Below are positions 1 to 64,000 of a stretch of 64,000 nt of DNA, one piece after another; position 1 is the stretch's first letter; the number at the start of each line of letters is the position of its first letter. The position numbers and the translations under genes were made by a program. Source of the stretch: Candidatus Latescibacterota bacterium (GTDB lineage: Bacteria; Latescibacterota; UBA2968; UBA8231); contig OZ244561.1 in assembly GCA_965217585.1 (NCBI GenBank), positions 6,176,001 to 6,240,000 of the forward strand. The letters run 5' to 3'. The notes under the pieces are model-generated. The model was not told the origin of the DNA. It saw only the letters and a list, made by a program, of their open reading frames with translations, and did no database searches.

Positions 1-128
1 CTGCGCGTGGGTCAATGGGATGAATTGCATTTTTCCCCCGAGTGTGAATCACATCGGCATTCTGCTTGCCCCAAAATAGGGCATAATTACCCCTCAACCA
101 ACTTTTCCCGCAGGGAAGGAAACCAACT

Positions 129-1271
129 ATGAAAATCACGGCCATCAAAACCTTCATGGGGCTATTCAGCGGCCGCAACCGCGGCCTGATCAAGGTCGAA
201 ACCGACGAGGGTATCCACGGCTGGGGCGAGGCGTATTCCATTGGCCCCGACCGGTCGATAGAGCCCATTGCCGACTACATCTTCGAAATGATCAAGGGCG
301 AAGACCCCCGTCGCATCGAGTACATCATGCTCAAACTCACCCAGCAATTCCGCTTTCCCCCTGGCGGCGTCGGCCTAGCGGTGAGTTCGGCCATTGACCA
401 CGCCCTGTGGGACATCTCCGGCAAGGCCGCGGGCCTGCCGGTGTACATGCTGCTGGGCGGCGCCTGCCGCGACCGGGTGCGCGTGTACCAGGGTGCGGGT
501 GGCCGCAACGGCGAGGAGGCGGCCGACAGCGCCCGGCGCCTGAATGAAGAGTGGGGTTTCACGGCGTTCAAGACCAGTCCTTTCCTCCTCAACCCGGACG
601 TCGCCCGCTGGGGCCGCATTTGCGCGGAGGCGGCCAAATACTTTGAGGAGATTCGCCAGCACGCGCCCGCGGACTTTGAATTCGCCTTTGATCCCCACGC
701 CAAGATCTTCGAGCCTGTCCGCGCCCTGCAGTTGGCCAATGCGCTAGCGCCCTACGACCCCTATTTCTACGAAGAGCCTCTGCGTCCCGAGCATACTGCC
801 GCTTGGGCGCGGCTGCGCCAGCAGATGCAGATCCCTTTGGCTACCGGCGAGTGCCTCTACACCCGTTGGGAATTCCTCGACCTGATGGCGGCCCAAGCCG
901 TGGACATCATCCAGCCGGATGTGTGCGTTTGTGGCGGCCTGCTCGAAATGCGCAAAATCGCCGCCATTGCCGAGGCCCACTACGTCACTATAGCGCCGCA
1001 CAACCCCATGGGGCCGGTGGCCACTGCGGTCAACGTGCACTTTGCCTTGGCCACGCCCAACTTCAAAATTCTGGAGTACATTTCTCCTTTGAGCAACGAG
1101 TGGAAGGACTGGGTGGACGAGCCCTACTTGCCCAAGGACGGCTATCTCGAACTGCGCGACCGACCGGGCCTAGGCATCGATGTAAACGAAGACGCCATAA
1201 GCGAGGACCGATACGTCCACTGGCAGCGCACCTGTCCGGTGCGGCCGGATGGATCGACTGGGTACATTTGA
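129..1271 (+). CDS. Mandelate racemase/muconate lactonizing enzyme family (galactonate dehydratase-like)
   Basis: Enolase-superfamily motifs IKVETDEGIHGWGE, AIDHALWDISGKA, DPH/EEP/GE metal ligands, IIQPDV, HNP; AAGGA RBS. Confidence 0.9.
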   Translation: MKITAIKTFMGLFSGRNRGLIKVETDEGIHGWGEAYSIGPDRSIEPIADYIFEMIKGEDPRRIEYIMLKLTQQFRFPPGGVGLAVSSAIDHALWDISGKAAGLPVYMLLGGACRDRVRVYQGAGGRNGEEAADSARRLNEEWGFTAFKTSPFLLNPDVARWGRICAEAAKYFEEIRQHAPADFEFAFDPHAKIFEPVRALQLANALAPYDPYFYEEPLRPEHTAAWARLRQQMQIPLATGECLYTRWEFLDLMAAQAVDIIQPDVCVCGGLLEMRKIAAIAEAHYVTIAPHNPMGPVATAVNVHFALATPNFKILEYISPLSNEWKDWVDEPYLPKDGYLELRDRPGLGIDVNEDAISEDRYVHWQRTCPVRPDGSTGYI

Positions 1272-1292
1272 GTCCCGGTGTGGTCCAGAGGC

Positions 1293-2360
1293 CTAGCGTA
1301 CTACTACTTGTCTCACTTTGACGCGGCGCGCAGTGCCCTCCGGCCCCTGTACGGTGAGCACGACCGTGTATCCCCCGGCTTCTTGGTACTGGTGTATGGG
1401 ATGTTGTTCGGCAGAGGTAGTGCCATCGTCAAAATCCCACGCCCAAGAGGTGATGGTGCCGTAGGAAAGGTCTTTGAAGGCCACTAATCTGCGGTCCATA
1501 TCCACCACTTGGAATTCCCACTGCGCTTCGAGCGGCTTGCGCAAGTGGCTTGCGAGCGGCATGAGCCGAAAGGCGCACAAATTCGAGGCGTCTGAGTCCA
1601 TGCGAGTCTTGTGGGAGAGATTCCAGAAACCTTCGTACGAGCTATTGCTCTCGTCGTAGTCGAGTATGGCCCACGACAGGCCGATGAGGGCATTTTCCAC
1701 TAGCTTGGACACCACCGCTCGCTCGGGTCCCTCATAGGGGGCATAGTCAAAAGGGGTGATCCAAAATTCGAGCACTAGCTGGCCGCGCTCGCCCTCGGCA
1801 AAATCGTAGGAGTACGCGTGGTTGGCGTAGGGCAGCCGGCCGATCCACGGCTGACAGCCCCAGACGAAAGTCCAGTCGCGGCCCGCTCCGGGCGGCGTGA
1901 AGATGTGGTAGTTCTGTGCGTGTACCCCCTTGAACGCAAAGTGGCTGTCCCACTCATCCAACTGGGGGTTGTGTATGTTGGGACCGCCCGAGCGGTCCGC
2001 ATCGACGGCGACTTCGAAGATATCCCCGCGACGGTAGTGCATGTTCCAGTAGTCATCGCGGGCTTCGTAGAGGAAGTAGAGCCGGTTCAGACCATGGACC
2101 CAGCCCACCCGCACGGCGACATCGAGGTCTTCGAGGTCGTGATTGGTGCCCTTGCCCTTGACGGTTTCTGCCAGTTCCTCGGTTCCAATTACATAGGATT
2201 GGGGTACGATCTCCCAGTCGTCGGTCCGCCCATCAATGCGGGGTATCATAGTGGGGGGAAACTGGAAGATTGGGAACTCTTTGTCGGGACGTTCAAGCGC
2301 TCGTGCAGGGGCAAGGGTCAACAGAGCCAGCCCCAGGAATCCAGCCAGATTTCGCTTCAT
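1293..2360 (-). CDS. Secreted protein with CBM9/DOMON-like domain and C-terminal PKD domain
   Basis: N-terminal signal peptide; PRIDGxxDDW; C-terminal WAWDFDDGTTS...HQY..AG.YTVVLTV PKD signature; GGAGG RBS. Confidence 0.75.
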   Translation of the reverse strand: MKRNLAGFLGLALLTLAPARALERPDKEFPIFQFPPTMIPRIDGRTDDWEIVPQSYVIGTEELAETVKGKGTNHDLEDLDVAVRVGWVHGLNRLYFLYEARDDYWNMHYRRGDIFEVAVDADRSGGPNIHNPQLDEWDSHFAFKGVHAQNYHIFTPPGAGRDWTFVWGCQPWIGRLPYANHAYSYDFAEGERGQLVLEFWITPFDYAPYEGPERAVVSKLVENALIGLSWAILDYDESNSSYEGFWNLSHKTRMDSDASNLCAFRLMPLASHLRKPLEAQWEFQVVDMDRRLVAFKDLSYGTITSWAWDFDDGTTSAEQHPIHQYQEAGGYTVVLTVQGPEGTARRVKVRQVVVR

Positions 2361-2443
2361 GTTGGAAAATCCTCCAAGTGGTTTTGGGTATAGCGGCGGA
2401 AATTAAACGAAAACGCCTAAGTACACGACAGTAGAAGCGGTAT

Positions 2444-2473
2444 GAGATGCTTCGCTTCGCTCAGCATGACAGG
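2444..2473. repeat. Half of a REP-like intergenic palindromic element (GAGATGCTTCGCTTCGCTCAGCATGACAGG)
   Basis: Resembles one arm of the GTCATCCTGAGCGAAGCGAAGGATCTC-type intergenic repeats; a degenerate second copy lies at 39246-39275. Confidence 0.5.
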
Positions 2474-2652
2474 CCGGGGTCACAGTCCAATAACTCTTCC
2501 CGTGGTGCTCTTCGGCGCAGAGACCTGAGGATGAAATTCAAGTTACTGTCGTATGCTCCGTATTCTACCTATTTTGACTGCCAGCGAAAAATTGCACGAC
2601 ATCCAACTACTAGTCTACTGTTTGCAATTCACCCAAGCGAGAAAGTGCGTTT

Positions 2653-3927
2653 ATGACGATCGTCCAATGCGCGACTTGTTCAGCATATCGTCGCCATCTC
2701 TCCGCGTGGATATTGCTGGTCCTCGGCGCGGTCTGGTCTGGCTGCGCCGACGTTCCCGATGATGGGAATGTGATCTTGAAGATCGTCTGGATGGGCCCGG
2801 AACTCGAGACCTACGGGATCTGGAAAGAGGGGTTCGAGGCGGAACATCCCGGCGTGACCATTGAACAGCAATACGTCTCCTATGACCAGGGGCCGACGTT
2901 TTACAATACCATGATACAGGGCGACAACCTGCCCGATCTGGGCTTTCTCTTCATGGGAATGATCCCCGAATATGCCGAGCGGGGCGTGCTGGAGCCGCTA
3001 GATGCTTTTATGACCGCGGCCGAACGAGACGAGTGGATCGACGTCGCCCTGAGCGCAGGTGAGTATAAGGGAAAAACCTACGGGGTGCCGCTGGTGGGGG
3101 CCAACCGGACGCTCTACGTGCGCCGGGACTGGATGCAGAAGGCGGGAGCGCTAGAAGCTCCGACGACGTGGGAAGGGGTCCGCGCGCTGGCGAATAAGCT
3201 CAACCGGCCGCCCGAGCGCTATGGATTTTGTATCGGCGCAGGCCGGCAGAAACACCTGATGCAGGATCAGATCGCAATGATGTGGGGGTTTGGGGCCCGC
3301 TTCTTCGACCGCGAGGGCAAGCTGGCGATCAACAGCCCCCAAGCCATCGCCTATGTCGAATTCTTGACCGACCTGCACCTTTTGGACCAGGTCATGCCTC
3401 CGGGCATTCTGAATTTGAACTCCAATGAATGTTATGCCGAGATGGCCGCGGGCAAGGTGGGGATGTTGTTCAGCGGACCGTGGCAGGACGGGCTGTGCCG
3501 GGATGCGGGCGTTGAATGCGAGCCTTTGATGATCCCGGAGGGCGAGGATCGGAAGATGCTGCTCATTGTCGATGTCTTCGGCATGTTTTCCACCTCGCGG
3601 CACAAAGACCTAGGGTATGAATTCATGCGTTTTATCCAACGCTTGGAAAATCGCCGGTTGATCGATATGGAAGTGGGGGGCGTGCCCATGACGAAAGACG
3701 TGGCCGCCGATCCCTACTACCAGTCGATCCCAATACAGAATTATCAGGTGCAAATGGAGTTGCTGCAATTGACGCCCCAACATCCAGAATGGACCAAGAT
3801 CCAGGATGGATGGGGCGAGGCGATCCAGATGGTCTTGGCGGGTACGGCGACCCCTGCCGAGGCACTCAATACCGTGTACGATCGCTTGATGAAAGAGTTG
3901 GAAAACCCGGCGCTACCCATGCCTTGA
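2653..3927 (+). CDS. Sugar ABC transporter substrate-binding lipoprotein
   Basis: Lipobox VWSGC; FEAEHPGVTIE, YKGKTYGVP, PTTW, GKVGM motifs. Confidence 0.9.
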   Translation: MTIVQCATCSAYRRHLSAWILLVLGAVWSGCADVPDDGNVILKIVWMGPELETYGIWKEGFEAEHPGVTIEQQYVSYDQGPTFYNTMIQGDNLPDLGFLFMGMIPEYAERGVLEPLDAFMTAAERDEWIDVALSAGEYKGKTYGVPLVGANRTLYVRRDWMQKAGALEAPTTWEGVRALANKLNRPPERYGFCIGAGRQKHLMQDQIAMMWGFGARFFDREGKLAINSPQAIAYVEFLTDLHLLDQVMPPGILNLNSNECYAEMAAGKVGMLFSGPWQDGLCRDAGVECEPLMIPEGEDRKMLLIVDVFGMFSTSRHKDLGYEFMRFIQRLENRRLIDMEVGGVPMTKDVAADPYYQSIPIQNYQVQMELLQLTPQHPEWTKIQDGWGEAIQMVLAGTATPAEALNTVYDRLMKELENPALPMP

Positions 3928-3964
3928 GGCCGCATTTTCGCTCGGGAAATGTAGGGGAGTTATC

Positions 3965-4837
3965 GTGGAAAGAGAGAAACGCCGGCTGGCCTATTTTTAC
4001 ATTGCGCCAGCGGCCCTATGGCTGCTGCTGTTCATGGGATTTCCCATTGTCGAGATCCTCAAGACCAGCCTCTACCACACCTCCTACAAAGGGGAGGTCT
4101 TTGTGGGAGCGCAGAACTACACGGGCCTGGTCGGGGACGACATTTTTCTGCTGGTGCTCAAAAACACAGTGGTGTGGACGGCGCTCGCCGTACTGATGAA
4201 TGTGGGAGCGGGCTTGGCCGCCGCTCTATTGTTGAGTCGCAGTACGATCCTCTGCGAATTGATTCGCAGCTCGTTGATCCTCGCCTGGGCCACGCCGCTG
4301 GTAGTGGCGGCCATCGCCTGGAAGTGGATGTACAACGGCGAGTACGGACACCTCAACGCATTGTTACTGTCGCTGCATATCGTCGATCATCCCGTGCAGT
4401 GGTTGACGAGTGCTTCTACGGCGTTTGGCGGTGCCCTATTCGCCCGTCTGTGGACGGCGCTGCCATTTACCACCTTTGCATTCCTCTCGGCCTTGCAGTC
4501 CATTCCCGTCCATCTGTACGAGGCCGCCATTATAGACGGGACTACGGCATGGCAGAAGTTTTGGTATATCACCGTACCCCTGCTCCGTCCGGTCGCGCTG
4601 GCGGTTTTGTTGATCAGTTTCATCTGGTCCTTCAATAGCTTTGTCTTTATCTACGTGATCACCGGGGGTGGACCGGCCAACCAGACCCAGATCATGGTCA
4701 CGGAGATCTTTCGCCGCGCCTTTGGTTACTTCAACTTTGGCCAAGCCAGCAGTATGGCCTTTTTGGCCTTCTTGCTGCTGGTCGCCATCAGCTTGCTCCA
4801 GTGGCGTCTCTTCTACAAGGAAGAGGCTGAGTCGTGA
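3965..4837 (+). CDS. Sugar ABC transporter permease
   Basis: Hydrophobic; EAA motif LYEAAIIDGTTAWQKFWYITVPLL. Confidence 0.92.
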   Translation: MEREKRRLAYFYIAPAALWLLLFMGFPIVEILKTSLYHTSYKGEVFVGAQNYTGLVGDDIFLLVLKNTVVWTALAVLMNVGAGLAAALLLSRSTILCELIRSSLILAWATPLVVAAIAWKWMYNGEYGHLNALLLSLHIVDHPVQWLTSASTAFGGALFARLWTALPFTTFAFLSALQSIPVHLYEAAIIDGTTAWQKFWYITVPLLRPVALAVLLISFIWSFNSFVFIYVITGGGPANQTQIMVTEIFRRAFGYFNFGQASSMAFLAFLLLVAISLLQWRLFYKEEAES

Positions 4838-5670
4838 GATCTGTTTCCACACTGCCCGTCGCGCTGTTGCGCACCACGCTTATGGCGGGGGTTGCGGTCT
4901 TCACCCTCTTGCCGCTGTTAGTCGTCGCCGGCACCTCGTTAAAGACCTTGGGGGAAGTATTTCAATCGCCGGCGACGCTGATCCCGCGCGCGTTTGTATG
5001 GCACAACTACGTGGATATTTTTGTCCGGATTCCAATGGCGCGGCATCTGTTGAACAGTCTGTTCATCGCCTTGGCTGCGGTATTTTTCAACATCATTGTG
5101 GCGGCTCCGGCGGCCTATGCCATGGCGCGCATCAAATTTCGCGGGCGCGGTTTATTCGGCATGAGCATCCTAGTGGTGCAGATGTTTTCGCCGGTGATTG
5201 TCCTCATTCCCTTGTTCGAGATGATGAAAGCCCTGCAGCTGCTGGATACGTACACGGCCTTGATCTTGGTGAATACGGCGATAACCCTGCCGTTTTCCAT
5301 CTGGATGTTGCGAGGGTTTTTCAAGAACATCCCAGAGGAATTGGAGGACGCCGCCATGATCGACGGCCTCTCGAGGACGGGGATGATCTTCAGAATCGCC
5401 CTGCCGCTGACGGCCCCCGGGCTGACGACTACGGCCATTTTCACCTTTGTCAGCGCTTGGAACGAATTCATCTTTGCGCTAGTGCTGGTTTCCAAACGGA
5501 CCATGCAACCGATTACCATGGCGCTCTACGCCTGGGAAAAAAACAACGTGGTGGAGTGGAATTATTTGATGGCCACCGCCGTGGTGGCCACGGTACCCAC
5601 GATCTTGCTGTTTCTGCTGGTCAGAAAGCGGTTGACGGCCGGTTTGATGGCGGGTGCAGTTAAGGCGTGA
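4834..5670 (+). CDS. Carbohydrate ABC transporter permease
   Basis: EAA motif ELEDAAMIDG; C-terminal GLMAGAVK; 4-nt overlap with the previous gene. Confidence 0.92.
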   Translation: MRSVSTLPVALLRTTLMAGVAVFTLLPLLVVAGTSLKTLGEVFQSPATLIPRAFVWHNYVDIFVRIPMARHLLNSLFIALAAVFFNIIVAAPAAYAMARIKFRGRGLFGMSILVVQMFSPVIVLIPLFEMMKALQLLDTYTALILVNTAITLPFSIWMLRGFFKNIPEELEDAAMIDGLSRTGMIFRIALPLTAPGLTTTAIFTFVSAWNEFIFALVLVSKRTMQPITMALYAWEKNNVVEWNYLMATAVVATVPTILLFLLVRKRLTAGLMAGAVKA

Positions 5671-7628
5671 GGAGAACTGTCGTGGTCGCCAACGCCCATC
5701 CATTGACCCCGTCCCCCGTCCGGCCGCTCTGGGCCTTGTCCGCGGGGACGGCCTTGAGCGTTCTAGTCGCTTTTTGGGGGCCTTATAATAGCTTGGTGGT
5801 GCGCGGTTCCTACCTGACTATTGACTTTACCACCGCGGCCGCAGTTTTCCTGCTGTTTTTCCTCGCCCTGTTCGTCAATGGTCTGCTACGCCGTTTCCTC
5901 CCCTACCTAGCTCTGTCTTCGGGGGAACTGGCCATTGCCTATGTGATGGCGGCCATTTCCTGTTCTATATGTACCATGGGGCTGACCCTGTACCTGATTC
6001 CCATCCTGCCGGCGATTTCCTATCTGGCCTCCCCCGAAAACCAATGGGCCGAACTCATTCATCCCTTTGTGCCGCACTGGCTGGTGCCCCAAGGCGAGGA
6101 CGTCATCCGCGGCTTTTACGAGGGCATTGCCCGCGACCAGCCCATTCCTTGGATGGCTTGGATCCGCCCCCTGCTGAACTGGCTGCCAGTCTTGTTGGGC
6201 CTGTACATGGTCATGATCGCGCTGGCCATTCTCTTCCGCCGCCAGTGGATCGAATACGAGCGCTTGGCCTATCCCCTGGCCCAACTGCCCCTGGTGATGG
6301 GCACCCAGCAGCCCGGTCGCGCCCTCAATCCCTTTTTTCGCAGTCCGGTGATGTGGATCGGCTTTGCCGTCCCCTTCATCGTCACTTCGCTCAACGGCCT
6401 CAACGCCTACTTCCACTTCATCCCCCGCATCGTCCTCAACACCAGCGTACCCGTCTTCCACGGCATGGAGGGCCTGACCATCAACCTCAGTTTCCCCATG
6501 ATGGGCTTTGCCTACCTCATTCACCAGGAAGTGGCGCTCAGCGTCTGGTTTTTCTATTTGCTGGGCTACGCAGTCAAAAACTATTTCAGCGTTATCGGCC
6601 TCACCCGCACCCTCGACCTAGATATCTACACGCAGAGCGATGGCGGCCCGATCATGGCCTTCGTCCAGTTCGGTGCCCTCATGGCCTTGGTGGGCCACAC
6701 CCTGTGGATCGCCCGTCGGCACCTGCGGCAGAGCTGGAAGGCGGCCCTGCATCCGGAAATCGCCTCCAGCGACGACTTTTCGGCCCGGGCCGTTTATCTG
6801 CAACTGTTTCTGGGCTTGGCGCTGATGACCGGATGGTTTATTGCCATCGGGGTGCCTTGGTGGGCCGCCCTTACTTTTGTGCTGATGGCTTCGCTCACCT
6901 TTCTGGGCATCACCCGCATTCTCTGCGAATCGGGCTTGGCCGCCACCCGGGCTCAATTGATCACCCCCACGGTGGTCCGCAGTTTTTTCGGTACCCAGGG
7001 GCTGGGTGCCCCCGGTACCATAGGCGTGCTTTCCTTCGGCCAGGTGTGGATGAGCGATGTGCGCACCTTTGTCATGGCTGCGACGGCCAACGGCCTCAAG
7101 CTGACCGAATCGATCCGCAACAAGGGCTTGGTCCTGGGCAGCATGATACTGGCAGTGGTCCTGAGTCTGGGCGTATCGGTGTGGACGACCCTATACTACT
7201 CCTACGAGAGCGGTGCCAACAACGCCAATACTTGGTTTTTTCTTAACGGCCCCCGCTACACCGTTGACTTTGCGGCCAATTATCTGCGCAATCCGGCCGG
7301 ACCAGATTATAGCGGCCTAGGCCTGATGGCTTTGGGCGGGGCGGTCATGGCCGTCCTCTACTGGATCCGCAGTCATCTGCTGACCTTCCCCATCCACCCC
7401 ATAGGCTGGGCCGTCTCGCAGATGATGCTGACCCGCCACATCTGGTTCAGTGTCTTTTTAGTGTGGCTGTTCAAGGCCGTGCTGATGCGCTACGGCGGCC
7501 CCCGGGTGCTCAAGGCAGTGCGGCCTTTTTTTTTGGGGCTTATCCTCGGTCAATTCGCCGTTATCGCTTTTTGGCTGATCGTCGACCTGATCACGGGCGA
7601 ACAGGGGCACGGGCTCTACTGGGTGTGA
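5667..7628 (+). CDS. Large polytopic membrane protein, DUF6785/DUF6784-like (putative transporter)
   Basis: Many TM segments; RRQWIEYERLAYPLAQLP and HPIGW...RYGG....K...PFFLGLILG motifs; GTGA overlap with the permease. Confidence 0.7.
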   Translation: MRRTVVVANAHPLTPSPVRPLWALSAGTALSVLVAFWGPYNSLVVRGSYLTIDFTTAAAVFLLFFLALFVNGLLRRFLPYLALSSGELAIAYVMAAISCSICTMGLTLYLIPILPAISYLASPENQWAELIHPFVPHWLVPQGEDVIRGFYEGIARDQPIPWMAWIRPLLNWLPVLLGLYMVMIALAILFRRQWIEYERLAYPLAQLPLVMGTQQPGRALNPFFRSPVMWIGFAVPFIVTSLNGLNAYFHFIPRIVLNTSVPVFHGMEGLTINLSFPMMGFAYLIHQEVALSVWFFYLLGYAVKNYFSVIGLTRTLDLDIYTQSDGGPIMAFVQFGALMALVGHTLWIARRHLRQSWKAALHPEIASSDDFSARAVYLQLFLGLALMTGWFIAIGVPWWAALTFVLMASLTFLGITRILCESGLAATRAQLITPTVVRSFFGTQGLGAPGTIGVLSFGQVWMSDVRTFVMAATANGLKLTESIRNKGLVLGSMILAVVLSLGVSVWTTLYYSYESGANNANTWFFLNGPRYTVDFAANYLRNPAGPDYSGLGLMALGGAVMAVLYWIRSHLLTFPIHPIGWAVSQMMLTRHIWFSVFLVWLFKAVLMRYGGPRVLKAVRPFFLGLILGQFAVIAFWLIVDLITGEQGHGLYWV

Positions 7629-7729
7629 AAATGGCCCAACGCAAAAGCCCTCCTGAGCGGCAGCTTCAATAATAATGAAGAGGATCTACCAGTGGCACCC
7701 TACCTCTCCCAACAGAAAGGAGTTCGGAA

Positions 7730-9628
7730 ATGGATACACGGCTGGGCGCGGCCAAACATGTTAGTACGCCGTGGGCCTTGCGCCGCTATCGGATGCTGGC
7801 GGAGTGGGAGCAGCGGGCGGCGGCGATTCGTCGGCACATTCTCGTCTGCGCGGGATTGTGGCCGCTGCCGGAGAAGACGCCGCTCAAGGCGCAGGTTTTT
7901 GGGCGGATTGAGCGGGAGGACTATGCGGTGGAAAAGGTCTTTTTCGAGAGCTTGCCCGGCTTTTTTGTCTGCGGCAATCTGTACCGGCCGCTGGGCGAGG
8001 GGCCTTTTCCGGCGCTTGCCTGTCCGCACGGCCACTGGGGGCTGGGGCGTCTCGAAAATACCGAGCTAGGGTCGATTGCGGGTCGCTGCATCAACTTCGC
8101 GCGGCAGGGCATGGTGGCCTTTTCGTACGACATGGTTGGCTACAACGACAGCGACCAATTCGTGCATCGGGAGATTGGGGGGCGGCGCGAGGCCCTGTGG
8201 GGGATCGGTGCGCTGAGCTTGCAACTGTGGAACAGCATTCGGGTGGTTGACTTCCTCGCCTCGCTGGCGGATGTCGATGCCGAGCGCATTGGCTGCACGG
8301 GCGCATCCGGTGGGGGGACGCAGACCTTTTTGCTAATGGCGGTTGATGAGCGGATTAAGGCGGCGGCTCCCGTCAACATGGTCTCGGCCCTTATGCAGGG
8401 CGGCTGTCGCTGCGAGAATCAGGGCCACTTGCGGCTGGACATCAACAATGTGGAAATCGCGAGTTGCATGGCGCCGAGGCCCTTGTTGATGGTGTCGTGT
8501 ACCGGCGACTGGACGGCGAACACGCCGGAGGTTGAGTTTCCGGCGGTGCGCGCGATCTACGGTCTCTACGGAGCGCAGAACAAGGTGAGCGAGGTGCAGA
8601 TAGACGCTCCGCACAACTACAACCAGCCGAGCCGCGAGGCGGTGTACGCGTTTTTCAAGCGCCACCTGCTCGGTGGGCAAGGACGGGTCGCCGAACAGCC
8701 GTTTGCCGTGGAGCAGGACGAGGATTTGCTGGTGTTCAACGGGCGCGAAAAACCAGCCCATGCGCTCGACTCGCAAGGGGTCTTTGCGGCCGTGATCGCC
8801 CGCAGCGAGAAGCGCTTGGCCGCGCGGTTGGCAGCAGCCCACATCCGGCGCTTCCAGCGGGAGACGCGCCCGGCGCTGGCGAGCCTGCTCGGGGTGGATG
8901 CCGCGCCTCAAGTCGCGGTGGAGAGCTTGGGATTTCGCCGCGAGGAAGGCTATGTGGCTGAGGAACTGGTTTTGGGGCGCGTGGGCCGAGGGGAATGGGT
9001 GCGAGCGACGTTTTTTCTTCCGCGTGGTCCCCAAGGCAAGGTGCCAGCGACGCTGATTGCCGATGCGCATTGGGGTGGCGATGAGCCGGGTGCGCTGGCG
9101 CAGGGCTTGTTGCAGACAGGGGGGGCCGTGCTGGTCGTCGCTCCCTTCCTGACCGATGGAGCAGAGCGGGAAGGGCACGACGAGGCGGATCCCCTGTACC
9201 ACACGTACAATCAGGCAACGATAGCTTGCCGGGTACAGGACATCCTCACGGGTCTGGCCTATCTGGGCCAGCACCTGCGCGTGGGCAAGCGCCACCTCGT
9301 CGGTCAGGGCGAGGCTGGCATCTGGTGCTTGTTTGCACGGGCGCTGACAGATGGCGTCAGTAGCACCGCGGTGGACTGGGACGGCTGCGATCTGGGCGAT
9401 GACGAAGCGTGGAGCGGAGCGCTTTTCGCGCCGGGGATTCGCGCGCTGGGCGATGTGCGGACGGCGCTGGCGTTGTGCGCGCCGGGGCGGCTGTTGGTAC
9501 ATGGGGCCGGGGAGCATTTCCCGGAGCACATCGCCAGACGATGCTATCGCGCGACAGGTAAGGGAGCGCAGCTTGTGGTTGAGGCTGAGGGGATGGGCGA
9601 GGATGCGATTGTCGAGTGGATCAACTAG
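7730..9628 (+). CDS. Acetylxylan esterase-like alpha/beta hydrolase (two-domain)
   Basis: VEKVFFESLPG, CPHGH, nucleophile motif CTGASGGG, HNYN; degenerate second hydrolase domain. Confidence 0.8.
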   Translation: MDTRLGAAKHVSTPWALRRYRMLAEWEQRAAAIRRHILVCAGLWPLPEKTPLKAQVFGRIEREDYAVEKVFFESLPGFFVCGNLYRPLGEGPFPALACPHGHWGLGRLENTELGSIAGRCINFARQGMVAFSYDMVGYNDSDQFVHREIGGRREALWGIGALSLQLWNSIRVVDFLASLADVDAERIGCTGASGGGTQTFLLMAVDERIKAAAPVNMVSALMQGGCRCENQGHLRLDINNVEIASCMAPRPLLMVSCTGDWTANTPEVEFPAVRAIYGLYGAQNKVSEVQIDAPHNYNQPSREAVYAFFKRHLLGGQGRVAEQPFAVEQDEDLLVFNGREKPAHALDSQGVFAAVIARSEKRLAARLAAAHIRRFQRETRPALASLLGVDAAPQVAVESLGFRREEGYVAEELVLGRVGRGEWVRATFFLPRGPQGKVPATLIADAHWGGDEPGALAQGLLQTGGAVLVVAPFLTDGAEREGHDEADPLYHTYNQATIACRVQDILTGLAYLGQHLRVGKRHLVGQGEAGIWCLFARALTDGVSSTAVDWDGCDLGDDEAWSGALFAPGIRALGDVRTALALCAPGRLLVHGAGEHFPEHIARRCYRATGKGAQLVVEAEGMGEDAIVEWIN

Positions 9629-9662
9629 TACGGATAGCTAACCACCAACAAAGGAAGACGAC

Positions 9663-10727
9663 ATGGCAGAAAAGTACCGAGTAGGCATTACCGGCTGCGG
9701 CAGCATCGCCAACTACCACATGCAAGGCTGGAACGGGGTGGACCAAGTCGAGGTCGTGGCGCTGGCCGATCCGGTGGCTGCGGCGCGGGAGGAGTTCGGC
9801 AAGCGACATGGGATCGCCCAACGCTACGAGGATTGCCGCCAAATGCTCGACGACGAGGCGCTCGACATTGTCTCGATTTGCACTTGGCACAAGTTGCACG
9901 CGCCGATGACGATTGCCGCCTGTGCGCGCAAGCCCAAAGCCGTGCTGTGCGAAAAACCCATGGCGACGAGTCTGGGCGATTGCAACGACATGCTAATTGC
10001 CGCCCGGCGCAACCAGGTCAAGTTGGCCATTGCCCATCAGCGCCGCTTCAATCCGGCGTGGACCTTGGCCAAGGAACTGGTGGCAGCAGGGGCTATCGGC
10101 GAGGTGCGGCAGGTCAATGCGCGCGGCGGACAGGGCTTGCTCAACGATTGCTCGCACCTGTTGGACATGATGCGCTATGTGATGAGCGATCCACAGGCGG
10201 TGTGGGTGATGGGCAATATCGAGCGCAAGACCGAGCGCTTTGAGCGCGACATCCCCATTGAGGATCGCAGTCTGTGCGTGGTGCAATTCGACAACGGGGC
10301 CATCGGCCAGCTTTTGCAGGAATTGGCCGGCCCGAATTACCAAGGCGGGATCTTCTACGGCTCGGAGGGTATAATTGAACTCGACGAGAGTAAGGTGCGG
10401 CTGCTCAACAGCCAGACCGGCACTTGGGAGGAGCGTCCGGGCGAGGGTGAGGACCCCAGCGTTGGGCAGCAGCGCGAGATTGTGGAGTGGATCGAAGGCA
10501 AGGTCGAGCATCGCGGCCAAGCGGAAAACGGCCGAGCGGCGGTGGAGATCATCATGGCCACGTACGAGTCGGCGCGGCTACACGAGGTGACGGCGCTGCC
10601 TTTGCGGACGATGGCTTCGCCGTTGGAGGTGATGATCGAGGCGGGGGATTTGCCGGTAGAGCGCCCGGGCCGCTACGACATCCGCGCCTTTCTGCTGCGC
10701 GGCGAGGATATGCAGCCGGAGGGCTAG
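9663..10727 (+). CDS. Gfo/Idh/MocA family oxidoreductase
   Basis: GCGSIA Rossmann motif, LCEKPMA, HQRRF. Confidence 0.9.
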   Translation: MAEKYRVGITGCGSIANYHMQGWNGVDQVEVVALADPVAAAREEFGKRHGIAQRYEDCRQMLDDEALDIVSICTWHKLHAPMTIAACARKPKAVLCEKPMATSLGDCNDMLIAARRNQVKLAIAHQRRFNPAWTLAKELVAAGAIGEVRQVNARGGQGLLNDCSHLLDMMRYVMSDPQAVWVMGNIERKTERFERDIPIEDRSLCVVQFDNGAIGQLLQELAGPNYQGGIFYGSEGIIELDESKVRLLNSQTGTWEERPGEGEDPSVGQQREIVEWIEGKVEHRGQAENGRAAVEIIMATYESARLHEVTALPLRTMASPLEVMIEAGDLPVERPGRYDIRAFLLRGEDMQPEG

Positions 10728-12946
10728 TCGGTATTGGGCACTTGTTCTACCGACCCGTGCCAGAAGGCGATCCGCTCGCGTTTCCACGTATAGGTAATGG
10801 CCATGCCGACTTGGGTGGGGATGATCGCCGGATAGGAGTACTCGCCGTCGGCGGTTTCTAAGTCCAAGCGGCGCGGCCACGTCTGCCCATTGTCCGATGA
10901 GAGTAGGATCGACAGCGGGGTGCGCGTGCGCTCCACCGGGTTGCAGACTAAGGCGAGGGTGCCGTCGTGGAGGCGGGCTACGTCGAGGCCGCTGTTGTTG
11001 TTGGGCAGGTCCGTCGGATGGAGCGGCGACCAAGTCCGTCCTCCGTCTGCTGAGTCGCTGCGACCGATCCGCCCGCAGGTGCTGCGGGCCAGCAGATGCA
11101 CCCGCCCCGGGGCCGATTCCCAAAGCGTCGGCTGGATCGCGCCGCGGCCGGTAAAGAGCGAGCGGTCGCGTACTATGAGATCGCTGGCCTGCCAAGTCGC
11201 GCCTCGGTCCGTGCTGCGATCGACAAAGACCTCCCACCCTTCCTTTTCCAGCGAGGCCCCGGCCAGCCACGTGCCGTCGGCGAGCACGAGGAGCTTGTTT
11301 TTGACCGGCCCGCGCCCGCCTCGGTCGCCCGGTACTAGTGCTCGCGGCTCGGTCCAAGTTTGGCCGTCGTCGGCCGATTCTATCACCCAAGTCTCCCAAT
11401 CGGCTATTCGCTCGCCCACCTTGAAGAACAGATAGACGCAGCCGTCGCCGCTGGCGTGGAGCACTGGATTCCAGTGGGCGCAATCGCGCACCTTGGCCAA
11501 GCAGCGCGGGGCCGACCAACGCCCGTGCCGGCGCTCGGCTCCCCAGATCCCGACGTCCGCGTGGCTCTCGCGGGTGCCGCCAAACCACGCGGCGAGAAAC
11601 GCGCCGTTTTTGAGCTGCACCAAGGTTGAGGCATGGCACTGGGCGAAGGGCTGGTCGTCGGCAAACAGGTGCTCGCGGATGTGGATCAAGTGGCGCAGGT
11701 AGTCGCCGTAGGCGGATAGATCAAGCGACTGGCCGCCGGCCTCAATGGCTTGCTGGATCGCGGCGAGGGGCGCGTCCTGCAAGTCGCGTCCCTCGCGCTG
11801 GCAGATCCGCGCCGTCGTGCCGGCCGCAAAGCCCATCTGGGCGCAGGTCGCTTGGATGCGGAAGGAACTCATGGCCATCTGGTCGCCCGCGGCCGAGCGC
11901 CCGGCCACTAGCAGATTAGCGGCTCCTTTGGGCACTAGACTACGCAGGGGGATGTGATACGGCTCGACCATGGTGGTAATGCCCGTGCCGGCGCGCTCGA
12001 CTCGGTCGGGCCAGTGGTAGTCGAGATGGTAGGTGCCCACTGCCACTGAGTCGGGGAACGTGCAGGCATGGGTGACGTCCTCCTCGGTCAGGAGATATTC
12101 GCCGACAATGCGCCGTCCCTCGCGGGCACCGATGTGCCGGGAGACCGAGGCGAGGACGTGGGTGTCGAGCCGGGTGCCGCGGTAGCCCTTAGTCTGCAAG
12201 TAGTAAATCAGCCCCATCATCTGCCGCCGCGCATGTAGTTCGGCGCGGGACAGGCTCTGGCCATCGGCCGCGTCAAACCCCACGACCTTCATCTTGACTT
12301 CGACCTTGCCGGAGGGGAAGACGTGCAAGGTGGTCATGGGCAGGGCCTCGTCGTCGTCCCAAGTTGGGCAGCCCGGTGGCAAGAAGGGGGTGACGGGTCG
12401 GCCGGTGTCCCACAGCGCAAAGTAAAGGCTCATGGGCAGTTGTTTGTTGGCCCCCTCGTGGATGGTCGCAAACCCGGCCGCGTGGGCTAGGGCGCAGTCG
12501 CCGGTGGCATCGACGACCATGCCGGGCCGGAACTCGATGCGGTCAGAGGCGCAGGCAACCTCGACCGAGGCGATGTGTCCGCCGGTGCGTTGCGCTGTCA
12601 AGGCGCGGGCATGGAAGAGGATTTCGACGCCGGCTGAGGCGACCATTTCCTGCAAAAAGAAGGCGCACAATTCCAAGTCGTATGCACGGCGGTCGGCGAG
12701 CGGGTCGTACTCGGCGATGAGTTCGTGCTGGGCCAAGGTCGCGACGAGGCGGGCAAAAGGGGTGTTGACGCGCCGGCTATCGCCGCAAAAACCAGCGACG
12801 CCCCCGGCCGTGCCTTGGCCTCCCAAGACATTGGCCGGCTCGACAATGGCAACGGTGGTAGCGGGCGTTTTGGCGGCGAGTGCGGCAAAGGTGCCGGCCA
12901 TGCCGCCGCCGAGGACCAAGGTGTCGATGGGGCGGGTGATGGGCAT
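10724..12946 (-). CDS. FAD-dependent oxidoreductase fused to BNR/Asp-box sialidase-like propeller
   Basis: VLGGGMAG, LGGQGTAG, VDATGD, REGRRIVGEY; Asp-boxes SADDGQTW, STDRGATW, SADGGRTW, SSDNGQTW; likely start at MPITRP (the ORF track extends to 13030). Confidence 0.8.
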   Translation of the reverse strand: MPITRPIDTLVLGGGMAGTFAALAAKTPATTVAIVEPANVLGGQGTAGGVAGFCGDSRRVNTPFARLVATLAQHELIAEYDPLADRRAYDLELCAFFLQEMVASAGVEILFHARALTAQRTGGHIASVEVACASDRIEFRPGMVVDATGDCALAHAAGFATIHEGANKQLPMSLYFALWDTGRPVTPFLPPGCPTWDDDEALPMTTLHVFPSGKVEVKMKVVGFDAADGQSLSRAELHARRQMMGLIYYLQTKGYRGTRLDTHVLASVSRHIGAREGRRIVGEYLLTEEDVTHACTFPDSVAVGTYHLDYHWPDRVERAGTGITTMVEPYHIPLRSLVPKGAANLLVAGRSAAGDQMAMSSFRIQATCAQMGFAAGTTARICQREGRDLQDAPLAAIQQAIEAGGQSLDLSAYGDYLRHLIHIREHLFADDQPFAQCHASTLVQLKNGAFLAAWFGGTRESHADVGIWGAERRHGRWSAPRCLAKVRDCAHWNPVLHASGDGCVYLFFKVGERIADWETWVIESADDGQTWTEPRALVPGDRGGRGPVKNKLLVLADGTWLAGASLEKEGWEVFVDRSTDRGATWQASDLIVRDRSLFTGRGAIQPTLWESAPGRVHLLARSTCGRIGRSDSADGGRTWSPLHPTDLPNNNSGLDVARLHDGTLALVCNPVERTRTPLSILLSSDNGQTWPRRLDLETADGEYSYPAIIPTQVGMAITYTWKRERIAFWHGSVEQVPNTD

Positions 12947-13307
12947 AGGGGCATCCGTTTGTTGGAGGGAATGGGAGTAATATGTGCACTCAGGAGGGCA
13001 GGGAACAGACGGCGGCGGGGTGTTTGACACTGTTCAACGCCCCGTCTTCCGTTTTTAAGACCCTTATAGAAACCGCGTAGAAAGGAGCACAACCGATCGT
13101 GCTATGGCTTGACACATACCCCTAATCGTGTGCATTTTAGTAACCACAATCGTATGTATCTTCATATTGGCTGATGTCAAAATAGAAAATGGTTCATAAC
13201 CCGACATTTGATAGGACCGCGCTTGGTGCCGTGGCCCCATGTAGCGTCCAGTCCCGAGCTTTGGACGACAAGGATAACTTCATAAGTCGTTCAAAAACAG
13301 TTATTTA

Positions 13308-13324
13308 CCCCCCCCCCCCCCCCC
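13308..13324 (+). repeat. Homopolymeric C17 tract
   Basis: 17 consecutive C upstream of the surface-protein gene. Confidence 0.9.
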
Positions 13325-13644
13325 TCATTCTCTAAGACCCACTAGCTCCATACTGCGGCCAAGTCATATTTGGCCGCGCCTGCTCGGTTCTTTGCCGAGT
13401 ACCGATGGGCCGAAGGTCGCTTCTGTTCTGCGACCTGCTATAAACGTTTGTCCTTTATTGGCAGACGTTGGCCATCCTTTTTTGCGCCTGTCCGCAAACG
13501 TTCGTTCTCCCCTTAGCACACGATCCTCACGACCGATGCGGACCGATGTGTTGGAGGTCGTCTCTGTTGAACAAACACGACCTCGGCGGGGATTGAACCG
13601 GGCACTGGCGCTCGTCAACCACCCTCTGTGAAAGGAGATTTATC

Positions 13645-16600
13645 GTGAAGAACTTAGATCATATCGCTTCAGCTATCGCCGAGGCCATGAGTGTACATCG
13701 GTGGCGGGAGCAACGCCGCCCGCCATCGCCGCTTGACCGCCTGCCGCCCCGGTGGGGCGGCCGTCCTTCCCCATCGACTGCATCCGCCGCCGGTCCGCTG
13801 GCGGCGCGCGCGCGCTACGCGCTGGTGGCCGTGGCGTGCCTCGGCCTCACCTGTGTACTCGCCCTGCCGGTCGCGGCTCAGACCCTCTCGGACGACGTGA
13901 CGCTGAGCGCGCTGGTGGTCAACGACGGCAGCGCCGACCTGCCGCTGGAGCCGACCTTCAACTCAGCGACGGCCAGTTTCGGCGAATACTACGTGGATGT
14001 AAGCCACGATGTCGAGGAGGTGACGGTGACGGCAACGCCGAACCATTCCGGCGCGACGGTGGAATATGATCCCCCGAACGTGTTGCCCCTGGAGGTCGGC
14101 TATCAGGGCATCAGGATCTATGTGACCTCGGAAGACGGAGTTGAGGATGAGACCTACAAGGTGGGGGTGTTCCGGGCGCCGCCCGCGACGCCGTCCTGCA
14201 CGCTGAACCCGGGCGACATCTGGTGCTCGCTGCTCCCCGTCACTTTGAACGATCCCGCCCTTCTCGGCGCGAGTATTGGGGCCCTGTCCGACTTCGACTT
14301 CACCTACAAGGGCTACAAGTACTGGTTCCGGTCGATCCGCCTCGATGATCGAGACGGTGAACTCCGCGTCATTTTCTACCCCCTCTACCCCTTCAACAGG
14401 CTGACCGAACGGGCCGCCGTGGGCGCTCTCGATAAGCTGTATCTGCAAGTCGAGAACGAGTCGTTCCGTTTCTCGGAGAACGAGCGGCCTTCTTGGAGTA
14501 CGGCGCACCACCCATGGAGTGACAGCGGTCTGGAGTGGTCGGAAGGGACCACCGTCACGGTGCGGCTGCGGGAAAACCCCCCCGAGGTCGAGTCGGTGGA
14601 GGAGACGAGTTGGCCGCAATCGGGGGGGCACGTGTACAGGTGGGGCGATACGATCTTGTTCACCCTGACCTTCAGCGGGAAGGTGCGGGTGGAGGGCCAG
14701 CCAACGCTGGTCTTCGACCTGGGCGGGAGCGACCGTGAGGCACGGTTCTGGGGGCTGTCGGACATCGACTATACGAAGGACGGTCCGCGGCCGCGGCCGC
14801 GGCCGGAAGCGGTGAAGGTGCATTTCGGCTACACGGTGCAGCCGGGCGACTTCGACTCCGACGGCGTCGAGGTCGGGGAGCTGTCGAGCGCGATACGGCT
14901 CGGCGACGCTCGGATCCTGAGCGCTGCGAACGGCGACGAGGTGGAGCTCTCCTATGCCGCGCTCGGCCGGCTGATGGACCACACGGTCGACGGCGGGTCG
15001 ACGCAACCGCCGGCGGATGCCGGGGTCACGATCGTCGATACCGACGGCAATCCGCTCGCGCAGGTGAACGGGGAGTACCGGCTGGTGATTCCCGAGAACA
15101 CCTTGGGGCGCTACGGGCTGAAGCTGAACACCCGACCGACGCACCCGGTGGATTTCTCGGCGATCTATGGCGACGGCGACGAGGATCTGCGGGTATTGCC
15201 GACCTACACGCCACTGTCGATCGCGCCGGACGAGTGGGAGACCACGTATTGGATGGAAATCCGGGCGTGGCGCGACGACGACGCGGTGGACGGGGAGCGG
15301 GTCTTCCATAACCGCGTGCACAGCAAGGACCCGGTGTACAACGACCTCATCCTTCCCGATGTCCTCGTGGTTGAGGACGACGACGATGCTACGGCGTCGG
15401 CCACGGCGTTGGAGGAATCGTCGGGCGAAGATGACTTGGGAACGTCCGCCGGGCATTCGGAGCCGCAAGAGGAGGACGAGATTACCGCGCTGACGGCGAG
15501 CTTTGAGGACGAGCCGAGCGGGCATGACGGGGAGAGCGCATTCACGCTGCGGATCGCGTTCAGCGAGGCGGTCGCGATCGACGCCCCCAGCGTGGGGGTG
15601 ATCAACGGCTCGGTGACCGAGGTCCGGCGCGTGGACGGACGCGACGACCTGTGGGAGATCACCGTGGTGCCGGCGTCGAACGAGATGGTGTTCGTCTCGC
15701 TCTTGCAACCGCTGGCCTGCGGCGAGACGGGCGCGATCTGCACGGCTGACGGACGGCCGTTGTCGGTGGGCATCTCGACGGTGGTGCCGGGGCCGGAGGA
15801 ATTGTCGGGCACCTCCGAGGAACAGGTGTCGGAGGAATTGTCGGACGATTCGGGTGCCGAGGAGACCGCCCAGCAGCCGAAGTCGGATGATTCGTCGGGG
15901 AATCGGAAATCCACCGATGGTAACGCGCCGCGCGGTACTGCTACCTCTACCGCTGGCGGCGATTCCTCAGACGCTAGTGAAAGCGAGGAGCAACAGGAGT
16001 CCCCCAATACCGAGGAGCCGTCCACGCCCACCGTTGAGTCGGAGGAATCGTCGGACGATCCGGGTGGCGGTGGCACCTCCGAGGAACAGGCGTCGGAGGA
16101 ATCGTCGGACGATCCGGGTGGCGGTGGCACCTCCGAGGAACAGGTGTCGGAGGAATCGTCGGACGATCCGGGTGGCGGTGGCACCTCCGAGGAACAGGTG
16201 TCGGAGGAATCGTCGGGCGATTCGGGTGGCGAGGAGACCGCCCAACAACCGAAGTCGGAGGAATCGTCGGACGATTCGGGTGGCGAGGAGACCTCAAAGC
16301 AAGCAGAGTCGGAGGAATCGTCGGACGATTCGGGTGGCGGTGAGCCCTCCGAGGAACAGGTGTCGGAGGAATCGTCGGGCGATCCGGGTGACGAGGAGCC
16401 GCCCACGCCCACCGTTGAGCTCGATGGCATATCCGCGAGTCATAGTTCGGTTAGCGAAAACGATGGGCCGGTGACCATCACGGTGACCGTGACGTTGGAC
16501 AAAGCCGCTGCGGTTGACGAGACGATCACCCTCGCGATTGTCTCCCCAACATTAGGCAAGACGGCCAAGCAAGGCGAGGATTTCGACGCGACATTAGATG

Positions 16601-17322
16601 GAACCATCACCATTGCAAAAGGCCAGAGAACGGGGACGGCGCAGCTTATCCTGACGCCCAAGGACAACGCGACGGCCGATGGCCCTAGGGCCTTCGCTGT
16701 GCTGGCTACTTCGTCGAGTGGACACCAAGCTCTGATCAATATCAGGATCGACGACGACGACGAGGCCGACGGCGAGGCCGACGACGAAATGGCCGACGGC
16801 GAGGCCGACGACGAAATGGCCGACGACGAGGCCGACGATAGCGGGATGGCCGACGAGGCCGACGGCGAGCTGGCCGACGACGACGATGGCGAGGCCGACG
16901 ACGGGATGGCCGACGGCGAGGACGATAAGGCCGACGACGACGATGGCGAGGCCGACGACGAAATGGCCGACGGCGAGGACGGCGAGGCCGACGGCGAGGA
17001 CGATGAGGCCGACGACGAGATGGCCCTTGCTTTCGCCGGGGCGGTCGCAGACCAAGCGTACACCGCTGGTGCGGCGATTACCGCGCTGCAACTGCCGGAA
17101 GCTATGGGCGGTGAAGGCGATATAACGTACCGCGTCTTCGACTTGCCTGCTGGCTTGACGTTTGACGCGGACACGCGGACGATTTCGGGCACGCCCGAAG
17201 CCGCCACCGCTGGGGCCGTTGAGGTCACCTACTTGGCGCAGGACAGCGCAGGAGCCGGCGCTACGTTGACCTTCTCCATCACGGTCAACCCGGAGCTGAG
17301 ATTGGGACTCGGCGACTCTTAA
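13645..17322 (+). CDS. Large acidic surface/adhesin-like protein (cadherin-like beta-sandwich, Calx-beta-like, putative Ig domain)
   Basis: AAAGGAG RBS before GTG; hydrophobic signal ending PVAAQ; DDVTLSALVV...VTVTATPN cadherin-like; SVSENDG...DFDAT Calx-like; LPAGLTFDADTRTISGTP Ig-like. Confidence 0.8.
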   Translation: MKNLDHIASAIAEAMSVHRWREQRRPPSPLDRLPPRWGGRPSPSTASAAGPLAARARYALVAVACLGLTCVLALPVAAQTLSDDVTLSALVVNDGSADLPLEPTFNSATASFGEYYVDVSHDVEEVTVTATPNHSGATVEYDPPNVLPLEVGYQGIRIYVTSEDGVEDETYKVGVFRAPPATPSCTLNPGDIWCSLLPVTLNDPALLGASIGALSDFDFTYKGYKYWFRSIRLDDRDGELRVIFYPLYPFNRLTERAAVGALDKLYLQVENESFRFSENERPSWSTAHHPWSDSGLEWSEGTTVTVRLRENPPEVESVEETSWPQSGGHVYRWGDTILFTLTFSGKVRVEGQPTLVFDLGGSDREARFWGLSDIDYTKDGPRPRPRPEAVKVHFGYTVQPGDFDSDGVEVGELSSAIRLGDARILSAANGDEVELSYAALGRLMDHTVDGGSTQPPADAGVTIVDTDGNPLAQVNGEYRLVIPENTLGRYGLKLNTRPTHPVDFSAIYGDGDEDLRVLPTYTPLSIAPDEWETTYWMEIRAWRDDDAVDGERVFHNRVHSKDPVYNDLILPDVLVVEDDDDATASATALEESSGEDDLGTSAGHSEPQEEDEITALTASFEDEPSGHDGESAFTLRIAFSEAVAIDAPSVGVINGSVTEVRRVDGRDDLWEITVVPASNEMVFVSLLQPLACGETGAICTADGRPLSVGISTVVPGPEELSGTSEEQVSEELSDDSGAEETAQQPKSDDSSGNRKSTDGNAPRGTATSTAGGDSSDASESEEQQESPNTEEPSTPTVESEESSDDPGGGGTSEEQASEESSDDPGGGGTSEEQVSEESSDDPGGGGTSEEQVSEESSGDSGGEETAQQPKSEESSDDSGGEETSKQAESEESSDDSGGGEPSEEQVSEESSGDPGDEEPPTPTVELDGISASHSSVSENDGPVTITVTVTLDKAAAVDETITLAIVSPTLGKTAKQGEDFDATLDGTITIAKGQRTGTAQLILTPKDNATADGPRAFAVLATSSSGHQALINIRIDDDDEADGEADDEMADGEADDEMADDEADDSGMADEADGELADDDDGEADDGMADGEDDKADDDDGEADDEMADGEDGEADGEDDEADDEMALAFAGAVADQAYTAGAAITALQLPEAMGGEGDITYRVFDLPAGLTFDADTRTISGTPEAATAGAVEVTYLAQDSAGAGATLTFSITVNPELRLGLGDS
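16039..16400 (+). repeat. 54-bp in-frame tandem repeats (SEESSDDPGGGGTSEEQV)
   Basis: Units start at 16039, 16093, 16147 and 16201, followed by degenerate copies. Confidence 0.9.
16750..17022 (+). repeat. Short acidic repeats (DEADGE/ADDEM)
   Basis: Repeated GAGGCCGACG-type units coding a D/E/A/G low-complexity tract. Confidence 0.85.
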
Positions 17323-17352
17323 CTCAAATAGGCCCTGCCCCTCGACCCCTGC

Positions 17353-17389
17353 AAAGCGCCCGATGTCTCCTTGGCATCGGGCGCTTTTT
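17353..17389 (+). terminator. Rho-independent terminator
   Basis: AAAGCGCCCGATG-loop-CATCGGGCGCTTTTT after the surface-protein stop. Confidence 0.85.
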
Positions 17390-17514
17390 CATGCACTGAT
17401 ACCTGACACCCGACGCGAGTTTTAAGAATGCTTCTTAGGACCAGACGAAAATCGCCGGTTTGTCCTCCGAATCACGGCTAGGGATATTACAGTAAATGAC
17501 GTTACGCGGCGGGC

Positions 17515-17790
17515 CTACTCGTCGGCTTCTAACAGGCGTCTAAAGGCTTCGAGGCTGGGCACCTGTATGGCCGCCCGATGTAACTGCTTGAGGCGCTGCA
17601 CATCGTCAATGGCCTCAATGCGGTCGGCCAACTGGCGGGCTTCCTCCGGCTGAAAGCGCAGGGCCAACACTTCGAGGAGAAATTCTCGGCCCCCCTGCTC
17701 AATGCCCTGCTCCAGTCCTTCCTCAACACCTTGTTTGCGGGCTTGTTCGGTCAGGTATTGGGCAACGGGTGATTCGCGGATAATATCCAT
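17515..17790 (-). CDS. Predicted internally translated small Rpn C-terminal protein (RpnS-like, 91 aa)
   Basis: In-frame ATG (Met216) preceded by TAAGGAGG with 5-nt spacing. Confidence 0.65.
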   Translation of the reverse strand: MDIIRESPVAQYLTEQARKQGVEEGLEQGIEQGGREFLLEVLALRFQPEEARQLADRIEAIDDVQRLKQLHRAAIQVPSLEAFRRLLEADE

Positions 17791-18435
17791 CAGGCCCTCC
17801 TTAAAAAAAATGGCAGAAACGGTGTCTGGTGCGTACACCAACCCGCTCAGCAGCGACATCGCGGCTAGACAATCGGCTTTCGTCGACCGGTCCATCGTGT
17901 GTGCCTGTGCCGTACGCACACACGCCTGGAGCCAATCCTCCGACGCTTGCCCCGTCGCTGGCTTCATCAACGGCGCAAACGGCAGCAGTCCCATAGGCCC
18001 CGACTCTAAGATCGGTTGGCCGTCCTGTTCGCTCAGCCGGATCACTTGGTACTCAATTAAGATGCGGTGGCCGGGCTGCTCTTGGAAATAGTGTCCCGGA
18101 TCGCGCCGACCTGCCTCCGACCGCAGGTAGATCACGATAGCATACACCGGCAGGCCGTATTGCTCAACAAGCCGCCCGATGTAGCCGACCATCCGCCGCG
18201 GCATGGGCGGGTCGGTCCGGTCGGTGGTTTGAAACTCCGTATGAACCAACACCTCCTTGTCGCCGAGCCGCACGCGCAGCAGGCTATCAGTGCGGCGGGC
18301 TGCGACCGTGGGTTGCTCGGTGTCGAGCACGTCTAAGACTTCGATGTCGTCGCGACCGAAGGTGAAGCGGACAAAATCGTCGGGGTAGTGTTGAATCAAG
18401 TATTTGGAAATGGTATCAAAGTCAGACATCGGCAT
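17515..18435 (-). CDS. Rpn/YhgA-like recombination-promoting nuclease family protein
   Basis: FDTISKYL, RRTDSL...HTEFQ PD-(D/E)XK-like core, PVYAIVIYL, C-terminal EEGLEQGIEQG repeats. Confidence 0.8.
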   Translation of the reverse strand: MPMSDFDTISKYLIQHYPDDFVRFTFGRDDIEVLDVLDTEQPTVAARRTDSLLRVRLGDKEVLVHTEFQTTDRTDPPMPRRMVGYIGRLVEQYGLPVYAIVIYLRSEAGRRDPGHYFQEQPGHRILIEYQVIRLSEQDGQPILESGPMGLLPFAPLMKPATGQASEDWLQACVRTAQAHTMDRSTKADCLAAMSLLSGLVYAPDTVSAIFFKEGLMDIIRESPVAQYLTEQARKQGVEEGLEQGIEQGGREFLLEVLALRFQPEEARQLADRIEAIDDVQRLKQLHRAAIQVPSLEAFRRLLEADE

Positions 18436-18577
18436 TGCCTTGAGGCCGGGGTTAGGCCGTGCCCTGTTGCACCTTAAATAGGTAATGTGTGGACTGGGGG
18501 CCGCTTGTCAATTGGCGGGGAGGCCGCAGGCCCCAGGCGGGGAAGGCCGCAAAACATCGGGCCGACGCGCAGTTCCC

Positions 18578-19426
18578 CTAGGACCAGACAAAAATCTCCG
18601 GTTTGTCCGCCGACATGGCGAAGAAGCAGGCTAGCACGACGCGGCGGCGCTGGCGCGTTAGGCGTTCTACTTCGTGGATGTTTTCGGTGCAGAAGAAGTA
18701 GAGATCGCCCGGCGTCAGCCGGACTTGGACGCGGGGGATGCGGCGCTCGGCGACGTACTCGGCGAAGCGATCTTCGCGCAGGACTTCCTCGACGTGGGGC
18801 TGGGTGCCCCAGCACCGATAGATAAAGGGTTCGTCGGCGCTTGCTGCATCGCCGGTTTGCAAGCACAGCACCCCGGCGAATTGGCGCTGGAAGTTGGCGA
18901 CTGCGTATTCGTAGCCGGGGCGAGAGCGCTTGGCGACGGAGTCGTAGTGGGGTCTGTGGCCTTCGGCGGCGTGATACATGCGGAAGATGGCCGGTCCGTA
19001 GAGCCGTCCGTCTGGTTCGCGCGCGGTTTGTACTACTTTGCCCTCGGCTAGGTCGGATAGGGCTGCGTACATCGTGCGTACCGGATCTGCAAACCCCTCG
19101 AAGAGCGTTGCGAACAACTCGTGGGTGCCGGCGGCGTGGGCGAAGAAGGCCGCTGGGTCGGACCCGAGCCGTCCGAGGCTGGTGCCCAAGTCGAGATAGG
19201 GGCCGCCGCTTAGCTGGGAAGCTTGGCCCACGGTGGCCGGGTCGAAATAACCCCGCTCTTCAAAGCGGCGCATCAAGTCGCGGCAGTGGTCGGGCGAGTA
19301 AGCACCCCGCAGGATCACGGCGGGGACATCGCCGGCGGCTAAAGCGGTGAGAGGGCGGGGCAGGCTGTGCAGCAGAGCGGCCGTGCTGTGGGCCTCGGCG
19401 GGTGTCCAAGCGTTGGGCTGGGTCAT
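18578..19426 (-). CDS. 2OG-Fe(II) oxygenase-like protein
   Basis: HYD...PGDLYFF...IHEV...RRVV metal/2OG motifs. Confidence 0.65.
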   Translation of the reverse strand: MTQPNAWTPAEAHSTAALLHSLPRPLTALAAGDVPAVILRGAYSPDHCRDLMRRFEERGYFDPATVGQASQLSGGPYLDLGTSLGRLGSDPAAFFAHAAGTHELFATLFEGFADPVRTMYAALSDLAEGKVVQTAREPDGRLYGPAIFRMYHAAEGHRPHYDSVAKRSRPGYEYAVANFQRQFAGVLCLQTGDAASADEPFIYRCWGTQPHVEEVLREDRFAEYVAERRIPRVQVRLTPGDLYFFCTENIHEVERLTRQRRRVVLACFFAMSADKPEIFVWS

Positions 19427-19483
19427 GGGATTCCCTTATGGATAGTTGTAAAATTTCGTGTCAACTCGTTGTAGGCGTGTAGG

Positions 19484-20527
19484 TTATAATACGACCTCTC
19501 GGCCCGTGCGCGCCGACTCATAACAGGCATCGACGATCTTTTGCAGGTTGAGTAGCTGGCGGGCGTCCTGCATGTCCCAAGGCTCGCCGGCGCGGAGTTG
19601 GGCGATGAGGGTGGCGTCTTGGGTGTGGACGCTTCTGCCCCAGTCGTCGCCGTCGAGTTGAGGCGTTTGATCGACGATCTCGCCTTCGACATCGACCTTG
19701 ACCGCAAAGGGCTCGCCGGTGATGGTGGCTCGGGTAGTGGTCAGTTCAAAGCTGTGGAAGTTGGTCACCTCGCTGCACCAGTTGCCCTCCAAAGAGTAAA
19801 AGGTGCCGTTGTCAAAGCGCACCAAGCCGCTGATGAGGTCTTCGGCGTCGTAGCGCGCGTGGATGGCGGCATCGATCTTGGGTCCGCGCTTGCCGGGGAA
19901 GAGGCGGCGGGTGGCCGCACTGACGGTGAGCGGATTGGGCGAGCCGCCGACCCACATCGCCAAGTCGAGCGTGTGGACCAGGGTCGAGGCGAGGACCCCG
20001 CCGCCGGAAGTGGCTAGGTGGTAGTGCGGCCCCCAGACGGGCGGATCGTCGTGGCAGCCCCACGCCTTGGCGAACACGGGCTCGCCGATGGTGCCGCCTT
20101 GGACCAGGTCGTGCAAGTACCGCGAACTCGGCAGATAGCGCATGTTGGTGCCGAGCTGGACTTGTAGCCCGGTCTCCGCGGCCTTGGCGAGGACGGCTTC
20201 GGCCTGCGCGGCATTCATCATAAAGGGCTTTTCGCACAGCACGCAGGCCCCGGCGTCGAGGCTGGCCAAGGACATGGCCTCGTGCGTGTTGGGCATGGTG
20301 GCGACGATGACCAAGTCGAGGTCGCCGGGCGCGAGCATGTCCCGGTAGTCTTTGGCCGCGCGGGCTGCGGGCCAGAGCTGGCAGGCGGCGGCGAGGCGCT
20401 CGTCGTCGAGGTCGCAGACGGCAGCAACCGTCGCTTGGTCCGCGCCCAATGCCTTGATGCCGGCAAAGTGGACGTTGGCTTGAGTGCCGCAGCCGATCAT
20501 TCCAATGCGCACGGCGCGATCTAGCAT
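19484..20527 (-). CDS. Gfo/Idh/MocA family oxidoreductase
   Basis: IGCG, LCEKP, SGGGVL. Confidence 0.9.
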   Translation of the reverse strand: MLDRAVRIGMIGCGTQANVHFAGIKALGADQATVAAVCDLDDERLAAACQLWPAARAAKDYRDMLAPGDLDLVIVATMPNTHEAMSLASLDAGACVLCEKPFMMNAAQAEAVLAKAAETGLQVQLGTNMRYLPSSRYLHDLVQGGTIGEPVFAKAWGCHDDPPVWGPHYHLATSGGGVLASTLVHTLDLAMWVGGSPNPLTVSAATRRLFPGKRGPKIDAAIHARYDAEDLISGLVRFDNGTFYSLEGNWCSEVTNFHSFELTTTRATITGEPFAVKVDVEGEIVDQTPQLDGDDWGRSVHTQDATLIAQLRAGEPWDMQDARQLLNLQKIVDACYESARTGREVVL

Positions 20528-20641
20528 GGATAGTTCCTTTCTTGTGGTAGCTCAACACAGGTTTTCGGCGTATAATGTCCCAGAATACGTAGAGCGAAAC
20601 CCAACCGGCGTCAAGGTGCCGGACAAACGCGAGGCTTGGCT

Positions 20642-21892
20642 ATGACACAACAGGTAGATGTGCTGGTTATCGGCGGCGGAGTCGTTGGTATCTGCGCGGC
20701 GCACTTTCTCCAGCAGCAGGGCCGCGAGGTCACTGTGGTCGAAAAGGATGTGGTCTGCGCGGGGAGCTCCTACGGCAACGCTGGGCTGATTGTGCCCAGC
20801 CACAGCGTACCGCTGGCCGAGCCGGGGGTCATCGCCCAAGGCTTGCGGTGGATGTTCGACCCGGACAGCCCTTTCTACATCAAATGGCGCTGGGACCGCG
20901 ATCTCGTGGCTTGGCTCTGGCAATTCCGCAAGGCTAGCACCATGCGGCGGGTGCGGCAGGCCATGCCGCTGTTGCGCGATATGCACTTGGAGAGCTTTAG
21001 GCTCTATGAGGCACTGGCCGCCGAATTGGACTTTGCCTTTGGGCACGAGGGCCGGCTTTTGCTGTGCAAGACCGAGCAGGGGCTTGAAAGCGTCCACGAA
21101 GAGGCCGAGCTGATGCAGGAGGTGGGGATAGAGGTGGAAATGCTCGATGCCGAACAGGTGCAGCAGCGCGCTGCCACAGTGGAATTGGACTGCGTGGGCG
21201 GTGCTTTTTATGCGCAGGACGCCCACTTGGACCCAGCGCGTCTTGTGCGCGCCTTGGCCGCGCGTTGCGTTGAACGCGGGGTGCAGCTTAACGAGAAAAC
21301 CGAGGTCTTGGGGTTTGGAAAAAAAGGGCGTCGCGTCCAAGTGGTCGAGACGACGCGCGGGGATTTTGCCGCCGCCGAAGTCGTGCTGTGCAGTGGGGCG
21401 TGGTCGCCGGGCGTGGGCCGCGGGTTGGGCCTGTCCCTACCGGTGCAGCCGGCCAAGGGCTACAGCGTCACCGTCCACAAGCCGAGTCAGTGCCCGCCGG
21501 TACCCCTAATGTTGGTGGAGGCCCGCGTCGGCACCACCCCGATGGGGGACAAGCTGCGCTTTGCCGGTACGCTCGAATTGGCGGGTATGGATACGTCGAT
21601 CAACCGCCGACGGGTCGCCGCGATTGTCAATGCGGTGCCGCGCTACGTACCGGCGTGGACGCCAGATGCCTTAGAGCTAATCGAAGTGTGGCGGGGTCTG
21701 CGGCCCTGTACGCCGGACGGCTTGCCCTTTTTGGGGCGAGCGCGGGCGTACGACAATCTCACAGTGGCGGCAGGGCACGCCATGGTTGGGGTCTCGCTGG
21801 GGGCGGTGACCGGGACGGTGATCGCGCGCGTGGTACAGGGGGAGGAGCCGGGTTTTGATCTGAGTTTGTGCAACGTGGATCGGTTTGGATAG
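20642..21892 (+). CDS. D-amino acid dehydrogenase (DadA-like FAD oxidoreductase)
   Basis: IGGGVVG, SYGNAGLI, PVQPAKGYS, WRGLRPCTPDGLP, AGHAMVG. Confidence 0.85.
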   Translation: MTQQVDVLVIGGGVVGICAAHFLQQQGREVTVVEKDVVCAGSSYGNAGLIVPSHSVPLAEPGVIAQGLRWMFDPDSPFYIKWRWDRDLVAWLWQFRKASTMRRVRQAMPLLRDMHLESFRLYEALAAELDFAFGHEGRLLLCKTEQGLESVHEEAELMQEVGIEVEMLDAEQVQQRAATVELDCVGGAFYAQDAHLDPARLVRALAARCVERGVQLNEKTEVLGFGKKGRRVQVVETTRGDFAAAEVVLCSGAWSPGVGRGLGLSLPVQPAKGYSVTVHKPSQCPPVPLMLVEARVGTTPMGDKLRFAGTLELAGMDTSINRRRVAAIVNAVPRYVPAWTPDALELIEVWRGLRPCTPDGLPFLGRARAYDNLTVAAGHAMVGVSLGAVTGTVIARVVQGEEPGFDLSLCNVDRFG

Positions 21893-21901
21893 GAGGGTCA
21901 G

Positions 21902-23380
21902 ATGCGTTACGCACTGGGCATTGACTTGGGCACGGGCAGCACCAAGGCCGTCCTCATCGACGAGGCAGGAGACCTCATCGCTAGAGGGCAGGCCGAGTAT
22001 CCGCTCTACAAGCCGCATCCTGGGTGGGTCGAGCAGGACCCGGAGGAGTGGTGGCAAGCGCTGTGCGCGTCTGCGCGTCAGGCGCTCGCCGATATTGACC
22101 CAGCGCAGGTCGCCTGCGTCGGCCTGTCGGGGCAGATCAACGGCGCAGTATTTGCCGACAGCGCCGGACAGCCCCTGCAGCGGGTGCCGATCTGGCTGGA
22201 CCACCGCTCGCAAGCAGAGTGCGATTGGGCCGAGCAGCGCGCGGGTGACTTGCTGCGGGAGCGGACGCTAATGCGGTTGGGGCCGGTTAATACCCTAGCA
22301 AAGGTACTATGGGTAAAAGACCATGCGACAGATGTTTACCAGCAAAGTCGCTGGATGCTGCTGCCCAAGGATTGGCTGCGCTACCGGCTCACCGGACAGA
22401 TAGCAGCAGAGGTGTCGGATGCCTCGGCAACTGCGGCTTTTGATCTGCACGAGCGCCAGTGGTCCGGGGAAATTTTGGAGGCGTTGGAAGTCGATATGGA
22501 GCTGTTCCCGCCTTTGGTCGATTCGCCGGCCGTGGTCGGGGCCATAACCCCAGCGGCTGCCGAGCAGACCGGGCTGGTGGCGGGCACGCCCGTCGTCGCT
22601 GGCGGCGGGGACATGCCTTGCATGATCCTTGGTGCCGGGGTCATTGAGCCGGGCATTATCAGCTTGGGGATCGGCACGGCGGCGCACGCCACGGCTTTTG
22701 CCGAGACGCTGGACCCACGGGCCTTTGACAAACTCTGGCCGATGTGCCACCCCATCCCCGGCAAATACGCTTGGCTGGGCTGCTCGTTTACCGGGGGGGC
22801 CTCGCTCAAGTGGTTCAAGGAGGAGTTCGGGGGCAGCTACGAAGAGTTAACCGAGGCTGCGGCTGCGGTTCCCGCCGGTGCCGAGGGGGCGTTTTTCATG
22901 CCGTGGCTCGCAGGAAGAGCCACGCCGCGTCCCGATACCCATGCCCGCGGCGGCTTTGTCGGGCTGTCGCTGGCGCACACGAAGGGGCATCTGGTGCGGG
23001 CCGTGCTGGAGGGAGTCGTCTTCGATTTGCGGCACTCGCTCGACTGTTTCGCTGAAATCGGCTTGCCCATTGACGAGCTGCGGATCGGCGAGGGCGGCTC
23101 GCACTCGGAGGTGTGGCGGCAAATCCAGGCCGATATTTTGGGGCGCGACGTGGTGCGGATTGCCACCGACGATCTGTCGGCGATAGGGGCGGCGTTGTTG
23201 GCGGGCATCGGCGGCGAACTCTATGCGGATTTTGCCACTGCTTGCCAGCGCACGGTCAAGTTGGCCGAGACGGTGCGCTGCGATCGGGAGCGGGTCGAAT
23301 ACTACCGGCGGGCTTTTGAGCGCTATCGGGCGCTTTATCCGGCGTTGCGGGAGTGGTATGGGGGATCGGTCGGCGAGTGA
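21902..23380 (+). CDS. FGGY family carbohydrate kinase (xylulokinase-like)
   Basis: GIDLGTGSTK, PGWVEQDPEEWW, KDWLRYRLTG, RAVLEGV. Confidence 0.88.
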   Translation: MRYALGIDLGTGSTKAVLIDEAGDLIARGQAEYPLYKPHPGWVEQDPEEWWQALCASARQALADIDPAQVACVGLSGQINGAVFADSAGQPLQRVPIWLDHRSQAECDWAEQRAGDLLRERTLMRLGPVNTLAKVLWVKDHATDVYQQSRWMLLPKDWLRYRLTGQIAAEVSDASATAAFDLHERQWSGEILEALEVDMELFPPLVDSPAVVGAITPAAAEQTGLVAGTPVVAGGGDMPCMILGAGVIEPGIISLGIGTAAHATAFAETLDPRAFDKLWPMCHPIPGKYAWLGCSFTGGASLKWFKEEFGGSYEELTEAAAAVPAGAEGAFFMPWLAGRATPRPDTHARGGFVGLSLAHTKGHLVRAVLEGVVFDLRHSLDCFAEIGLPIDELRIGEGGSHSEVWRQIQADILGRDVVRIATDDLSAIGAALLAGIGGELYADFATACQRTVKLAETVRCDRERVEYYRRAFERYRALYPALREWYGGSVGE

Positions 23381-23465
23381 GAAGAGCTATTCCAAAGGGA
23401 AACGATTTCGCCATGACACTGCGCCCATTAAGACTGTGGATAATTAGAGCGAAAGGTAACATCGC

Positions 23466-24758
23466 ATGATTACGCAAATTGAGATCGGGGGCTATCGGCT
23501 TCTCGACGAGTTTAAGGCAGACTTCAAGCCGCTGACCGTGGTGATCGGTGCCAATGCCGTCGGCAAAAGTACGCTGATCGATTGTCTGCAACTGATTACC
23601 GAGTGTTGCGATTTTCCGCTAAATACCGCGATTGGTTGGCATTATGGGGCAGCGTCCCTTCTTACCTCAGGTAACGGGAATGGGAAGCTGACTTGGAAAA
23701 TCACATTTCATAGGCCCGCCACATGGGCTGCTTTTCCATTGGAGGCGGAAAAGTCCTTGGTGTACGAGGTTCTTCTCCAAGCCGATGCACAGGGTCAGAT
23801 GCACTCGCGATACGAGGTTCTCAGAAACCAAGAGCCAGCACCGGGACACACGGAACCCCTCAAGTTTCTGGAGACAACCCCGTACCATCGACACATATTC
23901 GACAGAAAACAACGCCGATTGATACCGTTTGATGAAGCGCAATCTTCACCTAATCTCGTCCGCGAATCCGATTCGGCGGAAGCCACCTCGGAAAGCGGCC
24001 TGATACAGCCTGCACAACAGGAGGCTGCGTTATTACTTTCACAAATCCGATTCTTCAACGAGTTTCCCATTCCTTCCTCAGCACGCGTTCTATTGGCGAA
24101 CATGGCGTTCTATCCGGGTTTCGATGTAACACGGTCTTCCACGCTACGCACCAAGGCCGACGATATCAAGCCAGTTACAACATTATCGGCTAACGGTGAT
24201 AACTTAGGTACCGTGCTGCACGAAATCCTGACCCGATATGATTATCGTTCAGTAGCAGAGAAGTTGCGTGATTTTCTGCGTGTAGCCTATCCCGCATTTG
24301 AGGAAATTCATTGCGATACCACCTTTGGAACGCCTCCACAAGTGCTGGTTGGGGTGCGCGAGAAAGGCATGTCTCGCTCCATGAATCTGTGGGATCTTTC
24401 GGATGGTATGCTGCGATTCCTGTGTCTGGCGACAGCTCTGTTGAATCCGCGACCTCTACTGCTAGTGGCGATTGACGAGCCGGAATTAGGATTGCATCCC
24501 GGCCTGTTGCCAATTGTGGCAGAAATGATCAAAACAGCGGCGGAGCGCACTCAAGTGTTGGTGACGACACACAGCCCGGATTTACTCAACTGCTTCGATA
24601 TAGCCGATGTTGCCGTGATGGCGCGAGATGCAGACGACGCACAGGTCACGTGGCATCGTCCTGCGGACCGCAAGACGCTTGTGCGAATGCTCAATAACGT
24701 TACTGGCGAAACGTTGGGAGACCTGCACCGCTCCGGCGAATTGGAGGCCGGCGCATGA
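23466..24758 (+). CDS. AAA/ABC-type ATPase (AAA_21-like)
   Basis: Walker A GANAVGKS, LSDGMLRF signature, Walker B IDEPELGLHP, VTTHS. Confidence 0.88.
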   Translation: MITQIEIGGYRLLDEFKADFKPLTVVIGANAVGKSTLIDCLQLITECCDFPLNTAIGWHYGAASLLTSGNGNGKLTWKITFHRPATWAAFPLEAEKSLVYEVLLQADAQGQMHSRYEVLRNQEPAPGHTEPLKFLETTPYHRHIFDRKQRRLIPFDEAQSSPNLVRESDSAEATSESGLIQPAQQEAALLLSQIRFFNEFPIPSSARVLLANMAFYPGFDVTRSSTLRTKADDIKPVTTLSANGDNLGTVLHEILTRYDYRSVAEKLRDFLRVAYPAFEEIHCDTTFGTPPQVLVGVREKGMSRSMNLWDLSDGMLRFLCLATALLNPRPLLLVAIDEPELGLHPGLLPIVAEMIKTAAERTQVLVTTHSPDLLNCFDIADVAVMARDADDAQVTWHRPADRKTLVRMLNNVTGETLGDLHRSGELEAGA

Positions 24759-25423
24759 AGATATGGATTTTTGTAGAAGGGGATTCAGAGGTTAGGGCAC
24801 TGTCAGCATTGTTGAACGGCTGGAAGCAGCAGCTTAGAAAGAAGGGCTGGGGCATTAAGCTAGTAAGTCTCGACGGCAAGTCCAACTATTTCAAGAGAAT
24901 TGGACCCCGTGCAGCCGAGAAGTTGGAGAATGATACGCGCGATCTCGTTGTGGGCTTACCCGATCTCTACCCAAATCGAGATTATGCGAATACGGATTAC
25001 AGACACAACAATCTGCAAGAGCTTCAAGGCGTTCAAAGGCGCTTGGTGGAACAGCAATTGCGGGAGCAGATGGGAAAACGGACTGATATTGCCAGTCACA
25101 TGGCGCGTTTTTATCCCAGCGCGTTGAAACACGATTTGGAAGTGCTAATCCTTGCTGCGACGAGTCAACTTCAGGCCCAACTCAAGATGTCGAACAGGCC
25201 TAGAGGCTGGCGACAACCTCCAGAAGAGCAAAATCAAGACAAACCCCCGAAGAAAGTTGTTGAGGAACTCTTTCGGAAAAATATCAGACATGCCTATAAG
25301 CCAACCACGGATAGCTACGCCATTCTCAGAAATGCAGACTTGCGAGAGGTGGCAGAACAGTGTCCGACATTCCGTGCTATGATCGATTGGATCGGCGAGA
25401 AGACCGGCGTACCTGGGTATTGA
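24755..25423 (+). CDS. DUF4276/TOPRIM-like protein
   Basis: IFVEGDSE TOPRIM-like motif, PDLY, HDLEVLILA, PEE, CPTF; ATGA overlap with the ATPase. Confidence 0.7.
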   Translation: MKIWIFVEGDSEVRALSALLNGWKQQLRKKGWGIKLVSLDGKSNYFKRIGPRAAEKLENDTRDLVVGLPDLYPNRDYANTDYRHNNLQELQGVQRRLVEQQLREQMGKRTDIASHMARFYPSALKHDLEVLILAATSQLQAQLKMSNRPRGWRQPPEEQNQDKPPKKVVEELFRKNIRHAYKPTTDSYAILRNADLREVAEQCPTFRAMIDWIGEKTGVPGY

Positions 25424-25511
25424 ACGTGGAAGCCAAGAAGTGGTAGGGACTAAAACTATCAATGAAAAAGACGACTCGATCTCTGGAATTATTTGGCATA
25501 AAACCTCGTAC

Positions 25512-25550
25512 AAAAAACCCCCGCTCCGGCTATGCCGGATGGCGGGGGGG
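25512..25550 (-). terminator. Rho-independent terminator (minus strand)
   Basis: CCCCCGC-ca-TCCGGC-ata-GCCGGA-GCGGGGG-TTTTTT. Confidence 0.7.
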
Positions 25551-25646
25551 CTAGAGCACCTATGCCCTAGGGGGTATGCTCCACAGAGTACATCCTGCCG
25601 CAAAGGCAGGGACTTGGGGCACCTACGTCCCCAAGGGAGTATGCCT
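25512..25646 (-). ncRNA. Candidate structured small RNA with two imperfect repeats and an intrinsic terminator
   Basis: TATATT just upstream on the minus strand; consecutive hairpins; ends with a CCCCCGC/GCGGGGG stem plus T6. Confidence 0.4.
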
Positions 25647-25857
25647 GTAATATAGTCAATTATTAATCGTTTGAGGACACGGAAGTAGTCGGTTGGGGAT
25701 TTGTCGTTGGTCCAGCACTTGTAGTTGAGACCCTAGAGCGGCATGGATTTTTGTCCTCGTCGGTTGCTTTCCGTGGGGATTTGCGTTTTTAGGAGCCTGC
25801 TTGTGCGTCCGGCGTGGTCTGGCGCGTTTAACCCTTACTTGAGGAGATCATACGATC

Positions 25858-26934
25858 ATGGAGAACTATAACAACGAACGGGAACACGACCTGTGCCTGA
25901 TTTCTTTGGTCGAAGCGCTGGACGAAGCAGCTCGGCTCGACATATTCCGAGATGCCTTTCGCATCAAAGGGGATCTTGGACCATTGAGGTGGTCGGGGCG
26001 CAGAAGAGCCTTCGATGTGGAATTGGAATTCACCAATCTATCTGTTGCGATCGAAACAAAGGTCCACTCGGATGAGAGCGGAAGATGGTGGTCGCCGTGG
26101 CAGACAGAACGCATCGCCGAGCAGCGAAGAGAAGTGGAGGGACCATGTTTCTTCATTACCTACGGAACTTCCGAATTCTACACGAAGCCCTACGAGCCGG
26201 GCCCTGCATCTCCGGAGTTTCAGCATATTCCTCTGGACAGAATGATCCATCTGGTCGAGTCATCTCTGGCGGCTCTTCCGCAGATCGAACAGTGCACCGC
26301 TTCAGTCGAGTGGCTGCGGCTTATGAGGCTCGAAAAGGAGAAGCGCGAGAAAGCTCAGGAACTCCTGCATTCGTTCGCACAGTTCCGTACGCGTTATCTC
26401 GAAGTCCATGGAGAAAACGATTTTCCGAGAGGCCGCATAGCATTTTCCGCTCCCGAGCTAGCTTTTCCCGTCTTTTCGAAACTGGTGGAGCATTGGGACG
26501 AGTCGGAGTATGTCGCTAAATTCGGACGGCTCTCGATCTATCCCATCGCTCGGGGATATTCTCCGGTTGTGGACTCGATACTCAATTTCTGGGAAATATG
26601 GGATGAGGGACCAGCACTGGCCCCGGACATCGTTGGGTCTGAACAATACCTGTACCTCGAAATCAACGAGGACTTTAATCTCAATCTGAAGCTGGACGAG
26701 GGACAAGCTGAGCCGGACGAGGAACAGAAAGAAAGGATCTGGGAACGCCTGTGCGGCGCTAGGTGGCCTTCGGGCGTGAATGCGTGCCGCCGCGACTACC
26801 GACAGAATTCTCGGGTGTTATACGAGGTAGATTTCGGTTTTCTGGCGAACGTAGACTGCCTGTCTAGAGTGGTGAGCAACCTCGGCCGCACGCTTGAAGT
26901 TATCTTTGGCGCGCTGAACAACGACCGTGAATGA
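25858..26934 (+). CDS. PD-(D/E)XK nuclease-family protein
   Basis: N-terminal REHDL and FDVEL...AIETK motif; GAGGAG RBS. Confidence 0.6.
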   Translation: MENYNNEREHDLCLISLVEALDEAARLDIFRDAFRIKGDLGPLRWSGRRRAFDVELEFTNLSVAIETKVHSDESGRWWSPWQTERIAEQRREVEGPCFFITYGTSEFYTKPYEPGPASPEFQHIPLDRMIHLVESSLAALPQIEQCTASVEWLRLMRLEKEKREKAQELLHSFAQFRTRYLEVHGENDFPRGRIAFSAPELAFPVFSKLVEHWDESEYVAKFGRLSIYPIARGYSPVVDSILNFWEIWDEGPALAPDIVGSEQYLYLEINEDFNLNLKLDEGQAEPDEEQKERIWERLCGARWPSGVNACRRDYRQNSRVLYEVDFGFLANVDCLSRVVSNLGRTLEVIFGALNNDRE

Positions 26935-27011
26935 CCAGCGATGGGTTGAGATCGTCGGACTTGCAACGACCGTCCGCTTTGGTCAACTCGCCCACGACTA
27001 ATGGCAACATT

Positions 27012-28235
27012 CTACCCCTCAATAAACGGCCCTTCTTCCTGTAAGCGCTTGAGGACGCGGGCGTATTCGGCGGAGCCGTCGTCGGTCCAGTACTCGAAGT
27101 TGAGGCCCTGGAGGCGGCCTTCTTCGGTGCCGGTCAGGCCGTTGATGTCAGGGCTGCCCAAGCTGTAGGCTTTGTGGCCGCCGGCAAAGTGCAGCACGCC
27201 GATATAGTCGTACCTAGGCAGATGGGCGCGGGCGGCGGCTTGGGCTAGGGCTTCTTCGTCCACTTCCACGCCTAGCCCCGGGCCTTCGGGCACCGGTGAA
27301 AAGCCCTCGACGACCGGAATTTTTGCGGCGATATCGAACTCGAACTGGTCGTCTATGTTGATGGTATGGGCCGAGGCCGTGGGCAGAACTGCGGCTTGAT
27401 GCAGGGTGAGGGCTTTCATCAGGGTATTGCCGCATTGCTGGATCAGGCACTGGACATTGGCCTTGCCGTAGGCAAAACCCGAGGTCAGGGTGTCGCCAAT
27501 GCGCCCGCCAATCATGTAGATATCGGCGACCCCGCGGATCACTTCTTGGATGCCGCCCAATTGGGGGACGTGCATGACGAGGGGGATTTTGGTTTTCTCG
27601 CGCAGGGTGCGCCAGCCGTCGATATCGCTCCACACTAGCGGGTCTTCGAGAAATCCGACGAGCGGTGATTTTTCCAGTTCGGCGATAATGGGTAGGATTG
27701 TGCCCAGCGTGCGGTTGTGGTTGAGATCCCAGTGCAGCTTGAAGCCGGGTGGTGCCACTTTTTCCGCCGCTCGGGTCTGCTCGATGACGTCGTAGCGGGC
27801 GTTTGAGTGCATTTTGAAGACGCAGTAGCCCTGATCTGCGGCGCGCTGGATCTCGCCGGCGAAAACGTCGGGGGGGCAGGGGCGGGTCCAAGCGGCGCAG
27901 GGGACGGCGTCGCGCACTTTTTGCCCCATTAGTTTGTACGCGGGCACGCCTACATGCTTGCCCATCAAGTCGTAGAGCGCCATGCCTAAGGCCATGTGGA
28001 AATTGTTGAGCAGATAGTCGAAAGGATTGGTGCCGATGAGCGCGTCGATCTCGGCTTGGGGTACGGGCCTGGGGTTATCTTCGTAGTCACCGTAGCCGAC
28101 TAACCCATTGTCGCCGTGAACTTTAACCACTAGATGTTGATCCATATCGTACATGCGCATGCGGCCGGCGTGGTTGTCGTAGCGCTTGGCTAGGGGCATG
28201 GTGATGGGGATTTGCTCGATGTGGGCGATTTTCAT
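27012..28235 (-). CDS. Mandelate racemase/enolase superfamily protein
   Basis: MALYDLMGK, FKMH, DLN, EDP, PEGPGLGVEVDE. Confidence 0.85.
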   Translation of the reverse strand: MKIAHIEQIPITMPLAKRYDNHAGRMRMYDMDQHLVVKVHGDNGLVGYGDYEDNPRPVPQAEIDALIGTNPFDYLLNNFHMALGMALYDLMGKHVGVPAYKLMGQKVRDAVPCAAWTRPCPPDVFAGEIQRAADQGYCVFKMHSNARYDVIEQTRAAEKVAPPGFKLHWDLNHNRTLGTILPIIAELEKSPLVGFLEDPLVWSDIDGWRTLREKTKIPLVMHVPQLGGIQEVIRGVADIYMIGGRIGDTLTSGFAYGKANVQCLIQQCGNTLMKALTLHQAAVLPTASAHTINIDDQFEFDIAAKIPVVEGFSPVPEGPGLGVEVDEEALAQAAARAHLPRYDYIGVLHFAGGHKAYSLGSPDINGLTGTEEGRLQGLNFEYWTDDGSAEYARVLKRLQEEGPFIEG

Positions 28236-28374
28236 GGGAAGCTCCTTATAGGAAAAGCACGGATTGGGTCTCCAATAATTGACTTGGACGGTGGCCTGTC
28301 AAGGCGGTAGCCGCGTATATTAGGGCGACACGGGCCATAGGTGTAATACTGCAATCATCCCGCATTGAGTAACT

Positions 28375-29661
28375 ATGCTCCAACTCGCCACGTTCCAAGC
28401 CGACGTTACGCCGCCGCTGGGCCATCCGCTCTGTGCGGGGTGGTATCCTCCGGCCAAGGGTATCGCCGACCCACTGTCCGCCTTGGGGCTGATTTTAGTG
28501 CCGGACGATCAATTGCCCATCGTCTTGTGCGCCTTGGACTGGGCTGAATTGAGCAACGGCGATTACGACCGCTGGCGCGGGGAACTGGCCCAGGCCGTAG
28601 GTACCGAGGCCGAGCACGTGGCCGTGCACTGTATCCACGCCCACGATACGCCCTGGCCCGACCGCGATGCCCAAGACATTCTCGACGCCCACGGCCGTCC
28701 CAATATCATCATGGCTGGCGATTGGGCTGAAAAGGTGCGGGTCCAAGCGGCGCAAGCAGCGGGCGAGGCCATGACCAAGCTACAGCCTTGCACGGATATT
28801 GCGGTGGGGCAGGCCAGGGTCGAGCGGATCGCCTCCAATCGGCGGGTAATGGGGCCAGACGGCAAGGTGGCCGCGGTGCGCTGGACCCAGTGCACCGATC
28901 CACAAGTGCGGGACGCCCCCGAGGGTATTATCGATCCCATGCTCAAGACGATTGGCTTTTACCAAGGGGAGACGCCCTTGGCGCTGTTGCACTACTATGC
29001 TGTCCATCCCACCAGCGAGGATGGCACCGGGCTGGTGACGCCTGAATTCGTCGGCTTGGCGCGCAACCGTCGCAGGGCGGAAAGCGACGTGCCGCACATA
29101 TACTTCACCGGCTGCGCGGGCAATGTCACCGCGGGCAAGTACAACGACGGTATAGCCGACAACCGGGAATTGTTCACCGAGCGCATCCACCGGGCCATGT
29201 TGGAGGCGGAGCAGGGGAGTACGCGGCAGCCGCTGGAGCGCGTGGGCTGGACGGTCGAGCCAGTGCGGCTGCCGCCGAGGGAGGATCTCGCCGAGGAAAA
29301 TCTGCTGGCGCAAATCGCCTCGGCAGCCACGGGGGCCAAAGTGCACAGCAAAGCCGCCCTCATGCTGACGTATCTGCGCCGCCGCGAGCGGCCCATTCCC
29401 ATCACTTGTTTGCAGCTCAATGACCGGGTGGCGGTGGTCCATTTGCCGGGCGAGATCTTTATCGAATACCAACTGCACGCGCAGGCGAGTCGTCCAGACG
29501 CCTTTGTCGCGGTAGCGGGATACGGGGATTTGGGGACCGGGTATATAACCTTGGCGAGTTCCTTTGCCGAGGGGGGATATGAGCCAGTGGACGCCTTTGT
29601 GTCGGGGCGGTCGGAAAAAATCGTGCGCGCCGCCATCGAGCAAGTCCTGATGCCGGTTTAA
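28375..29661 (+). CDS. Neutral/alkaline ceramidase-like hydrolase
   Basis: ADVTPPLG, HCIHAH, YAVHP, FTGCAGN, LPGEIF, GGYE. Confidence 0.75.
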   Translation: MLQLATFQADVTPPLGHPLCAGWYPPAKGIADPLSALGLILVPDDQLPIVLCALDWAELSNGDYDRWRGELAQAVGTEAEHVAVHCIHAHDTPWPDRDAQDILDAHGRPNIIMAGDWAEKVRVQAAQAAGEAMTKLQPCTDIAVGQARVERIASNRRVMGPDGKVAAVRWTQCTDPQVRDAPEGIIDPMLKTIGFYQGETPLALLHYYAVHPTSEDGTGLVTPEFVGLARNRRRAESDVPHIYFTGCAGNVTAGKYNDGIADNRELFTERIHRAMLEAEQGSTRQPLERVGWTVEPVRLPPREDLAEENLLAQIASAATGAKVHSKAALMLTYLRRRERPIPITCLQLNDRVAVVHLPGEIFIEYQLHAQASRPDAFVAVAGYGDLGTGYITLASSFAEGGYEPVDAFVSGRSEKIVRAAIEQVLMPV

Positions 29662-29732
29662 CCAGCGCACGGCGACGACATGAGGCGGACCCTCATGACA
29701 ACGCAGGCAATTGACGAGAACGGGAGAAAAAG

Positions 29733-31055
29733 ATGATGCACGACTTACTGGCCGGAACCGGCGGTGCCCGGATCACTCCACCGATCGGCTTCCCCATGGG
29801 CGGGTACGGTGCCCGCGACCACGGGGCCGAAGGCGTACACGACCACCTCAACACCCACGCCCTGTTCCTCGACGACGGCGCGACCCAGGCCGTGATCATC
29901 GCCAACGACCTGCTCGGCATGCGGGCGGAGCAGGTCGCTCGCGTGCGCGAGCTGGTGCAGGTGGCGACGGGGGTGCCTGCGGCCCACGTATTCCTCGCCT
30001 TCTCGCATACGCACGGCGGTCCGCTGATGTACTCTGACTTTTCGGCGCTGGGGGAACAGGTCGCCACCTATATCGACGCGGTGAGCCACTACATGGCCGG
30101 CGCGGCCCTGCAGGCGGCCACCTCGGCGATGCCCGTGCGCTGGGGCACGGGGCGTCATCCGCTGCAGGTCGGCGTCAACCGCCGGGAGCGACAGGCAGAT
30201 GGCACGACTCGCATCGGCGTCAACCCCGACGGAGCGGTGGCACCTTGGGTCGATGCGGTGTGGTTCGAGCGCGACGACGGCGGTCCGCTGGCGGTGATCT
30301 ACCAGCACGCGGCCCACGGGACCTGCCTAGTGAACGACAACTACCTGTTCACAGCCGACTGGATCGGCTACGCCATGCAGTTGATCGAGTCCCAACTGCC
30401 GAGTGTGACGGCGCTGTTCGTCAACGGCTGTGCCGGCAACATCAACCCCCATCCGCGCGGCACCTTTGCCCTCGCCGAGCACCACGGTACTAGGGCCGGT
30501 GCCGCAGTGCTGCAGACGGTGTTGGACCGAGCCGACCTGAGACGGGGCGGCCGGCTGCGCTGTGCCCGGCACGCCTTTGAGCTGCCCCTCCAGCCCATGC
30601 CGTCGCAGCAGGAGTGCGAGCGCGAACTGGCGCAGTGGGAACCGGCCTTTCGCAAACTCAAGGGCGAGCACCACCGGAACTGGCATGTCTGCCGCCACTA
30701 CTTTGCTGCAAAGGAGCGGGTCGCGGCGTGCCAAAGCGGCTCGGTGGCCACGGGCCTGCCCCTGGACTTGCAGGTCGTGGCACTGGACGACGTGGCCCTC
30801 ATCGGCCTGCCGGGGGAGATCTTCGTCGAGACGGGGTTGGCCATTGCCGAGGCATCGCCCTTCTCCTTGACCCTGCCCGTGGGGTACGCCAATGGCTCCA
30901 TCGGATACGTGCCGACGAGTGAGGAGGTGCCCTACGGAGGGTACGAGGTCCTCGATGCGCGGGCGTGCCACCAGGGGCGCTTTCTGCGCGACGACGCGGA
31001 TCGGGTCCTGACCGCCGGTGCGTTGCGGGCGCTGGAACTGGCTGCGGCGGAGTAA
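29733..31055 (+). CDS. Neutral/alkaline ceramidase-like hydrolase
   Basis: ITPP.G..MGGY, SHTHGGP, NRR, GCAGNINP, PGEIF, GYAN, GGYE. Confidence 0.8.
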   Translation: MMHDLLAGTGGARITPPIGFPMGGYGARDHGAEGVHDHLNTHALFLDDGATQAVIIANDLLGMRAEQVARVRELVQVATGVPAAHVFLAFSHTHGGPLMYSDFSALGEQVATYIDAVSHYMAGAALQAATSAMPVRWGTGRHPLQVGVNRRERQADGTTRIGVNPDGAVAPWVDAVWFERDDGGPLAVIYQHAAHGTCLVNDNYLFTADWIGYAMQLIESQLPSVTALFVNGCAGNINPHPRGTFALAEHHGTRAGAAVLQTVLDRADLRRGGRLRCARHAFELPLQPMPSQQECERELAQWEPAFRKLKGEHHRNWHVCRHYFAAKERVAACQSGSVATGLPLDLQVVALDDVALIGLPGEIFVETGLAIAEASPFSLTLPVGYANGSIGYVPTSEEVPYGGYEVLDARACHQGRFLRDDADRVLTAGALRALELAAAE

Positions 31056-31060
31056 GTTGC

Positions 31061-32236
31061 ATGGATTATCTCGCAGCGCTCCTGGCCGGCGTTGAGGGCC
31101 TGAGACCGCGGCTACCGGCAATCTCGGAGGCCGCCGACCAGGTCGCCGGACGCCTTGCGGCGGACGGACGGCTACTGCTGGCGAGTATGCGGCCGGACTT
31201 TACATCGGAGGGCTTCGTCCGCTCTGGTGGGCTGATGCTGGCCGAGGAGTGGAGGCCCCAGACGAGGCTGTCGCCGAATGACGCGGTGATTCTCGGCTGG
31301 TCGGGTGCCCCGCCGGACCAGGAGTTGGAGTTGTTGCGGGACCTGCGCGCCTCGGGTGCCCTGATCGCCGGCCTCGGGCCGACCTCGTGGGCTGGGGCGG
31401 ATTCGCAATTGGGTGCCGACCTATTCTTGGAGAGTTCGCTCCCGCTGCCTAGGACGGCGACCGCCCCCTTCGGCGGCGAGGACTACCCGCTGATCTCCCT
31501 GCAGAACTTAGTAGTCTTGTGGACCTTCACCGGCGAGATCGTGGCCGCCTTAACCCGGATCGGGCAGATGCCTGCCATGTATCAGAGCGTGCTGGTAGCA
31601 GGAGCGAGGGATCGCAATGCTCAGTTTGCCGGCTCGCGTTTTCACCATACACATCAAGTGCCGGCGATTCCTCTAGGACAGGTTGGCGGGGATTACCTCG
31701 ACGCAATCGGAGAGATTCTGCGCGCTTTGATCGAGGAAGAGGCGGGGGCGATCGAGCGCGTCGGTGCGGTCTGCGCTCAAGTCCTCAACAATGGCCGCAT
31801 CATCCATGCGGGGATGATCTCCCACTTCCCAGTGCATCAGCACGGAGCACCGGGCGATCCGCTGTACATGCGTCGCCTAGGCGCGCTCGATGGGGAGTCT
31901 CCGTCGGTGGCCGAACTCGAGCGCGAGCTGCAGTTAGGGGATCTGTTTTTCTTCCTTGGATACTATCGGCGGCCAACGCAAGCCTACCAGGCCGTGCGCC
32001 GGGCGGGTGCGCGGATCGTCGAGGTGATCACAGGGGACGGATTGGACGGTCAGCCGCCGCCGGATTACGTCATCCGGCCGAGGTGGCCCTTCGGCGATGC
32101 GGTGACGCAGGTGCCCGGGTACGACGTGGAGATCTTGCCCAGCTCCGGTATCGTGCAGGCGGCGATTTACTGGGCCGTAGTAGCGTCGATCTGGCAGGCG
32201 CTCGCCGAGCGGTCCGCGTCCACTCGTATTCTGTGA
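31061..32236 (+). CDS. Hypothetical protein, possibly tandem SIS-like sugar-phosphate-binding domains
   Basis: ATG 5 nt after the upstream stop; RSGGL and PSSG motifs; two similar alpha/beta halves. Confidence 0.55.
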   Translation: MDYLAALLAGVEGLRPRLPAISEAADQVAGRLAADGRLLLASMRPDFTSEGFVRSGGLMLAEEWRPQTRLSPNDAVILGWSGAPPDQELELLRDLRASGALIAGLGPTSWAGADSQLGADLFLESSLPLPRTATAPFGGEDYPLISLQNLVVLWTFTGEIVAALTRIGQMPAMYQSVLVAGARDRNAQFAGSRFHHTHQVPAIPLGQVGGDYLDAIGEILRALIEEEAGAIERVGAVCAQVLNNGRIIHAGMISHFPVHQHGAPGDPLYMRRLGALDGESPSVAELERELQLGDLFFFLGYYRRPTQAYQAVRRAGARIVEVITGDGLDGQPPPDYVIRPRWPFGDAVTQVPGYDVEILPSSGIVQAAIYWAVVASIWQALAERSASTRIL

Positions 32237-32243
32237 GGTAGAA

Positions 32244-33320
32244 ATGGTGAATAGCACAGAGACAACAACAGTTCAGCTCGGCAGCGGAGAAAAGCTGACG
32301 ATCGAGGTATGCGAGCCACCCTTTCCCGGCGGAGAGCACAGCCTCTGCTGGTGGGGGGATATTGCCGCTGACCTGATGGGAGGGAACCTGCGACCTTGGC
32401 TGTACACGCCCTATTACCTAGGGAAAATCGACGGAGAGGTGGTGGGCTACATGGGCTGTCAGACCCCCGCGGATACGCGCGAGGTGGGGCTCGTCGAGTT
32501 CGTCTGGACTGCCGAGGCGCATCGGCGCAAGGGGATCGCTTCGCTCTTGCTCGGCCGACTCGTGGAGGAGTTCGCGCAGGCTGGGGGGTTGGCTCTCTAC
32601 CTGTGTACGGCCAACCCCCATGCCGGCAGCCTGTACGAGCGCCACGGATTCCGCTATTTCATCGGAGATGGGATGCGCTACTTGGCACCCGGTGCCAGCG
32701 ACTTTGACCGCGACTACCTCGATGGCGGCGGTCCGGCCGAGGTTCGCGACGCCACTTGGGCCGATTTGCCGGGGGCTTCAGTGCTCTACAACCATCCCGA
32801 GCCGAGGTGGATCGTCAAGGACTACCTGAGCCAGAGTTTTCGCGACACCCGCTACGAGAGTCACTTTGTGAAGACCTTGCGGCGCTTAGAAGGCCGGCGG
32901 GGGTTCTGCCTAGCGCTGGAAAATGCCAGGTGCCGCGTGGTTGGTCTGGCCACGGTCGAACGGCGGGAGACCTTTGCCGAGCAGCACACGGGCATATTGA
33001 GTTTTCGCGTGGCACCGGCCTTCAGCGGCCAAGCCGCGGATTTGCTCGGTGCGGTGGTCGAGCGGTGCGCGGCTTTGGAGATCGCGGTCCTGCATGTCTA
33101 TCTGGCGGACTGCGACGCCGATCAGAAGCAGCTACTCGAAGAAGCGGGATTCGGCGAAGAGGCACGATTCAAGCGGCGGCTGTGGGTCGATGGGCGGTAC
33201 GTGGACATGGTCGTCTACGCCCGGATTATAGCACAGACGACGGCAGTGCTCTTCGACGAGGGTGACTACTATGGCGGACGTAAGGATTGGCAGCGGGTGC
33301 GCAGCGACGCAGACGACTAA
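32244..33320 (+). CDS. Tandem GNAT acetyltransferase
   Basis: HRRKGIAS acetyl-CoA motif, LYERHGF; second domain LEEAGF.EEA. Confidence 0.8.
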   Translation: MVNSTETTTVQLGSGEKLTIEVCEPPFPGGEHSLCWWGDIAADLMGGNLRPWLYTPYYLGKIDGEVVGYMGCQTPADTREVGLVEFVWTAEAHRRKGIASLLLGRLVEEFAQAGGLALYLCTANPHAGSLYERHGFRYFIGDGMRYLAPGASDFDRDYLDGGGPAEVRDATWADLPGASVLYNHPEPRWIVKDYLSQSFRDTRYESHFVKTLRRLEGRRGFCLALENARCRVVGLATVERRETFAEQHTGILSFRVAPAFSGQAADLLGAVVERCAALEIAVLHVYLADCDADQKQLLEEAGFGEEARFKRRLWVDGRYVDMVVYARIIAQTTAVLFDEGDYYGGRKDWQRVRSDADD

Positions 33321-33434
33321 ACTATTGTTGCCGTGGATGTTAACCGATAGAGTTGATTTATATTGTACATGCACATCCGACCGGCGTGGTTGTCGTAGTG
33401 CTCGGCCAAGCGCGGATTGTTCCGCTCGATTAGC

Positions 33435-34571
33435 TCAAGCGATTTTATTCTTCTCGATATAATCCCAGTTGATATTCATCCCCAACCCGGGCCGTTGGGG
33501 CACGTGGACAAAACCCTGCTCGTCCATCAGTTCGCCGTGCTCGTGCAGCCAAGGGGCGGGCTCATCGAAGTCGATGAAGGGGTGCAACAGTCCGCGTTCG
33601 TAGAATTCGCCGTTGTGCATGGCGCACAGGGCGTGCAGGTTGCCCGGGCCGCCGCCGTGGATTTCGCAGCGCATACCAAACGACTCGCACAGATGCACGG
33701 TCTTCATCAGTGGGGTGAGGCCGCCCACGTCGCCCACGCCGCAGCGGCTGATGTCGCAAGCACCGGCTTTGATCCACTCGGCGCGCACGTACATTTTGCC
33801 CTCGCAGGTCTCCGGGCCGCAAATCGGCAAGCTGGTCTGCTCGCATAGCCAGATGTAGGACGACATGCTGTGTTCGTCCATGGGTTCTTCCATCCAATAA
33901 TAGTCGAGCTTTTCCAGTTCCTTGGCTAGGAAGAGAGCGGCCTCGCGGTCGTAGTAGTGGTAGGGGTCGAGCATACAGGGCACGTCGGGGCCGACGGCTT
34001 CGCGCACGGCGGCGCAGGCTTCAATGTCGCGTTTGGGGTCGGGAGCGCCGGCGTAGGGCGGTTGCCAAGTGTGCAATTTGAAGGCGGGGTATCCGCGCTC
34101 CATGCACCACTGGGCGTAATTGGCGTAGTCTTGGGGAGTGGCTAAGCCGCCTTTGAGATCGTCGCCGCACATGGTGGAGGCGTAGGCTGGCACTTTGTCG
34201 CGCAAGCCGCCCAATAGTTTGTACACGGGTTGATTTAGGGCGCGTCCGGCCAGATCCCACAAGGCTAGGTCAACGGCCGTGAGCACTTGGTCGGACAGCG
34301 TGCCCAGATTGAGCCGCTGGCGATGGTTGAGGTCGCGCCAGATTTTTTCGCGGTACAAGGGGTCTTCGCCGACTATGGCGGGTTTGACAATGCTGTCTAT
34401 GGCTTGGGCATTAGCGCCAAACCAGTAGCCGGAGACGCCTGCGTCGGTGTCTATTTGCAGCAGGGTTTGGGTGGTTTCGCGCTCGGGGCCGGGATGACCG
34501 TGGCCGTCGGAGTCGCGTACGGTATTGGTGATGCTTTTGAAGCGAATGGTCTCTACTTGGGTAATTTTCAT
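33435..34571 (-). CDS. Mandelate racemase/enolase superfamily protein
   Basis: DLALWDLAGR, FKLH, MLDP, MEEP, GPE, RPGLG. Confidence 0.88.
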   Translation of the reverse strand: MKITQVETIRFKSITNTVRDSDGHGHPGPERETTQTLLQIDTDAGVSGYWFGANAQAIDSIVKPAIVGEDPLYREKIWRDLNHRQRLNLGTLSDQVLTAVDLALWDLAGRALNQPVYKLLGGLRDKVPAYASTMCGDDLKGGLATPQDYANYAQWCMERGYPAFKLHTWQPPYAGAPDPKRDIEACAAVREAVGPDVPCMLDPYHYYDREAALFLAKELEKLDYYWMEEPMDEHSMSSYIWLCEQTSLPICGPETCEGKMYVRAEWIKAGACDISRCGVGDVGGLTPLMKTVHLCESFGMRCEIHGGGPGNLHALCAMHNGEFYERGLLHPFIDFDEPAPWLHEHGELMDEQGFVHVPQRPGLGMNINWDYIEKNKIA

Positions 34572-34622
34572 ACGTCGTCCTTTCGCGGATGGCGACCTCG
34601 GTCGCTGGTGATAAGCTGCCTG

Positions 34623-35348
34623 CTACGGTACTCCAACCCCGCTCTTTGCAATCAGTCGCCCGACAATCTCCACGGACCGCTCCATGCACTCCCGCCCGTA
34701 TGCGGCGCTGGCGTCGCGCGGATCCTCGCCGCCGACCCCTTGCGGCCACACGCTCCGATCTGCAGCCAACTGCCCGAGGTCAACCAAATCCTCCTGATAG
34801 TGCATCACTAGCGACGTTTCGTTGCGCGCGGCGTGGTCCATCTGGCTTTTCCATTCCCGCGATATTTCATCCGTAACCCCCGCCAGCTTGAGGCCGAAGC
34901 GCTGCTCCCGCTCGGCCATAGCTTCGCGCCAAGCCCTGCGGCTCGGCCCGTGTCCGTCGGCGAATACGAACTTGAAACCTGCGCGCTTGATCTGCTCTAA
35001 GATCGCATCGACTAGCATCCCGAAAAACCCGTCCGACACCCAGTAGCAACTGCCGTCTAGTTGCCGGTGTGGCTCGGTGCTGTCGGCGTAGTCCATGCCG
35101 TGGAGGACTTCGCCCTCGCCGCGATCCCACGCCCGATCCGGCCCGAGGTGAATTGGCGGCATCACGATTCCGCCAAAGCGCTTGGCGCACTCGATCATCA
35201 GCCCTTCGCTCTGGATCGCGTCGCTGCCCAACGGCAAATGCTCGCCGTGCCATTCGAGCGTGCCCAGCGGCAGATACGCAACCGGCCTAGCCGCCAGCCG
35301 CTGGCGAAATTCCCACGGCAATAAATCGGAATATCTGACCTTTTCCAT
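34623..35348 (-). CDS. Creatininase family protein
   Basis: PLGTLEWHGEHLPLGSD, DGHG, DHAARNETS. Confidence 0.85.
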   Translation of the reverse strand: MEKVRYSDLLPWEFRQRLAARPVAYLPLGTLEWHGEHLPLGSDAIQSEGLMIECAKRFGGIVMPPIHLGPDRAWDRGEGEVLHGMDYADSTEPHRQLDGSCYWVSDGFFGMLVDAILEQIKRAGFKFVFADGHGPSRRAWREAMAEREQRFGLKLAGVTDEISREWKSQMDHAARNETSLVMHYQEDLVDLGQLAADRSVWPQGVGGEDPRDASAAYGRECMERSVEIVGRLIAKSGVGVP

Positions 35349-35362
35349 TGAACATTTCTCCG

Positions 35363-36616
35363 TCAACGTTGCGAAATCCGATAGCCGGGCCGTTCCGGCT
35401 TAAACAAATCGGGATTTAGCCTGACCCCCAATCCACTGCCTTGGGGCAGATTCACATATCCTCCGTTGATTTCCACCTCCGTGTCGATCAGGTCTCGATA
35501 CACCGTCTGTATCTGCGCCCGCACGGTTTCCTGATAGCAGCAGTTGGCCACCGCCGCTCCCACGTGTAAGCCGGCAAAGAGCGTCAGCGGGCCGGTGCAG
35601 TCGTGCATGCTGACCGGCACATTATAGGTCTGCGCCAGATGGGCAATCCGCGCGGTCTCGGAAATCCCGCCGACCCAGGTCGGGTCGATCATCACGTAGT
35701 CGGCGGCTTGGTGCATCAGCACGGAATTGTAATCGGCCCGGCTCAGCAGCATCTCGCTTACTGAAATCGGCATCCGGCTCTGGCGGCGGAAGTCGGCGAC
35801 TGTGTCGAGGTTGTCCATCTTGATCACGTCTTCCAGCCACAGCGGCGCGACTTCGCGCAGGGCCTCGGCAATGCGGAGTGCCGCTGGGAGCTGGAAATGC
35901 GCGTGGCCATCGACGAAGATGTCGAGGTCCATGCCCACCTTGTCGCGGATCTCGCGCAAGGGCTGCACGCCTTCCTCAATTGCGTGGTGCGGGATGCGCG
36001 CTGGGCCGTACTGGATGGCCGCTTGGTCAAAGGGCCAGACTTTTAGCCCGCTATAGCCCAGTTCGACGAGCTCCTCGGCCAGCGCCACTGGCTCGTGGAA
36101 CAGCTTCCATGAATCACCCAGCGGCCCTGGCTCGCCGATGGCGCCAAAGCCCGGCCAGCCTTTGCGCCCGGTGGTGCTCGGCCCGTACTGGGGGTTGCCG
36201 CAGCTATTGTATACCAGAATTTTTTCGCGCACTGGCCCGCCGAGCAGGCGATAGATCGGCTGGTTGCAGACCTGGCCGAGAATGTCCCACAGCGCCACGT
36301 CCAGCGCCGACAAAGCGCGGAGCTCCGTGCCGCGGACGCCAAAATTCGCGGCACGCTCGTAGAGGAAGCGCCAGTGCGACTCAATGGCCAGCGCGTCTTC
36401 GCCGAGCAGCCGGCGCGCCATCCAGTCGTGCAGCATGGCCTGCACGGCCTCGGCGCAATAGTACGTTTCGCCATGGCCGATAAGTCCGGCGTCGGTGTGG
36501 ATGCGCACCAGCAGCAAGTCGGGGAACAAGTCGAGCGGCTGTACGGATTCGATGGCAGTTACGGTGACTTTGCCCTCGTCAATGGGCGACGGGGGCAGGT
36601 GGGGTTTCGCCGTCAT
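35363..36616 (-). CDS. Mandelate racemase/enolase superfamily protein
   Basis: DVALWDILG, LKVW, VDGH, WLED, VSE, HDC. Confidence 0.88.
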   Translation of the reverse strand: MTAKPHLPPSPIDEGKVTVTAIESVQPLDLFPDLLLVRIHTDAGLIGHGETYYCAEAVQAMLHDWMARRLLGEDALAIESHWRFLYERAANFGVRGTELRALSALDVALWDILGQVCNQPIYRLLGGPVREKILVYNSCGNPQYGPSTTGRKGWPGFGAIGEPGPLGDSWKLFHEPVALAEELVELGYSGLKVWPFDQAAIQYGPARIPHHAIEEGVQPLREIRDKVGMDLDIFVDGHAHFQLPAALRIAEALREVAPLWLEDVIKMDNLDTVADFRRQSRMPISVSEMLLSRADYNSVLMHQAADYVMIDPTWVGGISETARIAHLAQTYNVPVSMHDCTGPLTLFAGLHVGAAVANCCYQETVRAQIQTVYRDLIDTEVEINGGYVNLPQGSGLGVRLNPDLFKPERPGYRISQR

Positions 36617-36626
36617 TTAGTATCCC

Positions 36627-37583
36627 TTAGTATCCCTTCTCTAAATCGCATACGTTTAATAGCGCTGCGCCCGCCAGATAGCGGCGCAGGTTTTCCACGA
36701 AGATGGCCTTGCGGCGCTCGATCAATTGCACGGACTCGGCTGAGGTGTGCGGTGAGATCAGCATGTTGGGCGCGTCCCACAGCGGGCTGTCGGGCGGCAA
36801 CGGCTCGACCTCCGTCGCGTCGAGCGCGGCCCCGCCGATCCGGCCCGCGTGCAAGCCCTCGGCCAGTGCTTCCTCATCGACGATTCCCCCGCGCGAGACG
36901 ACCACCACAAACGCTCCTTCTTTGAGTAGGGAGAGTCGTCGCCGATTGAGCATCCCCGTCGTCTCCTTGGTTCACGGGGCCGTTATCACTAGCCAATCTA
37001 CCATCCCCAGCATCTCGTCCAACCGCTCGACCGGCCACACCGCGCACACCCCCGGCGGCGGCTCCATCGGCAAGATATCCACTGCGTACACTTCGATTCC
37101 AAAGGCTGCGGCCCGCGCGGCCACGCCCCGGCCAATATCTCCCATCGCCAGCACCCCCATCTTGGTCCCGGCCAACTCGATGATGCGCTGCACATAGCGC
37201 TTGGTATTCCACTGGCGGTTGCGCTGATCTTCGAGCAGTTCGGGGATCCGGTGGGCGTGTGCGAGTATCGCGGCGAAGACGTGATCGGCCATGGGCACGA
37301 CGTGCGCCTCGCGCGCGTTGGTCATCGCCACGTCACCCGTGCGAAATTCCGGTATCTCGCGCACTATCGGGTCGAAGCCGATGCCGACGAAGTGGAACCA
37401 CTTGAGTTCTTTTGCCGCCAAAAACACAGGCCGCTTCATCAACCCAAACACAACCTCTGCATCGGCCACCTCTTGCTCCTGCTCTGCTTCGTCATACGCT
37501 GGGTAAAAGTCCAGTTCGGGAAACGCAGTCTGCAATTCTTCGACGAAGGATTCTCCCATATCATATGTCAGTACGACCTTCAC
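36627..37583 (-). pseudogene. D-2-hydroxyacid dehydrogenase interrupted by an in-frame TGA
   Basis: The two track ORFs are in one frame: ATA ACG GCC CCG TGA ACC AAG GAG ACG = ITAP*TKET (canonical APLTxET); GDIG, SRGGIVDE, EPLP..SPLW, SPH motifs intact. Confidence 0.8.
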
Positions 37584-37658
37584 GCTGATAGTCCTTTCTC
37601 AAGGCGTTGCCATCGTGCGGATTTTTCTATTAATGGACATAAGACTGCGTAACATCGG

Positions 37659-39101
37659 CTAGTAAGCGACGTAGGCGCCTCTTGCTTGCAGGGCGGGGAT
37701 ATGTTCGTTGCGGGCTTGGTCGCTGAGGGGGTTGCCGGTCAAATATATCTCATCGCCTTCACCTAAGCCGGTGTTGGCGACTAGGGCACTTATGTCCTCA
37801 ATTTGGTTGTTCTCTAAAGACAGTAGGCTCAGGTTGGTCAAATCGGCCAGCGGCTCCGTATCCGTAATTTGGTTGTCACCCAAACTCAGCCATCGCAGGT
37901 TGGTCAGATTGGCCAACGGCTTCACCTCCGCAATCTGGTTGTACGACAGATACAGCACATGCAGATTGTTCAGGTTGGCTAGCAGCTCCACCTCCGTATC
38001 CGTAATTTGGTTGTCACCCAAACTCAGCCATCGCAGGTTGGTCAAACCGGCTAGTGGCTTCACCTCCGCAATCTGGTTGTACGACAGCTCCAGCGTATGC
38101 AGGTTGTTCAGGTTAGCCAACGGCTCCACCTCCGTAATTCGGTTGCCATACAAACTCAGCGTATGCAGGTTGGTCAGATTGGCCAGCGGCCCTACCTCCG
38201 CAATCTGGTTGTACGTCAGCTCCAGCGTATGCAGGGCAGTACAATTTTCGAGGCCCGCTAAACTGCTGATAGAAGCATCTCGGGCCGAGATGCTGGTCAG
38301 GAAAGAGACGTCCTCAGGTGTCAGGTAGCCGGGCGGTCGGCCCAGTGCCTCTCGTACCACGCGCTCCAGATTGGCGTCGGCGAACAAAGAGAGATAGAGG
38401 ATTACGCCTTCCTGTAGAGCAGAGCCTCCGCTAAGTACTTGTACGTTCAGAACGGTGCTTTTTCCGAGCGAGGTTTCTGCGGGCCGATACATCTGTTGCA
38501 GATGCGCCACCAGCGTCTCTATGATCTCTGGGCGGTCCAGCTCAACAGCGAAGGAGGTACTGGCGTTGAGCTGCACTGGCACTCGCCCGGTTTGATACTG
38601 CCAGTGCGCTTGCAGAAACGACGCCACCGCTTCCCAACCGATTAGCCGGGTCTCATCGACCGGCTCTAACAAAGCTCTAGCAATTGGGTCAATCTGCCAG
38701 TCGAGGGAAGTGAGTCCCGCTGGCAGGTCGTCCAATCCCGTGGGCTTCAGCATCAAGCGGAGAGAGTCGCCGTCGGACCAGGTCCAAATCAGCGTCTGAC
38801 GCACACTTCCGACTGGATCGACGCAGCGAATCGCCACCAAGCTATCGGGGCGGCCTTGGTATTCGACCTGAAGACCGGCCAGCGCATCCCCCGCTTCATC
38901 GACCAAGTGCAGCCACAGGCCGCGCGGATACTGCGGCGACTCGATCAGCACGTGGCCATCGGCATTGCTTTGCGCCTGTGCCCAGCCGGTGCTATCGACG
39001 CCGGTGGCAAAGAAGAGCTCGGTCTGCGCTGTCGCCGTAGAGGCCCCAAGGGTCGCCAGTGCTAGGAGTATTCCAAAACGAAAGATCGCCGCATGCATCA
39101 T
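37659..39101 (-). CDS. Secreted internalin-like leucine-rich repeat protein
   Basis: Signal peptide; FADANLERVVREAL cap; about 8 LRRs of about 22 aa (LANLTNLxxLxLxxNQIxxxxP); NPLS C-cap. Confidence 0.85.
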   Translation of the reverse strand: MMHAAIFRFGILLALATLGASTATAQTELFFATGVDSTGWAQAQSNADGHVLIESPQYPRGLWLHLVDEAGDALAGLQVEYQGRPDSLVAIRCVDPVGSVRQTLIWTWSDGDSLRLMLKPTGLDDLPAGLTSLDWQIDPIARALLEPVDETRLIGWEAVASFLQAHWQYQTGRVPVQLNASTSFAVELDRPEIIETLVAHLQQMYRPAETSLGKSTVLNVQVLSGGSALQEGVILYLSLFADANLERVVREALGRPPGYLTPEDVSFLTSISARDASISSLAGLENCTALHTLELTYNQIAEVGPLANLTNLHTLSLYGNRITEVEPLANLNNLHTLELSYNQIAEVKPLAGLTNLRWLSLGDNQITDTEVELLANLNNLHVLYLSYNQIAEVKPLANLTNLRWLSLGDNQITDTEPLADLTNLSLLSLENNQIEDISALVANTGLGEGDEIYLTGNPLSDQARNEHIPALQARGAYVAY

Positions 39102-39245
39102 TCGGTTGCCAGTCCTCCACGTTTAATTTGGAGACGCGCCTCTATCCCGATTCACTGCTAACACCATCCGAGCACGTTTGATATACCAAATATAGCCATC
39201 CTAGACCATTTATAAACGGATGCTAGGCCCAAGTTTCTTGGGCAC

Positions 39246-39275
39246 GAGATACTTCGCTACGCTTCGCACGACAGG
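39246..39275. repeat. Degenerate copy of the REP-like element at 2444
   Basis: GAGATACTTCGCTACGCTTCGCACGACAGG vs GAGATGCTTCGCTTCGCTCAGCATGACAGG. Confidence 0.45.
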
Positions 39276-39383
39276 GAAGAGAAACGTCAAGAGCTAGCAC
39301 AGAGGTAGAACTATGCGTAACTTATGCTATGTTTTCACTGCGTTTTGACTGCACTACATGGACTCAGCGGGACAGGTTTTAGA

Positions 39384-41534
39384 ATGAGTCAGCAATGGCG
39401 GGAACGACTGGGGACGGTGACGCTGGAACCCTGCGCGCCGGTGGTAGCCGGTAGCTATCAGCAATGGACTTTGACCCTGACCGTGGGCAGCTACGGCATT
39501 GACGAGCGCGGCACGATTAAGATCGCCCAGCGCTTTGCCTGCGATATGCAGCCGGCCCAGTTCAGCGATCCAGCCGCGCCGGCCTATTGCACGGTGCAGA
39601 CCAATGGTGCGGCCAAGCTGGCACCGCGCTTTGCTCCCAAGGGGCACGAGCGACCGTGGATGCGTTGGTGCGTGGTGATTGATGTGTACGATGGCTCCCT
39701 CGCGCCCGGCGATACGGTGACCGTGGTCTTGGGCGACCGCAGCGGCGGCTCGCCGGGGATTCGGGTGCAGACCTTTGTCGAGTCGGCCCACGAATTCCGC
39801 GTTTTCGTCGATCCGACCAATGCTTCGGTGGCCCGGGCCGTGGCGGATTCGCCCAAGTTTCCCATTGTCGCTGGCGAGGCCGTGGAATTGGTGTGCATAG
39901 CGCCGAGCCAGGCGGTGGTGGTGGAGACGGTGGAGGTTTTTGTCAAAGGGCAGGATATGTGGGGCAATCCGATTGAGGTGACAGGCCCGGTCGAATTGGA
40001 TTGGGAAGGGGAAGGGGAGGTCGTGATCGAGGGGTACAGGGTGTCCTTTTGCGCTCTGGGTAGTGGACGGCTGATTGCGACGGCGGGCGGCTTGCGCTGT
40101 TACAGTAATCCAGTCGCCGTTTCTGCGACAGCGCCTCAGTGGCACCGCTACTGGGGGGATTTGCACGCCCAGTCCGACGCTACCGTCGGCGTGGGCACCG
40201 AAGAGGAGTACTTCACTTTTGCCCGCGACTGGGCGAGGGTGGATTTTGCCTCGCATCAGGGCAACGATTTCCAGGTTGACGACCAGGACTGGCAGCGGCT
40301 CAACGAGACGGTGCGGGCTTTTCACCGGGACGGCGAGTTTGTCGTCTTTCCCGGCTACGAGTGGTCGGCCAATTCCCCGGCCGGTGGGGACCGCAACGTC
40401 TTTTACTTTGCCGAGGGGCTGCCCATTGTGCGCAACAGCCACTGGCAGATCCCACACGTGCCCGAGGATGAGGTGTCGCCAGCGCATCCGGCCGATGTCT
40501 TTTTTGCTCGGCTCGCTCGCTTGGTGCCACGCGATCAAGTGATTATCGGCTCGCACGTGGGTGGGCGCTGGGCCGACGTCAAGGCGTATTTCGACCCCGA
40601 AGCGCACAATCTCGTGGAGGTCGTCTCGAGCTGGGGCGTGTTTGAGTGGATGCTGTTCGACGCGCTGGACTGCGGCCACGTGGTCGGGGTCATGTGCAAC
40701 AGCGACGGCCACAAGGGGCGGCCTGGGGCCGAAGGGCCGGGTGCTGGCGAGTTTGGCATTGCCGGGGGCCTGACCTGCGTGTTGGCTGGCGAGTTGTCGC
40801 GCGTGGGCGTGTGGGAGGCTCTGTGCAGTCGGCGCTGTTATGGCACGACTGGTGCACGCATCCTTCTAGATGTACAGATAGCTGGTGTGCTCATGGGGGC
40901 GGTGGTGCAAAATGTGGACTCGGTGGATATTCGCGCTCGGGTTGTGGGGGCGGCACCGCTGGAGGCGCTGCAAGTGTATCGCGGTCGGACATTGATCGCC
41001 GAGGTGCAGCCGCCTGAATTCCGGGATTTGGGGCGTTCCAACAGGTTGCGCCTGATATGGTCTGGCTCGCGGATGCGCGGGCGTGGGCGGCGGGTGGATT
41101 GGTCTGGGGTTATCCGCACCACCGAGGCGACCATTGTGGAGGCGACCACGGTCAGCTTTGATTCCGCAGCCGACGGCATTACCGCGACTGAGCCGCAGGC
41201 CGTGGCTTTTCAATCGCAGACCACGGGAGATTGCGACGGGATTGAGTTGGTGCTGGACGATGGGCGGGTCGGCAGCTTGGTGTTCGAGTCGGCGGCGGGG
41301 ACGACGGAGATCGATCTGGTGGGGCTGGGCCACGAACCGTTGCGCTTCGACTACGGTGGCTTGGATATGCAGTTAGTGGTGCAGCGCTATCCCGAGCGGG
41401 TGGAAGCGCTGGAATTGACGTTGGAGACTGTGGATCAGCCGCCGGGGGAGGGGCAGGCCGCTTATTTCGTCAAGGCTATTCAGTGCGACGGGGAGATGGC
41501 TTGGTCGAGTCCGGTGTATGTGTTAGCCCGTTAG
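39384..41534 (+). CDS. DUF3604-like (PHP/CehA-McbA type) metallohydrolase
   Basis: YWGDLHAQS, PGYEWS, SDGHKGRPG, YGTTGARI, AWSSPV; start placed at MSQQW. Confidence 0.75.
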   Translation: MSQQWRERLGTVTLEPCAPVVAGSYQQWTLTLTVGSYGIDERGTIKIAQRFACDMQPAQFSDPAAPAYCTVQTNGAAKLAPRFAPKGHERPWMRWCVVIDVYDGSLAPGDTVTVVLGDRSGGSPGIRVQTFVESAHEFRVFVDPTNASVARAVADSPKFPIVAGEAVELVCIAPSQAVVVETVEVFVKGQDMWGNPIEVTGPVELDWEGEGEVVIEGYRVSFCALGSGRLIATAGGLRCYSNPVAVSATAPQWHRYWGDLHAQSDATVGVGTEEEYFTFARDWARVDFASHQGNDFQVDDQDWQRLNETVRAFHRDGEFVVFPGYEWSANSPAGGDRNVFYFAEGLPIVRNSHWQIPHVPEDEVSPAHPADVFFARLARLVPRDQVIIGSHVGGRWADVKAYFDPEAHNLVEVVSSWGVFEWMLFDALDCGHVVGVMCNSDGHKGRPGAEGPGAGEFGIAGGLTCVLAGELSRVGVWEALCSRRCYGTTGARILLDVQIAGVLMGAVVQNVDSVDIRARVVGAAPLEALQVYRGRTLIAEVQPPEFRDLGRSNRLRLIWSGSRMRGRGRRVDWSGVIRTTEATIVEATTVSFDSAADGITATEPQAVAFQSQTTGDCDGIELVLDDGRVGSLVFESAAGTTEIDLVGLGHEPLRFDYGGLDMQLVVQRYPERVEALELTLETVDQPPGEGQAAYFVKAIQCDGEMAWSSPVYVLAR
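41011..41524 (+). repeat. Copy 1 of an approx. 515-bp direct repeat (3' end of the DUF3604 gene)
   Basis: Near-identical to 44305-44821. Confidence 0.9.
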
Positions 41535-41624
41535 TTGGTATACCCGTTTTGGCTCTATCCCTGTGGCCAGTACGTCTTCAATCTCAGGCACAAACTTTTC
41601 GGTGCCCTCCAAACGATTGATCCT
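41523..41624 (-). pseudogene. 3' fragment of a DUF5615 PIN-like gene
   Basis: Translates RINRLEGTEKFVPEIEDVLATGIEPKRVYQLTG*, homologous to the C-terminus of 47394-47720. Confidence 0.8.
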
Positions 41625-41648
41625 AGCGATGCAAGCTTTGAGGGACGA

Positions 41649-43628
41649 CTAATCGCCATCTATCGCCGCGATCTGCTCTTCGAGCTCCGCCAACATTGCC
41701 TGCAACGACTCCTCAGGCAAAAAGCGGCCACCGACGACCACACCGGCGATTTTCGCTGTATTGCGGATATCCTCCAGCGGATTGGCCTCCAGCAACAGCA
41801 AATCGGCGATCTTCCCCGCTTCCACCGTGCCGAGGGAGTCGACTTGGCCGCTGAATTTGGCTGGGTTAAGGGTCGCCGTCTGCAGCGCCTCCAGCGGCGT
41901 CAGGCCCGCTTCGACAAAGAGCGCCAGCTCGTCGTGCAGGGTGAATCCGGGATAGACGTGCGATACGGGCGCGTCCGTGCCCGCCAGCAAGGGAATCCCG
42001 GCCCGGTGCAACTCGCCGACATAGCCCAGGACGCGCTGCAGCAGTTCCCGGCGCAGTGCGTCGTCTGGCGGCTGCTCAAAGCCGCCCGTACTTTTTAATT
42101 GGTCGCCGAAGATATCCAATATCAATGGGGCGAGGTATTTGCGCTTGGCTTCGTCCGTCGGCGCGTCGGCCGTGCGGAAGAGGACGGAAAAAATCGAAAG
42201 CGTCGGCACGTACCAGGTGCCGTTGTCGACAAAGGTCGCATACAGGACCGCGGCTTTTTCGGCGCTGTACGAGTCCATGAGCTCTTGCCAGTGCGACAGC
42301 TTAGTCTCCTTGCCGACCCCATCCTGCGCCGCCCGTATGAATTCCTGCGCCGTCCGCATGAATTCCGCTTCCCGGGTGGAAGAGCCGACTAACGCGCCGT
42401 CTATGTGGTCAATAGCCCGCTGGCCCGCGGCCGCGGCCGCGGCTATGCTACCCACGGCCAGCGGCACATGGCCGGCAAAGGGAATGGACTGTTTTTTCGC
42501 CTCGTCGGCAATGGCGAAGTACACCTCGCGAGAAAGCAGGTTATAGACCTTTACAAAATCGGCACCGCGCCGCTTCAGGTCGACCACTGCCGCCCGAGCC
42601 TCGTCTGCGGTGGACAGGGCGATGGAGCCCGGCCAGATCGGCTCTGGGCCGTCGAGAATGGGGCCGGCCGCTAAAACGCGCGTCCCCAGCAGGTCGCCGC
42701 TGGCGATCCGCTCCCTTATCGCATGCCACTGCTCGGGCAGGACCGAGCCGCCCATATAGCGCACACCGGTGACGCCGTTGGCGATGAAGAGCGGAAAAAA
42801 CCACGCCGGGTCCCCGAGTATGTGGACATGCATATCCCACAGGCCGGGTAGGAGGAATTGGCCGCTAGCGTCGATCACCTCCGCGCCCGCGGGAATCGCG
42901 GTCGATCCGGCTGGGCCGAGGGCTTGGATGCGCCTGTCCTCAATTACAACCGTCATATCGGACTCGGACGGTCCGCCCGTCACATCGATGACGGTGACGT
43001 GGGTGAAGGCGAGGGGGGCCGTAGATAGCCGCCGCTGGGGCTGGGCAGGGGTCGTGTCGGCAACGCCAAACTCCGCCAGCGCCGCTTTGGCCTCTTCGTA
43101 GTCAGGGGTCAATTCGAGCGCCCGGTAAAAGGCCGCCTTGGCCTGGGCGACATCACCGTTCTTCTGATGCGCGACTCCGAGGAAGTAATGGGCTTCGGCG
43201 TGGTCGGCGTCCAATTCGACCACTTTCCGCAAATCGGCCAGGGCGGCGTCGACATTGCCGAAGGGTGGTGGCGCCATCAGGCTGGAGGTGCCGCGTCCTA
43301 GGTGCGCAGTGATATTGTCCGGATCGAGTTTGAGGGCCGTTTCAAATGCCTCCATCGCCGCCCAGCCATAGCGGGCCATCTCGATCATGTTCTCCGCTTG
43401 GTCAGCTAGGGCACCCAGCACCATCCCTTTCTGCGCCTGCACTTCGGCGTCGTTGGGGTTTTGTTGCAGCAGGGCGTCCAGTTTTTGCAGCGCTTGTTCG
43501 TACTGTCCGCCATTGATAAGGGTTTCGATCTCAGCAAACGGCTCCGCTGCCCCGGCTGCGATCGGGAAGAGAAAGAAACAGGCGGCTAGGATCATTTGGG
43601 CGCGCGTCAAAGCATTCCAATAAGTCAT
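41649..43628 (-). CDS. Secreted TPR-domain amidohydrolase family protein
   Basis: GGAGG RBS before MTYW; signal peptide; TPR helices; PGLWDMHVH, KVY, GH, AGTD, TLNPA, GKIADL. Confidence 0.85.
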   Translation of the reverse strand: MTYWNALTRAQMILAACFFLFPIAAGAAEPFAEIETLINGGQYEQALQKLDALLQQNPNDAEVQAQKGMVLGALADQAENMIEMARYGWAAMEAFETALKLDPDNITAHLGRGTSSLMAPPPFGNVDAALADLRKVVELDADHAEAHYFLGVAHQKNGDVAQAKAAFYRALELTPDYEEAKAALAEFGVADTTPAQPQRRLSTAPLAFTHVTVIDVTGGPSESDMTVVIEDRRIQALGPAGSTAIPAGAEVIDASGQFLLPGLWDMHVHILGDPAWFFPLFIANGVTGVRYMGGSVLPEQWHAIRERIASGDLLGTRVLAAGPILDGPEPIWPGSIALSTADEARAAVVDLKRRGADFVKVYNLLSREVYFAIADEAKKQSIPFAGHVPLAVGSIAAAAAAGQRAIDHIDGALVGSSTREAEFMRTAQEFIRAAQDGVGKETKLSHWQELMDSYSAEKAAVLYATFVDNGTWYVPTLSIFSVLFRTADAPTDEAKRKYLAPLILDIFGDQLKSTGGFEQPPDDALRRELLQRVLGYVGELHRAGIPLLAGTDAPVSHVYPGFTLHDELALFVEAGLTPLEALQTATLNPAKFSGQVDSLGTVEAGKIADLLLLEANPLEDIRNTAKIAGVVVGGRFLPEESLQAMLAELEEQIAAIDGD

Positions 43629-43629
43629 T

Positions 43630-44211
43630 TCAAGTACCTCCATTATCGCGGGTTGATTCGGCGTCGGCGAGTTGGTTGATCTCCTCAATGCTCTTGTCAC
43701 ACCAAGCTATGGTCGCTTGAGTGGTCTGCCGGCCTAGGTCGAGGCCGAGCAACCAGTAGGGCAGATTGGGGGAGTCGGCGCGCTCGGTGCGCAGGAACTG
43801 TTCCATTTGCCTGCAATACTCCAGTCCGGCGACCTGTTCCCGACGGTATCTCTCGATGAGCGCGATATTGTCGCCGACAGCGACCTGGCTGGCGAAGAAC
43901 AGCTTGAGCAGGAATTCGCTGCGCACGGACTCGGGCTCGGGGGGCTCTTTGAGCCAGTCGTGCAGCTCGGCCCGCCCCGCATCCGTCAGGGCGTACACGT
44001 AGCGATTGAGCTTGATGGGCCGTTTTTCCGTCTGCCGGGTGGCCAGGCCTTCTTCCACGAGTCGTTTGAGGTTGGGGTAGATCTGGCCAAAGCTCTCGTT
44101 CCAGAAATGGCCGATGCTCTGTGCGATCACCTTTTTCATCTCGTAGCCCGACATGGGACGGAGGCTGAGCATACCTATAATGGCGTACTTGCTTTTATTA
44201 GTTTTTGGCAT
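43630..44211 (-). CDS. PadR family transcriptional regulator (AphA-like)
   Basis: ILG/LS...SGYE, FW.ESFGQIYPNLKRL, YALTDAG, FLLKLFF. Confidence 0.9.
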   Translation of the reverse strand: MPKTNKSKYAIIGMLSLRPMSGYEMKKVIAQSIGHFWNESFGQIYPNLKRLVEEGLATRQTEKRPIKLNRYVYALTDAGRAELHDWLKEPPEPESVRSEFLLKLFFASQVAVGDNIALIERYRREQVAGLEYCRQMEQFLRTERADSPNLPYWLLGLDLGRQTTQATIAWCDKSIEEINQLADAESTRDNGGT

Positions 44212-44213
44212 TG

Positions 44214-44265
44214 ATATATCTCCCAGATATATATTTGAGTATATCTAAAAGATATAAATTGTCAA
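44214..44265 (-). promoter_or_regulatory. padR promoter with two palindromic operators
   Basis: TTGACA(44265-44260)-N16-TATACT(44243-44238); TATATCT-N3-AGATATA palindromes at 44214-44232 and 44240-44256. Confidence 0.75.
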
Positions 44266-44304
44266 GCCATAGACTTATTGGACACTGTTTTAGGTTTCAT
44301 CTAG

Positions 44305-44828
44305 CGCCTGAATTCGGCCGGGATTTAGAGCATTCCAACAGGTTGCGCCTGATGTGGTCTGGCTCGCGGATGCGCGGGCGCGGGCGGCGGGTGGATTGGT
44401 CCGGGGTTATCCGCACCACTGAGGCGACCATTGTAGAGGCGACCACGGTCAGCTTTGACTCTGCGGCCGACGGCATCACCGCGACCGAGCCGCAGGCCGT
44501 GGCTTTTCAATCGCAGATCACGGGGGATTGCGACGGGATTGAGCTGGTGCTGGACGATGGGCGAGTCGGCAGCTTGGTGTTCGACTCTGCGGCGGGGACG
44601 ACGGAGATTGATCTGGCGGGGCTAGGCTACGAGCCGCTGCGTTTCGACTACGGTGGCTTGGACATGCAGTTGGTGGTGCAGTGCTATCCCGAGCGGGTGG
44701 AAGCGCTGGAGTTGACGCTGGAGACTGTGGATCAGCCGCCGGGGGAGGGGCAGGCCGCTTATTTCGTCAAGGCCATTCAGTGTGACGGGGAGATGGCTTG
44801 GTCGAGTCCGGTGTATGTGTTGGGGTGA
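44305..44828 (+). pseudogene. Duplicated 3' end of the DUF3604 gene (copy 2)
   Basis: Near-identical peptide NRLRL.WSGSRMRG...AWSSPVYVL with no 5' portion. Confidence 0.85.
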
Positions 44829-44955
44829 GGAGGGGATGTCCTATTTTGTGGGGCCGCATAGTGCGCGATACACTTGCAATTAATGAGCAATACCACATCT
44901 TCATCTTGATTGTGATAAGAAGCACACATTCCGGCCAACTTATGGGGGCAGTGCT

Positions 44956-45252
44956 ATGGATACACACGACGATAACCTGACCGATGTTCGGACGATCAAG
45001 GCATCTGAGTTCAAGGCTAAATGCCTCAAGCTGATGGATGAGGTCGCCGATAGCGGCGTCGAGATTGTCATTACCAAGAACGGTCGCCCGGTATCGCGCC
45101 TCGTGCCTTATCACAAGGAGGCATCGAGCATGTTTGGCAGGGACCGGGACCGGATACGGATACTCGGGGACATTATTTCTCCTCTGGAATTTGACTGGGA
45201 TGAGAAAAGAGAATTGGCGCTCATCCAAGGGAAGAACCCAGACAAGCCATGA
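44956..45252 (+). CDS. Phd/YefM family antitoxin
   Basis: IKASEFKAKCLKLMDEV...IVITKNGRPVSRLVP. Confidence 0.85.
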   Translation: MDTHDDNLTDVRTIKASEFKAKCLKLMDEVADSGVEIVITKNGRPVSRLVPYHKEASSMFGRDRDRIRILGDIISPLEFDWDEKRELALIQGKNPDKP

Positions 45253-46415
45253 ATGGAAACAACGACTCTCAAACCAAACTCCCGTCACAGCTTAACTGGC
45301 TCAACTGGCTCGGGGTATCAGACGAAGACACCGCCGCTGTCGTCGAGTATCCATTTTACTCTGATGCACATATCACGAGTAAATTCACCGACGGCTTGGG
45401 TCCGTACAGCTTTCTAAACGCTATTCCGTTACACGATGGCCCCGGCGTCGTCAATTCTCCGATCATCCTGAGGGCTGCGATACACTTGCCCCAACCTCTT
45501 CCTGACAATGACAAGTTAGAGACGGACGAATCGCTTTACCACGGTGGGGATTTTGTCGACGAACTCGCAGCACTTACGTCGGTTGCTCTTGGTGTCCGAA
45601 TACGTGCAGGCGACGAATCACGCCGGTTCGACCCCGGACAAGATCCGTACGGACAACCTAGAGATTGGAGGTACGAACCCCAACCTGTTGTTCGTGTCCA
45701 ACCTAATCGACTGATCCTTCCATCAGTCGTTGGTACACATCCAATGAGTCAATTAGAAATAATGAAATCAATTCCTCGGATTGAGCCTGCTCGATACGTC
45801 AATCTAATTCGTGCGTGCAGATCCTACCAAGATGCACTTTGGATTGCGGAATCTGAACCGAATCTCGCGTGGCTAATGTTTGTCTCTGCTCTTGAAACGG
45901 CCGCAAACGATGTTTATACGACCGACGCTAGTCCTAGTGAACGCCTTCGGACATCTAAACCGGACCTTGGAGAGCTTCTCAAAGAACATGGAGGTGATAA
46001 ACTCGTTGATCAGGTGGCTGAGTTAATTGCGGACACATTTGGGGCAACCCAGAAGTTCATCAAATTTACGCTTAGATTCAAACCAAACGAGCCAGACCAA
46101 AGGCCTGATCAGGAGTATTGCCAAGTCAAATGGTCGAACTCTGGATTGAGGGATATCCTCTACAAGGTCTATCAATATCGTTCTCGGTCTCTACATGGCG
46201 GAATACCATTTCCCGTTCCAATGCTTGGATCTCCATTCTACGCTTCCCAAGATCCGACTGCATCAGAAATTCCATTAACAGGTCTTGCTTTACATTCACG
46301 CGGTGGAACATGGATTCCGGGGGACGCCCCCATTAATCTTCATTGCTTTCACTACATTACTCGTGGAGCACTACTCAAATGGTGGGAAGAGATGTCAGAA
46401 GAGGAAAGTCAATAA
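45249..46415 (+). CDS. ApeA-like HEPN-domain protein
   Basis: FVSALE helix and YRSRSLHGG (R-x4-H); lower GC; ATGA overlap with Phd. Confidence 0.65.
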   Translation: MNGNNDSQTKLPSQLNWLNWLGVSDEDTAAVVEYPFYSDAHITSKFTDGLGPYSFLNAIPLHDGPGVVNSPIILRAAIHLPQPLPDNDKLETDESLYHGGDFVDELAALTSVALGVRIRAGDESRRFDPGQDPYGQPRDWRYEPQPVVRVQPNRLILPSVVGTHPMSQLEIMKSIPRIEPARYVNLIRACRSYQDALWIAESEPNLAWLMFVSALETAANDVYTTDASPSERLRTSKPDLGELLKEHGGDKLVDQVAELIADTFGATQKFIKFTLRFKPNEPDQRPDQEYCQVKWSNSGLRDILYKVYQYRSRSLHGGIPFPVPMLGSPFYASQDPTASEIPLTGLALHSRGGTWIPGDAPINLHCFHYITRGALLKWWEEMSEEESQ

Positions 46416-46431
46416 AAGCGAGTATCAAACG

Positions 46432-46749
46432 ATGAGTGAACAGTTCAAAAACGAGGCACTAGCGGCTGTGCATGAGACAGCCTTTGGACTTCACGAGGCG
46501 GGCGTCCTGAACAAAGTGACCATGAGGACATTTGACGAAATGTGCCTAACACCGTTCGAAGAGTTGACCCCGGAACAGATACGTCAAATCCGGCTACGCG
46601 AGCAGGTGAGCCAATCGGTTTTTGCTCGCTATCTGAATGTCTCGGAGGGCTTGGTGAACCAGTGGGAGTGCGGCGAAAGGCATCCGCATGGGGCTTCGCT
46701 CAAGCTGCTCACGCTTGTCGCGAGGAAGGGATTACAGGCGGTAGCGTGA
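46432..46749 (+). CDS. XRE-family HTH regulator (HigA/YiaG-like orphan antitoxin)
   Basis: IRQIRLREQVSQSVFARYLNVS...QWE.GER.P.GASLKLL. Confidence 0.8.
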   Translation: MSEQFKNEALAAVHETAFGLHEAGVLNKVTMRTFDEMCLTPFEELTPEQIRQIRLREQVSQSVFARYLNVSEGLVNQWECGERHPHGASLKLLTLVARKGLQAVA

Positions 46750-46815
46750 AACGGAAGCAGATTGGACTCAAGTCTGCCCCACGCAAGCAACGCATCATCA
46801 GAGAGGACGGCAACC

Positions 46816-47364
46816 ATGGCTATCCCCAATCCCATAATCAAGTTTACCTACGAAGATTACCTGAATACGCCGGAAGACAAGCGCTACGAGCTTCTGGACG
46901 GAGAGTTGGTTCCGACCCCTACGCCTGGAGAACTTCATCAGAGCATTTCCATCCTGCTAGGATCGAAACTGCTTCAATTCGCGTCTGAGAGTAGCTTGGG
47001 GCGGGTCTACCACGCGCCTTTTGACGTGGTGCTGTCGGATGTGGACGTGGTGCAGCCCGATCTGCTGTTCGTCTCCAATGAGCGCGGCCACATCATCACT
47101 CCCGCGAACATTCAGGGCGCACCGGACTTGGTCGTCGAAATCCTGTCCCCTTCCACAGCCGAACGCGACAGGACGTTCAAGCGCACTCTGTATGCCAATC
47201 ACGGTGTGAACGAGTACTGGATGGTGGACACCACCGCAAAAGACATAACAGTTCTGCTGCTCGGCGAGCGCGGATACGAGATCGTGGATACCTACGGCGA
47301 AGGAGAGACCTTGACTTCGCCGGCATTGCAAGGCTTTGCGTTGAATGTCGGCGATCTATTCTAA
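46816..47364 (+). CDS. Uma2 family endonuclease (copy 1)
   Basis: RYELLDGEL, HQ, VQPDL, APDLVVEILSPST, YA..GV.EYW.VD; GAGG RBS. Confidence 0.9.
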   Translation: MAIPNPIIKFTYEDYLNTPEDKRYELLDGELVPTPTPGELHQSISILLGSKLLQFASESSLGRVYHAPFDVVLSDVDVVQPDLLFVSNERGHIITPANIQGAPDLVVEILSPSTAERDRTFKRTLYANHGVNEYWMVDTTAKDITVLLLGERGYEIVDTYGEGETLTSPALQGFALNVGDLF

Positions 47365-47393
47365 GTGCCTGACAGCTTGAATTTCACGGCGGA

Positions 47394-47720
47394 TTAGCCC
47401 GTCAGTTGGTATATCCGTCCTGGCTCCACCCCTTTGGCCAGTACGTCTTCAATCGCAGGCACAAACTTCTCAGTATCCTCCAAGCGATTGCTCCTTGATA
47501 CCAACAAGATCACAGCAAGATTATACTGGGGTAAATGCTGTTGGTGTTCCATGTTCCGGTCCATCGTTACCAGCACATCGAACCCCTGCTCTGCTGCCTC
47601 TAGCAGATCTCCGTTGCGCATGCCGGTCCATCCCATCTCACGGACGGAACAAACCTCGTGCGCATCAGTGAATACGCGAGCTATACGCCAATTAAGTTGC
47701 TCATCAATCAAGACGCGCAT
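47394..47720 (-). CDS. DUF5615 PIN-like toxin
   Basis: MRVLIDEQL, NGDLL, LVTMD. Confidence 0.8.
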   Translation of the reverse strand: MRVLIDEQLNWRIARVFTDAHEVCSVREMGWTGMRNGDLLEAAEQGFDVLVTMDRNMEHQQHLPQYNLAVILLVSRSNRLEDTEKFVPAIEDVLAKGVEPGRIYQLTG

Positions 47721-47724
47721 CAGG

Positions 47725-47955
47725 TCAGGATAAAGGCTCTTGCGGTGTGCTCTCCAAGGCTTCGGCCAGAGCCAATTCGAGAAATGCCTCGGCTTGCTCG
47801 CGGCTTACGCTTGGGAAGCCGTCGAGGAATTGCTCAAGAGAATCACCGGCCTTCAGGTGAATGATAAGGCTATCTACAGGAACCCGGGTGCCCGTGAACA
47901 CGGGGGTTCCCCCTATGATCTCGGGATCAGAGTGATAAATCTGATGCTTGTCCAT
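47725..47955 (-). CDS. DUF433 antitoxin
   Basis: DPEIIGGTPVFTGTRVPV, FLDGFPSV. Confidence 0.88.
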   Translation of the reverse strand: MDKHQIYHSDPEIIGGTPVFTGTRVPVDSLIIHLKAGDSLEQFLDGFPSVSREQAEAFLELALAEALESTPQEPLS

Positions 47956-48336
47956 TTTGTCATCTCACAGGGTTGTTTCTCTTTAAGATGACTCTGCACC
48001 GCACGGTAGGCAAGTGGTTTCACGGTAGAAAACAGGTCTGCTTGCCGCCCGGTTACTGATCCCTCGGTGGGCGGCCAGCTTGGTCGAGTCCGGTGTACGT
48101 TTCAGCCTGACGGAGGGACGGCCCTTTTGCAGAAATAGGGCACCTAGCAGAAATTTGTATCGGCGCATCTATATATGCGGCAAACATAGAGAACTATCGC
48201 CCGGGAGACCCCAATTAGCCCAGCGAGTTGCTCGTGAACACACGTCGTAGGTGCATCCGGGACATGATGGCGTTGGTTCGGCACCCTGATAACAATAATA
48301 CCTAAGTAGGTGACAAAAAGTTCGTTTACACCAGGT

Positions 48337-48890
48337 TTATGACTTCAGCCAGAAATTATCAGCGTAGACGCCGGCTTTTTGCAATCGCTCCTGCGGCCTC
48401 AGTTGCCAGATATACTGGCATGCCCTATCGGCGGACTCATCGATGGAGGCGGTGGGTTGGTTGGCCAACCCGCGTCCTTTCACCCAACGCCATAAATGAT
48501 CCATCGCATTCAACTCCGGGGTGGCCCGCGGTAATAGACGAATTTCCATATTCAGGTCGGCCGCCAACCGCAAACTGCCTTCCGCTTTATGAGGCGAGCC
48601 CCGATCTTCAAAGAGGACGATCTGCCATCCGCGCCAGTGGGCGCGTATGAGACGCAGAAAAATCTGGTGGGTATCTTGCGTCCATTCCTGCGAAATCAGC
48701 AGCGCGACCTCGCCACTTTTGATGTTAAGCGCGCCGTGCAGAATCCGTTTGGCGCGCTGGCCGGTGATCGGCACCTGCACCGGTTGGCCACGGTGCCCAT
48801 AACAACTATACAACGGCGGCGTTTCGGTGAGAATGACTTCATCCAGCATGAGGATTACGGTGCGTTTCCGCGTCGCCAGCCCCTTTTTAA
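48337..48890 (-). CDS. IS630 transposase catalytic part (probably expressed by -1 frameshift at TTAAAAAGGG)
   Basis: LDE, EDRGSPH, LP...PELNAMDHLW. Confidence 0.78.
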
Positions 48891-49409
48891 CCCGCCTTTG
48901 GCTTGCCGCCAAGTCGGCGAGCGCAAGGACAAGGTATGCCGAGGCCGTTTCCATTTAATATCTAATCGAACCAGCGCTTGGCGGATACTAGACACCGAAA
49001 CGCAGAGGGTATGCTCTGCGTGTAGATACTGCGCCAATAACGACGCGGTCCATACCGTTGAATTGAGGCCGAAAAGACGAGGATCGTGATCGATGACTTC
49101 GTCTAGCAGGGGCTCAATCACGCCTTTTACTTTACCCGGTCGTCCACTGCGGGGGGCGGCTTGAAGGCGCGTCGCCAGATTCGAGATCGACGATTGCTCA
49201 AACAGCCGGATCCATTTATAGATGGCTTGACGCGTAACACACAGGCGTTGAGCAACATGAGTTACCGAATCGCCCGCCGCCACCCAAAGCAGGGCTTGCG
49301 CTCGACGTAAGACCATCGCATCCGGGGTTTGGACGACCAAAGCCTCCAACAAGCGGCGCTCGCGGCGGGGAAGGGAAAACGGAGTCATAAGCGGCCTCCG
49401 GGCATACAA
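48855..49409 (-). CDS. IS630 transposase N-terminal HTH part
   Basis: RRAQAL, VA..L.VTRQAIYKW, PRSGRP, WT...L; overlaps the catalytic ORF in the -1 frame. Confidence 0.8.
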   Translation of the reverse strand: MYARRPLMTPFSLPRRERRLLEALVVQTPDAMVLRRAQALLWVAAGDSVTHVAQRLCVTRQAIYKWIRLFEQSSISNLATRLQAAPRSGRPGKVKGVIEPLLDEVIDHDPRLFGLNSTVWTASLLAQYLHAEHTLCVSVSSIRQALVRLDIKWKRPRHTLSLRSPTWRQAKGGLKRGWRRGNAP

Positions 49410-49495
49410 CTAAGTTTAGAGGGCAAGGGAAAAGTGTCAACGGACTTTTTGTTAACTACTTAGTCCGTGCCCCATTGAACCTCGACGACATATCC

Positions 49496-50866
49496 TTAAT
49501 AGAGTGCGGTGGTGTATCCAGGATTGAGAGACAGAAAGCTATTAGGATTGGGAACGGCGAGGCGCTGGTCAACAGAGAGCAGATCAATATCGATCAACTG
49601 ATAGGGGTTCTCGCCATGGAGAAGGCGTAGCACTTGGGCTAGTGCCAGCGTAGCCGCTACGGTGCCTACGAAGGGTGCGCCGACTGCCTTACCAGCTAGA
49701 AGCGTAACGCCGCAGCGATCCAGCTCGCCACTTTTGAGCATCTCTTGATAGGCAGGGCGATCCGCAACCGTTTCGGAGGGTGTCGCCGACTTCCAAATAT
49801 CCGCCGCCGAACGTGCCTCTGGTAGTACGTGTAGGCGTATGGTACGGAAGTTTTGTTGCCCTCTGCCAAGTCCGGCCTCGACAACCAGATCAAATCCCAC
49901 TTGATCGAGTGCTTGCCGTCCTAGAGCATTATCCAGACCACACAACGCGATGGCTGGTTCTTCATTTTGGCGATGGAAGCTGTTATCGAACCGTCGCTCC
50001 TGCAACGCTGTCGCAAACCCGCGTCGTTCTGCCCAAGTAGCCATGGCACGGGTCTTTTTCTGGCCTGCCATCGCCGCGTCGCTCAAAATTGACGTGCTTT
50101 CGGTTGATGGCGTGATCTCGTCTATATCCTGCAGCACGATAGAGAGACTACTTAGCTCTTTATATGGCAGTAGCCCAAGACCCCAAAGATACGCTTGCCC
50201 TAGGTGTCCGAGCCCGATTAGCCAAAGCCGCGATGGGAGATAGGTTATCTGAGGCTCGCCTAGATCAGGCTCAAGCCAATTTATGTCTGCGGCAGGCCGC
50301 CACAGTGAGAATCCTATCGGCCGTCGTCCAGCCGCAGGACTGCCTCCTTCCACGAATAGGAAGGCTTCATTAACTGCGAGGCCAGCGGACAGCATAGCCG
50401 CCAATGGTACAGTCGGTCCTGGGGCCGGCATTAGCTTTGAGTGCGCCGGAAGGATACCACCTCGCCATCCGGCGACTGCCGTGCGTATGTGAAACCCGGG
50501 CCGCTGTCGACGAGGCCCTCCGCCAATAACAATAGTCGGCGTTCCATCGGCTGGAGGCGTAAGCGTGCCACCGAGATCTATCACAGCCTCGTGGAGTCTA
50601 CACCGCAGGGGTAGTGGCACCTTCAGCGGTACATCTAAGTCGCCTTCTACGGAAACCCCACCGAGGAACACGCGACGTCCCAGTGCAACTGCTGTCAACA
50701 ACGCAATTTGATTGAGTGAATTCCGCGACTCTCGGCCGTGGATGGTAAGCGCAAGGCGATAGCCTTGAAAGAGACTCTTGGCCTCGTCGAGACTCTTGGC
50801 CTCTCCGCTATCGAGTGCGTACTTGACTAAGCGGTGCAGGTTGTCGGCGTGTGGTTTGGCAGTCAT
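49496..50866 (-). CDS. bilD: E1 ubiquitin-activating-like enzyme (BilD-like)
   Basis: Degenerate N-terminal adenylation-like domain; IGLGHLG, QDID, LCGLDN..GR, EAGLG; candidate catalytic Cys385 in LDRCG; operon context. Confidence 0.8.
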   Translation of the reverse strand: MTAKPHADNLHRLVKYALDSGEAKSLDEAKSLFQGYRLALTIHGRESRNSLNQIALLTAVALGRRVFLGGVSVEGDLDVPLKVPLPLRCRLHEAVIDLGGTLTPPADGTPTIVIGGGPRRQRPGFHIRTAVAGWRGGILPAHSKLMPAPGPTVPLAAMLSAGLAVNEAFLFVEGGSPAAGRRPIGFSLWRPAADINWLEPDLGEPQITYLPSRLWLIGLGHLGQAYLWGLGLLPYKELSSLSIVLQDIDEITPSTESTSILSDAAMAGQKKTRAMATWAERRGFATALQERRFDNSFHRQNEEPAIALCGLDNALGRQALDQVGFDLVVEAGLGRGQQNFRTIRLHVLPEARSAADIWKSATPSETVADRPAYQEMLKSGELDRCGVTLLAGKAVGAPFVGTVAATLALAQVLRLLHGENPYQLIDIDLLSVDQRLAVPNPNSFLSLNPGYTTALY

Positions 50867-50876
50867 GGATAATCCT

Positions 50877-51395
50877 CTATAAGCCGATGTGAAGAAAGGC
50901 CCTCCGGGTAGCGGGCGTGATGGTTTGCCAACGCTTCGAGCCTTGATAGCGGTAAATACCGATTTCGCGTTTCGAAAGCGGGCGAGCGGCGAAGCGCGGC
51001 AGGATTATTGCCAAATGACCTGCCTGCGCAATCATGGGATAGGTGCGATCTGACTCGCTCTGCTGTGATCCGCTTGGATGGACATGAATGTCGGCCACGA
51101 CAGATAGCCCTCTCTCTTTACAAATTGCCCAGAGCGTCCCGAAGTATCGCCCGTCGAAGCGGACTATGCCGGTATCAAGGCAATGCGGATCGAGATCATC
51201 GTACAGGACGAAATCGGTAATACGGGCACGTTTGCCCTTGTAATGCCCAAGCAGAAAAGCTCCACTTTCCCTAGACTTGCCGTGACCGCGTTCCCGTAAG
51301 CAGATCAGCAAACGACGCCAGAGAAACCAGGAACAGGACAACTCATGTCGCGGTGCAAGAAGGCGGCGTATAGTCTCCGCTATGGAGAAGTTCAT
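50877..51395 (-). CDS. bilC: JAB/JAMM metallopeptidase (BilC-like deubiquitinase)
   Basis: ESGAFLLG and HVH...S..D JAMM motif; GGAG RBS before MNFS. Confidence 0.82.
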
Positions 51396-51816
51396 GGACG
51401 ATCTCCAAGTATTGAACAATTCCTTCTACTGGCCGCCATATTTTTGACGGCATCTCGGTTCGCCAATTTTCATGCCCAGCAAAGCTTTCACGGTCACAAG
51501 GTAGATACAGAGCAGAGCCATTTTTCCAGTCGGTGCGAAAAACCGCTGAGACACGACCTCCTTGGCCTTGTGGCCAGAGATTGAATTCCAAGATAGTATC
51601 TTGCCCAGGATCCCATGGGCCGCCTGTAGGCGGAGCTTGCGGATATCCCTGGCAATTGAAGCGCATAACGTATTGACGCTCATCCTTCGCGGGCACGGAG
51701 ATCTGGACAAAGGGCCAGTCGATGCGAATCAAGCGCCAGCGTCCTTCTACTTGCCCGAGGCGGAACGCAGCCTTGGCCACGTCCGCCTCGAATGCTCGCT
51801 GGTCAGGAGCGCTCAA
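51343..51816 (-). CDS. bilB: E2 ubiquitin-conjugating-like protein (BilB-like)
   Basis: GYPQAPP E2 motif; candidate catalytic Cys107 in LYLPCDR; 4-nt overlap with the Ubl gene. Confidence 0.78.
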
Positions 51817-52322
51817 GCTACGCTCCCGGTCGAGCCGTTCACCCTCTCGTCGGGGGCTAGGTCAAATGCTTGGCTGCAAGCGGGGCAATCCACCAGTGTG
51901 CCAATATGCGTCCCTGGAGTCGGCCTTTCGTGAGTACCGACCATTTGCAAAGCATACTCACCGGCGTCTTTTGGCTCCATGCCGAATTCCTTTTCGGCTG
52001 CCCAGCACTTGACACGGGCTATGGTCGCGCTTGGCCCGAAGTTGCGCTCGACGGTACGACCATTGAAGGTCACGCTGACTTTGACGAGACAACAGCGATG
52101 CAGGTGGATCTTTATATCCGTCCCCTTAACGCAATCGCTCACCTTCTCGTCTTCGTCGAGTGGATCGTCTTTGTCTTCCAAGAAGATGCACACATCGGCG
52201 GCGAGGCAATGCTTGTCGATCAGCTTGGTTTTGACAGTTGCGAATGTGGCGTCATCCTCAACTTCGACATGCTGTATCTCGCGGGATCCTTCACACTGAT
52301 AAAACAGATCGAGTGTAGCCAT
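51813..52322 (-). CDS. bilA: ISG15-like tandem ubiquitin-like protein (BilA-like)
   Basis: 169 aa, two beta-grasp-sized halves; ends ERVNG(163)-STGSVA; AGGAGG RBS. Confidence 0.78.
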
Positions 52323-52381
52323 AATACGATCCTCCTAGGCTAGAGCGAAGCTCCATTGCCCGTCTCTGCCCTTCACTCTAT

Positions 52382-52411
52382 TAATCGGGTAGGAGGGTAG
52401 AAAGCGGAAAG
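52382..52411 (-). promoter_or_regulatory. Putative alternative-sigma promoter CTTTCCG-N17-CGATTA upstream of bilA
   Basis: Same boxes and spacing occur upstream of the sigma gene (57358-57387). Confidence 0.7.
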
Positions 52412-52429
52412 TCGAGGTAGAAAAACTTT

Positions 52430-55400
52430 TTATGGGAGAGTCAGTGGCCCACGCGGCGTAGCAGCACAGACGAAAAAGTGCGGGCATCGCGGGCATGTTA
52501 CTTCGTTGATATTAGGTGGGAATTGCCCCTTCGCAATCTCTCTCAACATCTCGTCACTTCTATCTCGTCGTTTGTTGAGCTTATTCGACGAGATCAGTAC
52601 GTCATCGACCATCTCATCCATAAGATGCAGTGCTTGGACCATCGCACGAGTACCGAAATGGGCCTGACCAGCCAATCGATAAAGAGTGTAGTCGAGGCGA
52701 TCATATTCATCTGTGCGCTTGCGTCCTGTTCGGATCTTGCGTAGTGAGATCTTTCCGTCCGGCATATCAGCTATTTCGTCCGGCTCCACGACCACGCGAC
52801 CATTTGGAAAATCTACTGCTAACGGCTCAACCTCACGGGAACGCCGTTCAGTGCTGGCCCTGATTAGGGCCCCAACTAGTTGCAAAGCAAGGCGGCGGTG
52901 TTCGTCAGCGGAATTATGGTCGACAGGCCCATGTTTACGCCAAATTGTATCGAAGGCGGCTTCAGCCTCGGAGAGCGTCGGCTCAACTTCGCGTCGGCGC
53001 TCGGACACCCATTGGATGAGTTTGTAGAGGCAGTTATGGGTTTGAGAATAGGCAGTCGCTTTATGGATACCACCAAGCCCCAACATATGGGTGTAAAAGA
53101 AACGGCGAGGGCATTTCTCATAGGAGATGAGTGTACTATCTGTGACGTGCCATTCGGTGGATTGCGTTACTTGGATAGGCATCGGGCTCTGCATGTGGGC
53201 TGGTCTCGGTAAGACCACTGGATGGGCAATTTTGTCGATTGTCCTCTCTGGTAGCCAATCTAGAAAACGGGACGGAGATCGATTTCTGCCGTTGGAGCTT
53301 CGACGCGCCAAGTGGAGGCACAGATGGGTTTGCGCTCGAGAGAGCGCAACGAAAAACAGGCATTCCTCCTCGTGTTCGTGATTCCGCTTGGCTTCTTCCG
53401 AGACCGAAAAGCCCTCTGATCCCTCAGTCATGCCGATGGGCGGTGGGCATCGTACTCCACGGTACGAAGAGGGGAAGCTCGAAACCGTCAGGCCGGGTAC
53501 ATGGACTGCTTCAAACTCTAGCCCCTTACTACCATGAACAGTCATCAGCCGCACTGCATCTAGGTGGAGTGCGGCTGATGGCACTTGGCGCAAATCCCGC
53601 TCTTCGGCGAGTAGTACGAGCCGTCGGATACGATCCAGCATCCGCTGAATCGGCAAACCTGTGCCGGTCGGAGGCCTCTCGCGGACGAAGTTAAGGAATT
53701 GCCAAATCGCGACGCTCCGAATGTAGTCGGTGGTTGTCGTGGCTTGGGCCATCTCCCGCACAAGGCTAGTGCGATCAAGCAGATACGTTGAGATAAACTC
53801 CCATGCGGACACGCTTGATGAGAGCCCCGACAGATCCTGCGCGAGGCGAGCAAGTGCTGATGAGCCATCAGGCGAGATACCTTGAGCCTCAGCGAGCGTC
53901 TCTAGACCCGAAAGGGCCGGCTGATTGCTATCTCGCAGATGGTGCACTGCGGTATAGACATCTTGCATCGAAAGACCATAGCGAGGCATTGCTCCGACCC
54001 GCGCAAGGCCATTACCAAACGGATCAACCGCGAGGCTTAGAAGTGCTAGTAAATCACGCACTTCCTCGCGTTCGAACAAGCTGCCAAGATGCAAAACAGG
54101 AATGCCGTATGCCTCGAGGGCTGCGGCGATTTCATTCAGACGACGATTTGAGCGACAGAGCACGGCCTGATCACGGAGAGGAACGCCCGCGCATTCGAGG
54201 TCTCGGATGCTTCCGGCGATACCTCCGCCTTCGTCGTCGGGGGTGTCGTAGTACCGGACTTCCGGTTTTCCGAGACCAGAACCTCGGTCAGCGGCAAGGC
54301 CGAGTGGCAACATGCTCTCGGATGCACCCATCCGGGGAGCAACACTGACGAAACTGGCGACGATCTGCTCTGTCGATCTGTAGTTGATGGCGAGTTGGTC
54401 AATCACTGCACCTGGATAGTCGTCGCAAAAACGAGCCATATTGGTAGGGGACGCTCCGCGGAATCGGTAAATGGACTGGCGTGAGTCACCGACTACCCAC
54501 AAGCGTTTGCCATCTCCAGCGACCGCTTTTAACAAGCGTGCGCTCGCCCGGTTTACGTCCTGATATTCGTCGACGAGAAGATGGCGATGCCGTAGTTGAA
54601 TAGCCTGCTTGAGTGCTGGATCGGACTCTAGGAGCAATGCGGGCTGCATGATAAGGTCGCCAAAATCGACGGCACCCTGATCGCGCTTGGCTTGTTCGTA
54701 TAGATCATAGATGTCGGCAATCTCCAAGCACTTCTCGGCTGCCTTGTGAGCCTCATCGTCGTCTGCGGTCGTTTGCATAGCCTCGGCGAGCTTTCGATAG
54801 CGGATTCGGTCAACAAGTTCATCCTTAGCCCGCGAGATGGCAGGGATCACGTCTCGCAACACCATCGTCGGATCCCAGAAGTTGCGATAGTGGACAAGGG
54901 GCAGCGTCGGAAGGCTATCCTCAAGCACATCGATCGCATCACTACGGTCGAACAAGACTGGATTGGACGGTAGACCGAGGCGGTCATAGTGGCGCCGTAT
55001 AAGATCGAGGCCGAAAGCATGGAACGTCCCGATCCAAATACGTGCAGCGGCTTCTGGCACTATGGCCACCAGTCGCTCCAATAACTCACCGGCAGCCCGG
55101 TTCGAGAAGGTAAGGACGAGCAAAGAAGCTGGGTCAACGCCTTCTGCCAAGAGCGATTCAACGCGTTTTACCAGTGTCCGTGTTTTTCCGGTTCCCGGCC
55201 CAGCCTGAAGAAGGAATGGGGCGTCGCGATGTGTGGAAGCCCGGTCTTGCGACTGGTCCGGACTCGGTGTATAAGACGAAGCCATCGCCGGAGCTACTTC
55301 CTCCACCATCGGAAGTAGAAGGGCATCAAATATCTGCTGTCGGACGAGCGCCTTTGGCAAGTTCATGTGCGAGGCGATAGCTGAAGCGGTCATGGCCTTA

Positions 55401-55855
55401 GCTATGTAGAGCCGACGTGCAAAGCTCCGGGGTAGCAGAAATTCCCGAGCGAAAACATTGGCCTGTAGTTCACGCCGTTCCCGAGTGCCATAGTCCTCGA
55501 CACGCTGCAACCCAACGGGTACTACCTCAGTTGAACGGGATAGATCGATGTCATCCTTCGTACAAGCCGTCGAATCAGCGTGGATGTGTGCATGTCCAAG
55601 TTCGTGAGCCACAAGTAATGTACGGTCAATGATATCCCCGGCCATTTCACAGCAGATCGTACCGCTCTGTTCGTCGAACACCGCCCGGGCATTTTTTAGA
55701 GCAGGATCGCCCGGCGCAAGATAGACGAGTTCAAGGTCAAGGTGAGCCACAGCGGCCGTAATAAGTGCCGTAGTATCCACAGGATCAGTCCCCGCCTCGA
55801 TAATCTTATCGCGCAGATGCGCTGCGGACTTTCGGATTGGCTTGAAGGCTTCCAT
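52430..55855 (-). CDS. ImmA/IrrE (M78) metallopeptidase - UvrD/PcrA SF1 helicase - Fe-S PD-(D/E)XK-like fusion
   Basis: AHELGH + ELQANVFAREFLLP; AGPGTGKT, LVDEYQD, VGDSRQSIYRFRGA, NYRS, TVHGSKGLEF, VALSRA; CPRRF...CPRCPHFFVC. Confidence 0.88.
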   Translation of the reverse strand: MEAFKPIRKSAAHLRDKIIEAGTDPVDTTALITAAVAHLDLELVYLAPGDPALKNARAVFDEQSGTICCEMAGDIIDRTLLVAHELGHAHIHADSTACTKDDIDLSRSTEVVPVGLQRVEDYGTRERRELQANVFAREFLLPRSFARRLYIAKAMTASAIASHMNLPKALVRQQIFDALLLPMVEEVAPAMASSYTPSPDQSQDRASTHRDAPFLLQAGPGTGKTRTLVKRVESLLAEGVDPASLLVLTFSNRAAGELLERLVAIVPEAAARIWIGTFHAFGLDLIRRHYDRLGLPSNPVLFDRSDAIDVLEDSLPTLPLVHYRNFWDPTMVLRDVIPAISRAKDELVDRIRYRKLAEAMQTTADDDEAHKAAEKCLEIADIYDLYEQAKRDQGAVDFGDLIMQPALLLESDPALKQAIQLRHRHLLVDEYQDVNRASARLLKAVAGDGKRLWVVGDSRQSIYRFRGASPTNMARFCDDYPGAVIDQLAINYRSTEQIVASFVSVAPRMGASESMLPLGLAADRGSGLGKPEVRYYDTPDDEGGGIAGSIRDLECAGVPLRDQAVLCRSNRRLNEIAAALEAYGIPVLHLGSLFEREEVRDLLALLSLAVDPFGNGLARVGAMPRYGLSMQDVYTAVHHLRDSNQPALSGLETLAEAQGISPDGSSALARLAQDLSGLSSSVSAWEFISTYLLDRTSLVREMAQATTTTDYIRSVAIWQFLNFVRERPPTGTGLPIQRMLDRIRRLVLLAEERDLRQVPSAALHLDAVRLMTVHGSKGLEFEAVHVPGLTVSSFPSSYRGVRCPPPIGMTEGSEGFSVSEEAKRNHEHEEECLFFVALSRAQTHLCLHLARRSSNGRNRSPSRFLDWLPERTIDKIAHPVVLPRPAHMQSPMPIQVTQSTEWHVTDSTLISYEKCPRRFFYTHMLGLGGIHKATAYSQTHNCLYKLIQWVSERRREVEPTLSEAEAAFDTIWRKHGPVDHNSADEHRRLALQLVGALIRASTERRSREVEPLAVDFPNGRVVVEPDEIADMPDGKISLRKIRTGRKRTDEYDRLDYTLYRLAGQAHFGTRAMVQALHLMDEMVDDVLISSNKLNKRRDRSDEMLREIAKGQFPPNINEVTCPRCPHFFVCAATPRGPLTLP

Positions 55856-55859
55856 CTGT

Positions 55860-56519
55860 TTAGAAACTCAGAAGTTGGTGCTGTTGGTCGTCGCTTAGCC
55901 CCGAACTCTTAACAGCCTCGACGAAGCTTTGTCGTTGGTTGCTGTCAGGCTTGTCGGCGGCCTTGTAAAACTGACGACTAGTATTTGTGCTTGGTGCAGC
56001 AAAGTAGGCAGTTACTAGGCTGATCGGAGTATTGAGCGCATCCGCAAGACACTGTAGAAAACTGCTAGGGATGGTATCCGGTTCAATTTGACGATCTCGC
56101 AGCTTGGCGACGAAAACGGTGTTTGCACCGATCCCGTCTGCTAACGCACGAAACGCTGCACGACTTAGTTCGGCGAAGGGATTGGGAGCATCTGCAACTT
56201 CCGGCGACGGAGCACGGTTGCTGGTCAGCTTGGTTGCTTGACGCACGGCGTGTAGGCGATTGTGGAATCGGCTCATTGCACGCGAGACTACAGGACTCAC
56301 ACGGTTCAGATCAATCTCAGCCTTTGAATCGACTTCAGGCTCGGGTCGAAGGGCATCCATAGCGAGTTCGATGGCAAACTCCGTGAGAGAATCGGCATAC
56401 TTCGGGAAGCGCCTAACGAAATCGTCAAGCAGCTCTGCGTCGGGTACACGCTTCGCTAGCGAAAACTCGTACAGCACATCGCGCAACGGTGCCGCGCTGG
56501 GGGTCAAATTCATGGTCAT
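55860..56519 (-). CDS. Hypothetical protein with C-terminal XRE-like HTH (putative anti-sigma/peptidase substrate)
   Basis: Coupled to sigma (4-nt overlap) and helicase (4-nt gap); FRALADGIG...FVAKLRDR...FLQCLADALN resembles a Cro/XRE fold. Confidence 0.55.
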   Translation of the reverse strand: MTMNLTPSAAPLRDVLYEFSLAKRVPDAELLDDFVRRFPKYADSLTEFAIELAMDALRPEPEVDSKAEIDLNRVSPVVSRAMSRFHNRLHAVRQATKLTSNRAPSPEVADAPNPFAELSRAAFRALADGIGANTVFVAKLRDRQIEPDTIPSSFLQCLADALNTPISLVTAYFAAPSTNTSRQFYKAADKPDSNQRQSFVEAVKSSGLSDDQQHQLLSF

Positions 56520-57307
56520 GTCTCCTTTTTTAAGTGTGAAAGTTTCTCTGCTGCTCTTGAGAGACGATTACGAATGGTTCGACCTGAGACATTACATATT
56601 GTCGCTACAGTCACCTCATCAGGATTATTAGATTCGATTTTGTACTCCATGACATGACAGAGGATCACAGCCTTGCGCTCGTCATACGGCAAGGTATCAA
56701 TCGCTTCGTATATCTCTCTTAGCAGGACAGAACTCTCTGCTGTATCCTGACTCCTCAACGCTTCTATAAGTCGGGTGGGGACCTCCTTATGGGGAGGGCT
56801 ATATTCGACGTCATCGGCGTGGTCTGATGGGAACACTAATGGCTTGAGGCGGGCTTTTTCACTTCGCACGAGGTCGGTGTAAAAAGTATAGAACGCCCGG
56901 TTGAAGCGGCATTCAAAATAGTCAAGATCGTCGCGATTTTCTTCCGTGCCATCAGTGGCAAACAACTCGCCAAACTGTCCAAGTACTTCCTCCCGGACAT
57001 CCACAGCAGTCGGGAGTTTGTTGGCCGGGATTTTGGCTAATAAGATTGCTTCACATCGGGTGAGCAAGACAGGAAGCACTGCCTTGAAGACGGCGTCGTT
57101 GCTATTTCGACGTGCGTCCCGGATTAGATGGACCAGACACTCAGAATATACATAATCGGGTGCCTGATGATCGGCAACAGCGAGGTGGCATAGGAGCGTC
57201 GCTGAACTCTGGGCAAGAATCTTATTGATCTGTGCCTCCACTCGATGAGGACGGACATAGAGATTTCCAGTTTTATCGCGTTTGGTCAATGGACAAACCA
57301 TTTTCAT
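56516..57307 (-). CDS. Sigma-70 family (ECF-like) RNA polymerase sigma factor
   Basis: Region-4 signature AIDTLPYDERKAVIL...VATICNVSGRTIRNRLSRAAEKL; AAGGAG RBS. Confidence 0.72.
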   Translation of the reverse strand: MKMVCPLTKRDKTGNLYVRPHRVEAQINKILAQSSATLLCHLAVADHQAPDYVYSECLVHLIRDARRNSNDAVFKAVLPVLLTRCEAILLAKIPANKLPTAVDVREEVLGQFGELFATDGTEENRDDLDYFECRFNRAFYTFYTDLVRSEKARLKPLVFPSDHADDVEYSPPHKEVPTRLIEALRSQDTAESSVLLREIYEAIDTLPYDERKAVILCHVMEYKIESNNPDEVTVATICNVSGRTIRNRLSRAAEKLSHLKKET

Positions 57308-57357
57308 TCTCCTTTATATGAAGCGGATACCGGGCATACAGATCCCTTATACTTCTA

Positions 57358-57387
57358 TAATCGTATTAAGTTGGGGAAACCGGAAAG
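57358..57387 (-). promoter_or_regulatory. Putative autoregulatory promoter CTTTCCG-N17-CGATTA upstream of the sigma gene
   Basis: Matches the motif upstream of bilA. Confidence 0.7.
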
Positions 57388-57402
57388 ATGCCTAAACTTT
57401 TT

Positions 57403-58224
57403 CTAATTTGCAGTATCGACTGGAGCACCAGCAGCTTGTAAAGGTGCCCTAAGCTGCTGACCTGCCTCCACTTCTGGATACTCCAACCACTGCCGTCCAT
57501 CGAGCGTATTCCCACCCGCTTTAGGAGTGCGCCCACCCCATTGCTTAAAGAAAAAGGCGACGCGCTGGGCCTGACACCGGTCGCGCAATGCCCGCACCCA
57601 TTCTGCTTGCACCGGACGCGCTCCCGGCCCGCTCTCACCCCCGGCGATTACCCAATGAATACCCGCGAAATCCACCGCGCCGATTGGACCGAGCAACGGC
57701 TCGAAGGAAACGAAGCGCACGGAGGCATTGGTCTGTTGCAAGTGCCGGAGGCGCGTCAAAGCCGCGTGGTTTTCGACGGACACGCCGAGCCAGATATGCG
57801 AGGGAGCCGCTTGGCCCCGGCGATGCCCTGAGCTTGCCGAAGCACCAGTCGAAGGGTAGCGCTCTTGGACGAAACGGCGCATCAGTGAACTGCGCTTGGT
57901 AAGCACTTGATAGATATGCCAATCGGCGCGCTCCATGGTGTCGAATACGCGCTCAATGTACTCGGTGGGAATGTCCTTGTGGAAGAGATCGCTCATCGAA
58001 TTGACGAAGATGAGCTGTGAACGCCGCCAGTGCATGGGTTGTTCGAGGCGCTTGGGGCGAAGGGTTAGATCAAAGCCCGACTCGAAAGGGTGTCCCTCGA
58101 CGCCGCGGAAACGCTCAGAAAGGCGCTCGGCATAGCAATGGTCGCAGCCAGCGCTAATCTTCGTGCAGCCGGTGGCTGGGTTCCAAGTGCTGTTAGTCCA
58201 CTCGATAGTGCTTTTGCGAGACAT
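57403..58224 (-). CDS. DUF5131 (phage Gp37/Gp68-like) radical-SAM-like protein
   Basis: IEWT..TWNP.TGCTKISAGCDHCYA, FVNSMSDLFH, LTKR, SFEPLL, GGESG, FFFKQWG. Confidence 0.88.
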   Translation of the reverse strand: MSRKSTIEWTNSTWNPATGCTKISAGCDHCYAERLSERFRGVEGHPFESGFDLTLRPKRLEQPMHWRRSQLIFVNSMSDLFHKDIPTEYIERVFDTMERADWHIYQVLTKRSSLMRRFVQERYPSTGASASSGHRRGQAAPSHIWLGVSVENHAALTRLRHLQQTNASVRFVSFEPLLGPIGAVDFAGIHWVIAGGESGPGARPVQAEWVRALRDRCQAQRVAFFFKQWGGRTPKAGGNTLDGRQWLEYPEVEAGQQLRAPLQAAGAPVDTAN

Positions 58225-58263
58225 GAGAGACCTTTACGCAACCAAAAATCATAACTGAACATA

Positions 58264-58291
58264 ATTGTAGTATTTCCCGGTCCAATGTCAA
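58264..58291 (-). promoter_or_regulatory. Sigma70-type promoter for the DUF5131 gene
   Basis: TTGACA-N16-TACAAT, 40 nt upstream of the ATG. Confidence 0.6.
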
Positions 58292-58459
58292 GGTGGCCTT
58301 GGGTACGGGCGACCTGCCGAGGACAGCGACCCCCTCCGCATGCACGATAATCCCGCTATCGAGTTGACAATGCTCAGAGCGTCTATCTTATTGACACATA
58401 AGTACTGAACCGCCGCCTGACGGAAGGCGCAAATTCTTTGTGGGCATTAGGTTATATCC

Positions 58460-58801
58460 ATGCATACTGTAGTGGAATTACCTGAATATTTGCGCCGGGC
58501 AGACCGGTTGCTATCGGAGGATGAGCGCCAAGAGCTGGTCGATTATCTGGCAGAGCATCCCGAAGCGGGTATCATAATGCGCGGCATGGGAGGGATCAGG
58601 AAGCTCCGATGGGCACGCACGGGGATGGGCAAGCGCGGCGGTGTACGGGTTATCTACTACTACCACAACGAGCAGATGCCGCTTTACCTCTTAACATTGT
58701 TCGGCAAAGGAGCGAAAGACGATCTCAACTCCTCTGAGCGTCGTGCGTTGCGCGACTTCGTCCACAACTTGATCGAGACATGGAGAAGGCCCCATGAGTA
58801 G
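58460..58801 (+). CDS. RelE/HigB family toxin
   Basis: P.AG.IM.G.GGIRKLRW...GKRGGVRVIYY, LLTLFGK. Confidence 0.88.
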   Translation: MHTVVELPEYLRRADRLLSEDERQELVDYLAEHPEAGIIMRGMGGIRKLRWARTGMGKRGGVRVIYYYHNEQMPLYLLTLFGKGAKDDLNSSERRALRDFVHNLIETWRRPHE

Positions 58802-59087
58802 CGTTTTTGAGAGTATCAAACAAGGATTGACTGAAGCGATCGAGCACGCGGCAGGCCAGCCAAGTCAGGCGGTCGTGCATCCTCCAAAGACCACCGATGT
58901 AAAAGCTATTCGGGAGCAAGTCGGTATGACGCAAACGGCCTTTGCGGCCGCATTTGGTATTAGCCTCAGCACCCTGCGGCATTGGGAGCGAGGGGATCGG
59001 ACCCCTAAAGGACCCGCACGGGTGTTGCTACATGTGGCGGCTCGCGAACCCCAGGCGGTTTTGCGAGCTTTGAAGAAAGCGAGTTAA
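58794..59087 (+). CDS. HigA-like XRE HTH antitoxin
   Basis: FESIKQGL.EA, DVKAIRE..GMTQ..FA...TLRHWERG.R.P.GPA. Confidence 0.88.
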   Translation: MSSVFESIKQGLTEAIEHAAGQPSQAVVHPPKTTDVKAIREQVGMTQTAFAAAFGISLSTLRHWERGDRTPKGPARVLLHVAAREPQAVLRALKKAS

Positions 59088-59125
59088 AGACCGCTCGACA
59101 TGCTTTTTGGCTCTTCTTCGCCCTC

Positions 59126-59222
59126 TGATTATCGGGATGAATATCCTAAAGTGACGCAAGCAGATTTGGACCGTGCGGTATTCCGCGTTGGACTCAAGCC
59201 TGCGCCACGTAAGCAACGCATC
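59126..59222 (+). pseudogene. Remnant of a BrnA-like antitoxin N-terminus
   Basis: DYRDEYPKVTQADLDRAVFRVGLKPAPRKQRI stops where the RHH part (ITIxLD...) would begin; in frame with the Uma2 gene. Confidence 0.5.
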
Positions 59223-59243
59223 GCCAGAGAGAGGACGGCAACC

Positions 59244-59792
59244 ATGGCTATCCCCAATCCCGTAGTCAAGTTTACCTACGAAGACTACCTGAATACGCCG
59301 GAAGACAAGCGCTACGAGCTTCTGGACGGAGAGTTGGTTCCGACTCCTGCACCTGGAGAACGTCACCAGAGCATTTCCATCCTGCTAGGATCAAAACTGT
59401 TTCAATTTGCGTCTGAGAATAGCTTGGGGCGGGTCTATCTCGCGCCTTTTGACGTGGTGCTGTCGGACATGGACGTGGTGCAGCCCGATCTGCTGTTCGT
59501 CTCCAATGAGCGCGGCCACATCATCACCCCTGCAAACATTCAGGGGGCGCCGGACTTGGTCGTCGAAATCCTGTCCCCCTCCACAGCCGAACGCGATAAG
59601 ACGTTCAAGCGTGCGCTATATGCCAGACACGGCGTGAACGAATACTGGATGGTGGACACTACCGCAAAAGACATAACGGTCCTGTTGCTCGGCGAGCGCG
59701 GATACGAGATCGTGGATACCTACGGCGAAGGAGAGACCTTGACTTCGCCGACCTTGCAAGGCTTCGCGCTGAATATCGGCGATCTATTCTAA
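59244..59792 (+). CDS. Uma2 family endonuclease (copy 2)
   Basis: Near-identical to 46816-47364, same length (549 nt). Confidence 0.9.
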   Translation: MAIPNPVVKFTYEDYLNTPEDKRYELLDGELVPTPAPGERHQSISILLGSKLFQFASENSLGRVYLAPFDVVLSDMDVVQPDLLFVSNERGHIITPANIQGAPDLVVEILSPSTAERDKTFKRALYARHGVNEYWMVDTTAKDITVLLLGERGYEIVDTYGEGETLTSPTLQGFALNIGDLF

Positions 59793-59836
59793 ATTTCCTA
59801 CCTAGTCGGCGTTTCTGCGTTCCAATCCAGTATTTC

Positions 59837-60835
59837 CTACAGCTCCACCCGCCGCCCGCTATGGGCCGATTCAAAAGCCGCCTCGACCACTTTGAGCGTG
59901 CCGTCGGCATGGTCGGCCATATAGGCGGGGGTCTCTTCTCCGCGCATACATTGCTGGAAAAAGTCGATGGCCGGCTGGAAAGGCGGCGTGCCAGTCTGGA
60001 AGGTCTCGCTGCGGCTCTCATTGGAGCCGCTGACCACGTCAAAGCTGCTCTCCGCACCGGGATGATACGGGGCGGGCACAACCAGTCGGCCTTGGTCTCC
60101 AGTGATGAGGGCATGAGGCCCGCCACGACCATCGAAACTGCAGTACAAGGTCGCGGTGAGGCCGTCGGGGTATTCGAGGATGAGCGAGGTGGCCACGTCC
60201 ACTCCGACTTGCGTGTCAAAGCGCATATGCGCCTGAACGCCAACAGGATCGGTGCCGGCAATAAAGCGCGAGAAGGTGATAGGGTACACGCCGCCATCGT
60301 AAATACTGCCGCCGCCCAGCGCTTTAATCAGGCGGATGTTGCTGGGGTCGTTGACGACGAAGGTCATGCCGGCGTTAATGTGGCGCAGGGTGCCGATTTC
60401 GCCCGCGGCGATGATTTCCTTGAGACGGCGGCTCTGGGGATGGTGCATAAAGACAAAGGCCTCAAAGAGCAGCACGTCGGCCTTGCGGCAAGCCTCGACC
60501 ATTTGCCGCCCTTCGGCCGCGGTGACGGCTAGCGGTTTTTCGCAAAAGACGTGTTTGCCCGCCTCGGCGGCTTTGATGGTCCATTCGGCGTGCAGCGAAT
60601 TGGGCAGCGAGATATAGATCGCGTCGATGTCCGGGTGGTCGAGCAGGGCTTGGTAACTGCCCAGCGCCACGGGGATATCGTGGTCGCGGGCAAAGGCATC
60701 GGCGGTGGCCTGGCTGCGGCTGGCTATGGCATAGACTTGGGCACCGGGCGTGGCGCGGGCCGAGGGGATGAAGGCGGTGACGCCAATTCTGGCGGTGCTG
60801 AGGATGCCCCATTGGATGGGTCGTGAACTGGTCAT
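59837..60835 (-). CDS. Gfo/Idh/MocA family oxidoreductase
   Basis: WGILSTARIG, LPNSLH, HVFCEKP, GGGSIYD. Confidence 0.9.
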   Translation of the reverse strand: MTSSRPIQWGILSTARIGVTAFIPSARATPGAQVYAIASRSQATADAFARDHDIPVALGSYQALLDHPDIDAIYISLPNSLHAEWTIKAAEAGKHVFCEKPLAVTAAEGRQMVEACRKADVLLFEAFVFMHHPQSRRLKEIIAAGEIGTLRHINAGMTFVVNDPSNIRLIKALGGGSIYDGGVYPITFSRFIAGTDPVGVQAHMRFDTQVGVDVATSLILEYPDGLTATLYCSFDGRGGPHALITGDQGRLVVPAPYHPGAESSFDVVSGSNESRSETFQTGTPPFQPAIDFFQQCMRGEETPAYMADHADGTLKVVEAAFESAHSGRRVEL

Positions 60836-61019
60836 TGAAGAACCTCCCGCAACCTAATTTTATGTGATTTTAACAGTATGGGAATACTATATATAGACCA
60901 AATAGCCCAACGAAGTAAATGCGGCCGGTTTTTCAGAGAGACGGCCAGAGTTCCCAACGCGATTGCGGACTGCCGCCGGGATACTATCTTGATCCAGCAA
61001 CTGGATGGAGACAATCTGC

Positions 61020-62516
61020 ATGGCAATGAAAACCACCGCTCCCCAAAAACTCTGGGCTGGTGCCGCAAAAGTCGATATCACCAATACGGCAGCGGACGCG
61101 ACAGACGATCCGCTCTACGCCGGTATTGCAACAACAACCGCCAATGACCCATTATACGCCAAAGTCCTAATCCTGCGCAGTGACCATACCACGGTGGTCC
61201 TGGTCACCGTGGACGCCGTGGCGATCGGCGAGATCGGCACCATCGGCAACGACTATCTGACCAATGTGCGGGCCCAACTGCAAAAAGAGCTGGCAATCGA
61301 TCCGGCGCATGTGCTGATCAACGCCAGCCACTGCCACGGCGTGGTCTGCAAAGATGTCGCAGCGCGGACGGTCCAGGCCGTAGAAGCCGCATGGCAGCAT
61401 ATGGTGCCGGTAACAGTCGGCGTCGGCACCGGCCACGAGGAGCGGATCATGGAAAACCGCCGGCTCAAACTCAAAAATGGCCGTGAAGCGGATATCCGCC
61501 GCGCCTACTCGCTCCCGCCCGACGAACAAATCGCCGAGGTCGGCCCGGTCGATCCGCAAATCGGCATCCTGCGGCTGGACAAGGAGGACGGACAGACCCT
61601 GGCCGTCCTCTATAATTTCGCCTGCCACCCCATCCAGGGCGTGCCTAGCGGCGCCAACACCGCAGACCTCAGCGGCTTTGCCTCCAGAGTCATTGAAGAC
61701 AACATAAGCGACGGTGCCATCGCCTTCTTCTTGCAGGGATGTGGCGCGGATATCAATCCGGTGCTCTATAGGGATATCGACAACCCCCCGGATGCCGAAC
61801 CTCTGGGGCATATGCTAGGCTTGAGCACCTTGCAGGCGCTAAAGCATATCAAGTGCGCGAAAGGCGACCCGCTGAAACTGGTCAACGAGACCCTCGAATT
61901 GCCCAGAGCCGACCTGCGAGAAGGCATCGAGGCCCTACGAGCCGAACAAATGCGGCTATTGCAGTCTTTACAAGCCACCAGCCTCAACCTGAAGACCTTT
62001 GTACCCCTGCTGGTCAAATACAACCTCTCCGGCGAATTTCCCTCCTATGATGCCCATCGCTATCTGCACGAGAGAAAATTCGCCAGCAAGGGCCTGGATA
62101 AACTCGACGCCGACAACAGGCGGAACCTGGATCAGTACATCGCCAATATGCACACTATGGAAGAGCTGACCCGGATCCAGATCAACTTGGACCTGCTGAA
62201 GAAAAACCAAGCTTTAAATCAGGCCGCTGGTAAACAGACCATTGCCGTCGAAGTGCTGGGTTTGAGAATTGGCGATTTTGTGCTGGTCGCCTTTCCCGGT
62301 GAGTTGCCGGTTGAAATCGGCCTCGGTATCAAGGAGCGCTCGCCACACCCTTTCACTTTTGTCTCCGGGGTGACCAACGGTTATCTCTATTATACCCCGA
62401 CCGCGGAACAACTGAAGAATTTGGGGGGTGCCCAGGAGGATAGCGACTGCATTCTGGCGCCGGCATGGCAATCGTTATTTGAAGAGAAAGTCGCGGAAAT
62501 ACTGCAAAGGTTATAA
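61020..62516 (+). CDS. Neutral/alkaline ceramidase-like hydrolase
   Basis: AGAAKVDIT, NASHCH, NRR, NFACHP, QGCGADINP, FPGE; start uncertain (61005-61026). Confidence 0.75.
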   Translation: MAMKTTAPQKLWAGAAKVDITNTAADATDDPLYAGIATTTANDPLYAKVLILRSDHTTVVLVTVDAVAIGEIGTIGNDYLTNVRAQLQKELAIDPAHVLINASHCHGVVCKDVAARTVQAVEAAWQHMVPVTVGVGTGHEERIMENRRLKLKNGREADIRRAYSLPPDEQIAEVGPVDPQIGILRLDKEDGQTLAVLYNFACHPIQGVPSGANTADLSGFASRVIEDNISDGAIAFFLQGCGADINPVLYRDIDNPPDAEPLGHMLGLSTLQALKHIKCAKGDPLKLVNETLELPRADLREGIEALRAEQMRLLQSLQATSLNLKTFVPLLVKYNLSGEFPSYDAHRYLHERKFASKGLDKLDADNRRNLDQYIANMHTMEELTRIQINLDLLKKNQALNQAAGKQTIAVEVLGLRIGDFVLVAFPGELPVEIGLGIKERSPHPFTFVSGVTNGYLYYTPTAEQLKNLGGAQEDSDCILAPAWQSLFEEKVAEILQRL

Positions 62517-62579
62517 TGTCTATACCCGTCATCTTCGGCACCGATATCGGCAGCCAAGTCCAACAATAGAGAGGTAACC

Positions 62580-63755
62580 ATGGCCCAGCGCAAAAAGATC
62601 GCCGCCATTATCACCGAATACCGCGTCCCGGCGCACGCCGACGTCATTGTCGGCAAGTTCATCAAGGGTTTTCCCACTGACGAGGGCATGCAGGAGCCGC
62701 AGGTGGATATCGCCTCCATGTACCTGGACCAGATACCCGACAATGATATCGGCCTACAAGTATCCAAAGAATACGATATACCCGTGTACCAGAGCATCCC
62801 CGCGGCTCTGTGTCTGGGTGGCGGCAAATTGGCCGTCGACGGCGTAATTTCCATTGGCGAACACGGCACTTACGCCTTCAACGAGAAGGGCCAGCACCTG
62901 TATCCCCGGCGCTTTTTCTTTGAACAGATCTGCGGCGTTATGGCCACCTCCGGCCGCTGGGTGCCGGTGTTCAGCGACAAGCACCTGTCCTACAACTGGT
63001 GCGACGCCAAGTGGATGTACGACCGGGCAGTGGAACTGAACGTCCCCTTTATGGCCGGCTCTTCAGTGCCCTTGGGCTGGCGCGACCCCTGGCTCGAACA
63101 CGAGCTGGATGCCCCCATCGAAGACGCCCTCATGCTCAGCTTTGGCGGCATTGAGTCCTACGGCTATCACGGCTTTGAGGGCCTGCAGGCCATGGTCGAG
63201 CGGCGCCGGGGCGGTGAGACCGGTCTGGCGGCCGTGCAGTGTTTGGAAGGCGAGGCCGTGTGGCAGGCCGGCGCCGACGGCCTGTGGTCGCGCCAGTTGG
63301 CCGCCGCGGCCGCGGCCGTGGGCAAAACCTCGGCCGAACCCATGGAGGAGGCCTGCGAAAATCCAGCGGCCTTTCTGCTGGAATACAGGGATGGTTTCAA
63401 GGCCGCCCTGCTGCACTTGAACGGGTACGTCGAGGAATGGTCGTACGCGGCCCGCGTCAACGGCCAGGTACAGGCCACGGGCCTGCGCTTGCACGGGCCG
63501 CCCTATCCCCACTTCAGCTACCTGGGCCTCAATATCCAGGAGATGTTTCTCACGGGCCAGCCGCAGTATCCGGCGGAGCGCACCCTGCTGGTAAGCGGCG
63601 GTCTGGACGCCCTGATGAATTCGCGTCACCAGGGCCATATACGGCTGGAGACGCCGCATTTGGACGTGCAGTACCAGGCCCCTGAAAACATGCCCATCCG
63701 CCCCACCGGACCCCGGCCGCAAGGGACGAGCACAGTGCCTTTCGACGGGATTTAG
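62580..63755 (+). CDS. Conserved hypothetical protein, Gfo/Idh/MocA-like fold
   Basis: GAGG RBS; LAVDGV..IGEHG.Y, PVF.DKHL, MAGSS, YG.H motifs. Confidence 0.6.
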   Translation: MAQRKKIAAIITEYRVPAHADVIVGKFIKGFPTDEGMQEPQVDIASMYLDQIPDNDIGLQVSKEYDIPVYQSIPAALCLGGGKLAVDGVISIGEHGTYAFNEKGQHLYPRRFFFEQICGVMATSGRWVPVFSDKHLSYNWCDAKWMYDRAVELNVPFMAGSSVPLGWRDPWLEHELDAPIEDALMLSFGGIESYGYHGFEGLQAMVERRRGGETGLAAVQCLEGEAVWQAGADGLWSRQLAAAAAAVGKTSAEPMEEACENPAAFLLEYRDGFKAALLHLNGYVEEWSYAARVNGQVQATGLRLHGPPYPHFSYLGLNIQEMFLTGQPQYPAERTLLVSGGLDALMNSRHQGHIRLETPHLDVQYQAPENMPIRPTGPRPQGTSTVPFDGI

Positions 63756-63840
63756 GGCCACTACCAGCACAACGATCACCTCTTTCCGCTGGCGAAAGCG
63801 GCCTTGTCAACTCCGGTGTCTGCGCTTTGATTTGCTCCCT

Positions 63841-64000
63841 ATGGATGATTCTCAAGAACAACTCGTCTCTGAGCCGCGCAAGGTCGGCTACATCTGGATC
63901 GTCTATTTGCTGCTCTACGCAGTGGCCGTTCCCTGGTACTGGCCCGAAGGGTATCGGGGGCCGCTGGTGTTGGGCTTTCCGCTGTGGGTGGCGGTGTCGC
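63841..64000 (+). CDS. Small membrane protein, partial (truncated by the window end)
   Basis: MDDSQEQLVSEPRKVGYIWIVYLLLYAVAVPWYWPEG...LGFPLW, open to the end of the window. Confidence 0.5.
   Translation, partial: MDDSQEQLVSEPRKVGYIWIVYLLLYAVAVPWYWPEGYRGPLVLGFPLWVAVS

Follow-up and report, generated by a model that had tools for sequence, protein, structure and literature searches.

Seven genes, encoding an ECF-like sigma factor, a protein of 219 residues (p219), a fusion of M78 peptidase, UvrD helicase and a four-cysteine domain, and the four Bil proteins, form one mobile and rigidly linked cassette. The first three genes (called the trio in the following) most likely act as a module that switches on the Ubl anti-phage operon behind them. 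The control of bil by the sigma factor is well supported at the sequence level, where a promoter-like motif in two parts, TTTCCGG-N-CGATYA, with its spacer fixed at 17 nt, precedes the sigma gene as well as bilA at a distance of about 90 nt. Tentatively, and with somewhat less than even confidence, we propose that a protease switch which senses DNA acts through the sigma factor to activate the Ubl defence operon. Such a switch would explain how Ubl anti-phage defence is activated under natural conditions.

Gene order and conservation of the cassette

The seven genes are located at 49496-57307 of the window, which is the whole 64-kb stretch of DNA that was analysed. According to the ORF calls they are all co-oriented on the minus strand, in the order already given by a previous interpretation of this DNA from its letters only (the sequence-only reading):

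56516-57307, minus strand: sigma gene (263 aa, ECF-like)
55860-56519, minus strand: p219 gene (219 aa; candidate protease-labile inhibitor)
52430-55855, minus strand: fusion gene (1141 aa; M78 peptidase/UvrD helicase/4-Cys)
55271-55855, minus strand: fusion residues 1-195, M78 (ImmA/IrrE-type) zinc peptidase with HELGH at residues 84-88
53171-55270, minus strand: fusion residues 196-895, UvrD/PcrA-type SF1 helicase core
52430-53170, minus strand: fusion residues 896-1141, Cas4/AddB-like PD-(D/E)XK fold with four invariant cysteines
51813-52322, minus strand: bilA (ISG15-like double-Ubl protein, 169 aa; PADLOC BilA, E 2.4e-53)
51343-51816, minus strand: bilB (E2-like; DUF7665, E 2e-70; PADLOC BilB, E 9.9e-62)
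50877-51419, minus strand: bilC (JAB/JAMM deubiquitinase; PADLOC BilC, E 5.5e-67; weak Prok-JAB match)
49496-50866, minus strand: bilD (E1-like adenylating enzyme; PADLOC BilD, E 3.3e-167)

The tight coupling proposed for the first three genes was reproduced, with a 4-nt overlap (ATGA) at the sigma/p219 junction and a 4-nt gap (TAAACAGATG) between the p219 and fusion genes. BilA ends with G163 and a tail of six further residues. Because the PADLOC BilC match starts only at residue 17, the listed TTG start of bilC is probably too far upstream and the real start located slightly downstream. The upper end of the interval outlined before (57387) coincides with a promoter-like motif at 57358-57386. 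The window lies in an island of low GC content that holds Uma2, RelE-like, and IS630 genes.

The gene arrangement is far beyond chance. Almost all related loci, which come from many phyla, repeat one gene order, and both the order and the spacing relative to bilA are constant across phyla. Among p219 relatives in contigs from one genome per species, counting evaluable loci, the sigma gene is located upstream in 69 of 70 loci, 62 of 66 have the three-part fusion, and 55 of 64 continue with BilABCD. In the metagenome contigs, which were retrieved with the M78 domain, the respective counts are 62/62, 51/51, and 41/41. An independent sample was based on BilD, for which eight of the 37 matching plasmid records were fetched. 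Five of these eight contain the complete trio, and one each has a sigma gene interrupted by IS256, only a C-terminal remnant of the fusion, or sigma and p219 without the fusion.

The same trio also precedes Type II Bub operons on plasmids (nine of 17 fetched fusion-bearing plasmid loci), which encode Multi_ubiq, DUF6791+ThiF, and DUF6527 according to Pfam. At one Bub locus the trio is divergently oriented to the operon and simple co-transcription is therefore ruled out there. One divergent Bil operon has, in the upstream position of the trio, an HTH_3 + Peptidase_M78 pair of the classical kind. In the inspected loci the trio accompanies operons for Ubl conjugation (Type I Bil, Type II Bub) or is orphaned, and linkage to CBASS or other systems was not found among them. 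The sequence-only reading had treated sigma, p219, and the fusion as one module, and these genes indeed travel together, adjoining Type I Bil and Type II Bub operons. In some loci (L085) the fusion is missing although sigma, p219, and the two promoter copies are retained, so the switch does not strictly require the helicase.

The three proteins of the upstream module

In the 263-aa protein, an N-terminal extension of about 53 residues precedes a sigma-2 domain, which is divergent, and a sigma-4 domain that contains an insertion. Sigma70_r4_2 is the only Pfam family that it matches (E 1.6e-7), a Pfam match to Sigma70_r2 was not found, and TIGR02937 scores 34.4 bits, which is under its cut-off of 42.9. 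The sequence-level evidence for the sigma-2 region is weak. The predicted structure (pLDDT 85) supports a fold as a two-domain sigma, in agreement with the earlier assignment. The 50 VIA matches listed in the fold search are without exception sigma factors or complexes that contain one (Z 8.1-10.0), and two-domain alignments, including those to sigmaE, AlgU, and SigL, extend over residues 54-263. In RefSeq the homologues are labelled LuxR-type/'LuxR family' or 'DNA-binding response regulator'.

p219 does not match any family in Pfam, NCBIfam, or PADLOC. It has 631 homologues at E<=1e-3, all of about 217-221 aa, and belongs to an undescribed family. In the structure model (pLDDT 75) the N-terminal part is helical (helices 12-57 and 76-99), the linker at about 97-112 is disordered and variable, and a conserved tail is found at the C-terminal end. 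The fold search places an XRE-type HTH at residues ~109-177 (Z 5.0-7.0). Besides other XRE domains its matches include the DNA-binding domains of the known M78 substrates DdrO, CapH, and ImmR (Z 5.0-5.3), which the HTH domain of p219 resembles. Unlike in these proteins, however, it is located in the C-terminal half. The KLRDRQI segment of helix 3 is invariant or nearly so in the alignment. By sequence p219 is not similar to any anti-sigma domain, and its alignment does not contain conserved Cys/His residues of a zinc anti-sigma motif. The HTH proposed for p219 has thus been found, and the anti-sigma role has been weakened: the XRE HTH would suit a repressor equally well, and p219 may act by binding DNA instead of by binding sigma.

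In the fusion, both the HExxH peptidase and the UvrD helicase named in the sequence-only reading have conserved motifs. Of 61 homologues all 61 retain H84, E85, and H88 unchanged, and the Walker motifs A (GPGTGKT) and B (DEYQD) are invariant or near-invariant in the same 61. Peptidase_M78 (PF06114) scores 25.5 bits on residues 81-171, above its cut-off of 22, and the helicase core matches UvrD-helicase (E 2.2e-62) and UvrD_C as well as PcrA, Rep, and UvrD models. The third domain (PDDEXK_1 on residues 907-1130, E 9.9e-12) had been described as Fe-S nuclease-like. Its Fe-S-type cysteines C915, C1121, C1124, and C1130 are invariant, but the catalytic residues of the PD-(D/E)XK core are degenerate: motif III reads R-x-R-T-G, and the Asp of motif II is often Asn. 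Therefore, the fusion is unlikely to generate ssDNA by resection; generation of ssDNA was one of the two helicase roles proposed before.

A paired promoter-like motif

The two copies of the motif and the leader of bilA are found at the following positions:

57358-57386, minus strand: P_sigma (TTTCCG at 57386-57381, 17-nt spacer, CGATTA at 57363-57358; 50 nt before the sigma ATG)
52382-52410, minus strand: P_bilA (TTTCCG-17 nt-CGATTA; ends 59 nt before the bilA ATG)
52323-52381, minus strand: bilA leader, conserved GT-AAGGGACG-GAG...GGCAAT...GCC...

These are the only two matches in the 64-kb window, where 0.08 would be expected, and the 7.3-Mb genome contains four, including these two. Across the loci, 58 of 63 have the P_sigma motif at a distance of about 90 nt before sigma, and 56 of 59 have TTCCG about 91 nt before bilA. 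The strict pattern is present at P_sigma in 49 of 69 loci and at P_bilA in 48 of 59, compared with 24 matches elsewhere in 1.32 Mb. The offset of the motif halves is constant at 24 nt in both promoters, hence the 17-nt spacer. Neither a sigma-70-type promoter nor a terminator was found at P_sigma or in the fusion-bilA gap that holds P_bilA.

The two copies also co-vary. Within a locus they agree at 18.13 of 24 positions versus 16.45 between loci, a value not reached in any of 10,000 shuffles, in a test that counts related loci as independent. Derived states are shared by both copies in single loci (GGGATTAA in L054, CCATTAAG in L039, GCGCTTA in L058, GCGACTT in L089, and TTTTCCnTTTT in L086). 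The idea that the sigma factor transcribes itself and bilABCD has obtained a sequence counterpart in one cassette-specific -35/17-nt/-10 motif before both, and a paired, co-varying motif is what this idea predicts. Gene conversion between P_sigma and P_bilA could also yield the likeness within loci.

A conserved purine-rich block, GTAAGGGACG, is present 3' of the -10 element of P_bilA and a similar one after P_sigma. An inverted repeat of the XRE-dimer type was not seen at either promoter of the window. The bilA leader may contain a helix that pairs with the Shine-Dalgarno sequence: 82% of the cells are paired versus 31-59% in slid controls, and four of six pairs changed on both sides.

Proposed switch and alternative explanations

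M78 peptidases cleave adjacent HTH partners, sigma/anti-sigma gene pairs are usually translationally coupled, and BilABCD defends when artificially expressed. The proposed switch is built on computed features: the genes with their domains, which are rigidly linked, a first protein that folds as a sigma factor, a paired promoter motif whose two copies co-vary, and motifs for peptidase and ATPase activity that remain intact. To these we add by inference that p219 inhibits the sigma factor and is cleaved, and that DNA is the trigger. In the resting state, sigma, p219, and the fusion would be present at low level and p219 would hold sigma inactive, in the favoured anti-sigma role by sequestering it via the helical N-terminal part, and the XRE-type domain would be the handle by which the M78 peptidase recognises p219. 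The UvrD-type motor and the 4-Cys domain would engage abnormal DNA, for example ssDNA, free ends, or phage DNA that is being replicated or is damaged, and this contact would activate the peptidase domain to cut p219. The released sigma would then guide RNA polymerase to the TTTCCGG-17 nt-CGATYA promoters, with the P_sigma copy providing feedback on the sigma operon and the P_bilA copy a burst of BilABCD and subsequently Ubl conjugation to phage proteins.

Parts of this scheme have precedents. CapH/CapP is itself a partial precedent, and so are the 24 CBASS systems listed by Lau et al. 2022 in which CapH+CapP adjoin a sigma-70-family sigma. The ECF sigma/anti-sigma pair DdvS/DdvA, which is known to control a CBASS-CRISPR island, is a further partial precedent. 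The novelty claimed for the module was therefore overstated; the new observation is the bipartite motif at both promoters.

The same switch could also work with p219 as a CapH/DdrO-like DNA-binding repressor, which the fused M78 peptidase would cleave after a DNA signal. p219 would then sit on the sigma-dependent promoters or on the conserved sequence immediately 3' of the -10 element, and sigma would provide only host-independent promoter recognition and feedback. We consider this unlikely, although less so than the alternatives below. The missing inverted repeat at the two promoters of the window, the 4-nt sigma/p219 overlap that is usual for sigma/anti-sigma pairs, and the extra helical half of about 100 N-terminal residues speak against a repressor. 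It would be consistent, however, with the modelled HTH at residues 109-177, which resembles those of DdrO, CapH, ImmR, and phage repressors, with the conserved helix 3, with the purine-rich blocks, with the HTH_3 + M78 pair in place of the trio at the divergent Bil operon, and with the known M78 partners being repressors as reported in Lau et al. 2022.

It is improbable that the trio (or, more narrowly, the peptidase-helicase) works as a partner within the Ubl pathway instead of regulating it, for instance by marking or recognising targets on DNA, processing Ubl, or being itself a conjugation substrate. The exclusive association with Ubl-conjugation operons, apart from orphans, in the inspected loci and the typical lack of a JAB peptidase in Type II Bub operons, as outlined by Ye et al., would suit such a partner. 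However, Type I Bil already has the JAB peptidase BilC, and the paired sigma-type promoters and the regulator-like divergent trio at one Bub locus favour transcriptional control. In addition, bilABCD alone, cloned under pBAD and not its native promoters, provided defence in the experiments described by Millman et al., and the trio is therefore dispensable for the effector step. Even less probable is a LuxR/GerE-type activator in place of the sigma factor, which would bind the motif and recruit the housekeeping holoenzyme. The RefSeq names, one homologue that matches GerE (E 1.3e-5), and the missing Sigma70_r2 match point in this direction, but the motif is asymmetric (hexamer-17 nt-hexamer), keeps a constant distance from the genes, and is not accompanied by a sigma-70-type promoter. 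The least probable explanation is that the trio only shares defence islands with Bil and acts on its own in defence or repair, as a helicase-based module similar to Gabija GajB or to AddAB. The low-GC island would be in line with this, as would the PADLOC GajB models matching the helicase core (best E 4.6e-73), but these matches reflect only the common UvrD fold, a GajA partner is absent, and the nuclease core is degenerate. Moreover, the constant order and spacing to bilA and the motif common to the sigma operon and bilA speak against such independence.

The motif is not restricted to these two promoters. It also precedes a Metallophos + AAA_27 (SbcCD-like) pair by about 100 nt in nine loci, and in two loci it is found upstream of a caspase-domain gene.

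Genes of the cassette and their companions

The cassette consists of seven co-oriented genes whose order and tight coupling were already claimed by the sequence-only reading. The boundaries of the open reading frames bear this out, with a 4-nt overlap between the sigma-like gene and the gene of the 219-aa protein (p219) and a 4-nt gap between p219 and the gene of the peptidase-helicase fusion. These three genes are referred to as the trio.

Cassette genes in the window
49496-57307, minus strand: seven co-oriented cassette open reading frames
56516-57307, minus strand: sigma-like gene (263 aa), open reading frame
55860-56519, minus strand: p219 gene (219 aa), open reading frame
52430-55855, minus strand: fusion gene (1141 aa), open reading frame and Pfam

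The claimed order Ubl-E2-JAB-E1 of the other four genes is that of a Type I BilABCD operon, and each gene product is matched by its PADLOC model, on the minus strand (E values of 2.4e-53 for BilA, 9.9e-62 for BilB, 5.5e-67 for BilC, and 3.3e-167 for BilD). BilA (169 aa) covers the full 162-position BilA model of PADLOC, as befits a double-Ubl protein. Its conserved glycine near the C-terminus is G163, which is followed by a STGSVA tail; G163 is also the residue that, according to the available text of Millman et al., was mutated in their BilA.

The p219 family has 631 relatives at E<=1e-3, nearly all of 213-224 aa, and is nameless in every source. A scan with the p219 alignment over one genome per species gave 74 loci, labelled as Latescibacterota, Alpha-, Beta-, and Gammaproteobacteria, Acidobacteriota, Longimicrobiales, Binatia, Desulforhopalus, a Patescibacteria-labelled bin, and Candidatus Tumulicola. 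Neighbours were counted by tblastn with the proteins of the window, in evaluable loci only. A sigma gene lies directly upstream of p219 in 69 of 70 genome loci, the three-part fusion follows downstream in 62 of 66, and BilABCD comes next in 55 of 64. Nine genome loci make up the exceptions to the last figure.

Genome loci that are exceptions to the presence of BilABCD
L033: break inside the helicase gene
L024, L072: without BilD only
L015, L021 (Acidoferrales): partial M78 match only
L020: sigma and p219 only
L026, 10670-14421 (Gammaproteobacteria MAG): sigma, p219, a standalone 176-aa M78 protein, then a 1058-aa protein without Pfam family; no Bil operon
L070: Bil genes absent
L074: orphan of 30% identity, glycosidases next to it

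The standalone M78 protein and the 1058-aa protein of L026 may represent a different sensor or effector on the same switch. In metagenomes, a scan with the M78 domain found at least 415 relatives, and among the best 80 all evaluable loci have the sigma gene (62/62), the fusion (51/51), and BilABCD (41/41). In the reverse direction, starting from BilD, 8 of 37 BilD-matching plasmid records were fetched, and five of these eight contain the whole trio, down to 42-45% BilD identity. In the remaining three, the sigma gene is cut by IS256, a C-terminal remnant of the fusion lies beside IS and recombinase genes, or (in Cupriavidus) sigma- and p219-like genes are present without the fusion. A class-wide genome search with the BilD model matched 5 of 401 genomes, which is too sparse to give the share of Bil operons with a trio. 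In another genome with a divergent Bil operon, a classical divergent pair of HTH_3 and Peptidase_M78 genes occupies the position of the trio. Viral contigs contain only two partial relatives of p219, and the cassette is therefore not called phage-borne.

Full-length relatives at about 28-45% identity are found in 75 plasmid records for the sigma protein and in 81 for the fusion. Of 17 fusion-bearing plasmid loci that were fetched, seven precede BilABCD (one of them, L091, was confirmed by PADLOC), nine precede an operon of Multi_ubiq, DUF6791+ThiF, and DUF6527 genes, and one is cut by IS66. The Multi_ubiq-type operon, whose genes were assigned by Pfam on one example, fits the Type II Bub architecture in the available text of Ye et al. 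The nine Bub-type loci are from Klebsiella, Acinetobacter, Leptolyngbya, Rhizobium, Mesorhizobium, Agrobacterium, Roseovarius, and Robbsia records. On the Robbsia plasmid the trio and the Bub operon point away from each other, and the link between the two is therefore not read-through transcription there. The 150-nt divergent spacer of this plasmid (locus L099, 5640-5830) contains an 11-nt inverted repeat, GCTTGCCACGG ... CGGTGGCAAGC, which may be two divergent promoters or an operator. The trio hence travels as a unit beside Ubl-conjugation operons, both Type I Bil and Type II Bub. In the inspected loci, for which sampling began from Bil-linked sequences, it stands beside a Ubl-conjugation operon or as an orphan, and beside no other defence type.

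The sigma-like protein and its predicted promoters

Among the sequence models, Sigma70_r4_2 alone passes its threshold for the first protein (31.3 bits against a cut-off of 25.7), while Sigma70_r2 is unmatched and TIGR02937 reaches 34.4 against a cut-off of 42.9. Because the curated ECF sequence models are not passed, the protein is labelled ECF-like. An AlphaFold2 model based on 26 homologues (mean pLDDT 85) has the ECF sigmas SigH, RpoE, AlgU, SigL, SigW, and CnrH as top Foldseek matches (probability ~1.0, E ~3e-3), and each of the 50 matches listed by VIA-align is a sigma factor or a complex that contains one (Z 8.1-10.0). The alignments of residues 54-263 with two-domain sigmaE, AlgU, and SigL comprise 152-157 residues, and the sigma-4 domain alone matches region 4 of sigmaE with a Z of 10.0 and an rmsd of 2.6 over 69 residues. 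In addition, the N-terminus is extended by about 53 residues and sigma-4 contains an insertion. The earlier assignment to the sigma-70-like factors agrees with this model, and by its predicted fold the first protein is a two-domain sigma factor.

A bipartite, asymmetric motif, CTTTCCGG(G)TT-N13-CGAT(C/T)A, is common to the region before the sigma gene and the 107-nt gap before bilA. It can be read as a TTTCCG hexamer, a 17-nt spacer, and a CGATYA hexamer.

Promoter-like motif copies and bilA leader in the window
57358-57386, minus strand: motif before the sigma gene (P_sigma)
52382-52410, minus strand: motif before bilA (P_bilA)
52323-52381, minus strand: bilA leader

TTTCCG-N15-18-CGATYA matches exactly twice in the 64-kb window, both times on the gene strand, against 0.08 matches expected from shuffles. 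The longer pattern has four matches in the 7.3-Mb genome, two of which are P_sigma and P_bilA. A scan with the sigma-70 consensus found no promoter at P_sigma or P_bilA, and a terminator between the fusion gene and bilA was looked for and not found. The motif recurs in the other loci. In 56 of 59 loci TTCCG precedes bilA by about 91 nt, in 58 of 63 the full motif precedes sigma by about 90 nt, and almost all copies have an offset of 24 nt between the two elements. With the strict pattern, P_sigma was found in 49/69 and P_bilA in 48/59 genome loci against 24 matches elsewhere in 1.32 Mb, and in 40/62 and 33/51 metagenome loci, respectively, against 17 elsewhere in 0.88 Mb.

The two copies of a locus also resemble each other. 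In 47 non-identical loci, paired copies are alike at 18.13 of 24 positions versus 16.45 +/- 0.21 with shuffled partners (0 of 10,000 shuffles as high), relatedness of the loci being ignored in this comparison. In separate lineages, derived states are matched in both copies, namely GGGATTAA in L054, CCATTAAG in L039, GCGCTTA and GCTTCCGG in L058, GCGACTT in L089, and TTTTCCnTTTT in L086. At Bub-type loci the variant TTACCGG...CGATT precedes the Ubl gene, and all 10 loci examined (L090-L098, L100) have a second copy inside the sigma gene, at +560 to +587, some 200 nt short of the p219-like gene. This internal site is also found in some Bil-type loci; further loci that have it are L026, L116, L138, L139, L159, L160, L172, and L174. 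At the internal site the Ile codon is preceded by a codon for Ala, Ser, or Thr that always ends in CG, a pattern that points to selection on the DNA and not on the protein.

Extra motif copies precede genes next to the cassette. In nine loci of one clade the cassette is immediately preceded by a two-gene operon with a copy some 100 nt in front of it; the operon's products, a Metallophos phosphoesterase and an AAA_27/SMC-like ATPase, are a predicted SbcCD-like pair. The genes behind the extra motifs were identified by Pfam in one locus per kind and by tblastn elsewhere.

Extra motif copies beside the cassette
L042 at 4145, also L044, L047, L048, L052, L062, L147, L153, L175: before the SbcCD-like pair
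L009 at 7352, L011 at 7359: before a Peptidase_C14 (caspase) gene next to the cassette

An SbcCD-like pair is likewise found beside the cassette in L023, L038, L055, L088, L091, L111, and L118.

A -35/17/-10 geometry before different operons, always beside this sigma gene, looks like the picture of a sigma regulon. The predicted bipartite promoter cognate to the sigma also stands before the sigma's own operon. The sequence-only reading had the sigma transcribe itself and bilABCD, and for this part the promoter pair predicted before sigma and bilA provides comparative evidence: that the cassette's own sigma would drive both its own operon and the Ubl operon is well supported.

Between P_bilA and bilA, the leader, some 60 nt long, shows conservation across phyla (window and L002-L067), with the blocks GTAAGGGACG-GAG and GGCAAT-nnn-GCC. 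A putative 6-bp helix would pair GCACUU with GGAGUGC, which holds the Shine-Dalgarno sequence; 82% of its cells are paired against 31-59% in slid controls, and four of the six pairs have changed on both sides. A consensus RNA fold of the leader yields only a 4-pair hairpin with little covariation. The leader may act as an operator or add a further layer of control, at translation.

The fusion, p219, and a candidate switch

Three parts of the fusion are recognized by Pfam, with Peptidase_M78 (PF06114) passing its cut-off and PF00580 of the helicase matching at E 2.2e-62.

Domains of the fusion protein
residues 81-171: Peptidase_M78
between these two: UvrD helicase domains
residues 907-1130: PDDEXK_1

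In 61 non-identical homologues, Bub-linked ones included, the HExxH motif (H84, E85, H88), Walker A (GPGTGKT), and Walker B (DEYQD) are invariant or nearly so. The last part had been described as Fe-S nuclease-like. Half of this description stands: C915, C1121, C1124, and C1130 are invariant in the 61 sequences and have the signature of a Cas4/AddB-type cluster. The catalytic D...(D/E)-x-K is degenerate, motif III reading R-(K/R)-(I/V)-R-T-G and the Asp of motif II often being Asn, Ser, or Ala. Because HExxH, Walker motifs, and cysteines are invariant and the nuclease residues are not, the fusion looks like a working peptidase and a working ATPase motor with a non-catalytic, cluster-bearing, putatively DNA-binding domain. 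With AddAB/RecBCD and Cas4 the fusion shares the succession of an SF1 UvrD-like motor and a PD-(D/E)XK fold that bears a 4-Cys signature; unlike these, it has R-x-R in place of the catalytic D/E-x-K, and the N-terminal peptidase in addition. AddAB/RecBCD-type machines include inactivated nuclease-like domains, which the R-x-R of the fusion resembles. The GajB models of PADLOC match the UvrD core. A Gabija system (GajA + GajB) was rejected, since the GajA model is matched by none of the eight proteins scanned with PADLOC.

For p219 no family was found in Pfam, NCBIfam, or PADLOC, a profile search of the PDB returned designed helical repeats only, and Foldseek with the whole model gave E > 1. 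The protein atlas returned the atlas's own unnamed clusters and, at rank 11, one HTH_31-bearing cluster. The model, built from 33 sequences, has a pLDDT of 75.

Parts of p219 in the model
residues 12-57 and 76-99: helices
residues 97-112: disordered, variable linker
residues ~113-175: compact domain
following the compact domain: conserved tail

In an all-against-all structural search, residues 109-177 superimpose on XRE-type HTH domains (Z 5.0-7.0), among them the P22 c2 repressor and the DNA-binding domains of DdrO, CapH, and ImmR. DdrO, CapH, and ImmR are known substrates of M78 peptidases. Scores of this size are usual for a domain of 60 residues and are shared by many unrelated XRE proteins, so that they speak for the fold of the model and not for a function. 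The N-terminal helices (8-59) match generic three-helix bundles only (Z <= 5). The earlier description as HTH-like is therefore right for the modelled fold, the HTH sitting in the C-terminal half and belonging to no Pfam HTH family. Conserved Cys or His residues are absent from the 33 sequences, and a zinc anti-sigma was rejected on this ground. A complex prediction of sigma with p219 scored 0.79 and a control with an unrelated protein replacing sigma 0.75, values on which the tool gives no verdict and which speak neither for nor against binding.

It is plausible that p219 is an anti-sigma factor and that the M78 domain cleaves it. Cleavage is proposed because it is established for ImmA/ImmR, IrrE/DdrO, and CapP/CapH, and because of the gene pairing, the fold, and the CapH/CapP-like pair in the same position at another Bil operon. 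A conceivable cleavage site is the variable linker 97-112, which precedes the invariant residues N113-P114-F115. p219 may instead sit on DNA as a repressor and not on sigma. Its HTH domain would suit this role, as would the conserved block after the -10 element; the translational coupling of sigma and p219 and the unexplained N-terminal half of the protein would suit an anti-sigma, the role we favour. As to the signal, we infer that it is DNA because a motor is fused to the peptidase and because, in the available text of Lau et al. (2022), CapP is activated by ssDNA.

With p219 as anti-sigma, the sigma of a mobile element would be held by a cytoplasmic inhibitor composed of an anti-sigma part and an HTH handle, and would be freed once the M78-fused DNA motor meets invading DNA. 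Having its own sigma and its own promoters, the cassette would be functional in any phylum, and further island genes (SbcCD-like, caspase-like) would be drawn into its regulon. Of the switch formulated from the sequence alone, the sigma-promoter logic is well supported by comparative evidence, and the anti-sigma and cleavage steps are plausible. It is a tentative idea, somewhat short of probable, that such a portable, host-independent unit, with its sigma under an anti-sigma/HTH inhibitor released by a DNA-motor/M78 protein, with an expandable regulon and workable in any phylum, is the main native on-switch of bacterial Ubl immunity.

The trio would combine protease-controlled defence regulators, which are of a known kind, with a dedicated sigma. 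The available text of Lau et al. (2022) describes M78 cleavage of HTH partners for CapP/CapH and relatives, and has one sentence on 24 CBASS systems with CapH, CapP, and a sigma-70-family sigma. CapH/CapP accompany 25 of 162 Type II Bil operons, with few exceptions in divergent orientation, in the part of the Chambers et al. preprint available, and at 168 of 544 Bub operons in that of the Ye et al. preprint; Ye et al. and Gong et al., as far as their available text goes, place CapW and CapH+CapP at Bub operons. Like CapH+CapP, whose relatives are DdrO/IrrE and ImmR/ImmA, the cassette has an HExxH M78 peptidase and a small XRE-HTH protein encoded side by side, immediately before an anti-phage operon. 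In contrast, its peptidase is one part of a fusion with a UvrD helicase and a 4-Cys nuclease-like domain, and p219 belongs to a family separate from CapH (hhalign with a CapH-like protein gave a probability of 0.7%), with a C-terminal HTH and no HTH_3-type sequence. Moreover, whereas CapH+CapP are divergent, the trio is co-oriented with the operon in the window as in almost all loci, a divergent trio being seen in one Bub locus, and a sigma with its own promoter type is integral to the cassette.

The available text of Bernal-Bernal et al. (2024) describes the ECF sigma DdvS and the transmembrane anti-sigma DdvA, which control a CBASS-CRISPR island in Myxococcus xanthus. With this pair the trio would share a dedicated ECF-type sigma as output to a defence operon and proteolysis of the inhibitor as proposed trigger. 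However, DdvA is described there as membrane-bound, with a CHAT domain in the periplasm and a zinc centre, whereas p219 is predicted to be cytoplasmic and HTH-bearing and has no conserved Cys/His; the proposed protease is a cytoplasmic M78 domain on a DNA motor, and the module is a mobile cassette of many phyla. CapW/BrxR and CapK+CapS, going by the available text, have the same upstream position at the same kinds of operon and presumably the same purpose, expression only when DNA is disturbed. Their families and logic are unrelated to the trio, CapW/BrxR being a WYL ligand sensor and CapK+CapS a kinase acting on a STAS repressor. Three regulator families are named in the available text of the CapK/CapS paper, and all three published families, unlike the trio, relieve repression of a host-type promoter.

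The module of sigma, p219, and peptidase-helicase and its promoter are not described in the literature searched, although Table S1 of Lau et al., Supplementary Table 1 of Chambers et al., and Table S1 of Ye et al. may list the genes, e.g. under CapH+CapP. The available text of the Bil, Bub, CapH/CapP, and CapK/CapS papers mentions neither a helicase nor the trio beside Bil or Bub, and that of Hör et al. mentions neither upstream genes nor a helicase. Bil is presented as four genes in the available text of the Bil papers, where Millman et al. replaced the native promoters by pBAD, so that its defence is shown there only under an artificial promoter; native switch-on of Bil is not addressed in the literature searched. 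If the proposal is true, most Type I Bil and many Type II Bub operons would be under a self-contained sensor-sigma unit, which would join protease-cleaved HTH partners, as in CapH/CapP, with dedicated sigma/anti-sigma pairs, as in DdvS/DdvA, and would add a DNA motor as the likely sensor. It would also provide a compact orthogonal sigma/promoter pair that apparently works across at least nine phylum-level groups.

The island in the window

The cassette segment looks like an acquired island because of its low G+C (0.53-0.57 against 0.61-0.64 in the flanks) and its neighbours, an IS630-type transposase and Uma2, RelE-like, and DUF5131 genes. The whole stretch from 44000 to 62000 is low in G+C (0.48-0.57 versus 0.61-0.64 flanking).

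Neighbours of the cassette in the low-GC island
46762-47364 and 59100-59792: Uma2-family putative endonuclease genes
48337-48954 and 48855-49409: IS630-type transposase, split in two overlapping open reading frames
57403-58224, minus strand: DUF5131 gene (Pfam E 5.9e-96), directly upstream of the cassette
58460-58801: RelE-like gene

The DUF5131 gene also matches the PADLOC candidate models PDC-M41B and PDC-M30B (E ~1e-98). It is not regarded as part of the cassette because only the nearly identical locus L001, whose p219 is 100% identical to that of the window, also has it beside the cassette.

Metatranscriptome contigs from two libraries, belonging to a relative 90-99% alike, span the fusion/p219 and p219/sigma junctions and DUF5131.

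Cover by metatranscriptome contigs
54296-56869: fusion/p219 and p219/sigma junctions
57451-58124: DUF5131 gene

They are mute on start, strand, and level of transcription and could derive from DNA in the library; bilABCD is without contigs in both runs, absent cover being uninformative. The relative seen in the contigs differs from the window by a 12-nt insertion after 55301 and by 36 nt missing at 57819-57854.

Follow-up and report, generated by a model that had tools for sequence, protein, structure and literature searches.

A putative promoter pair of an ECF-like sigma factor, placed before its own operon and before bilABCD

From sequence comparison, we propose that two 30-nt sites in the window, a 64,000-nucleotide stretch of a Candidatus Latescibacterota bacterium genome, are the cognate −35/−10 promoters of the adjacent ECF-like sigma factor and would drive both its own operon and bilABCD (probability roughly 0.8). 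Both sites lie on the minus strand and read CTTTCCG gtttccccaacttaata CGATTA (57387-57358) and CTTTCCG ctttctaccctcctacc CGATTA (52411-52382). In the predicted sigma-operon promoter (57358..57387), the −35-like box TTTCCGG occupies 57386-57380 and the −10-like box CGATTA occupies 57363-57358; in the predicted bilABCD promoter (52382..52411), TTTCCGC occupies 52410-52404 and CGATTA occupies 52387-52382. The first-pass annotation had reported an identical CTTTCCG-N17-CGATTA before the sigma gene and bilA, and the boxes, the 17-nt spacer and the TTTCCGnTTTC extension were all confirmed. The −10-like boxes end 50 nt from the sigma ATG (57307) and 59 nt from the bilA ATG (52322); the usual ECF geometry predicts a start site for the sigma operon near 57351, and that of bilABCD is predicted near 52375. 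As had also been noted, the sites occupy the only two sizeable intergenic gaps of the module, which measure 95 nt (DUF5131 stop at 57403 to sigma ATG) and 107 nt (helicase stop at 52430 to bilA ATG), the remaining junctions overlapping or spanning at most 10 nt. Neither gap contains a sigma-70-like site on the minus strand. The upstream neighbour, the DUF5131 gene, was rejected as a conserved member of the module, being found in only 1 of 80 related loci. For the AAAGTTT tract described upstream of both sites, AAAAAGTTT was indeed found at both (minus strand, 57394..57402 and 52423..52431, the latter overlapping the helicase stop codon), 6 nt from the −35-like box at the sigma site and 11 nt at the bilA site; it is better called a recurrent A-tract, which upstream of the sigma promoter may be UP-element-like.

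The motif is rare in the genome. In the genome-wide scan for further members that had been suggested earlier, exact matches to TTTCCG-N17-CGATTA numbered two in 7,323,734 bases; these are the two sites described above, which share a strand, lie 5 kb from each other and fall in the two gaps on the coding strand. These two were also the only matches in the window when up to 2 mismatches were allowed, a count that the shuffle control left uninformative (mean 1.4; 38 of 100 shuffles reached 2). At 1 mismatch, the genome held 21 matches compared with 24 for a reversed control pattern, and the degenerate pattern TTWCCGS-N16-CGATYR gave 5, the other 3 lying inside open frames of 650, 836 and 693 codons.

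Conservation at homologous loci was assessed in 80 loci with homologues of the sigma-like gene, related loci being included in all counts, with the consensus TTTCCGG-N16-CGAT(T/C)(A/G) and a score of at least 11 of 13 for a counted site. Absence of such conservation had been named beforehand as grounds for rejecting the promoter; of 48 Bil-linked loci, 46 had such a site about 55-75 nt ahead of the sigma gene, and 39 of 41 had one immediately behind the third gene, ahead of the effector operon. In Bub-like loci, the corresponding counts were 11/28 and 25/25. As controls, windows within the helicase gene yielded 4 of 1500 and shuffles 6 of 1320. No recognisable site was found within 3 kb upstream of sigma in 17 of the 28 Bub-like loci; therefore, sigma would not be autoregulated through an upstream site in every locus. 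The distance from site to start codon was fixed at about 50-75 nt, with a single orientation. Scanning 2.43 Mb on both strands yielded 113 sites with a score of at least 12.5: 87 were at one or other of the two expected positions, 24 at a single fixed position within the sigma gene and 2 preceding a caspase-like gene. The sites show two information peaks separated by a spacer that carries little information, and the promoter-pair consensus is cTTTCCGGgtt-N12/13-gCGAT(T/C)Aa, with a hexamer spacing of 16. An AAAAA run within 40 nt upstream accompanied 24 of 44 unique sigma-upstream sites compared with 417 of 20000 background 40-mers; at effector sites, an A-tract was present in 10/37 Bil-linked and 20/24 Bub-like cases. 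The A-tract of the Bub-like effector sites is in part coding sequence.

The sigma-like factor (263 aa; 56516..57307, minus strand), identified by Pfam, profile and structure model, models as a two-domain ECF-like sigma and not as a filed ECF member. Behind an N-terminal extension, it has a sigma-2-like domain at about 54-155 and a sigma-4 domain at 179-262, with a disordered linker (156-176) between the two. The ECF type assigned in the first-pass annotation held for sigma-4, which matched Pfam PF08281 (Sigma70_r4_2; 31.3 bits against a cut-off of 25.7) and, through the family profile, the sigma-4 of the EcfG-type sigma 5uxx_A (E 6.8e-7), and it held for the Foldseek best matches of the model, all of them ECF sigmas (9m9e_F at 8.3e-4, then 6jbq_F, 6dv9_F, 1or7_A and others). 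However, the NCBIfam sigma70-ECF score of 34.4 was under the cut-off of 42.9, and family and profile searches gave no sequence-level match to sigma region 2. In Foldseek, the N-terminal domain of the model aligned with sigma-2 of ECF sigmas, an assignment made from a predicted model with a pLDDT of 79.6 and E-values of only 1e-3 to 1e-2. VIA-align 2 gave sigma-4 a Z of about 10 and an rmsd of 1.0-2 Å over 62-69 residues, and its two-domain rows covered model residues 54-263.

The sigma gene, the gene of a 219-aa partner and that of a 1141-aa fusion constitute one operon. Metatranscriptomic contigs (four runs of one study, 95-99% alike) weakly support this by spanning the sigma/partner and partner/helicase junctions, although such contigs reveal neither transcript starts nor strand and DNA carry-over is possible. 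The partner (55860..56519, minus strand) has no family match; its helical N-terminal part is followed by a linker of variable sequence, a weak XRE-HTH-like domain (about 109-179) and a tail that is conserved. This domain resembles XRE-type HTH domains, among them those of DdrO, CapH and ImmR, at Z 5.0-6.9, under the tool's caution level. We propose that the partner is the anti-sigma and the peptidase substrate; given the weak XRE-like fold of its model, it could instead bind DNA. The fusion (52430..55855, minus strand) combines an M78 peptidase, a UvrD helicase and a PD-(D/E)XK nuclease, with HELGH at 84, GTGKT at 221, DEYQD at 429 and a C-terminal CxxCxxxxxC; all 24 aligned sequences keep the HExxH of the peptidase unchanged, and we propose the fusion as the DNA sensor.

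DdrO, CapH and ImmR are repressors cleaved by M78 peptidases. Their resemblance to the partner, together with the missing sequence-level region 2 in the sigma-like protein, lends something to a different reading of the boxes, as an operator for a conventional factor, bound either by the partner via its XRE-like domain or by the sigma-like protein as a plain HTH activator or repressor. However, the two boxes are dissimilar and form neither inverted nor direct repeats, unlike the usual dimeric HTH operator, whereas −35 and −10 elements fit their 16-nt spacing, the one orientation in which they occur and their constant distance from the start codons. The alignment of the N-terminal domain with ECF sigma-2 and the sub-caution score of the XRE-like match also count against an operator, which we consider unlikely.

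Downstream of the second site, on the minus strand, lie bilA (ubiquitin-like, 169 aa; 51813..52322; PADLOC BilA, E 2.4e-53), bilB (E2-like, DUF7665, 157 aa; 51343..51816), bilC (JAB deubiquitinase-like; 50877..51419), whose true start is probably downstream of the listed TTG start, and bilD (E1-like, 456 aa; 49496..50866; PADLOC BilD, E 3.3e-167). The bilA 5′ leader (52326..52380, minus strand) matches a covariance model of a conserved nested hairpin built from 15 relatives (18.5 bits, E 0.05), which recurs in the corresponding position of 27 other loci and has changes on both sides in 9 of 13 pairs; the fold of the window's own leader is unexceptional (z −0.87). Since no terminator-like site was found between the helicase gene and bilA, bilABCD could also be expressed by read-through, and the helicase stop and the −35 box are only 18 nt apart. 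It is quite unlikely that this is the operon's main mode of expression and that the second motif copy, though conserved, is weak or vestigial: this copy is better conserved than the first and is kept in Bub-like loci without any upstream sigma site.

We also considered whether a host-encoded alternative sigma, such as a sigma-28-like or general-stress factor, reads the sites and the neighbouring sigma-like gene is coincidental. The −10-like CGAT(T/A)A resembles the GCCGATAA of sigma-28 promoters, and the AAAGTTT tract is reminiscent of the sigma-28 −35 element. However, AAAGTTT is separated from CGATTA by about 30 nt instead of about 11, and the distance differs between the two sites. The motif, with just two occurrences in this genome, accompanies the cassette across phyla, being present at both positions in Latescibacterota, Alpha-, Beta-, Gamma- and Deltaproteobacteria and Acidobacteriota loci and likewise in Gemmatimonadota-like, Binatia, Verrucomicrobiota-like and Planctomycetota records. 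Cassette and motif were found on 28 plasmid records; a cultured Rhizobium leguminosarum plasmid carries the same seven genes and exactly two motif matches, 61 nt before the sigma gene and 62 nt before bilA. Moreover, rare variants change jointly in the two promoters of a locus and thereby point to a reader encoded by the cassette: CCATTA in L034, GTTTCGG-N15-GGATTA in L057 and CTTCCGG..CGCTTA in L058 each occur at both promoters, and L047 has CTTCCGG..CAATTA at one and CAATTG at the other. Box mismatches averaged 0.83 within a locus compared with 1.45 in permuted pairs, and 0 of 5000 permutations were as low, related loci being included. A host sigma is very unlikely, and the earlier claim of a cognate sigma promoter is supported by the motif kept at both positions across loci and by the variants common to the promoters of one locus. 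Chance resemblance, to which the non-significant shuffle control at up to 2 mismatches and the spotting of the motif after the fact might be thought to point, is extremely improbable given the controlled conservation at homologous loci and the genome-wide uniqueness.

Under the preferred reading of a cognate promoter pair, the sigma would very probably bind core RNA polymerase and read the boxes, copy one driving sigma, partner and peptidase-helicase-nuclease in positive autoregulation and copy two driving bilABCD. Transcripts would begin about 6-8 nt past CGATTA, and the bilA mRNA would open with the structured leader. In the resting state, the partner may keep the sigma inactive, for which we see roughly even odds. 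More tentatively, and by analogy with CapP/CapH, IrrE/DdrO and ImmA/ImmR, the RecB/AddA-like part might sense DNA ends or ssDNA arising from phage or damage and switch on the M78 peptidase, which would cleave the partner and free the sigma.

ECF-type sigmas usually autoregulate via a private −35/−10 pair, and group 4 members combine autoregulated private promoters with proteolysis-gated anti-sigmas (sigma-E/RseA, SigW/RsiW). The present protein shares the sigma-2 plus sigma-4 architecture by predicted fold, a bipartite promoter before its own operon, a predicted co-transcribed partner gene and a small regulon. It differs in its sub-threshold NCBIfam score and lack of a sequence-level region 2, a 50-residue N-terminal extension, a 7-residue insert in sigma-4 and a −35 box, TTTCCGG, without the AAC typical of ECF −35 elements; its partner is a cytoplasmic protein whose fold is weakly XRE-like, in place of a known anti-sigma domain, and a helicase-nuclease is joined to the presumed protease. 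Type III-E CRISPR Craspase with Csx30, Csx31 and CASP-sigma, reportedly described by Strecker et al. in 2022, likewise has a defence-linked protease thought to cleave a partner holding an ECF-type sigma, but its sensor is said to be an RNA-guided CRISPR complex and its protease to belong to another family. In Myxococcus xanthus, the available excerpts of one study describe an ECF sigma and a transmembrane anti-sigma, DdvS/DdvA, that control CBASS and type III-B CRISPR-Cas (PMC11506125). An ECF-type sigma, several cognate promoters, a defence island and, in those excerpts, a proposed proteolytic release are common to both, whereas DdvA there sits in the membrane and has an anti-sigma domain that binds zinc and a TPR-CHAT module in the periplasm; the present cassette is cytoplasmic, has a proposed helicase-nuclease DNA sensor and is linked to Bil or Bub operons. 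CapH, an XRE repressor, and CapP, an ssDNA-activated M78 peptidase, regulate CBASS, type II Bil and Bub operons according to the portions available of the relevant reports (PMC13373217, 10.1101/2023.09.26.559546, 10.1101/2024.11.21.623953). The present module resembles them in its M78 peptidase with intact HExxH, its small XRE-like partner, with CapH among the weak matches (7t5u_A, Z 5.2), and its position directly upstream of ubiquitin-like conjugation operons. It differs in that its proposed output is an activating sigma, not a removed repressor, its peptidase forms one protein with a UvrD helicase and a PD-(D/E)XK nuclease, and its genes point the same way as the effector operon; capH/capP, by contrast, are described in those portions as divergent in all but one case.

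BilABCD, a bacterial ISG15-like system, is said to have been reported as anti-phage by Millman et al. in 2022, and the four downstream genes here match the PADLOC BilA-D models strongly. The three-gene regulator and promoter pair are an addition, and they are new relative to the main text, as available, of the Bil preprint 10.1101/2023.09.04.556158, which contains none of the words helicase, UvrD, promoter, upstream and regulat and in which sigma, in all 6 instances shown, is the name of a reagent supplier. The physical link between sigma and Bil drawn by the first-pass annotation stands as a conserved 3 + 4 gene unit, but not as a Bil-exclusive one: the trio, syntenic in the loci examined, precedes Bub-like operons too. 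With its own promoter for the sigma operon and another for bilABCD, the set of seven genes would therefore be one self-contained, horizontally portable unit whose expression may be independent of host-specific promoters. This would place a ubiquitin-like (Bil) anti-phage operon under a private sigma, in an arrangement found across many bacterial phyla.

We consider it probable, at roughly 80%, that the neighbouring sigma-like factor has its cognate promoter in the window's paired motif, which would link this factor to the Bil operon. The first-pass annotation had proposed this link, and the comparison across loci supports it well, transcription itself being predicted. Read on the minus strand, site 1 (CTTTCCG-gtttccccaacttaata-CGATTA, 57387-57358) stops 50 nt short of the ATG that begins the 263-aa frame at 56516-57307, and site 2 (CTTTCCG-ctttctaccctcctacc-CGATTA, 52411-52382) stops 59 nt short of the ATG that begins the 169-aa frame at 51813-52322; both carry the boxes and the 17-nt spacer that had been reported. 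The gaps of 95 and 107 nt are, as the same annotation held, the sole sizeable ones in the gene row, the remaining junctions overlapping or spanning at most 10 nt. Within the window, a shuffle control allowing up to two mismatches was uninformative (mean 1.4 matches; two were reached in 38/100 shuffles). A scan of the whole genome (7,323,734 bases), as had been suggested, returned two exact matches to TTTCCG-N17-CGATTA, namely the window's two sites. One-mismatch matches numbered 21 vs 24 for a reversed control pattern, and a degenerate form of the motif gave five matches, the three outside the cassette sitting within open frames of 650, 836 and 693 codons.

No sigma-70-like site was found on the minus strand of either gap. 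The sigma-28 (FliA) promoter consensus is TAAAGTTT, about 11 nt, then GCCGATAA. A sigma-28 type reading of the AAAGTTT tract was rejected because its geometry is wrong: the tract is ~30 nt away from CGATTA, and its distance differs between site 1 and site 2.

The sigma-like gene, present as a single copy in the genome, is followed on the minus strand by the gene of a 219-aa partner without a family (55860-56519), by that of a 1141-aa M78 peptidase-UvrD helicase-PD-(D/E)XK nuclease fusion (52430-55855; HELGH at 84, GTGKT at 221, DEYQD at 429 and a C-terminal CxxCxxxxxC), and by BilA, BilB, BilC and BilD (49496-52322; PADLOC E 2.4e-53, 9.9e-62, 5.5e-67 and 3.3e-167). The last four follow the type I Bil order bilA-B-C-D, with Ubl, E2-like, JAB and E1-like genes in turn. 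When the window's eight proteins were searched by tblastn, the sigma-like protein, the partner and the peptidase-helicase (the trio) occurred together in every long-enough locus. Among the related loci, a nearer group (L011-L059, sigma identity 36-97%) has the trio followed by BilABCD, and a farther group (L061-L090, about 30% identity) has it followed by Multi_ubiq, DUF6791-ThiF, DUF6527, or Prok-E2_E and JAB-ThiF. The latter genes match Bub operons as these are named in the accessible text of the Corbett laboratory papers, and we refer to the two kinds as Bil-linked and Bub-like, the effector operon being whichever follows the trio.

The DUF5131 gene (57403-58224, minus strand, Pfam) was considered as a cassette member and rejected from the module because tblastn found it in 1/80 loci only. 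In PADLOC this Gp37/Gp68-like gene has matches to two candidate-defence models, PDC-M41B and PDC-M30B (E ~1e-99), and it is preceded by a near-consensus sigma-70-like promoter, TTGACA-16-TACAAT, at 58291-58264. The flanks also hold an IS630-family transposase fragment (48337-48954, minus strand), a RelE-like toxin gene (58460-58801, plus strand) and a Uma2-family endonuclease gene (59100-59792, plus strand), which suggest that the module sits in an island or a mobile setting.

Relatives of the sigma-like protein number at least 352 at E <=0.001 in the protein collection, nearly all of about 260 aa. Scanning one genome per species with alignment A3, which comprises 25 relatives, gave 80 loci that span Latescibacterota, Alpha-, Beta-, Gamma- and Deltaproteobacteria, Acidobacteriota, Binatia, Longimicrobiales, Chthoniobacterales, Myxococcales and Planctomycetota. 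The motif was scored as TTTCCGG, 15-17 nt, and CGAT(T/C)(A/G) (maximum 13; site counted at >=11) in the 130 nt 5′ of the sigma gene and in a 190-nt stretch that spans the helicase gene's end; L053, L060 and L065, partial sigma matches at contig ends, were omitted, and too-short loci were dropped for each side. A site was present upstream of sigma in 46/48 Bil-linked loci, the window included, and in 11/28 Bub-like loci; upstream of the effector operon it was present in 39/41 and 25/25, respectively, or 64/66 together. The conservation at homologous loci on which the first-pass annotation had staked its reading was thus borne out for both Bil-linked positions and for the Bub-like effector operons. 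The feature of autoregulation, an own promoter shared with the targets, was likewise seen at the sequence level, in the 46 Bil-linked sigma-upstream regions and the 64 effector regions. The 19 low-scoring loci had no sigma-upstream site out to 3 kb. Among the controls, a score of 11 was reached by 4/1500 windows of 190 nt within the helicase gene and by 6/1320 shuffled intergenic regions. Sites scoring >=12.5 on both strands of all loci (2,429,880 bases) amounted to 113, with 87 in the two expected places and 26 elsewhere. The motif is real and far beyond chance.

Column information peaks at cTTTCCGGgtt and at gCGAT(T/C)Aa with a low-information spacer between them, and this two-peak anatomy is that of a predicted -35/-10 pair with 16-nt hexamer spacing. 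An AAAAA tract within 40 nt upstream, mostly 16-19 nt 5′ of the -35 box, accompanies 24/44 unique sigma-upstream sites, 10/37 Bil-linked effector sites and 20/24 Bub-like effector sites, part of the tract in Bub-like loci being the tail of the helicase coding region; the background is 417/20000 40-mers, and the sigma-upstream sites of Bub-like loci have it in 0/10 cases.

Several loci carry an unusual box at both promoters: CCATTA in L034, GTTTCGG-N15-GGATTA in L057 and CTTCCGG...CGCTTA in L058. L047 combines CTTCCGG with CAATTA at one promoter and CAATTG at the other. Such paired variants point to a reader of the boxes that the cassette itself encodes. For the 46 loci that have a site in both places, box mismatches averaged 0.83 within a locus vs 1.45 for permuted pairs, with 0/5000 permutations as low; relatedness of the loci is uncontrolled in this comparison, and therefore the single rare variants weigh more.

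Further copies of the motif were found beyond the two expected places. In two loci (L040:6149-6178 and L041:6156-6185), one stands ahead of the gene for a 505-aa caspase-domain (Peptidase_C14) protein, next to the cassette on its upstream side, and L040-L042 have a looser-pattern match 3′ of bilD, ahead of a frame without assignment; the caspase-like gene and the frame after bilD are likely additional regulon members. The elsewhere sites are concentrated, 24/26 sharing one spot roughly 565-585 nt into the sigma gene, where the codons Phe/Tyr-Arg and Ala-Ile-Asp/Glu spell TT(T/A)CCGG and CGAT(T/C)G. This in-gene copy falls where region 4 begins, some 200 nt 5′ of the partner gene (for example L019:8585, L062:5642 and L076 ~8576), and it is absent from the window and its nearest relatives (score 8.0). 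In Bub-like loci, the T/A choice at its third position agrees with that of the effector promoter in 12/12 and 11/13 loci (23/25, relatives counted separately); L082 and L084 differ.

A plasmid of a cultured Rhizobium leguminosarum (NZ_CP090102.1, our locus L095) carries the same seven genes, and the motif occurs in it exactly twice, 61 and 62 nt 5′ of sigma and bilA. Its public annotation calls six of the seven cassette genes hypothetical, and at 8329-8475 an annotated 48-aa hypothetical CDS overlies the sigma promoter and leader. Other plasmids have their sigma homologue annotated as a response regulator, sigma-24 or sigma factor-like HTH.

The sigma-like protein has a sigma-4 domain, the part of ECF sigmas that reads the -35 element. 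Its region 4.2 matches Pfam Sigma70_r4_2 (PF08281) at 31.3 bits vs a cut-off of 25.7, the family profile matches the sigma-4 of 5uxx_A at E 6.8e-7, and VIA-align 2 superposes this part on known sigma-4 structures at Z ~10 and rmsd 1.0-2 Å over 62-69 residues (3vfz_A, Z 10.2, rmsd 1.0 Å, 62/62 residues; 2h27_D, Z 9.8). The NCBIfam model TIGR02937 (sigma70-ECF) reached 34.4 bits, under its cut-off of 42.9, over profile positions 85-162 only. Pfam and profile searches gave no Sigma70_r2 match and no sequence match beyond sigma-4, and because sequence detects sigma-4 only, we call the protein ECF-like. An AlphaFold model from A3 (pLDDT 79.6) shows a disordered linker (156-176) between a helical N-terminal and a C-terminal domain. 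Its best Foldseek matches are all ECF sigma factors (189-226 columns), headed by M. tuberculosis 9m9e_F (E 8.3e-4) and including E. coli sigma-E, SigL, AlgU, SigH, SigW and CnrH, and the two-domain VIA-align 2 alignments cover residues 54-263. The model suggests that a sigma-2 domain (regions 2.1-2.4) is present, the part that in ECF sigmas binds core polymerase and recognises the -10 element.

Downstream of the -10-like box, the effector mRNA appears to begin with a structured leader. RNAalifold on MAFFT alignments recovered no more than a 4-pair inner hairpin for Bil leaders and nothing for Bub-like ones, the arms being misaligned by one or two columns; for the Bil leader, a covariance model derived from the leaders of 15 proteobacterial relatives was used. 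It finds the element right after the -10 box in 28 sources, with one off-target match; the window's copy lies at 52326-52380 on the minus strand (E 0.05), in the same place as in L011-L059. In the alignment, which is structure-fitted and so favours structure, 93.9% of cells pair and 9/13 pairs change on both sides; 0/500 shuffles reached any of five measures, and slid controls gave at most 2 both-side-changed pairs. An RNA structure is indicated by G-U pairing on the sense strand. Single-sequence folds of the window's two leaders are not exceptional (z -0.87 for bilA and -0.23 for the other), and Rfam gave no family match at E up to 1 in 49000-58500. The 3′ arm of the bilA leader could alternatively pair with the ribosome-binding site in several relatives, and the conserved nested hairpin may be a second, post-transcriptional control point. 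In the Bub-like leaders (L061-L089, ~10-55 nt 3′ of the effector -10 box), single-sequence folds give an outer stem (CCTTCG/CGAAGG, CCTTAG/CTAAGG and others) that encloses an inner GC hairpin and has an AAGGA ribosome-binding site in its 3′ arm.

Metatranscriptome contigs from four runs of one study, 95-99% alike, cover 54296-56869 only, a span that takes in neither promoter nor bilABCD. The sigma/partner junction is crossed by three of them (56339-56869, 56173-56596 and 56028-56601) and the partner/helicase junction by one (54951-56310). They agree with co-transcription of the trio, starts and strand not being shown by contigs and DNA carry-over being possible. One RNA-library contig of a related strain has a 12-nt in-frame insertion at position 55301, in the peptidase-helicase linker.

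The 219-aa partner, our proposed anti-sigma, is conserved over its length apart from a variable linker. It has no family match in Pfam, NCBIfam or PADLOC and no HTH family by sequence, and its model (pLDDT 82.9) has no Foldseek match at E <=1e-3. A full VIA-align 2 scan aligned residues 109-179 with XRE-type HTH domains at Z 5.0-6.9; because these values lie under the tool's caution level, the XRE-like fold is a lead only. The weak matches include DdrO (6rnz_B, Z 5.5), the N-terminal domain of CapH (7t5u_A, Z 5.2) and ImmR, all three being repressors cut by M78 peptidases. The fusion protein has the M78 (IrrE/ImmA-type) peptidase domain (PF06114, 25.5 bits vs a cut-off of 22), and H84, E85 and H88 of its HExxH are invariant in 24/24 aligned sequences. 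Tentatively, DNA sensing by the helicase-nuclease part would activate the M78 peptidase, which would cleave the partner and so free sigma; we draw this path by analogy to CapP/CapH, as described in the accessible text of PMC13373217.

The regulators of anti-phage systems in the portions of the literature available to us, CapW/BrxR, CapH+CapP and CapK+CapS (the last added by PMC13373217), are all repressor-based. Those portions place CapH/CapP at 25 operons in the type II Bil preprint (10.1101/2023.09.26.559546) and, among the 544 operons of the Bub preprints, CapW at 43 and CapH+CapP at 168. CapH and CapP are two stand-alone genes that share the operon's promoter region and, as in the accessible text of the type II Bil preprint, run divergently from the regulated operon. 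In contrast, the three genes of the window's cassette run in the same direction as the operon, and their peptidase forms one protein with a helicase-nuclease. In Myxococcus, DdvS/DdvA is an ECF sigma with control over CBASS and CRISPR, according to the accessible text of PMC11506125. The accessible text of the Bil preprint 10.1101/2023.09.04.556158 nowhere uses helicase, UvrD, promoter, upstream or regulat as a word. We found no description of the trio or its promoter in the literature searched, where supplementary operon-neighbourhood lists could mention these genes.

The arrangement brings together two familiar types, an autoregulated promoter as in ECF sigmas and a regulator of immune operons gated by an M78 peptidase, and points to activator-based regulation by a private sigma and a private promoter. 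Somewhat short of an even chance, in our judgment, is the further reading that the trio forms a fourth, undescribed class of controller of an adjacent pathway, a portable switch sensing DNA ends or ssDNA. A RecB/AddA-like motor that carries a fused M78 peptidase would destroy an XRE-like anti-sigma, and the freed private sigma would switch on ubiquitin-like immunity, whether Bil or Bub, through promoters of its own. Extra control layers would come from the structured 5′ leader on the effector mRNA and, in many relatives, from a third promoter copy in the sigma coding sequence, with codons co-varying with the locus's promoter variant.

The 30-nt motif is a simple probe for more regulon members, such as the caspase-like gene of L040 and L041. 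The promoter pair also offers a ready read-out, through reporter fusions, for finding the trigger signal of Bil and Bub immunity; the accessible text of the Bub papers gives the trigger of Bub immunity as unknown. These findings bear on how host-harming anti-phage systems stay silent until needed. If the private sigma and promoter are true, the seven-gene unit would be independent of host promoters, which could explain its spread over many phyla and on conjugative plasmids, the latter making up 20/28 plasmid records that carry the unit.
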